A stretch of DNA of 37,620 nt from Nitrospirota bacterium (GTDB lineage Bacteria > Nitrospinota_A > UBA7883), in contig DRJW01000143.1 of assembly GCA_011052055.1 (NCBI GenBank), positions 1-37,620 on the forward strand, read 5' to 3'. The translations under genes and the position numbers were made by a program. A model generated the notes under the pieces. It made no database searches. It was not told the DNA's origin and was given only the letters and a program-made list of their open reading frames with translations. How positions within the stretch are numbered: the first letter of the stretch is position 1; each line of letters begins with the position of its first letter. Below are positions 1-37,620 of this stretch, one piece after another.

Positions 1-7848: not shown

Positions 7849-9403
7849 CGCGATTCCGCCAGCCGCGATTTTTATTATTGGAGCCCTTTTTGTTCCATTT
7901 CTGAAAGGAAAGGCAAAGCAGGTTACTTTGCTTGTTATTCCGCTCATTACATTTCTTGATCTTTTGCTTATGCCGGAAGGCTCATACTGGGTTATCCACT
8001 TCCTGGATTACGATATCACTTTTGGCCGAGTGGACAAACTGAGTATGGTCTTTGGATATATATTTACAATCATGTCCTTTATTTCAATCCTCTACGCTAT
8101 TCATGTAAAGGATGATATGCAACATGTGGCGGCCCTTTTATATGTGGGGAGCGCTTTAGGGGCTGTTTTTGTTGGGGATTTTCTGTCACTCTTCGTCTTT
8201 CTGGAGATAATGACGATCACTTCGACATGCATTATATGGTCACGAAGGACAGAGGCGTCTTATTCGGCAGGATTGAGATATATTCTGGTTCATATTTTTG
8301 GAGGGCTTTGCCTTCTCGCTGGTATTCTTATCCATGCGCATCAAACAGGTTCTATTGAGTTTGGGCTCATAGGATTAAATGGACTGGGATCCTATCTTAT
8401 ATTGCTGGGTTTTGGCATAAATTGCGCTTTCCCTGTACTTCATGCATGGCTCCCTGACGCTTATCCTGAGGCGTCAATTACGGGTACCATATTCGTGAGT
8501 GTCTTTACGACCAAAACAGCGGTATACGCCCTGGTAAGGTCGTATCCTGGCACTGAGGCTCTGATAGCGGTTGGGGCTCTAATGACTGTCTTCCCTATCT
8601 TTTTTGCGGTCATTGAGAATGACCTGAGGAAAGTCCTTGCCTATAGCCTGATCAACCAGGTTGGATTCATGGTGGTCGGCATTGGAATAGGCACGGAACT
8701 GTCGCTCAATGGCTCTGTTTCACACGCTTTTACCAACATACTGTTTGAGGGCTTGCTCTTTTTATGTATGGGCGCTGTTATGCATCAGACGGGAAAGATC
8801 AATGCTACGGATTTGGGGGGACTATATAAATCAATGCCCCTGACGGCCGCATTTTGCATCGTAGGCGCGGCATCCATCTCCGCTTTTCCTTTATTTAGTG
8901 GTTTTGTAAGCAAATCCATGATTATCAGCGCGTCTGGTCACGGTGGGATGACGGTTGTCTGGTTTATGTTGCTGTTTGCCTCTGCTGGCGTCTTCCATCA
9001 TGCAGGTATAAAAATCCCATTTTTTGCTTTTTTCTCTCACGACTCTGGTATAAGAACAAAGGAGCCGCCCCTTAATATGCTTATAGCCATGGGGATAGCC
9101 GCCTTTTTATGCATCTTCATAGGTGTATTTCCCGGGTCGCTATATAGTATTCTTCCTTACCCGGTTGATTTTGAGCCCTATACGGCAAGCCATGTTTTGA
9201 ATCAGGTTCAGTTACTCTTTTTCTCCGCATTGGCCTTCTGTCTCCTCATATTGGCTGGAATATATCCAGCGGAAATCAGGGCTATCAATCTCGACGCGGA
9301 TTGGTTCTATCGAAAAGGCGCCAAGGTGTTTTACTGGCTGGCTAGCAGGCGAATGCCCTGGGCCGTTTTGTTTGTCATCTCTGTGGGTTTTGTGATTTAT
9401 TAA
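7841..9403 (+). CDS. proton-conducting antiporter-like membrane subunit (NuoL/M/N-MrpD family), copy 2
   Basis: The track ORF starts at a TTG at 7817. The ATG at 7841 overlaps the upstream TAG. Motifs: FVFLEIMT (TM5 Glu), PVLHAWLPDAYPEA and FPLFSGFVSKSMI (TM12 Lys). The TM7 Lys position reads GINCAF rather than GxSKAA. Confidence 0.85.
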   Translation: MTSAIPPAAIFIIGALFVPFLKGKAKQVTLLVIPLITFLDLLLMPEGSYWVIHFLDYDITFGRVDKLSMVFGYIFTIMSFISILYAIHVKDDMQHVAALLYVGSALGAVFVGDFLSLFVFLEIMTITSTCIIWSRRTEASYSAGLRYILVHIFGGLCLLAGILIHAHQTGSIEFGLIGLNGLGSYLILLGFGINCAFPVLHAWLPDAYPEASITGTIFVSVFTTKTAVYALVRSYPGTEALIAVGALMTVFPIFFAVIENDLRKVLAYSLINQVGFMVVGIGIGTELSLNGSVSHAFTNILFEGLLFLCMGAVMHQTGKINATDLGGLYKSMPLTAAFCIVGAASISAFPLFSGFVSKSMIISASGHGGMTVVWFMLLFASAGVFHHAGIKIPFFAFFSHDSGIRTKEPPLNMLIAMGIAAFLCIFIGVFPGSLYSILPYPVDFEPYTASHVLNQVQLLFFSALAFCLLILAGIYPAEIRAINLDADWFYRKGAKVFYWLASRRMPWAVLFVISVGFVIY

Positions 9404-9453
9404 AGTTATATACCCCGCAGTTTGCGGGAAAATTTATTCGGAGAAGGTTATTC

Positions 9454-11721
9454 ATGGAAGCTAAGGTCGAAGAGTCCCAGGCTAAAAAAAGTAGGGTTCC
9501 GATACTGGTCAAGGTTGCCATCGTCTGGATCGGGGTCTATCTGTTCCTAAAACTGGTCATCAAGCCGCCACTGCCGTCAAGCCTTATCTTTATGTACATG
9601 ACCACAGTGACAGTCGGGCTGACTCTGGCTGTTTCTATTTATGAAAAAATGTTACACGAGGTTTTAGATCCTATCGTATATTTTATTCACGGGGACGATA
9701 CCCGTGGAGCGCCGTGGCGGGCGGCCCGATGGGCCATGTTGATAGCGATCCCCGTTTATGTTGGCTATGGCGGCTATCAGCGAGTGATGCCTAAGTTTGA
9801 GCCTCCTATCGCTTCAAGGGTTATCCATCCTGCCCCACCTCCTGAAGTGGCCGCGCTTTCAAATCCATTCAGGGATGATGAGGCTAACCTTGCGAAGAAC
9901 ATCGCGGAGGGGCGTGTGATATATTTTCAAAACTGCTTGTTCTGCCATGGGGACGCATTGGAAGGCAAAGGGATATTCGCCAGCGGGATCAACCCAGCCC
10001 CGGCCGATTTTCAAGACCCAGGCACTATCGCCCAATTGCCGGAATCCTTTGTTTTCTGGAGGGTCAGCACCGGAGGGCCTGGTCTCCCTAATGAATCTAC
10101 TCCCTGGGACTCATTCATGCCCCGGTGGGAGAAAATTCTCACCGTAGAGCAACGGTGGAAGGTAATTCTATATCTGTATGATCTGACAGGCTGGTCGCCC
10201 CGCACCTGGGGGGAGACAGAAGCCGTAGGCGAGTTCGAGACAGAAGATGAGGAAAAGGATGAGGATAAAGATAAAGAAGTAAAAGAGGGGTCAAAAGAAG
10301 GATCAGATAAGCTTGGTGGGCTTGAGGGCGCCAAGAAAATCTACGTAAAACGTTGCGAGCCTTGTCATGGGGTTAAAGGAGAGGGAGATGGGCCTGCGGC
10401 TAAATTTCTGGTGCCGCGCCCCCGCGACTTCACATGGGGGACATACAAATTTCGCTCCACACCGAGTGGAATCCCACCCACCGATGAGGATTTGTTTCAC
10501 ACTATCCGTCATGGTTTGCCGGGCACAGCGATGCCGAGTTGGGAGCATTTGACTGATGAAGAGATAAAAGGCCTGGTAAAATTCATCAAGGGATTTGCCG
10601 CTGATATTTTTGAGGAGGAGCCAAATCCCCAACCCGTCCAGATGGGTAAGCCGCCCGAAGCTACTCCAGAGCTTATCGCAAAAGGTAAAGAGCTCTTTGA
10701 CAAGGTTAAGTGCTTCGAGTGCCACGGTCGCAAGGGCAGGGGCGATAATATGAAAAAACTGAAGGATGACTGGGGTTTTAAAATTTATCCCAGGAATTTA
10801 AACCATTCATGGGAATTCCATCGCAGGGGAGGGTCGCTTGAGAGCATCTATCTTGCGATTTCGACTGGTTTGGACGGAACCCCCATGCCTTCCTTTAAAG
10901 AGAAACCTTTTTCCCTCTCTGATGACGACCGCTGGGCGGTGGCTCACTACGTGAAGACACTCCAGTCGGAGAGAAAGCTGGGCTACACTGTGCTGGCAAA
11001 GCTGGTTGAGAAGGTGCCTTCCGATTCTGAGGATCCGATCTGGGATAGTGTGGACTATCTGGATATCCCCATGGTGGGACAGGTCGTCCAGGATCCGCGT
11101 ATGTTTAATCCCAGGGTTGACAATATTCGGGTTAAGGCGGTTTACAATGACAAGGAAGTGGCTTTCCGGCTGGTCTGGGATGATACCACCGAAACAAAAC
11201 CGGATGCGTCTTCAGAAATTTTCGAAGACGCGGTTGCGCTTCAATTTCCTGTAAAGATCCCGACTGGGACCGAACGTCCTTATTTTTTGAAGGGTGATAA
11301 AGACAATGCCGTCAATCTGTGGCGCTGGAGTCATAAGCGGTCTAATGCGCTTGAGCTCAACGCGAATGGGGCGGATACGGTTCGGCCCCAGGACGATAGC
11401 GGGCAACAGGTGACTGGTAAGCTTAAGTATGATAATGGCCGATACCAGCTGGTATTTAAGAGGACTCTTTCCACCCCGGACAAGGATAGCGACATCCAGT
11501 TCGAGTCTGGTAAGTTTATCCCGATATCCTTTTTTGCCTGGGACGGCGCAAACAAAGAAACGGGAAAAAAGAGCGCTCTTTCTCCCTGGTTCTTTCTACT
11601 TTTAGAGCCAATCACCCCGGTAACGGTTTATATATATCCTCTAATCATGATCTTTGTGACATGTGGAGCGGAATGGTGGGTCATCGGGAGGATTCGTAAG
11701 AACAAGGGGAGGGTAGTATGA
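9454..11721 (+). CDS. membrane-anchored triheme cytochrome c fused to an EB_dh (ethylbenzene dehydrogenase gamma / NxrC-like) heme-b domain
   Basis: 755 aa, with GGAGAAGG before the ATG.
- N-terminal TM helices.
- Three heme-c motifs: CLFCH, CEPCH and CFECH.
- An acidic linker: ETEDEEKDEDKDKEVKEGSKEGSD.
- A C-terminal domain that by eye resembles PF09459: VAFRLVWDD ... DAVALQFP ... NLWRWS ... ISFFAWDGANKETGKKSALSPWFFLLL.
- A final TM helix: VYIYPLIMIFVTCGAEWWVIG. Confidence 0.75.
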   Translation: MEAKVEESQAKKSRVPILVKVAIVWIGVYLFLKLVIKPPLPSSLIFMYMTTVTVGLTLAVSIYEKMLHEVLDPIVYFIHGDDTRGAPWRAARWAMLIAIPVYVGYGGYQRVMPKFEPPIASRVIHPAPPPEVAALSNPFRDDEANLAKNIAEGRVIYFQNCLFCHGDALEGKGIFASGINPAPADFQDPGTIAQLPESFVFWRVSTGGPGLPNESTPWDSFMPRWEKILTVEQRWKVILYLYDLTGWSPRTWGETEAVGEFETEDEEKDEDKDKEVKEGSKEGSDKLGGLEGAKKIYVKRCEPCHGVKGEGDGPAAKFLVPRPRDFTWGTYKFRSTPSGIPPTDEDLFHTIRHGLPGTAMPSWEHLTDEEIKGLVKFIKGFAADIFEEEPNPQPVQMGKPPEATPELIAKGKELFDKVKCFECHGRKGRGDNMKKLKDDWGFKIYPRNLNHSWEFHRRGGSLESIYLAISTGLDGTPMPSFKEKPFSLSDDDRWAVAHYVKTLQSERKLGYTVLAKLVEKVPSDSEDPIWDSVDYLDIPMVGQVVQDPRMFNPRVDNIRVKAVYNDKEVAFRLVWDDTTETKPDASSEIFEDAVALQFPVKIPTGTERPYFLKGDKDNAVNLWRWSHKRSNALELNANGADTVRPQDDSGQQVTGKLKYDNGRYQLVFKRTLSTPDKDSDIQFESGKFIPISFFAWDGANKETGKKSALSPWFFLLLEPITPVTVYIYPLIMIFVTCGAEWWVIGRIRKNKGRVV

Positions 11722-12482
11722 AAAAGAGAGTTTCTGGCATAGGGGCCTTGGTCTTGGTTCTCGGCCTCGTTGTAATGACCAATGGTTGCTCTCTGTTTGG
11801 AGATAAGTTCGTGGCGATCGGGAAGAAGCTTTTTGACTACCGTTGCGCTGACTGTCATGGAGAATCTGGTAAGGGCGACGGCTTCAACGCGAAAAACCTG
11901 GATTTTGAGCCCAGGGATCTGACAGATTCGGAGGAGAGGGTTCTCGGTGACCTGACCAATGAAGAGATATTTAATACACTATCGCGTAATATAAAAGATG
12001 AAGACGCTTCTGTCGTGCCTTTCATGCCGACTTTTAAAAACACGCTTGCTGAAGCGGAGATATGGGCGATCATCGCTTATGTCAGGACTCTTCATCCAAA
12101 TAACGCTCCCAAGATTGAGTTGACTCCGGAAATGAAGAGGAAAAGGCCAAGGTTCCCCCGGATCAGAAAAGTTGATATTGATCCCGAAATAATGAAAAGT
12201 AAGGAGCATATAGAAAATGGACAAAGTTTGTTTGAAGAGACTTATGGTTGCCTTACCTGCCATAATATCGGGGGTGAGGGGGGCAGGATAGGTCCCAAAC
12301 TGGATCGGGCCGGATTCCGGTCAAATGCGGATTGGCTCTATCGCTGGATCAAGAATCCCCAAGCGATCGAGCCTCGCACCAAGATGCCTAATCTTGGGCT
12401 CACGGATGAGGACGCTATGGATGTCGTGGCGTACCTGAAAACTTTGCAAGCGCCAAGGGGCCCGGATCTGCCCGCTAAATAA
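11718..12482 (+). CDS. diheme c-type cytochrome, lipoprotein
   Basis: ATGA overlap with the upstream gene. Lipobox VMTNGC. Two heme-c motifs, CADCH and CLTCH, each with a downstream Met (FMPTF, TKMPNL). Confidence 0.85.
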   Translation: MKKRVSGIGALVLVLGLVVMTNGCSLFGDKFVAIGKKLFDYRCADCHGESGKGDGFNAKNLDFEPRDLTDSEERVLGDLTNEEIFNTLSRNIKDEDASVVPFMPTFKNTLAEAEIWAIIAYVRTLHPNNAPKIELTPEMKRKRPRFPRIRKVDIDPEIMKSKEHIENGQSLFEETYGCLTCHNIGGEGGRIGPKLDRAGFRSNADWLYRWIKNPQAIEPRTKMPNLGLTDEDAMDVVAYLKTLQAPRGPDLPAK

Positions 12483-12606
12483 GGTAAGAATATTGTATTT
12501 GTAAATAGCTGACCGCTTGCCAGCCTTGCGATTGATAATTTCTAGATACCAGATAACAAATAACGTATAAAGTAAGGATTTATTTTAGAATATGGGGGCC
12601 ATTATT

Positions 12607-13278
12607 ATGAAGAAAACATTTTTTATTTACTGCCTGTCTCTAATGGTTTTTATTGCAGTCCCTTCCTGGGCCGCAGACGGAAAGGCGCTTGTTAAAAGCA
12701 ACAAGTGTGGAAGTTGCCATAAAATGCAGGGGCCAGCCGTTAAAACAATAGCCGAAGTGTTAAAAAGAAAAGCGCCGGATCTGTTTTACGCAGGTAGCAA
12801 ATTCAACAAGGATTGGCTTGTAAAGTACATCCAGAGCCCGACCGTGATTCGGCCCGGGGGAGTTGTGTACACCAATAATATAAAGTTAAATGGAGACCAG
12901 GATGAGCCGGCTAATCTTCTGAAGTGCGCCTCGAAGTTGAGCGCTGGTGACGCGGCGGCGGTCGGTGATTATCTTATGAGCTTAAAAGACGCCACAATGA
13001 AAGTTGGAGTTTTCAAAAAGGCGAAAATTAAAAAAGCCATGGCCAGAAGGGTGATGATGAAAGGGGAGGCTTGTAACGCATGCCACTCTTTTCCTAAAAG
13101 GGGGGGAGGCGTGTCATGCCCCACATTTGAGGGAATTGGAAGCCGCCTCAATCCCGACTGGATGTACAGCTTCGTTAATCACCCGCAAAAATGGGACCCG
13201 AAAGTGTGGATGGCAAAGCGTGATTTAGATGACGCCACGTTGCAATTGATAGTTAACTTTCTTTCTTCCATGAAATAG
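12607..13278 (+). CDS. diheme c-type cytochrome, secreted
   Basis: The track ORF is 12592-13278. The ATG at 12607 follows GGGGG and yields a signal peptide, MKKTFFIYCLSLMVFIAVPSWA-AD. Heme-c motifs CGSCH and CNACH. Confidence 0.8.
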   Translation: MKKTFFIYCLSLMVFIAVPSWAADGKALVKSNKCGSCHKMQGPAVKTIAEVLKRKAPDLFYAGSKFNKDWLVKYIQSPTVIRPGGVVYTNNIKLNGDQDEPANLLKCASKLSAGDAAAVGDYLMSLKDATMKVGVFKKAKIKKAMARRVMMKGEACNACHSFPKRGGGVSCPTFEGIGSRLNPDWMYSFVNHPQKWDPKVWMAKRDLDDATLQLIVNFLSSMK

Positions 13279-13292
13279 GAGGATTATATATT

Positions 13293-13676
13293 ATGAAAAA
13301 CATAAACAAATCGATGAAAATTTTAACAATGTTTCTGCTGGCCGCTCCTCTGATCATGGTTTCATTTGGCCTGGCGTCAGCAAAAGAAACCGCCACAGAC
13401 AACTATAAGCTTTACTGTGTTCAATGCCACGGGACAAAAGGAACGGGCAAGGGTATTAACGCGCCTTTTTTAAGCGTTGCCCCGCGAAATCATACCAGCG
13501 CCAAGGATATGGGCGAGCTTTCCGACGATAACGTATTCAAGGCGATTAAATCGGGCGGTGGAGCGGTCGGTAAATCGACCCAAATGCCTTCGTGGGGGGC
13601 AGTGATGACTGATGATGAAATTCATGATATGGTTAAGCGCTTGCGCGTGATGTGCAAATGCGAGGGGAAGAAATAA
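13293..13676 (+). CDS. monoheme class I cytochrome c, secreted
   Basis: AGGAGG precedes the ATG. A signal peptide is present. Motifs: CVQCHGTKGTGKG and the distal-ligand context STQMPSW. Confidence 0.85.
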   Translation: MKNINKSMKILTMFLLAAPLIMVSFGLASAKETATDNYKLYCVQCHGTKGTGKGINAPFLSVAPRNHTSAKDMGELSDDNVFKAIKSGGGAVGKSTQMPSWGAVMTDDEIHDMVKRLRVMCKCEGKK

Positions 13677-13891
13677 CAAACAGTATCCGCGCAATTTTGT
13701 GAGCGCGCAGAGCGCTTGCGGTGGATGTAGTTAAGCGGCATTCACCGCAGGTGTCTCAGTGTTGATGATACGGCCATTATTTTACCGCTCGGCGGGCTTT
13801 ATACATTGAGGCGAAGGCTATGGCAACGAGGCGGAGTTTGAGATCACCTATAGTCAAAAGTCGCTCCGTCACATTCGTTGGCGGCGGCAGA

Positions 13892-14449
13892 ATGTCAAAA
13901 TATTTATCGCGTTTGATGACAGCGATTATTATCTGCGTAAGCCTTGCTGTTTCAAGCGTATATGCGCAGGATCTTTCAGACCATCACAAGATCAACATAG
14001 ACCCGACTATGAAAAAGAAGATGAGTCCTGAGGCGCTCAAATCGATTCAGAGGTTTTTTAAGGACGCCGAGCTTGCGATAGAGAAGGAAAACCTGGACGG
14101 CTTGATGAGTCTATATTCGGATCACTATAAGAACGCCTCACATACGAAGCAGTCAGCCCGCACTATCTGGATCAGGATTTTCGAAAAATTTGATGACATG
14201 GCGTCTGTTCACAATATGCGGATGAAGATGTATTCTCCAGATAGTAATGTCATTATTATCCGCTGTAGCGGACTTCTGATGGGCAAACCTGTTGGAGAGG
14301 CTGAGCTTATCACCATCGACAGCTGGACCAATGAGGATCACGTTTTATCCAGGGTGAAAAAGGGAGACGCCTGGAAGCTGATTGGCACTGCCGGTCAAAA
14401 AAAACGCAAGCGTCTCTGGTTCGATAAGCCGATGCATCCGTTGTTCTGA
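13892..14449 (+). CDS. secreted hypothetical protein, NTF2/SnoaL-like fold suspected
   Basis: The track ORF is 13820-14449. The internal ATG at 13892 gives a signal peptide, MSKYLSRLMTAIIICVSLAVSSVYA-QD. The pattern LDGLMSLYSDHY ... WKLIG resembles DUF4440/SnoaL-type proteins. The fold call is tentative. Confidence 0.55.
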   Translation: MSKYLSRLMTAIIICVSLAVSSVYAQDLSDHHKINIDPTMKKKMSPEALKSIQRFFKDAELAIEKENLDGLMSLYSDHYKNASHTKQSARTIWIRIFEKFDDMASVHNMRMKMYSPDSNVIIIRCSGLLMGKPVGEAELITIDSWTNEDHVLSRVKKGDAWKLIGTAGQKKRKRLWFDKPMHPLF

Positions 14450-14614
14450 CCCCTATTTATTAAAAGGCTCTGGAGCGTCGGTTGGCGCGAAGACAATTTC
14501 CGGCCCGCAATAAACGCAAGCCAGCGTTAGGTTATATCCAGGTTGAATCTCTTTTGTTAAACGGACGTCTTATATAAAGCTTTTTTAACCGTGGGTTCGT
14601 CTGGAGAGGAGTGT

Positions 14615-15760
14615 ATGGGAATTGAGACATCGGGCGAAAATCGTTCGATCTGGTCGGCCATCGCCCCCCAAAAGCTGAACTACAGACATTACTTCGGCGG
14701 AATGGCCCTGTTGTTGATCGTCGTTCAGCTTATCACCGGGCTCTACATGATATTTTATTACGAGCCCTCCCTGCGCGAGACGTATAAAACCGTTCAATTT
14801 TTTAACAATGAGACGACGCTTGGAGCGTTGACCAGGAATATCCACAGGTACAGCGCGTATTTTATTGTAGTCGCCATGTTTATCCATTTCTGGAGATCTT
14901 ATTTCAGGCTTGACTACCAGGGAGGGCGTAAATGGCTCTGGGTGACGGGCATTCTCCTGACAACAATCATTTCCGGCTCCGTTATCAGCGGAACCATTCT
15001 ACCCTGGGAGTGGAAAGGCTACTGGACGATGGAAATGTTTAACAACTGGCTTAAGACCATTCCGGTGATAGGCGACGATCTCTATATCTTTTTCATGACA
15101 AGCTACACACCCACGCGAAACTTTGTTTTTCACGACATAATGCTTCCGATAATCGCTTTTATCCTGCTGGAAATTCATTGCATAGGAAAGCTCAGAAAAA
15201 GAGGACTAACAGATTATTTTCTGCGTCATTTCATCGCTATAGCGCCTCTGTTGCTTATAATAGCCGGTTTTAGCCTTCTGTTTCCCATTCCCACCGAAGA
15301 TCCTGAAATCATTCCACTACCTATGGCAGGCCGATACATTCCCTCGCCAGAGTCATTTTTTCTCACTTTTCTTCTGCCCTACTGGTACTTCCCGCCCCGG
15401 TCATTTAGCATTTATCTATTTTGGATTCCATTTGTTCTGCTGATATTTGCTCTGCTATTGCCGTTCATCATCAAAAAGAAGAGCAAGGCAAAGCTTGATC
15501 TGGAAAATCCGCTCCGCAGAAAACTCGCCAGGATAATATACGTTGGAGCAGGAGGCCTGTTGCTCATTTTTGTAGCCGCCGGTTTTTTTTGGGGAAGCGC
15601 AAAATCTCCATGGATGGGCTGTAACAGCTGTCATAACGCCGCGATGGGAGACCGAATGGGCATTCCCCCGGTCACTTATAAAGATACGATACGAAACCCC
15701 TTGCTTATGGATAAAAGATGGATGATAAGGCACTGGTATGAGCCACAAGTTGTCTGGTAA
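14615..15760 (+). CDS. cytochrome b6-like protein (b6 plus subunit-IV-like helices) with a C-terminal heme-c site
   Basis: The track start is a GTG at 14591. The ATG at 14615 follows GGAGAGGAG.
- Helix B His pair NIHRYSAYFIVVAMFIH (H-x13-H).
- Helix D pair FHDIMLPIIAFILLEIH (H-x14-H, b6 type).
- PWEWKGYW.
- PESFFL at the place of the PEWY motif.
- An extra C-terminal TM helix, then CNSCH (15620-15634). Confidence 0.85.
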   Translation: MGIETSGENRSIWSAIAPQKLNYRHYFGGMALLLIVVQLITGLYMIFYYEPSLRETYKTVQFFNNETTLGALTRNIHRYSAYFIVVAMFIHFWRSYFRLDYQGGRKWLWVTGILLTTIISGSVISGTILPWEWKGYWTMEMFNNWLKTIPVIGDDLYIFFMTSYTPTRNFVFHDIMLPIIAFILLEIHCIGKLRKRGLTDYFLRHFIAIAPLLLIIAGFSLLFPIPTEDPEIIPLPMAGRYIPSPESFFLTFLLPYWYFPPRSFSIYLFWIPFVLLIFALLLPFIIKKKSKAKLDLENPLRRKLARIIYVGAGGLLLIFVAAGFFWGSAKSPWMGCNSCHNAAMGDRMGIPPVTYKDTIRNPLLMDKRWMIRHWYEPQVVW

Positions 15761-16367
15761 CCAAATATTTAAAGCCGGTTTTTATATTGCCGTCCTAGCT
15801 TTTGTTACAGGAGGTTGTGACCAGAAAATTGTGGGCCATCCTGAAAAAGTCACAAGTGACTATATAAAAGCGGTGCAAAGGAATGACTTTAAGGCTATTT
15901 ATAAACTAAATTTCGACACTTCCAGAAGTAGCAAATATCTTAAGTGCTCGGATGAGAAAGCCGAGGAAAAAATATGTGAGCAGAATTTCAGGGAAAATAA
16001 AACCATCTACGAAAACGTGGAGCTCAACTTGTCTCCAGGAGTCCGTTGGACTGAAAAGTATTATTTCCCGGCGTCGGCGCTGATAGATATCGGCGAGCCA
16101 TATCCTCCCGTTGCCGCAGGTGAAGACGACATAAACTCCAAATACGAGAAGGCGGTGTCGGTTTTTATTCCCGTGAAAGTGGAATACCCAGACCAAGATG
16201 AGGCTCCATCACAAGATGATCGTAAAATAAAAACCGCCAGTTTCGAATGTGTGCTCCGCAAAATCAGGGAAGGTGGAAATGTACGCGTTTATTCAAATGA
16301 TACCAAGTGGTATTTCGCCGGGTGCGTTTTTAATTCTTTATCGGCCACATATCATAAAGGTGGATAA
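15738..16367 (+). CDS. lipoprotein, unknown function
   Basis: Overlaps the cytochrome b stop by 23 nt. Lipobox FVTGGC. I recognise no catalytic motif. Confidence 0.6.
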   Translation: MSHKLSGNQIFKAGFYIAVLAFVTGGCDQKIVGHPEKVTSDYIKAVQRNDFKAIYKLNFDTSRSSKYLKCSDEKAEEKICEQNFRENKTIYENVELNLSPGVRWTEKYYFPASALIDIGEPYPPVAAGEDDINSKYEKAVSVFIPVKVEYPDQDEAPSQDDRKIKTASFECVLRKIREGGNVRVYSNDTKWYFAGCVFNSLSATYHKGG

Positions 16368-16520
16368 ATTGGTTTTGACTAAATTCGAATCTGGTAATTC
16401 GATTTGACAGATCAATATATGGGAATTTGGAATATTTTGATTGAACAAAATGGAAAATATTATCCCCCAGGATGCCTGCTTTCAAGCGGCAAAAGCTCCT
16501 AAATACAATTTATTTCACTG

Positions 16521-16535
16521 TGACAAATTTTGTCA
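16521..16535. promoter_or_regulatory. 7-1-7 inverted repeat TGACAAA-T-TTTGTCA, candidate operator
   Basis: A perfect 7-bp-arm palindrome, immediately followed by ATAAAT/TATTAT -10-like hexamers. It sits in the 385-nt AT-rich spacer upstream of the cytochrome c gene at 16753. Confidence 0.35.
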
Positions 16536-16752
16536 TAAATATTATTTTTACCTTCGCTTTTACCCTTTCAATTGCAAAGCTTGGGCAAAGATAGACCGAC
16601 AGTGTAACAGTATTGTTACGCTTATGCGCATGAAAAACCGGCCACTCGATTATATGCGAGTAAAGGTATATATGTTGCTCTAAAGCTTACCAAACTAGTA
16701 CTTTGTGTAAATCCAAATTGGAAACAGTCAATACTGATGGAGGGGTAAGGGC

Positions 16753-17883
16753 ATGAGATTAAGATCAATTATCATTTGCTTTATGGCGTTAGCCTTCGTG
16801 TCGTCAGGCCTGCTGACGCCTGACTATGCGGACGCCGCTAGGAAGAAGAAAACAAAGGCGGAGCTAAACGCCGCCAAGAAATCGGGGGATCTTTCAGAGT
16901 CGCAGGCGGAAAAGTTCCGCAACGCGTACGGGGCAGAGGCCGATGAAGCCAACATTGAGTCTTTTGAGACAAAGACCAAGAAAACTGGCTTGGGTAACTC
17001 GACTTACGGCGTAGTCGGGTTCGACTATTTGACCGGAATAGGCAAGGTCGCTTCCGATCCGTCACAGATCAACGAGAAAACCTTTAAACTCAAATCGGCC
17101 AATAAAAGCCCGCTTGAAGGCCTTATGAAGAAGCGCTTTAAGCATAAATGGACCGGACAATACAACGATACAGAGTCTGGATGGACCGGAAAAACCGGCG
17201 TGACGGAGGTCTGGTTCCGCAAGCATGATTCAGGCTCCAAGCTGGGCGCTGATTACAACGCATGGGTGAACCAGTGGAACAATCTTACTCGTCCCGGCCA
17301 TAAAAAAGGGGAGAAAGGGGCTTTCACAACCCCTGTCGCCGGCGCTGATCCCGATCAGGGCGCTCATTGGTTCTCTTTTTATTGCGTGCATTGCCACGGT
17401 TGGACCGGCAAGGGTGACGGGCCTACAGCGGCCATGTTGGATCCCCGTCCGCGTAACCTGACCAACGGCAAATACACCAACTTTGTCTCTAACGTCGATA
17501 TCTTTACCATGATCAAAGGTGGCGGCCTGGCCCGCAACCTGTCTCAGGCGATGCCTCCCTGGGGCAACGTTCTTCAGGATCAGGATATCTGGAACACCGT
17601 CGCCTTCATACGCACATTGGCCGACAAGCCGAAATACGTCCCGGATCCAAGCGACGTGACTGCGGCTAACGCCAAAAAATCACAGGAGTTCCAGGATATG
17701 AACGAGGAGCTTGAGCTACCTGGTGTCATGGCTGGTCGTGGAGTAAACAAAGGCGGCTATAACTCAGTGGGTGGAGGCAGGCTTGCCTCAGAGAAGACCG
17801 GCGTGTCTGTAAAAGAGACATCCGGTGAGAACCCATGCGCCAGGCAGGGCGATTATGGAGAAACCAGGCAGTATGATAAATAA
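16753..17883 (+). CDS. monoheme c-type cytochrome with a long N-terminal extension, secreted
   Basis: GGAGGGG precedes the ATG. A signal peptide is present. One heme-c motif in the context FYCVHCHGWTGKGDGPTAAMLDPRPRNL. This resembles heme domain 2 of the 755-aa protein (CEPCHGVKGEGDGPAAKFLVPRPRDF). Distal SQAMPPW. Confidence 0.8.
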   Translation: MRLRSIIICFMALAFVSSGLLTPDYADAARKKKTKAELNAAKKSGDLSESQAEKFRNAYGAEADEANIESFETKTKKTGLGNSTYGVVGFDYLTGIGKVASDPSQINEKTFKLKSANKSPLEGLMKKRFKHKWTGQYNDTESGWTGKTGVTEVWFRKHDSGSKLGADYNAWVNQWNNLTRPGHKKGEKGAFTTPVAGADPDQGAHWFSFYCVHCHGWTGKGDGPTAAMLDPRPRNLTNGKYTNFVSNVDIFTMIKGGGLARNLSQAMPPWGNVLQDQDIWNTVAFIRTLADKPKYVPDPSDVTAANAKKSQEFQDMNEELELPGVMAGRGVNKGGYNSVGGGRLASEKTGVSVKETSGENPCARQGDYGETRQYDK

Positions 17884-17924
17884 TCTTTTTATACTGCTAT
17901 AATTAGCGGATCGGCCCCCGCTAT

Positions 17925-17955
17925 AAAGCCCCGGTAATTTACCGGGGCTTTTTTA
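17925..17955 (+). terminator. rho-independent terminator
   Basis: An 11-bp stem (aaagccccggt / accggggcttt) with a 5-nt loop, running into a T tract (17949-17955). It lies 42 nt after the stop at 17883. Confidence 0.85.
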
Positions 17956-17982
17956 TTCAGATTTGCGCCCGTTTCTTGCATT

Positions 17983-18022
17983 GATTGTCTTAATGTATCC
18001 CAAGTGATACATTAAAACAATC
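17983..18022. repeat. 17-6-17 inverted repeat (one mismatch)
   Basis: GATTGTCTTAATGTATC ccaagt GATACATTAAAACAATC. It lies between the terminator and the ABC transporter start at 18083. Confidence 0.8.
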
Positions 18023-18082
18023 AGGCAGGGCGGGAGTTTACAAACCAGTAATTTAAGGTACAATTGGCGTTTTTAGTTTGAA

Positions 18083-19027
18083 ATGATAGAAGTAAAGCAT
18101 CTAACAAAAGTTTACGGTGAAGCACGGGGTATAGAAGATATAAATTTCACCATGGAGCGTGGTGAAATCATGGGGTTTCTTGGGCCCAACGGCGCAGGGA
18201 AAACCACCACTATGCGGATACTCACCTGTTTTATGCCGGCCACCAGCGGAACCGCCAAAGTGGCTGGATACGACGTATTCGAAGACTCGCTGAATGTCCG
18301 CCGAAGGATAGGCTATCTCCCTGAAACGGTGCCTCTTTATACAGACATGCAGGTACCGGCCTATTTAAAGTATGTAGCCGGCCTCAAAGATGTCCCGTGG
18401 AAGAAGATAAAGAGCAGAGTGGGTAGGGTGATGGAGCAAGTGGGGCTTTCCCACATGGCGCATAAATATATAGGGGAGCTTTCAAAAGGATACCGGCAAA
18501 GAGTGGGGCTTGGCCAGGCTCTTATAAACGATCCTGAAGTGCTGATCCTCGACGAGCCCACTATCGGACTCGATCCGCAACAGATAATCGAAATCCGCTC
18601 CCTGATCAAAGGGCTAAGCGGCGACAGGACGATAATACTTAGCAGTCATGTTCTTCCTGAAGTCAGCATGCTGTGCGGCCGCGTAATCATAATTGACGAG
18701 GGGAAGCTAAAAGCCATCGACACTCCGGAAAACCTGGTGGCCAAGCTTCAAGCCTCCGACAGTGTAAAGGCCCGCATCTCCGGCCCGGCCGATTCTGTTA
18801 TCAGCGCCCTCAAAGGGATTGAGGGTGTTAAAAAAGTGGAGTCGTCGGGCGCCGTCGGCTCTTCCGGTGAATACGTTGTGGAATTTGTAAGAGGATTTAA
18901 CGGATCGCACCTGCTTGCGCGCGTAGCGGTTGAGAGGAAATGGGACCTTTACGAATTGACGCCGATCAAAATGAGCCTGGAGGACATATTTATTCATATT
19001 GTCACCGATGAGGACAGCTCTTTATGA
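18083..19027 (+). CDS. ABC transporter ATP-binding protein (ABC-2 / GldA-like)
   Basis: Walker A GPNGAGKTT, Q-loop, signature LSKGYRQR, Walker B LILDEPTIGLD and the H-loop SSHVL. Confidence 0.9.
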   Translation: MIEVKHLTKVYGEARGIEDINFTMERGEIMGFLGPNGAGKTTTMRILTCFMPATSGTAKVAGYDVFEDSLNVRRRIGYLPETVPLYTDMQVPAYLKYVAGLKDVPWKKIKSRVGRVMEQVGLSHMAHKYIGELSKGYRQRVGLGQALINDPEVLILDEPTIGLDPQQIIEIRSLIKGLSGDRTIILSSHVLPEVSMLCGRVIIIDEGKLKAIDTPENLVAKLQASDSVKARISGPADSVISALKGIEGVKKVESSGAVGSSGEYVVEFVRGFNGSHLLARVAVERKWDLYELTPIKMSLEDIFIHIVTDEDSSL

Positions 19028-19803
19028 GGAACTTTTTTTTCATTTTCGCAAAAGAGACAAAATCGTATTTTAACTCTCCGGTCGCCTTTGTCGTGCTGAC
19101 CATTTTCTCCGCTCTGACTGGCTATTATTTTTACAACATTTTCGCCTCGTTCAGTACGCTAAGCTTTCAGGCGCAGACCAATCCCGCTCTCATAAACCAG
19201 TATGGAGCCTTTAATGTAACGGAATTCGTGATACGACCTTTTTTCGGGATCGTAAGCGTTGTCATGCTTATCATCATGCCGATGCTCACCATGCGCTCGT
19301 TCGCCGAAGAGAAAAAAACCGGAACAATGGAGCTTCTCCTCACCTTTCCAGTCCGAGACAGCGAGGCGATACTCGGCAAATTCGCCGGGTGCATGGGTAT
19401 TTTCGCTATCATGCTGGGTCTCTCTTTTCCGGCGATGCTTCTTGTGGAATATTTTGGCGACCCGGAATGGGCCGTAATCGCGACAGGTTACATAGGTCTT
19501 ATTATGATGGGAGCGGCGTTTATCTCTCTTGGGATTTTCATGTCGTCGATAACGGAAAACCAGATCATCGCCGCTGTCCTTTCTTTTGCCTCGCTGATGA
19601 TCCTGTATATGGTGGGATATACAGCCGGCCTGGCCGGGGAGATGGTCGGTCGGGTTCTCGAATACATCTCCTTTTCTTTCCACTACGAAAAATTTGCCAG
19701 AGGTGTGGTAGACACTTCGGATGTTGTCTACTACCTTCTTTTCACTATCATGTTTCTTTTTCTTAGCATGCGGTCACTCGAATCCAAACGGTGGAGAGGA
19801 TAA
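19024..19803 (+). CDS. ABC-2 type transporter permease (GldF-like)
   Basis: ATGA overlap with the ATPase gene. 259 aa with six hydrophobic helices, typical of ABC-2 permeases. Confidence 0.8.
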   Translation: MRNFFFIFAKETKSYFNSPVAFVVLTIFSALTGYYFYNIFASFSTLSFQAQTNPALINQYGAFNVTEFVIRPFFGIVSVVMLIIMPMLTMRSFAEEKKTGTMELLLTFPVRDSEAILGKFAGCMGIFAIMLGLSFPAMLLVEYFGDPEWAVIATGYIGLIMMGAAFISLGIFMSSITENQIIAAVLSFASLMILYMVGYTAGLAGEMVGRVLEYISFSFHYEKFARGVVDTSDVVYYLLFTIMFLFLSMRSLESKRWRG

Positions 19804-19807
19804 GCAA

Positions 19808-21382
19808 ATGGTTTCACCAACTCTGATTATAGCTGTTATCAGCGTAATTCTGATTGCGGCGGGGCTTAGTCTTTACGCCATAGGCGGAGCTATGTCGATT
19901 CAAACCGCCGGAATTTTATGGGTAGGCTTAATGCTTGCTCTGTTCTTGCTCTATGCCCGTTTTAAAGACATCAGAAAAGCGCTGGTCGGACGAAACGCAA
20001 AATACGGAGCCAACATGGCGGTTGTGATAACGGTCTTTTTCGGGGTTCTCGTTTTCATGGCGATATTGGGCCATGCTCACAACAAAAGGTTCGACTTTAC
20101 GAAAACAGGCAGGTTCACCCTTTCATCGCAAACCAAAAAGATTCTTTCAACTCTGGAAAAACCGGTCAAGGCCATAGCCTATTACAGGTCCGAGTCGGGC
20201 ACCATGCACGCAAGGCAACGACAGGCCGCGCGAGACTTGTTAGAGGAATATTCCAATCTTTCAAAAAACTTCACCTTCACATTCATCGATCCGGACCGCA
20301 ACCCTGGGCTGGCTTCAAAATATGGTGTGTCCGAGTACCGCATTATTATGCTTATGTCTGCCGGCAAACAGGTAAAAGTCGGCTCAGAAAGAGAGGAGAA
20401 ACTGACCAACGGCCTTATAAAGCTCATAAGAAAAAAGCAAAAGTATATTTACTGGGTCAAAGGCCACGGGGAAAAGGACCTGGCCTCCACAAAAAAAGAT
20501 GGCTACAGCGCCGCCAGGGACGCCATTCTCTACGAGAATTACGAGATCAAGGAGCTTTTCTTGATGAGAGAGAAAAAAGTTCCAGATGACGCTACCGTGG
20601 TAGTCATCGCAAGTCCCAAAAAAGAGTTTACAAAAGATGAGCTGGAAAAAATAAACCAGTATTATCTCCGGGGAGGGGCTATCTTTGCGCTTATCGACCC
20701 CGGTCATCCTCCCGGATTTCAGACATGGCTGGAAAATTACGGATTCAAACTTCAAAGTGACGTGATCATAGACCAGCAGAGCCAGCTTTACGGAGCCAAC
20801 GCCCTGACACCGGTGGTGTACGCCTATCACAAAAAACATCCTTTGACCCGGGATTTTTCATTGGCTTCATATTTTCCCATAGCTAACTCAGTTTACATTG
20901 ATGAAGATCCAAAGCGCGGACGGTATCAGCTGGCCCTTACCGGGCCTAACAGCTGGACTGAACTTGATAAAGACCAGCTGGAGTCAGGAAACGCGCAATA
21001 CAATGAAGATCATGAAAAAAGAGGCCCGGTTCCAGTGATGTCCGTGACAACAGTGGCGACAAAAGGAGAGAAGGACAAGCAGGGGGCAAAAGCGGATATC
21101 TATGGGAAATTCGTGCTCGTTGGTGACTCTGATTTTGCGAGTAACACCAATATAAACCTTGCTGGCAACGGGGACCTGTTTCTCAACACGATAAGCTGGC
21201 TCGCCGAAGAGGCCAACCTGATCGCGGTGCGCGCAAAGAGGAAAAACATAAAGCCTGTGGTTCTGACAGTCAGCCAGGGCAGGGCTATATTCTGGATTCC
21301 TGTGGCGATGGTTCCATCTATTGTATTGATGGCGGGGATAGGGATATACAGTCGCAGACGGTGGTTCCGGCATGACTTTTGA
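19808..21382 (+). CDS. GldG-like ABC transporter auxiliary protein
   Basis: The track ORF starts at 19721, inside the permease gene. The ATG at 19808 follows GGAGAGGA and the permease stop. N- and C-terminal TM anchors surround a large extracytoplasmic domain, in the typical position after GldA/GldF-like genes. Confidence 0.7.
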   Translation: MVSPTLIIAVISVILIAAGLSLYAIGGAMSIQTAGILWVGLMLALFLLYARFKDIRKALVGRNAKYGANMAVVITVFFGVLVFMAILGHAHNKRFDFTKTGRFTLSSQTKKILSTLEKPVKAIAYYRSESGTMHARQRQAARDLLEEYSNLSKNFTFTFIDPDRNPGLASKYGVSEYRIIMLMSAGKQVKVGSEREEKLTNGLIKLIRKKQKYIYWVKGHGEKDLASTKKDGYSAARDAILYENYEIKELFLMREKKVPDDATVVVIASPKKEFTKDELEKINQYYLRGGAIFALIDPGHPPGFQTWLENYGFKLQSDVIIDQQSQLYGANALTPVVYAYHKKHPLTRDFSLASYFPIANSVYIDEDPKRGRYQLALTGPNSWTELDKDQLESGNAQYNEDHEKRGPVPVMSVTTVATKGEKDKQGAKADIYGKFVLVGDSDFASNTNINLAGNGDLFLNTISWLAEEANLIAVRAKRKNIKPVVLTVSQGRAIFWIPVAMVPSIVLMAGIGIYSRRRWFRHDF

Positions 21383-21456
21383 GTTTAAAAGGTTTTTTAC
21401 CGAATCAACGTCGCCTGGAAGACTACCCATAGCTTTTTTGAAGAGATAATCCTTGG

Positions 21457-22809
21457 ATGAATTATTTCAAGACTACGTTCTGGTGGATCATCGTTCTGGC
21501 GGCGGTGGGGGGGTACAGTTACCTTGACTATGAAAAAACAAGAGTCGAAGAGATTCAAAAAGATGAAGCGACGCGGCTGTTTCCTTTTTATCCCAAGGAT
21601 ATTCTGTCGATTATTCTTAATAAAGGAGATAGGGTGATCGAGTTGGAGCGATGGGAGGAGGGCTGGAGGATGGTCGCTCCCATAAAAGTCAAAGCGGAAA
21701 GCAAAGCGGTGGAGAAGTTCCTCGGATACATAACCGATTCGCGTAACGACGCAGACTATATAATGGATCCCGATCCTTCTCCCCAAAGACTTGTGGAGTT
21801 CGGGCTCGCCGATCCTGAAGTTAGCGTGACGCTCAAAGTAGGCAAACAGCTAAACGAATACACGCTCCAGTTCGGCGCCAGAGCCCCCACCAAAGGAGTC
21901 GCTTTCGCCAGGCTCAAAGGTGAAAAGGCTGTCTACAGAGTCCTGTCGTATATGCGCGCCGAGGCGGATAAGGATGTATATTACTTCAGGGACAAATCAG
22001 TTCTTCGTCTTAATCCGTTGATGATCGATCAGCTTGTAATAAATCGAAAAGAAGGTTCCATCAGGGTGAAACTGCCGCAAGACGGCAAATGGGAAATTGA
22101 GAAACCTATCAAGGCGCGGGCAGACCATAATAAAGTGTTCGAAATTCTTGGGATGTTCGCAAATGCCCAAGTTAAAAATTTTATTTCCGAGAATAAAAAC
22201 AACTTGAAGGCTTACGGTCTCGATAAGCCGGACATAGAGCTTATGCTCTGGCAGAGCGGCGACTCCGAACCGACATTGAAAATAGAGGTCGGCGCCAGAA
22301 ATCCTGAAAAACGGGGGTATTTTGTCTCGATGTCTGACAGGGACAACGTGTTTCTACTGGAAGAAGACTTGATAAGCGCCATCCCCAGAGGCGCCAATGA
22401 TTTAAGAAGCAGAGACCTCCTTTTTTTCGAGAGCGACAAGTTGAGGAGGATCGAGATACGAAGACCTAACAGGTCTGTCGCGCTGGTTCGTGACAAAGAC
22501 AAGGAATGGAGAAAAAATAATGTAGATGGGGAGAAAGTTGATTTTAATCTGGTAAAAGAAATGCTGAGCGGGGTGCTGGAGTTGAAAATAAGTGATTTTA
22601 TCACCGATTCTCCTAAAAGCTTAAAAGCGTACGGTCTGGATCCTCCAGAGATGAAACTTCTGTTGTGGCCGGAAAAAAGCGCGGTGCCCATTTTCCTAAG
22701 CGTAGGGTCAAAGACGCCCTCAGGAAATGTTTACGCCATGTCCGGCGCGCAGGGCTCCGTTTTGGCGCTTGATAAGAGCGTAAAACGGATATTAAAAATT
22801 ATTTTATGA
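21457..22809 (+). CDS. DUF4340-like protein
   Basis: An N-terminal TM anchor. Repeated modules are present (VEFGLADPEVSVTLK, KAYGLDKPDIELMLW, KAYGLDPPEMKLLLW), as in DUF4340 proteins that follow GldG homologues. Confidence 0.65.
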   Translation: MNYFKTTFWWIIVLAAVGGYSYLDYEKTRVEEIQKDEATRLFPFYPKDILSIILNKGDRVIELERWEEGWRMVAPIKVKAESKAVEKFLGYITDSRNDADYIMDPDPSPQRLVEFGLADPEVSVTLKVGKQLNEYTLQFGARAPTKGVAFARLKGEKAVYRVLSYMRAEADKDVYYFRDKSVLRLNPLMIDQLVINRKEGSIRVKLPQDGKWEIEKPIKARADHNKVFEILGMFANAQVKNFISENKNNLKAYGLDKPDIELMLWQSGDSEPTLKIEVGARNPEKRGYFVSMSDRDNVFLLEEDLISAIPRGANDLRSRDLLFFESDKLRRIEIRRPNRSVALVRDKDKEWRKNNVDGEKVDFNLVKEMLSGVLELKISDFITDSPKSLKAYGLDPPEMKLLLWPEKSAVPIFLSVGSKTPSGNVYAMSGAQGSVLALDKSVKRILKIIL

Positions 22810-22822
22810 GCTGGAGAAAATT

Positions 22823-23470
22823 ATGAATAACTCAAGGAGGCTGTTCCAAAACGCAATATTGTTGCTTTTGTCATTATCACTTTTCACCACATACGCGGCG
22901 GCCCAGAAGAATCCAAGTGTTGGCAACCTGTTTATCAACGCGTATGAAAAAAAAGATGAAGCGGCGATGAAAAAGCTTATTGAAACCAGAACCAAAGAAT
23001 TTCCAGCCGAAGTCCAGGCCATGGTCGAATACTCCATGTCTCCAAAAGCCGGGAAACAAGAGCAAGACTTTTTATTCGGCGTAGCCGGGCTTATAGCAAA
23101 TATGTATGGAGAGCAGACCGGTGACATGAGATTGTTCGAAGCGGTAAAAGCCAACTATAGCTCCGTGCTCAAAAAACGTAAGGCGACGACCCTCGATCCG
23201 AACGTTGTATCGGCCTTGAAAAAAAAGATTGCGGCGCTTGGTGGAGGTGATTGGCGGGTCAATATGTTCAGGCTGGACCAGAGCGGTGTCCTTACCGTCG
23301 AGATAGATGTAAGAGAATCCTCAGGAGGGGCGGGTTTCACTCCACGGATAGAATTTAAAAAGAGCAACGAAGCCAGGGATATTATTAAAGCGGGGCTTCC
23401 TGCGGTGAAAAAAGGAAAAATCTCCTGGAGCAGTATGGGAATCGGCCTTAAAACAGTGTTTATAGAATGA
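22823..23470 (+). CDS. secreted hypothetical protein
   Basis: Signal peptide MNNSRRLFQNAILLLLSLSLFTTYAAA-Q. No recognisable motif. Confidence 0.6.
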   Translation: MNNSRRLFQNAILLLLSLSLFTTYAAAQKNPSVGNLFINAYEKKDEAAMKKLIETRTKEFPAEVQAMVEYSMSPKAGKQEQDFLFGVAGLIANMYGEQTGDMRLFEAVKANYSSVLKKRKATTLDPNVVSALKKKIAALGGGDWRVNMFRLDQSGVLTVEIDVRESSGGAGFTPRIEFKKSNEARDIIKAGLPAVKKGKISWSSMGIGLKTVFIE

Positions 23471-23865
23471 CCGGGGTGAAAGTAATGAGACGGCATATGA
23501 AATGGATCGTACCGGCCATCGTTGTAACGACATTTAGTTTCTTGAACGTGGCCTTCGCTGGAAACCCGGCGGCGGGCGCGAAAATATTCAAGAAAAAATG
23601 TAAGACCTGTCATCGTCTGTCAGACGGCACAAAGGTGGGGCCTGGCCTGGCCGGCGTCACCTCGCGCCGCACGAATGAGTGGTTGCACAAATGGCTGACA
23701 AATCCCAAAGCTATGATTAAAAAAGGGGATCCGATAGCGGTGAAGCTGAAAAAGAAATATAAGAAACAAATGCGTACATATAAGCTTATGCAGGATGAGG
23801 AAAACAGGGAAAACATCATAGCTTTCCTTAAACAAAATGACGAAAATTATGAGAAACAAAAATAA
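23467..23865 (+). CDS. monoheme class I cytochrome c (c2-like)
   Basis: ATGA overlap with the upstream gene. Signal/anchor present. AGAKIFKKKCKTCH ... VGPGLAGV is the mitochondrial/c2-type signature. Confidence 0.85.
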   Translation: MTGVKVMRRHMKWIVPAIVVTTFSFLNVAFAGNPAAGAKIFKKKCKTCHRLSDGTKVGPGLAGVTSRRTNEWLHKWLTNPKAMIKKGDPIAVKLKKKYKKQMRTYKLMQDEENRENIIAFLKQNDENYEKQK

Positions 23866-23879
23866 AGATGGAGAGCATA

Positions 23880-24215
23880 ATGAGAAAATCAATTTATCTT
23901 TTAATGGTGGTCTCGCTCTTGGCAGGCGTGACCTTTGTAGGATGCGAATCGGGGGACGATATGGAAAGCAAGTTCGCCAAAGCCTTATCCGATGTAAACA
24001 AGGATTGGCAACTTTATGAAATAGTTAAAAGCCGTGGCGCCCTTACGATAAAGGTGGAGGTTACCAGTATCATCTCTTTTAAAGAAGCGCAAAAAGCGGT
24101 AGCCGCCATTCACAAATCCGATCCGAAATTCGCCGGATATATCGATTTTTTCGATTCCAGAACAAGCACCGTGGTGAGGAAGATGGAGATTATTCCCGAC
24201 TCTCCGTCTACCTGA
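23880..24215 (+). CDS. small lipoprotein, unknown function
   Basis: The track ORF is 23868-24215. The ATG at 23880 follows GGAGAG. Lipobox TFVGC. Confidence 0.55.
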   Translation: MRKSIYLLMVVSLLAGVTFVGCESGDDMESKFAKALSDVNKDWQLYEIVKSRGALTIKVEVTSIISFKEAQKAVAAIHKSDPKFAGYIDFFDSRTSTVVRKMEIIPDSPST

Positions 24216-24666
24216 CGTAGTACGGGTCTTTATGGACAGAAACCAGGATTTTGGAGGCCAACTCAACTTCTTTGAATTGAGCCAGGAATTTTTTTCGCGC
24301 TTGAGCGAGTTCGCGGGCGCTGGCTTTGGCAAAACGGATCTGGTAGTAATTGACAGAATAATCATAACCGACTATTTCGCCATTTAGTGAGGCGATGATT
24401 TTTTCAGCTTTTTCCCTGCTTGTGGAGGGTGAAAAAGTGACGCTTATTATATTTTTTAAGATTTCAAGGCCGGTTTCCTTGTCTTCTATTATGTCATCTA
24501 CCGATGGAGAAAAAAAACTGCGCGCAACAGAGCCTGAGTTCGATTTTTGCACAAATGACCGATCGTTGTTGTCAGAGCAACCTGTCCAGGCAACGCAAAA
24601 ACAAAAGAAAACAATAAACCCAAGCGGCGCCAAAACATTAAGGCGAACGTCGGCTATTTTTTCCAT
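24208..24666 (-). CDS. small lipoprotein, unknown function
   Basis: 152-aa ORF with lipobox AWTGC. It is convergent with, and overlaps by 8 nt, the gene ending at 24215. Confidence 0.55.
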   Translation of the reverse strand: MEKIADVRLNVLAPLGFIVFFCFCVAWTGCSDNNDRSFVQKSNSGSVARSFFSPSVDDIIEDKETGLEILKNIISVTFSPSTSREKAEKIIASLNGEIVGYDYSVNYYQIRFAKASARELAQARKKFLAQFKEVELASKILVSVHKDPYYVR

Positions 24667-24700
24667 TGACCACTATTACCCTGCATGTGGATTTATGACG

Positions 24701-25354
24701 TTACTTCGCGCATCTGAACCCGACGTAGGTATGGGAGTCATCAGGTATGCTTTTCAAAACAGAAAAAACTTTGCCGTTTTTAGCGTTGTCGAAAAACGAG
24801 CCGCCCATTACAATGCGGTATTTCTTATCATTGCCGTCCCAGCCGTTCACCCATTCCCATACATTGCCGGACATGTCGTGAACTCCATACGGGCTCACGC
24901 CGCTTTTGAAACTGCCGACTGGGACAGTACTTCCTGCTCCGGATTCCACAGTGTTTGCTTTTGCGCTATCGAAATCATTTCCCCACGGATAGATTCGCCC
25001 GTCGTCGCCCCTGGCCGCTTTTTCCCATTCCAACGCGGTGGGAAGCCGTTTGCCGACCGATTTGCAGTAAGCTTCAGCGTCAAAATAGGTCACCTCTGTG
25101 GCGGGATGGTCCTCTTTCCCGGTTGGAATTTCCCAATCTTTGATAGATTTGGCGATTTTTTCTTGTGTTACTTCGTATTTATCTATATGAAACGTTTTAA
25201 CGTTGATAGCCTTCAAGGCGGCGCCGGATTTGAATTCACCACCAGCGATCTCTACCATCTCTTTCTCGCGCGCCGAGGTGAAAGAGGCATGCGCGACTAT
25301 CATGGCAAGAACAAGAACGCCTAATAGAACCGATTTATCTTTATATATATGCAA
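24701..25354 (-). CDS. formylglycine-generating enzyme (FGE/SUMF1) domain protein, secreted
   Basis: Signal peptide present. Motifs RLPTALEWEKAARG, YPWGN and HDMSGNVWEWV are typical of the FGE-sulfatase domain. Confidence 0.8.
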   Translation of the reverse strand: MHIYKDKSVLLGVLVLAMIVAHASFTSAREKEMVEIAGGEFKSGAALKAINVKTFHIDKYEVTQEKIAKSIKDWEIPTGKEDHPATEVTYFDAEAYCKSVGKRLPTALEWEKAARGDDGRIYPWGNDFDSAKANTVESGAGSTVPVGSFKSGVSPYGVHDMSGNVWEWVNGWDGNDKKYRIVMGGSFFDNAKNGKVFSVLKSIPDDSHTYVGFRCAK

Positions 25355-25418
25355 AACTGATCCCCTTATGTTAGAAAATAATAAAATTTATTATTAAATT
25401 TGGAGCAAAATCAAAGCC

Positions 25419-34736: not shown

Positions 34737-36539
34737 TTGAAAAAATCCATTATATTTAGTTTGGCGCTGATTATAGGCGTCACACTTCTTTCGGTTAAGG
34801 CCGAGGCCAAGAAGACCGTCCTGACTCCTTTCGATAAACGTGACTGGCACGTGACCGAAAAGTATGACAGCGACGCGCCTTTGCGTGACTACGCTATCTT
34901 GTACGACGCTGGCGGCGTTGATGGCGCTATCGGCGTTATCGGCATTCCGTCGATGAGGACATACCGCCATATCAGGGTGGGTGTGGATCTTCACAACTTT
35001 CCATTCTCCGGCTCCAACGCCGGGAATAATAACGGTACGCCTGACGGTAAGTACCTGTATGTCTCCGACAAAGGGGCCAACACTATCGGCGAGGTTAATC
35101 TCCAGACAGGCTGGACTGAAAGAATCTTCGCCTTACCGGTGCCTTTTGGTGTCCACCACTGCGCCGCCCTGTCGCCCAACGGAAAATATCTGTTCGCCAC
35201 AGGCGAGTTGACAGGCAAAATGCTCAAGCTGAGGCTCAGTGACGGCGCCACGACGGTGCTTAACATTCCGCCCGCGCCGAGCTCTCCAGATTATCCAGAC
35301 ACGAGTAAAGACGGAAAGTATGTATTTTCCGGCAACTACTATCACTCCACTGTCATGGTGTTCAGCCAGGATCCTTTCAAGCTGATCAAAGAGATACCGG
35401 TCGGTAAAAACCCGCACGGCACGAATGTTAGCCCGACTAACAGGATGGTTACCGTATGCGACAAGCTTTCAGCTACTCTGTCGGTTATCGACGTGGAGAC
35501 ACTGAAGGTTCATAAGGTTATTCCGACCGGCGCTGGCCCACTGCATAACCAGATCGACTCACTTGGCAAGTATGTTTACCAGTCTTGCTTCGTGTCCGAC
35601 TCTACCTCGAAGATAGATTTGCAGCGTATGCAACTTGTCGACGAGTTTCCAATCCACTATCGTGTTGGTCACAACTCGATAGCTCCTGACAACGCTTATT
35701 ATGTATCGCAAAACAAGTTCTCGACCGGTCTTTTTACACCGACGGGAATAGTGTTCGCGGTCAACTTTGAGTTAGAGGATATCGACGAAACTTCTGACAC
35801 ATACGGCAAATCTGTCAAGATTATTCCGGTGGATGGTGAGCCTCACGAGGGGCGTCAGATTTTCGCCACATTTATCCAGCGTTGGAACACCGGTAAAGGC
35901 GACGATCTGTTTACCAAAGGTTATGACCTTGGTGACGTTCATGTCTCTTTCGGCGCTAAAGGGCGCCCCGGTCTGCCAGCCAACGTTCATCCGCAACTTG
36001 AGCCTCGTCACGTGGCCAACACCAAGAAAAGGTGGGTGCCACGGGATAACGGCAAGCCTGGAATCACCAAGGATGGCGATGTATACGTGATCCGTGTCAA
36101 GGGCTTCTCTTATGGTTATGTGCCAAGGTTTATCCATGTGCCAAAAGGCGCCAAAGTGAGGATTATTTACACCAATATCGACAAGGCGGCCGGTCTGACA
36201 AAGAATCCGGATGTCACCATGGGGCTGAATATATATGGCTTCTATGGTCCGCGGACGATGATTATCGGTGTGCGCGGCATGTCAATGGTGGCCGAGTTCG
36301 TAGCTTCGAAGGCTGGTGAGTATGAGTTCTTTTGCCAGCACTTCTGCGGTCCCTTGCATCTTGAGATGCGCGGAACGTTCTTTGTCGATCCACCGGGGCA
36401 ACAGGCCTCTTTGGCCGTCGGTGATTACGACAGTGTCTCCATGAAGGAGCAGTTGGTCGATGAGAATGAGCATGTATGGGTCGTAGGTACTAACAAGCTG
36501 ATGAATACTCTGACTGAAGGTAAGGAGCCTACCATATAG
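34737..36539 (+). CDS. nosZ: divergent nitrous-oxide reductase (NosZ)-like protein: beta-propeller plus CuA-type cupredoxin, Sec signal
   Basis: TTG start after GGGGGTGA. By-eye matches to Pseudomonas stutzeri NosZ:
- GVIGIPSMR (compare GVPSMR).
- GVHHC (H178 region).
- VGKNPHGTNVSP (PKNPHGCN).
- GAGPLHNQ (GLGPLHT).
- HYRVGH (HYQPGH).
- DGEPHE (AEPHD).
- TNID.
- The CuA motif CQHFCGPLHLEM (C-x3-C-x3-H-x2-M) at 36333-36368. Confidence 0.75.
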   Translation: MKKSIIFSLALIIGVTLLSVKAEAKKTVLTPFDKRDWHVTEKYDSDAPLRDYAILYDAGGVDGAIGVIGIPSMRTYRHIRVGVDLHNFPFSGSNAGNNNGTPDGKYLYVSDKGANTIGEVNLQTGWTERIFALPVPFGVHHCAALSPNGKYLFATGELTGKMLKLRLSDGATTVLNIPPAPSSPDYPDTSKDGKYVFSGNYYHSTVMVFSQDPFKLIKEIPVGKNPHGTNVSPTNRMVTVCDKLSATLSVIDVETLKVHKVIPTGAGPLHNQIDSLGKYVYQSCFVSDSTSKIDLQRMQLVDEFPIHYRVGHNSIAPDNAYYVSQNKFSTGLFTPTGIVFAVNFELEDIDETSDTYGKSVKIIPVDGEPHEGRQIFATFIQRWNTGKGDDLFTKGYDLGDVHVSFGAKGRPGLPANVHPQLEPRHVANTKKRWVPRDNGKPGITKDGDVYVIRVKGFSYGYVPRFIHVPKGAKVRIIYTNIDKAAGLTKNPDVTMGLNIYGFYGPRTMIIGVRGMSMVAEFVASKAGEYEFFCQHFCGPLHLEMRGTFFVDPPGQQASLAVGDYDSVSMKEQLVDENEHVWVVGTNKLMNTLTEGKEPTI

Positions 36540-36576
36540 GCGCCCCATTTCTTCGTTAGAGTTGTGTTATTCTCAG

Positions 36577-36610
36577 GAGACCGGGCTATAGCGGCCCGGT
36601 CTCTTTTTTT
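36577..36610 (+). terminator. rho-independent terminator
   Basis: A 10-bp GC-rich stem (gagaccgggc / gcccggtctc) with a 7-nt loop, followed by T7 (36604-36610). It starts 38 nt after the stop at 36539. Confidence 0.85.
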
Positions 36611-36622
36611 AAGTAGTGAAAA

Positions 36623-37180
36623 ATGAGATTGTCATCGAAGTTTCCGATTGCGGGGGTACTTATCCTTTTAATGGCTACAGGCTGTACCAGTAAAAAGGAA
36701 GAAACTGTATTGCCCGCTACGACGCCTGATAAAGTAGTTTTACGTTTTTTTGATCTTATCTCTGAAGGCGGAAAGCTGACAAACATGGAAGCTATGAAAT
36801 TGATTAGCGCCAAGACGTCCAGGGTGGATCAAAATACTTTTAGAAAATGGACTCAGGAATTCAGCAAAGAATCGAAAATCAAAGTAGTTAAAACAGTCAT
36901 TAATAAAAAACGGGACGGAGATGGATACCTGATTGCGAATGTGTCAATGGAAGTTATGTCACCGTCGGTATTCGGCGGAGATTTTAAAAGCACGTCCAGC
37001 ATGAACCTTATATTGAATGAAGAGGCCCACAAATGGGAAATAGATTTTCTGGCCCAGACGGTTAACGAAGATGATTTTCTTAAAGCTCCGAAAGACGCCA
37101 GGGCCGTGCCTTTGGAGCCTTCGATACGCGAAGATAAAGTTGAACCCAAAAAAGTTGAAACGAAAGTTGAAGCGAAATGA
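36623..37180 (+). CDS. lipoprotein, NTF2/DUF4878-like fold suspected, with a Lys/Glu/Val-rich tail
   Basis: Lipobox LMATGC. DKVVLRFFDLISEGG ... YLIANVSMEV ... KWEIDF resembles small NTF2-like lipoproteins. The C-terminal tail is EDKVEPKKVETKVEAK. The fold call is tentative. Confidence 0.55.
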   Translation: MRLSSKFPIAGVLILLMATGCTSKKEETVLPATTPDKVVLRFFDLISEGGKLTNMEAMKLISAKTSRVDQNTFRKWTQEFSKESKIKVVKTVINKKRDGDGYLIANVSMEVMSPSVFGGDFKSTSSMNLILNEEAHKWEIDFLAQTVNEDDFLKAPKDARAVPLEPSIREDKVEPKKVETKVEAK

Positions 37181-37620
37181 TTAAAACGTTAGTGGACTGG
37201 TTTGATTTAAGGCTCGGCGTCAGAGATTTTTATGATCGGCACATAGCCTATCCGCTCCCCGAAGGCCTTAACATCTGGCACGTTTTCGGTGGTCTTACCA
37301 TAGGTTGCATTTTAATTCAATTCATCACCGGCTTCTATATGCTCTGGTACTACATCCCGCTACCAGATTTGGCGCACCAGAGCATCAACGATATGTGCAA
37401 CCAGACTTCTTTTGGCGCCTTGTTCAGAAACGTCCACAGATACAGCGCCACGCTGACGATAGTATTTATATTTATTCACTTTATCCATATTCTGGCCAAG
37501 CGGTCTTACAGGCCGCCAAGAGAACTAAACTGGTGGACGGGGTTGACGCTGGCTTTGATTTTTGTCATGTTTCTAATAACGGGTGTTGTCATGCCCTGGG
37601 ATTGGCGTAGCTATTGGGAG
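37177..37620 (+). CDS. cytochrome b (b6/bc1 N-terminal domain), 3' end cut by window edge
   Basis: Absent from the ORF track because it runs off the edge. ATGA overlap with the upstream stop. Translation: MIKTLVDWFDLRLGVRDFY ... FGGLTIGCILIQFITGFYMLWYY ... NVHRYSATLTIVFIFIH (H-x13-H) ... PWDWRSYWE. 148 in-frame codons reach the edge. Confidence 0.85.
   Translation, partial: MIKTLVDWFDLRLGVRDFYDRHIAYPLPEGLNIWHVFGGLTIGCILIQFITGFYMLWYYIPLPDLAHQSINDMCNQTSFGALFRNVHRYSATLTIVFIFIHFIHILAKRSYRPPRELNWWTGLTLALIFVMFLITGVVMPWDWRSYWE

Follow-up and report, generated by a model that had tools for sequence, protein, structure and literature searches.

The window analysed here, a stretch of DNA of 37,620 nucleotides on a contig labelled Nitrospirae/Nitrospirota, contains an open reading frame (ORF) with an ATG start, whose 755-aa product combines three c-type haem sites with an EB_dh domain, and the locus raises the question of which redox partner such a protein would serve. 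Besides EbdC and NxrC, the gamma subunits of type II DMSO-reductase enzymes include SerC, ClrC and DdhC. The initial annotation described EB_dh proteins as the haem b gamma subunits of these enzymes with Met/Lys ligation, in agreement with the literature (PMC8840923, PMC8387239), and put forward two roles for the protein: membrane docking and electron entry for a periplasmic AB module whose genes lie elsewhere, or a stand-alone wire of haems b and c within a membrane complex. The former repeats the published hypothesis on ‘alt_NxrC’ (PMC3578206, PMC6606698), which is itself a proposal. The latter is the better supported of the two, and we consider that the 755-aa protein probably belongs, as an integral subunit, to a membrane redox complex of the cytochrome bd-like (putatively OR-N2) type and is not the orphan gamma subunit of a molybdoenzyme. 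The features on which this is based are listed in Table 1.

Table 1. Features of the co-directional gene array, with positions in the 37.6-kb window
Position	Strand	Feature	Basis
3474-6008	+	Cytochrome bd-like (CydA-like, OR-N-type) subunit, 844 aa; fused C-terminal TM helix and monohaem cytochrome c, CxxCH at aa 708	
5998-7455	+	MrpD/NuoL-like antiporter-type subunit a, 485 aa	PF00361 E=1.6e-45, PF00662, NF006236 546 bits
7452-7577	+	Small protein of the MrpD cassette, 41 aa, one TM segment	ORF, hydropathy
7582-7848	+	Small protein of the MrpD cassette, 88 aa, two TM segments	ORF, hydropathy
7817-9403	+	MrpD-like antiporter-type subunit b	PF00361 E=7.8e-41; NF009310 724 bits (cutoff 564)
9454-11721	+	alt_NxrC-type fusion, 755 aa: 3-TM monohaem cytochrome c and dihaem c/EB_dh haem b/TM part	
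9502-9786	+	N-terminal TM helix bundle, aa 17-111	AlphaFold2 model, hydropathy
9856-10188	+	Haem c domain 1, aa ~135-245, CLFCH at aa 161-165	Pfam, motif
10198-10323	+	Acidic disordered linker, aa 249-290, pLDDT <50	Composition, AlphaFold2 model
10324-10971	+	Dihaem cytochrome c module, aa 291-506, CEPCH at aa 301 and CFECH at aa 420	phmmer, Foldseek
11032-11604	+	EB_dh (DOMON-like) putative haem b domain, aa 527-717	PF09459; TIGR03477 below cutoff
11290-11292	+	Lys613, codon AAG, at the canonical Met-ligand position	Alignments
11569-11571	+	Lys706 codon, at the canonical Lys-ligand position	Alignments
11623-11700	+	C-terminal TM helix, aa 724-749, then basic tail	AlphaFold2 model, hydropathy
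11718-12482	+	Dihaem cytochrome c, signal sequence or anchor, 254 aa	Pfam, hydropathy
12592-13278	+	Dihaem cytochrome c, 228 aa	
13293-13676	+	Monohaem cytochrome c, 127 aa	
13820-14449	+	209-aa protein, one N-terminal hydrophobic segment	
14591-15760	+	Membrane cytochrome b (b6/PetB-like N-terminus) with C-terminal CNSCH at aa 344	PF00033 E=1.2e-31, PF13631
15738-16367	+	209-aa protein, no assigned family	
16753-17883	+	Monohaem cytochrome c, 376 aa; last gene of the array	
17925-17951	+	Terminator-like hairpin, 12-bp stem then T run, closing the 3474-17883 array	

The ORF, Pfam matches, AlphaFold2 model and hydropathy agree on the architecture first described, i.e. N-terminal transmembrane (TM) helices, three CxxCH motifs (aa 161, 301 and 420), an EB_dh-like C-terminal domain and a closing TM helix, and the motifs quoted in that description (FRLVWDD, ALQFP, NLWRWS and FAWDGANKETGKKSALSPWFFLLL) are all present in the translation. 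Three stretches were assigned by Pfam to Cytochrom_C/Cytochrome_CBB3. The AlphaFold2 model (pLDDT 80.2, pTM 0.75) has N-terminal helices at residues 17–34, 42–62, 64–79 and 86–111, and the TM segments at both ends are supported by hydropathy. In the family alignment, P41, P73 and R92 of the N-terminal bundle are conserved, and C161, C164, H165 and M222 of haem c domain 1 are invariant. Because the N-terminal TM spans before the CxxCH domains are odd in number, all four haem domains are placed on the periplasmic side. The acidic linker noted initially is present, and variable and gapped across the family, but it lies between haem c domains 1 and 2 and not beside the EB_dh domain. The dihaem module that follows it (residues 291–506) is homologous to Kustc0457 (6h5l_B; phmmer E=2.6e-54, 42% identity), with a matching fold (Foldseek target TM-score 0.90, rmsd 1.7 A). 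In Kuenenia, Kustc0457 is the dihaem partner of an HAO-like reductase (Kustc0458); in the 755-aa protein the corresponding module forms part of a larger membrane protein, and the 37.6-kb window has no gene of the HAO-like type.

The assignment of the C-terminal domain to EB_dh, for which a search with PF09459 had been suggested, was confirmed by a match over aa 527–706 with 84.8 bits (E=1.3e-23; cutoff 33.3) and by fold matches to EbdC (2ivf_C, Foldseek target TM-score 0.82) and NxrC (7b04_C, 0.65). Both structures were matched in sequence as well as in fold, Kuenenia NxrC being the closest among solved structures (E=7.8e-18). The protein shares with these type II gamma subunits the EB_dh/DOMON-like beta-sandwich and the Lys ligand position. 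However, gamma subunits of the EbdC/NxrC type are single-domain proteins, soluble or singly anchored, encoded together with alpha and beta subunits and using Met/Lys ligation, whereas the 755-aa protein has four TM helices, three c haems, no alpha/beta genes nearby and a Lys at the Met position. Its scores are below the cutoffs of the dedicated models, with 121.1 bits for TIGR03477 (cutoff 169.85) and 52 bits for NF042980, the EbdC model (cutoff 400).

The absence of molybdopterin and 4Fe-4S subunit genes from the 37.6 kb, as originally reported, was borne out by Pfam searches of the main ORFs (≥120 aa), and no CxxCxxCxxxC motif occurs in the six-frame ORFs of at least 60 aa. We extended the search for a partner to 81 related loci from named genomes, using a Cys-motif regular expression for NarH/NxrB-like poly-ferredoxin ORFs and inspection of large ORFs. 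No gene of the NarG/NxrA or NarH/NxrB type was found within approximately 10 kb in these loci, which include Nitrospira, Nitrospina and Brocadia MAGs. The only molybdenum enzymes encountered were AioA-like, and a nearby type II DMSO-reductase partner was thus rejected; the other large ORFs near the loci encode AcrB, YhdP, ClpB or regulators, or are probably spurious antisense ORFs in high-GC DNA.

The constant neighbour is a different one. A gene for a CydA-like, bd-like subunit lies directly upstream of the fusion-type gene in 68 of the 81 loci, most of the exceptions being truncated contigs. In the window, its 844-aa product alone matches PF01654 weakly (E=0.048, aa 85–565) and carries a Cytochrom_C match at aa 696–790, but 37 of 38 members of its family match PF01654 (best 3e-27), and the family profile matched four solved CydA subunits, including 9r2g_A (5.8e-12) and 5doq_A (1.3e-11). 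Five histidines (H92, H200, H256, H409 and H559) are invariant in this family. The equivalent of CydA His19 is retained, with the profile aligning the His over the N-terminal helices and H92 invariant, and by hydropathy the C-terminal anchor is preceded by approximately 14 hydrophobic segments.

Gene fusions have shaped both proteins. Two genes have become one in the 755-aa protein, the first encoding a 3-TM monohaem cytochrome c and the second the dihaem c, EB_dh and TM part published as ‘alt_NxrC’. They are fused likewise in 37 of the 81 loci and stand apart in 36, where the gene boundary falls at the acidic linker region (aa 249–290). Similarly, the C-terminal cytochrome c part of the 844-aa protein is a separate gene, situated between the bd-like and fusion-type genes, in at least 42 loci. 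The core order is one of four genes (bd-like subunit, TM-anchored cytochrome c, 3-TM cytochrome c, and dihaem c with EB_dh and TM helix), of which the first and second, and the third and fourth, are fused in the lineage of the window. Such fusion of neighbouring core genes argues for a single complex.

The gene family is one already described in the literature. The alt_NxrC proteins combine one to three haem c sites with a DMSO-reductase-like haem b domain, and TM helices may or may not be present (PMC3578206); those of Nitrospina gracilis and Nitrospira moscoviensis share CxxCH motifs, EB_dh domain and TM helices with the 755-aa protein. A cytochrome bd-like oxidase and c-type cytochromes bound to the membrane are encoded in the cluster of alt_NxrC as well as in that of the gene studied here. 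The differences are that the alt_NxrC part of the 755-aa protein has been joined to the 3-TM monohaem cytochrome c that precedes it, that the protein has a Lys at the Met-ligand position, and that no NXR genes are found nearby. Operons of the OR-N2 bd-like type combine an EbdC homologue, multiple cytochromes c and a CydA-like subunit (Murali, Gennis and Hemp, bioRxiv 10.1101/2021.01.16.426971, supplement); the window resembles them in all three components and in the His19 equivalent of the CydA-like subunit, which may also share their approximately 14 TM segments, but differs in the cytochrome c fused to the C-terminus of this subunit and in the MrpD cassette that splits the operon.

The docking role could be specified as that of an alternative NXR gamma subunit and membrane anchor, with the EB_dh domain binding a periplasmic NxrAB-type module encoded elsewhere and the c haems carrying electrons from nitrite to the membrane chain. 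Such a role would be in line with the similarity to Kuenenia NxrC in sequence and by Foldseek, with a contig labelled Nitrospirae/Nitrospirota whose closest relatives are labelled Nitrospinae, and with the membrane attachment of NXR, left unexplained by a soluble NxrC. In addition, Nitrospira, Nitrospina and anammox bacteria have been reported to conserve the family and to transcribe it at high levels (PMC3578206, PMC6606698), although in N. moscoviensis the alt_nxrC transcripts were 2.5- to 25-fold below those of the NXR subunits. We regard this role as unlikely and do not favour docking of an AB module in general, given the bd-like neighbour and the absence of NxrAB/NarGH-type genes within approximately 10 kb across the 81 loci, the TIGR03477 score below cutoff, and a missing Met ligand in a family whose ligands vary by clade. 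The family is furthermore present in hundreds of genomes of many phyla, many of them not labelled as nitrite oxidisers, with labels including Sedimenticola (e.g. S. hydrogenitrophicus), Thiodiazotropha, Rokubacteria and Rhodobacteraceae. None of these groups is, to our knowledge, known for nitrite oxidation. That the EB_dh/c-haem protein accompanies a bd-like subunit in many phyla, and has no NxrAB-type genes within approximately 10 kb in any of the 81 loci, shifts the reading of alt_NxrC from an NXR anchor toward a dedicated electron-input subunit of the oxidase; gene adjacency may be compatible with an additional, transient partner such as NXR. Members of the OR-N bd-like group are presumed to serve as terminal oxidases in Nitrospira and Nitrospina, major nitrite oxidisers, and we know of none that has yet been purified or structurally solved. 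A cultured isolate, Sedimenticola hydrogenitrophicus SB48, carries the module and may be more tractable than slow-growing nitrifiers.

The AioA-like genes suggest another partner, namely an AioA/IdrA-like molybdoenzyme encoded elsewhere, with whose Rieske subunit the c haems would exchange electrons as donor or acceptor. In 13 proteobacterial loci, such a gene (Rieske_3, Molybdopterin and Molydop_binding domains) lies 4–7 kb downstream of the bd-like/fusion pair, together with a Rieske protein, two dihaem peroxidases and SCO1/SenC, and in marine Nitrospinota an AioA-like gene adjoins the MrpD-containing cluster. Nevertheless, it is absent from the 37.6-kb window, from the two loci most closely related to it (L001 and, in a gammaproteobacterial MAG, L002) and from most other loci, and we know of no Aio-type enzyme that uses an EB_dh subunit. 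A partnership of this kind appears very improbable and, even if true, would leave the 755-aa protein part of the bd-like complex.

The genes of that putative complex lie in a longer array. From 3474 to 12482 the genes are tightly spaced or overlapping: the start of MrpD a (5998) overlaps the bd-like stop by 11 nt, and that of the 254-aa dihaem cytochrome overlaps the fusion gene stop by 4 nt. A four-gene MrpD cassette is inserted in the array, and a membrane cytochrome b/c follows. The two small proteins of the cassette have counterparts in L001, in a marine Nitrospinota contig (L082) and in the canonical Mrp operon of Desulfacyla (L084), of which the cassette is a sub-module; those of the 41-aa ORF, in the same position, have 44, 45 and 42 aa, respectively, and those of the 88-aa ORF 81, 84 and 98 aa. 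MrpD b has thousands of homologues at approximately 70% identity; its listed ORF starts with TTG at 7817, and the database copy (520 aa) implies an ATG at 7841. Loci L001 and L002 likewise have a homologue of the 254-aa dihaem cytochrome 3' of the fusion gene, and homologues of the 228-aa and 127-aa cytochromes sit upstream of the bd-like gene in L001. The 209-aa protein at 13820-14449 showed neither a haem motif nor a family match and has a homologue in L001 only. The cytochrome b/c, with six hydrophobic segments, matches NF040969 (ExtP-like), and no Rieske partner for it was found in the cluster.

The TO_2 complex of ‘Ca. Manganitrophaceae’ is described as having five components (PMC9040806), namely a bd-like protein, a pair of MrpD-like subunits and two cytochromes b, one periplasm-accessible and one membrane-embedded. 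All five are represented among the genes from 3474 to 15760, the likeness being one of described composition alone. The Manganitrophus core-gene table includes an entry with two Cytochrome_CBB3 domains, EB_dh and two TM helices. TO_2 was reported as restricted to Manganitrophaceae, whereas the same composition is found here on a contig labelled Nitrospirae/Nitrospirota. Our literature search for an MrpD/bd-like cluster in Nitrospinota gave only papers on Manganitrophaceae, but the bd-like, MrpD and alt_NxrC cluster recurs in marine Nitrospinota contigs (L082/L083), and its core also in L002; no membrane cytochrome b was found near it in these three loci. The MrpD-containing version, reported as unique to manganese oxidisers, thus appears to be more widespread.

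In the complex that we propose, the 755-aa protein would be anchored by its N-terminal helix bundle and C-terminal helix, and would display on the periplasmic side a wire made up of three haems c and one EB_dh-type haem b. This wire would take electrons from the periplasmic cytochromes c encoded next to the fusion gene and deliver them to the haems in the CydA-like subunit. The latter presumably no longer has the Q-loop that binds quinol in true cytochrome bd, and O2 would be its electron acceptor. The MrpD-small-small-MrpD antiporter cassette and the membrane cytochrome b/c may have been recruited to the complex, and electron flow would then probably be coupled to ion translocation, quinone chemistry, or both. 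More tentatively, the combination of bd-like subunit, haem b/c wire and MrpD cassette, which occurs here and in the abundant marine Nitrospinota, might represent an unrecognised class of redox-coupled ion-translocating complexes that is not confined to manganese oxidisers and has EB_dh ligands switched between clades. Complexes of that class could act as a pumping terminal oxidase or, driven by the motive force, could transfer electrons uphill to quinone via cytochrome b/c.

The presence of the b haem in the wire depends on the axial ligands, which the initial annotation had singled out for checking. The expected Lys is present (Lys706) and the Met is absent, its place being taken by Lys613. 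The column of Lys613 corresponds to Met155 of NxrC and Met108 of EbdC, and that of Lys706 to Lys305 and Lys201, respectively (both EbdC numbers counted from the alignment); Met155 and Lys305 are the axial ligands of NxrC (PMC8387239), and Met/Lys ligation also applies to the haem b of EbdC (PMC8840923). A sequencing error at Lys613, the AAG codon of which is one base from ATG, was rejected, as three slightly different sequences on three contigs all agree. Across the family the axial ligands are not conserved and vary by clade and, with Lys in place of Met here, binding of haem b by this domain is not certain from the sequence.

The EB_dh domain might accordingly be degenerate, a structural DOMON/CBM9-like scaffold in what would be a trihaem membrane cytochrome c. 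Apart from the Met replacement, this would fit the resemblance of its fold to non-haem CBM9 modules (Foldseek), the lack of any invariant His, Met, Lys or Tyr of the domain in the family alignment, and a Lys-ligand column that in the protein's own clade holds K or R about equally often. On the other hand, the domain is strongly conserved and Lys706 is present, and His613 is paired with His707 in 34 of 35 cases, Met/Lys being the commonest set. Ligand columns that covary in such a chemically sensible way argue for a retained haem with retuned ligation, and we consider loss of the haem quite unlikely. The ligand sets of different clades (Met/Lys, His/His and possibly Lys/Lys here) may tune the potential of the EB_dh haem to different electron donors. 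The Lys at the canonical Met position and the clade-specific axial ligands are new details for this family. Within the protein's own clade, a residue other than Met at 613 is accompanied by Lys at 706 in 3 of 3 cases, against 6 of 16 with Met (one-sided p ~0.09, calculated by hand), a difference on which we base no claim.

The 755-aa protein carries CxxCH motifs at residues 161, 301 and 420, within three cytochrome c stretches recognised by Pfam, and the PF09459 profile search proposed in the initial annotation returned an EB_dh match at residues 527-706 (84.8 bits, E=1.3e-23). An AlphaFold2 model built from 36 homologues was confident (pLDDT 80.2, pTM 0.75), with an N-terminal helix bundle (17-34, 42-62, 64-79 and 86-111), disorder at 256-287 and a C-terminal helix at 724-749. 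In Foldseek searches the dihaem part resembled Kustc0457 of Kuenenia (6h5l_B, target TM-score 0.90) and the last domain EbdC (2ivf_C, 0.82) and NxrC (7b04_C, 0.65), and all these fold matches were backed by sequence-level matches. ORF translation, Pfam, AlphaFold2 and Foldseek agree on the architecture originally described, namely three CxxCH motifs, an EB_dh domain and transmembrane (TM) ends. The acidic linker (aa 249-290), formerly placed beside the EB_dh domain, is located between haem c domains 1 and 2. Judging from the topology, the four haem domains all lie in the periplasm, and both ends of the protein are tethered to the membrane.

Such proteins are common. Over 100 homologues of nearly full length share the architecture, and scanning a single genome for each species gave at least 538 matching stretches, those listed being labelled Nitrospinota, Nitrospirota, NC10/Rokubacteria, Gamma- and Alphaproteobacteria, Chloroflexi, Gemmatimonadota, a Brocadia MAG, Magnetococcus and others. 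In 68 of 81 fetched loci the 844-aa protein of the window (3474-6008) has a homologue encoded just upstream, on the same strand; the remaining loci are mostly contigs that are broken off. The 844-aa protein is classed by sequence as CydA-like because PF01654 was matched by 37 of 38 members of its family (best E=3e-27), its family profile aligned, across the N-terminal helices and with a conserved histidine in register, to four solved structures of cytochrome bd subunit I, and five histidines are invariant in the family. The constant partner of the 755-aa protein is thus a cytochrome bd-like protein.

The initial annotation had offered two readings of the EB_dh fusion, a membrane anchor for an alpha/beta (AB) module of a type II DMSO reductase encoded elsewhere, or a haem b/c wire inside a complex. 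The first would suit the EbdC- and NxrC-like fold of the last domain, and the window was correctly described as lacking molybdopterin and 4Fe-4S genes: Pfam scans of its main ORFs found neither domain, and no ferredoxin-type Cys motif occurred in six-frame ORFs of at least 60 aa. Within approximately 10 kb, however, neither a NarG/NxrA-like protein nor a NarH/NxrB-like poly-ferredoxin was encoded in any of the 81 loci. Unlike a type II DMSO reductase gamma subunit, the 755-aa protein falls below the NCBIfam cutoff, lacks the Met ligand, is not associated with alpha/beta genes and is not single-domain. The distant-module reading is disfavoured, and the wire within a complex fits.

The 755-aa protein is fused as in the window in 37 of the 81 loci and is represented by two adjacent genes in 36, the first encoding a 3-TM monohaem cytochrome c and the second a dihaem c + EB_dh + TM protein; the junction between them is the acidic linker. 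Likewise, the C-terminal TM and haem c extension of the 844-aa protein is a gene of its own, between the bd-like and fusion genes, in at least 42 loci. From these patterns the conserved core is therefore a four-gene array, in the order bd-like subunit, TM-anchored cytochrome c, 3-TM cytochrome c and dihaem c + EB_dh + TM protein, of which the lineage of the window has fused genes 1 and 2 and genes 3 and 4. Downstream of the 755-aa gene follow three more c-type cytochromes and then further genes of the array, among them one for a membrane cytochrome b whose C-terminal segment bears a CxxCH, two whose products matched no family and one for another cytochrome c. The best NCBIfam match of the cytochrome b was the Geobacter-type ExtP cytochrome b, and its cluster contains no Rieske protein. 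Start and stop codons that overlap or lie close together, along with the terminator-like hairpin, suggest a single operon. A second hairpin, short and GC-rich, with a 6-bp stem (CCCGCAGTTTGCGGG) and an A/T-rich tail, lies in the 50 nt that separate the fusion gene from the second MrpD gene; it could serve for internal attenuation or for RNA processing.

Features of the window and of related loci (L numbers are handles of fetched loci)
Feature	Position	Strand	Remarks
755-aa fusion protein	9454-11721	+	ORF translation
Codon of Lys613	11290-11292		AAG
Codon of K706	11569-11571
MrpD, 41-aa protein, 88-aa protein, MrpD	5998-9403	+	Inserted between fused core genes 1+2 and 3+4
MrpD cassette, Desulfacyla	L084:5898-9773
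GC-rich hairpin	9414-9428
Cytochrome b (PetB/b6-like) + C-terminal segment	14591-15760		One CxxCH (CNSCH at aa 344)
Terminator-like hairpin	17925-17951		Closes the 3474-17883 array
ABC transporter set	18083-22809		ATPase, ABC-2 permease, ABC_transp_aux/DUF7088, DUF4340
ABC transporter set, Nitrospinae-labelled locus	L001:17338-22024
914-aa protein	31219-33963		MFS-like membrane region, spermidine-synthase-like domain, TPR repeats
600-aa protein	34737-36539		YNCE/lactonase-type beta-propeller repeats, nitrous-oxide-reductase propeller repeat, cupredoxin-like domain
Tandem modules (example)	L072:1-6078 and 6874-12424
bd-like/fusion pair, then AioA-like	L053:12901-19832		Sedimenticola hydrogenitrophicus
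Similar AioA-like arrangement	L014, L026, L030, L035, L036, L038, L040, L045, L049, L050, L070, L071
AioA-like + HEAT-repeat flank, marine Nitrospinota	L082/L083:1-566
~1650-aa multicopper-oxidase-domain protein	L080:14471-19486 and L081:13196-18121	-

The inserted cassette is highly conserved across phyla and kept as a block of MrpD, a protein of ~42 aa, another of ~90 aa and MrpD. A canonical Mrp antiporter operon of a Desulfacyla genome (MnhE-F-G-MbhD-MbhE/MnhB-MrpC-MrpD-...) has this block at its 3' end, and the bd-like operon appears to have acquired the block as a unit. The arrangement of bd-like gene, cassette and alternative NXR gamma subunit (alt_NxrC) gene was also found in L001, L002 and L072 and, in split form, on marine Nitrospinota contigs indexed in many samples. 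One of these loci, L082, encodes a 343-aa protein that is EB_dh-only.

In EbdC and NxrC the haem b is ligated by Met and Lys (Met155/Lys305 in NxrC; PMC8840923, PMC8387239). Of the Met/Lys pair sought in the initial annotation, the 755-aa protein keeps the Lys (K706), and the Met position is occupied by Lys613. Within the 196 sequences of the family this residue is a unique case, although three contigs, whose sequences differ slightly, all carry it. At columns 613, 706 and 707 of the alignment the residues differ by clade, as named by genome record labels: Met613 with Lys706 in NC10/Rokubacteria; His613 in Gammaproteobacteria, with His707 in 34 of 35 His613 sequences; Phe or Trp613 with Lys706 and Met707 in Nitrospira; and Asn613 with Lys or Arg706 and Lys707 in several Nitrospina-group MAGs (L078-L081). 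With such variation haem b binding by the 755-aa protein is putative, and the pattern suggests that the haem is kept while its ligation is retuned. Several genomes (L064, L072, L061 and L030) contain two tandem modules of bd-like, cytochrome c and alt_NxrC genes, whose copies differ in ligand set, e.g. M/K/M versus L/R/R, in L064 and L072.

The most economical, and most likely, reading is that the 755-aa protein would take up electrons from neighbouring cytochromes c and pass them along its three c haems and the b haem of the EB_dh domain to the 844-aa subunit, a CydA-like type described as lacking the quinol-binding loop. Subunit contacts, direction of electron flow, acceptor and ion coupling are what we infer, rather than read at gene level. 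The MrpD cassette and the membrane cytochrome b/c suggest coupling to ion translocation, the quinone pool or both, as proposed for the TO_2 complex of Manganitrophus (PMC9040806).

All the elements are known from published work: alt_NxrC from Nitrospina and Nitrospira (PMC3578206, PMC6606698), an EbdC-like subunit in operons of OR-N2 bd-like oxygen reductases (bioRxiv 10.1101/2021.01.16.426971) and TO_2 with two MrpD-like subunits (PMC9040806). The 755-aa protein fits best into the family of alt_NxrC/OR-N2 accessory subunits, as a new and doubly fused member within a TO_2-like operon. Judged by gene composition, the published restriction of TO_2 to Manganitrophaceae (PMC9040806) looks too narrow.

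A gene for an AioA-like molybdoenzyme (Rieske_3 + Molybdopterin), which has no equivalent in the window, comes after the bd-like/fusion pair in 13 proteobacterial loci. In the Sedimenticola locus, whose flanking genes were scanned, SCO1/SenC, a Rieske protein and two dihaem cytochrome c peroxidases are encoded alongside it, a set that resembles the published iodate reductase cluster idrP1P2BA. In marine Nitrospinota, too, the cluster with the MrpD genes is flanked by an AioA-like gene, together with one for a HEAT-repeat protein. Directly 3' of the respiratory operon, both the window and L001 carry an ABC transporter set, and the 600-aa protein of the window may have a redox function based on copper. 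The gene of the ~1650-aa protein adjoins the alt_NxrC-type gene in genomes of Nitromaritima and Nitrospinaceae, a situation reminiscent of the multicopper oxidase reported for the NXR region of Nitrospina (PMC3578206).

Follow-up and report, generated by a model that had tools for sequence, protein, structure and literature searches.

Described nitrous oxide reductases of clades I to III

The closest described relatives of the gene analyzed here are the lactonase-type nitrous oxide reductases (L-NosZ) of clade III, a lineage that has already been published and named (He et al., Nature 2025). The accessible part of the literature on this clade lists only two N2O reducers with demonstrated activity, Desulfitobacterium nosdiversum Sab5 and Sporomusa acidovorans Mol. 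Clade III loci were published as devoid of the canonical nosR/nosDFYL genes, with cytochromes and transporters nearby instead, and comparable distant NosF/Y-like genes were reported for a Nitrospinota clade III metagenome-assembled genome (MAG). The workflow of the discovery study, as far as it is quoted in 10.64898/2026.07.10.737647, uses an HMM threshold of E < 1e-5, a length of 400–900 aa, and a motif filter; in the same quotation, the filter takes GXHH as the clade III alternative to DXHH. Studies of lakes, wastewater, and sediments have begun to include clade III nosZ as a previously overlooked sink for N2O.

Clade I enzymes, such as those of P. stutzeri (3SBP) and Paracoccus denitrificans (1FWX), have a Tat signal, a DxHHxH motif, and a gated His583, and they need NosR and NosDFYL. 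The CuZ center of NosZ has seven histidine ligands, and the CuA center has two Cys, two His, one Met, and one backbone carbonyl. In P. stutzeri, His583 is a conformationally flipping ligand and the proposed gate of electron transfer, and the H129A and H130A substitutions each abolish CuZ assembly. Clade II enzymes (TIGR04246) are exported by Sec and have an intact DxHH, a Gly or Ser after the H178 equivalent, and the CuA histidine. Their clusters carry nosDFYL and nosB.

Identification of an unannotated L-NosZ homologue

We analyzed a window of 37,620 nt, i.e., the whole stretch of contig DRJW01000143.1 (assembly GCA_011052055.1) that was available to us, from a bacterium labeled Nitrospirota and classified by GTDB in Nitrospinota_A. 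All features described below are on its forward strand. An intact reading frame at 34737–36539 (L-nosZ) has a TTG start and encodes a 600-aa protein, and a Shine-Dalgarno sequence, AGGGGGTGA (34722–34730), can be read 6 nt 5' of the start codon. The product is identical to HEB71726.1, which was deposited as a hypothetical protein of a MAG, while its relatives are named "beta-propeller fold lactonase family protein" in the databases. Its N-terminus, MKKSIIFSLALIIGVTLLSVKAEA, reads as a Sec-type signal peptide (aa 1–24, 34737–34808, ending in VKAEA before KK) and lacks a twin arginine, as do the Sab5 and Mol enzymes (UniRef100_P0DXY7 and UniRef100_P0DXY8), although these Firmicute proteins have lipoprotein-type N-termini (…LAGC). 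Twin-arginine-like motifs occur in 0/48, 1/120, and 0/14 sequences of three clade III groups.

A preliminary description of this DNA, made from the sequence alone, had noted the Sec-type signal without twin arginine and a chain of NosZ signatures in the right order. Both observations hold. Every motif is found in the order given, starting at aa 70 (IPSMR), 83 (VDLHNF), 91 (SGSNAGNNNG), 138 (GVHH), 224 (KNPHG), 267 (GPLH), 307 (HYRVGH), 367 (GEPHE), 479 (TNID), 492 (DVTMGL), and 533 (CQHFCGPLHLEM). The places it had assigned to the His-Asn pair of VDLHNF (H86-N87, 34992–34997) and to the methionine codon of DVTMGL (M495, 36219–36221) are exact.

The protein has the two-domain fold of NosZ, a seven-bladed beta-propeller followed by a cupredoxin domain. 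The propeller (about aa 52–376, 34890–35864), the predicted holder of CuZ, is supported by the AF2 model, Foldseek, and Pfam (nos_propeller and Lactonase), and the C-terminal cupredoxin (CuA) domain (about aa 430–551, 36024–36389) by Pfam, profile searches, and the AF2 model. The model has a pLDDT of 81.4 and a pTM of 0.84, with pLDDT mostly at 84–97 in the propeller region. When it was used as a Foldseek query, the best 50 matches were all NosZ (E about 1e-30); the best structural matches are the clade I enzymes, at about 19–21% identity in the structural alignments. The C-terminal tail (aa 552–600, 36390–36536, with low model confidence at aa 581–600) includes a conserved LAVGDYD, and is absent or unconserved in the L-NosZ with a CuA histidine (His-type, see below) and absent from most canonical NosZ.

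The NCBIfam L-NosZ model NF052460 matches the protein with E=4.5e-185 over profile positions 2–479 of 480. We used this model in place of the discovery study's own HMM, so that the E-value, well below 1e-5, applies to the NCBIfam profile. The length of 600 aa falls within 400–900 aa, and the five motifs of the filter are all present: CQHFCGPLHLEM (533–544), GVHH (138–141), NPHG (225–228), GPLH (267–270), and EPH (368–370). The equivalog score (NF052460.1) is 615.7 bits, under the curated trusted cutoff of 700. Scores of the Nitrospinota-type lineage range from 566 to 614, i.e., the entire lineage is under the cutoff; those of gammaproteobacterial and Hyphomicrobiales members with a CuA methionine (Met-type) range from 772 to 804, and the D. 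nosdiversum type reaches 914. The clade I model (TIGR04244) gives 106 bits vs. a cutoff of 625, and the protein has no twin arginine and reads DLHNFP at the DxHHxH position. As for clade II (TIGR04246), the Sec-type signal is there, but DLHN stands in place of DxHH, and the model gives 158 bits, again vs. a cutoff of 625.

For comparison, we assembled 182 clade III sequences, each standing for a cluster at 90% identity, and eight canonical NosZ sequences. Identity to the D. nosdiversum enzyme is only 42% by BLASTP (E=4e-120); over trimmed columns it is about 41% to His-type L-NosZ and 28–29% to clades I and II. Neighbor-joining bootstraps separate clade III and its degenerate relatives from clades I/II (100/100), and recover as monophyletic both the Met-type sequences and those with Asn at position 87 (Asn-type), each with 100/100. 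Hence, the protein does not nest inside clade II, an outcome that the preliminary description had set as a sign of error or decay, together with substitutions unique to one read; 48/48 close relatives have N87, and 168/168 members of the Met-type subclade have M495. Of the two alternatives then proposed, the first, that of a deeply diverged lineage of N2O reductases whose active site has been remodeled, was right, except that the lineage is not new. The gene is an unannotated new member of the described L-NosZ. It encodes a protein of the large Met-type CuA branch of this family, for which N2O reduction is plausible. We consider a periplasmic, Sec-exported clade III L-NosZ of a Nitrospinota-type lineage to be the best explanation of the gene, with a probability of about 0.7.

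An apparently relocated histidine in the CuZ site

When the family profile was searched against the PDB with hmmsearch, the P. stutzeri segment "GDCHHPHISMTD" was placed as an insertion and the first CuZ motif remained ambiguous. This was resolved by MAFFT L-INS-i with the canonical sequences and by hhalign, whose profile-profile comparison has a probability of 100% and E=3e-66: DLHN corresponds to DxHH. In both alignments, H86 is equivalent to P. stutzeri H129 and N87 takes the position of H130, leaving H86-N87 as a remnant of DxHH. Further along, H140 of GVHH (35154–35159) is equivalent to H178, and H141 takes the place of G179, i.e., of the canonical Gly/Ser, which makes it a candidate for the seventh CuZ histidine. 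The other ligand positions are occupied by H227 in NPHG (35415–35417, P. stutzeri H326), H270 in GPLH (35544–35546, H382), H312 in VGH (35670–35672, H433), and H370 in EPH (35844–35846, H494). Five of the seven histidines are in the same motifs as in clade II, with which the protein also shares the architecture of propeller plus cupredoxin and the Cys/His/Met loop of CuA. It has homologous positions for the clade I residues H129, H178, H326, H382, H433, and H494, and for C618, C622, H626, and M629 in CuA.

The preliminary description had stated that the first CuZ motif is not intact, with VDLHNF as the sole candidate, and that about 30 residues are missing between PSMR and this motif. The alignments agree on the former, and set the latter at 26 residues relative to P. 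stutzeri (26–43 relative to the eight canonical sequences, clade II included). The alignment of the ligand positions, which it had suggested as a check, revealed no alternative His nearby. The extra histidine of GVHH had been correctly seen, but had not been linked to the one lost from DxHH, even though the two changes together keep the number at seven.

Across the 182 clade III sequences, position 87 is Asn in 48, Glu in 134, and His in none, and H141 is found in all 182. Seven histidines are invariant (86, 140, 141, 227, 270, 312, and 370), six at homologous positions and one, H141, at a non-homologous position. The pattern DxH(E/N) plus GxHH, with seven His kept, occurs in every clade III sequence that we examined, among them the enzymes of D. 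nosdiversum and S. acidovorans, which have DTHE and GPHH followed by the same NPHG, GPLH, GH, and EPH, with Glu rather than Asn at the H130 position. From these alignments, H141 and H86 would, with the others, maintain the seven histidines, one hub histidine having apparently moved from DxHH to GxHH. Since H129A and H130A each abolish the assembly of CuZ in P. stutzeri, compensation by H141 would be required in the 600-aa protein. The second alternative of the preliminary description was a different substrate or metal cluster. As this CuZ pattern also occurs in the enzymes of both organisms with demonstrated activity, it provides no argument for a different cluster.

A methionine at the proposed gating position of CuA

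The same alternative finds some support in the CuA site, where the preliminary description had read the first histidine as Met in the context D-V-T-M-G-L. Four independent alignments (hmmsearch against the PDB, MAFFT L-INS-i, BLASTP against D. nosdiversum, and hhalign) place M495 at P. stutzeri H583. At this position, 168/168 sequences of the subclade have Met, and His is found in 14/14 His-type L-NosZ (APMHGF and APVHGF in the Sab5 and Mol enzymes, which share with the 600-aa protein a six-residue insertion before this ligand) and in 8/8 canonical sequences. Between aa 480 and 510 of the 600-aa protein there is no conserved alternative His for the first CuA ligand. The remaining CuA site is intact: the loop C533-Q-H535-F-C537-G-P-L-H541-L-E-M544 (36333–36368) contains the two bridging Cys, the His, and the Met, all four invariant (C533, C537, H541, and M544, in C-x3-C-x3-H-x2-M), and follows the CX2FCGPLHLEM pattern of the Sab5 and Mol enzymes. 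H535 takes the position of Trp620, a backbone carbonyl ligand. We set it aside as a replacement ligand, since it is unconserved (22 Asn-type sequences have Gln and 7 have Thr).

The 168 Met-type sequences form one monophyletic group that includes Nitrospinota, Nitrospirota, Desulfobacterota, Gallionellaceae, Zetaproteobacteria, and others. Relative to the His-type, 33 columns are fixed differently on one single branch. Among them is H203 (35343–35345), which co-varies perfectly with the type of CuA, being His in the 168 Met-type sequences and Lys/Arg in the His-type. As it is one of 33 columns that changed on the same branch, H203 was not retained as a trans-acting stand-in for the lost CuA histidine. 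This invariant H203 and the conserved C-terminal tail of about 50 aa distinguish the present protein from the Sab5 and Mol enzymes.

Non-histidine residues at exactly this position are found in the engineered P. stutzeri His583 variants (PDB 7AQ2–7AQ9: A, D, E, N, F, Y, and W), and no other PDB sequences score as high against the family profile. Met is absent from this set of laboratory mutants. Work by Zhang and co-workers (in JACS, 2021) reportedly found electron transfer only with protonatable residues (His, Asp, and Glu) at position 583. The CuA domain of cytochrome c oxidase subunit II (Thermus thermophilus ba3, 2CUA/1EHK) also matches the family profile (E about 1e-7), with a cupredoxin fold and a C-x3-C-x3-H-x2-M loop, but the oxidase keeps both histidines and has no propeller domain. 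Both enzymes from organisms with demonstrated activity retain the CuA histidine, which keeps an altered function in play for the Met-type subclade.

Gene neighborhood

Upstream of L-nosZ, the window encodes a sensor histidine kinase (27702–29732) and a sigma-54-dependent response regulator (29725–31164), in an arrangement like that of His-type loci. Directly downstream are a 185-aa lipoprotein (36623–37180, lipobox LMATGC), present in 27/29 Nitrospinota-type and 22/54 other loci, and a cytochrome b gene that is cut off by the end of the window, leaving its 5' 148 codons (37177–37620). The latter is a conserved downstream partner of L-nosZ; its product is 65% identical to the cytochrome b of another locus (L001) and 38% to one encoded downstream of a His-type L-nosZ. 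Nitrospinota-type and His-type loci both keep the order sensor kinase, sigma-54 regulator, L-nosZ, cytochrome b, and the Sab5 and Mol loci likewise have cytochrome b directly downstream, the two regulatory genes upstream, and no nosDFYL/nosR nearby. Their accessory genes differ, being MacB/FtsX-type ABC transporters, while the present locus has the 185-aa lipoprotein, an exported 140-aa protein directly 5' of L-nosZ (34291–34713; in 29/29 Nitrospinota-type loci and 1/54 others), and a 914-aa membrane protein with a spermidine-synthase-like domain and TPR repeats (31219–33963; syntenic in 23/29 Nitrospinota-type loci). The 140-aa protein and the lipoprotein have no Pfam match, and no Cys, His, or Met is conserved across their 31 and 52 homologues, respectively. 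Hence, we set them aside as copper chaperones.

A Pfam scan of the 28 ORFs of the window revealed none of the canonical accessory genes (nosR, nosD, nosF, nosY, nosL) next to L-nosZ, and identified cytochromes c and b and an ABC-2 transporter. A 376-aa monohaem cytochrome c (16753–17883, CxxCH at aa 211) is a candidate electron donor: its homologue is on the same strand and at most 10 kb from L-nosZ in 45/54 distant Met-type loci, with a median offset of +271 nt. The ABC transporter module (18083–22809) encodes an ATPase, an ABC-2 permease (NosF/NosY-like), a DUF4340 protein, and a GldG-like auxiliary protein; a minority of the distant loci have it along with L-nosZ.

Proposed function and alternatives

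If the protein is an N2O reductase, electrons would flow from the quinol pool to the co-encoded split cytochrome b, a c-type cytochrome, CuA, and finally the CuZ-type cluster, where N2O would be reduced to N2. One copper of CuA (CuA1 in the M. nauticus numbering) would be in a Cys2Met2 environment, which would rule out gating by a histidine flip at residue 495 and would probably shift the potential of the site. Control of L-nosZ expression probably falls to the adjacent two-component pair, the sensor kinase and the sigma-54 regulator. The conserved neighbors (the sigma-54 two-component system, cytochrome b, and cytochromes c) are compatible with a respiratory reductase. Other observations speak against an N2O reductase: the score of 615.7 against 700, the reported need for a protonatable residue at position 583 of the P. 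stutzeri enzyme, the loss of CuZ assembly in its H129A and H130A variants, and the fact that no copper/sulfur maturation genes were recognized across the ORFs of the window (Pfam). In the texts consulted, among them papers that cite He et al. (2025), we found no report of N2O reduction by an enzyme with Met at the H583 position.

More tentatively, the replacement of the gating His by Met in at least 168 of the 182 clade III clusters (90% identity), including this gene and every copy from Nitrospinota, Gallionellaceae, and Zetaproteobacteria, may have produced a natural CuA variant. Electron transfer in this variant may be gated in another way and its potential shifted, perhaps to suit the electron donors of hosts that look largely lithotrophic; alternatively, its physiological role may not be N2O reduction at all.

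Along the same line, the Met-type subclade could have kept the NosZ scaffold and changed its physiological role through the altered CuA, acting on another small-molecule substrate or with a different direction of electron flow or redox partner. One might expect such a change from a Met fixed in 168/168 sequences, when both enzymes from organisms with demonstrated activity have His, from the 33 further columns fixed unlike the His-type (H203 included), and from the subclade-specific C-terminal tail; many hosts are, by their MAG labels, of lithotrophic lineages (nitrite, iron, and sulfur oxidizers). The existence of degenerate relatives (P0125 and P0136) that keep CuA and lack several CuZ histidines indicates that the NosZ scaffold can be repurposed. 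We nevertheless regard a different role as unlikely: the seven predicted CuZ histidines and the remaining CuA site are invariant and identical to those of the enzymes from D. nosdiversum and S. acidovorans, His-type loci have the same cytochrome b partner and the same arrangement of the sigma-54 regulator, and a part of the Met-type subclade (772–804 bits) passes the NCBIfam equivalog cutoff.

The database names of the relatives and the highest-scoring Pfam matches (YNCE and Lactonase propellers) would suggest a generic lactonase/YncE-like propeller protein without copper chemistry. We rejected this highly improbable identity because the cupredoxin domain is complete, with a CX2FCX3HXEM CuA loop, the seven invariant histidines predicted at the hub map onto CuZ ligand positions, and the structural and profile matches to NosZ span both domains. 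Finally, an ordinary clade II (Sec-dependent) NosZ with sequencing or assembly errors, or a decaying pseudogene, as might be imagined for a MAG sequence with a Sec-type signal, is refuted by the 158 bits against the cutoff of 625, the match to the L-NosZ model (E=4.5e-185), the 100/100 separation from clades I/II, the intact frame with a good ribosome-binding site, and the occurrence of Asn87 in 48 and Met495 in 168 independent 90% clusters from many samples.

Implications for the L-NosZ family

As all its scores are below the NCBIfam L-NosZ cutoff, the Nitrospinota-type lineage will not be named by automatic pipelines. Nearly all the environmental clade III sequences that we collected have Met at the CuA position, whereas both organisms with demonstrated activity carry the canonical His. 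If the Met-type variant proves to be untypical, or not an N2O reductase, any survey in which clade III genes are tallied as N2O sinks would rest on an extrapolation from the His-type enzyme, which is in the minority. The change from His to Met in CuA is the part of the initial observation with lasting value. The family offers two natural experiments on the metal sites of NosZ: a CuZ histidine apparently relocated from DxHH to GxHH and, in CuA, a predicted Cys2Met2 copper at the residue proposed to gate electron transfer.

Family assignment and predicted fold

The L-nosZ ORF at 34737-36539 (+ strand) starts with TTG and encodes 600 aa. In the window sequence it is preceded on the same strand by a Shine-Dalgarno sequence, AGGGGGTGA, which ends 6 nt 5' of the start. 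The N-terminus of the product, MKKSIIFSLALIIGVTLLSVKAEA, is a Sec-type signal peptide without twin arginine, in agreement with the export route proposed in the preliminary description. The chain of NosZ signatures reported there, from IPSMR to C-x3-C-x3-H-x2-M, is entirely present and in the same order, and the positions given for the two deviating ligand sites agree exactly with ours (H86-N87 at 34992-34997 and M495 at 36219-36221). The identical protein HEB71726.1, deposited as "hypothetical protein ENI77_03800 [Nitrospirae bacterium]", is encoded on the 37,620-bp contig that makes up the window. The "Nitrospirae bacterium" label of the MAG record is at odds with the Nitrospinota label that most of the nearest L-NosZ relatives and most of the syntenic loci carry, and a number of "Nitrospirae bacterium Dive96" MAGs, no more distant than these, present the same conflict. 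The phylum label of the deposited MAG may be coarse or outdated.

Pfam recognized only generic propellers in the protein (YNCE, Lactonase), together with a weak hit to nos_propeller and one to a cupredoxin below threshold. The NCBIfam model NF052460.1 ("L-NosZ, clade III lactonase-type nitrous-oxide reductase") aligned residues 52-551 to profile positions 2-479 of 480 (E=4.5e-185). The score, 615.7 bits, is under the curated cutoff of 700 bits, as is the Nitrospinota-type lineage as a whole (566-614 bits; Asn at the P. stutzeri H130 position); other members of the Met-type group, which has Met at the first CuA histidine, clear it with 772-804 bits. The clade II and clade I models gave 158 and 106 bits, respectively, for cutoffs of 625. 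The L-NosZ family was first described by He et al. (Nature 2025;646:152), and every feature by which that study, as quoted in a later paper, delimits clade III is found in the protein. The extra His noticed earlier beside the H178 equivalent is therefore the GXHH motif published for clade III, and with it the protein passes the motif filter of the study.

In the AlphaFold model (mean pLDDT 81.4, pTM 0.84), a seven-bladed propeller is followed by a cupredoxin domain. The best 50 Foldseek matches of this model in the PDB were all NosZ (E about 1e-30) and no L-NosZ structure was among them; at a TM of about 0.5 the rmsd was large, which fits a different relative placement of the domains in the modelled monomer. 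We put the probability that the protein is a clade III L-NosZ homologue at about 95%, and it is probably a functional N2O reductase as described. It is an unannotated newcomer to a family already described and does not represent a new kind of enzyme. The reading as a divergent N2O reductase lineage, one of two offered in the preliminary description, is right, but that lineage has been in print since 2025.

Relatives and phylogeny

A word-indexed search yielded 246 relatives at E≤1e-10, and such a protein is encoded in 157 GTDB species representatives. Among the relatives, those at 69-86% identity carry mostly Nitrospinota MAG titles, and those at 50-60% are spread over Nitrospiria, Desulfobacterota, Gallionellaceae and other Nitrosomonadales, Zetaproteobacteria, Magnetococcales, Gammaproteobacteria, Hyphomicrobiales, and Rhodospirillaceae. 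All of them belong to a single 50%-identity cluster (P0096) in an exhaustive profile search of 1.84 billion representatives. The same search returned, as more distant relatives, P0123 (914 bits on the NCBIfam L-NosZ model), P0125, P0136, P0121, and, recognized through their NCBIfam scores, canonical clade I and II NosZ. P0125, P0136, and P0121 have lost metal ligands and look like repurposed or pseudo-enzymes. P0125 and P0136 keep the full CuA site, including its His, and have lost several CuZ histidines; in P0121, a fusion protein of 1139 aa, the CuA cysteines are missing along with several CuZ histidines. Another relative, P0281 (644 aa, from a Chloroflexi MAG), is an L-NosZ of the His-type, i.e., with His at the first CuA histidine, fused to a C-terminal cytochrome c domain (Pfam PF00034/PF13442). 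This fusion supports a c-type cytochrome as the electron donor to CuA in the L-NosZ family.

We built a neighbor-joining tree from 514 columns with 100 bootstraps, in which the protein falls with clade III. The Met-type is monophyletic (bootstrap 100) and so, within it, is the Nitrospinota-like Asn-type (100). The His-type is also monophyletic (94), and clade III together with its degenerate relatives stands apart from clades I/II (100).

Metal ligands and the CuZ site

To compare ligands, we aligned the protein with 181 clade III sequences, two degenerate relatives, and eight canonical NosZ, and verified the P. stutzeri residue numbers on the hmmsearch alignment against the PDB. The eight canonical sequences have D, H, H at D127, H129, H130; H followed by G or S at H178 and G179; H at each of H326, H382, H433, H494, and H583; and C, C, H, M at C618, C622, H626, M629. 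In clade III, D127 and H129 are again D and H, positions 178 and 179 are both H, and the four histidines from H326 to H494 and the C, C, H, M set are kept. Positions H130 and H583 are E and H in the His-type (n=14), E and M in the Met-type with Glu (n=120), and N and M in the Met-type with Asn, which includes our protein (n=48, two of them with an alignment gap in one column each). The comparison of the L-NosZ and canonical profiles by hhalign (probability 100%, E=3e-66) matched the same positions, pairing VDLHN with GDLHH, GVHH with GIHG, and DVTMGL with DLTHGF.

In P. stutzeri, CuZ assembly is lost in H129A and likewise in H130A, and clade III must therefore make up for the missing His. It has exactly seven invariant hub histidines, and its "two-His blade" appears to be shifted to the next blade. 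The AlphaFold model places H140 and H141 at the entry to the innermost strand of their own blade, H227, H270, and H312 at the start of theirs, and H370 just before its strand. For demonstrated N2O reduction in clade III, a paper citing He et al. lists only Desulfitobacterium nosdiversum Sab5 and Sporomusa acidovorans Mol, whose enzymes are UniRef100_P0DXY7 and P0DXY8. Both have DTHE and GPHH, the same CuZ arrangement as the clade of our protein, and this sequence comparison is the strongest argument for a putative compensated CuZ. Since the enzymes of both active organisms share it, the CuZ deviation is a known clade-wide trait, compatible with activity.

Gene neighborhood

In the window, genes for a periplasmic binding protein, an FGE-like protein, a sensor kinase, a sigma-54 response regulator, and a 914-aa spermidine-synthase-like membrane protein are followed by those for a 140-aa exported protein, L-NosZ, a 185-aa lipoprotein, and a cytochrome b. 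Nitrospinota MAGs show this order again and extend it past the cytochrome b with genes for a 241-aa protein (with weak similarity to the C-terminal region of cytochrome b), a beta-propeller, a 347-aa protein, and another spermidine-synthase-like protein. The lipoprotein, cytochrome b, 241-aa protein, propeller, and 347-aa protein occur near L-nosZ in at least 21-29 of 54 distant Met-type loci, which are lower bounds because many contigs end early.

The cytochrome b gene (37177-37620, 148 codons, cut by the window end) is the conserved 3' partner of L-nosZ in Met-type and His-type loci alike. His-type loci have a kinase and a sigma-54 regulator upstream and the homologous cytochrome b directly downstream (38% identity, E=1e-33), as well as ABC transporters, a propeller, cytochromes c, and, in one locus, a Rieske/cytochrome b set. 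A 376-aa monoheme cytochrome c is encoded at 16753-17883, and in 45 of the 54 distant loci a homologue of it lies on the strand of L-nosZ and no more than 10 kb away (median offset +271 nt). Taken together, the neighboring genes support a respiratory enzyme supplied by the quinol pool, with electrons passing, presumably, through cytochrome b and cytochrome c to L-NosZ.

Of the genes flanking L-nosZ, that of the 140-aa exported protein (34291-34713) is present in all 29 Asn-type loci and in 1 of the 54 others, and that of the lipoprotein (36623-37180) is found across the Met-type subclade. Both proteins are without Pfam match and without conserved Cys, His, or Met, so they give no pointer to copper handling. 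We found no nosD, nosL, or nosR in the window, and 15 kb upstream of L-nosZ there is an ABC-2 module resembling NosF/NosY. The same situation is published for a Nitrospinota clade III MAG in a paper citing He et al.

The FGE-like gene (26894-27742; FGE-sulfatase domain, formylglycine-generating-enzyme-like) precedes the kinase/regulator pair, with conserved synteny in at least 14 of 29 Nitrospinota-type loci, and relatives have a second copy (loci L001-L003); a link to copper-enzyme maturation is speculative. Further upstream, 3474-17883 is dense in respiratory genes. Six or more encode c-type cytochromes, including one that has an ethylbenzene-dehydrogenase-like heme domain (9454-11721), and others encode a 389-aa cytochrome b (14591-15760) and two subunits resembling Mrp/Nuo antiporters (5998-9403). 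Such gene content suggests that the upstream half of the window is part of a larger electron-transport island.

The CuA site

The enzymes of D. nosdiversum and S. acidovorans keep the CuA histidine (APMHGF, APVHGF), whereas our protein has Met495. The histidine is kept in 14/14 sequences of their lineage, and Met is fixed in 168/168 of the other clade III lineage. Met495 was also placed at the H583 position by hmmsearch against the PDB, where the top-scoring chains are engineered P. stutzeri H583F/W/Y/A variants, and by BLASTP against the D. nosdiversum enzyme. There is no conserved substitute His near position 495, and the residue at the Trp620 position, H535 in our protein, varies.

In M. 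nauticus NosZ, the H583-equivalent residue and a Met bind CuA1, and in P. stutzeri H583 flips between IN and OUT conformations, a proposed gate for electron transfer. CuA1 of the Met-type would thus be ligated by two Cys thiolates and two Met thioethers; there would be no imidazole flip, and the potential would probably be shifted. Reportedly, only protonatable residues at P. stutzeri position 583 allowed electron transfer in the work of Zhang et al. (JACS 2021); the corresponding structures, PDB 7AQ2-7AQ9, are among the best 50 Foldseek matches. If this rule is general, the Met-type would need another mechanism.

Met-type and His-type sequences are fixed differently at 33 columns. One of them is H203 (35343-35345, motif GNYYHS), invariant in 168/168 Met-type sequences, Lys/Arg in the 14 His-type ones, and Ser/Thr/Asp/Leu in canonical NosZ. 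It co-varies with the His-to-Met switch, and a tie between the two would be suggestive only, because all 33 columns changed on the same branch. Met-type proteins also have a conserved C-terminal tail of roughly 50 aa after the cupredoxin domain (aa 552-600, 36390-36536; ...LAVGDYD...), in which G562 is invariant and Y564 nearly so. The tail is absent in 13/14 His-type sequences and in most canonical NosZ, and AlphaFold confidence is low at aa 581-600 of our protein. As the Met-type changes share one branch, no compensating residue is singled out. We found no account of N2O reduction or electron-transfer control by Met-type CuA enzymes in the accessible literature; the founding paper of He et al. 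may cover them. The Met-type CuA site is that of most clade III sequences recovered in this analysis, and these enzymes are putative N2O reductases.
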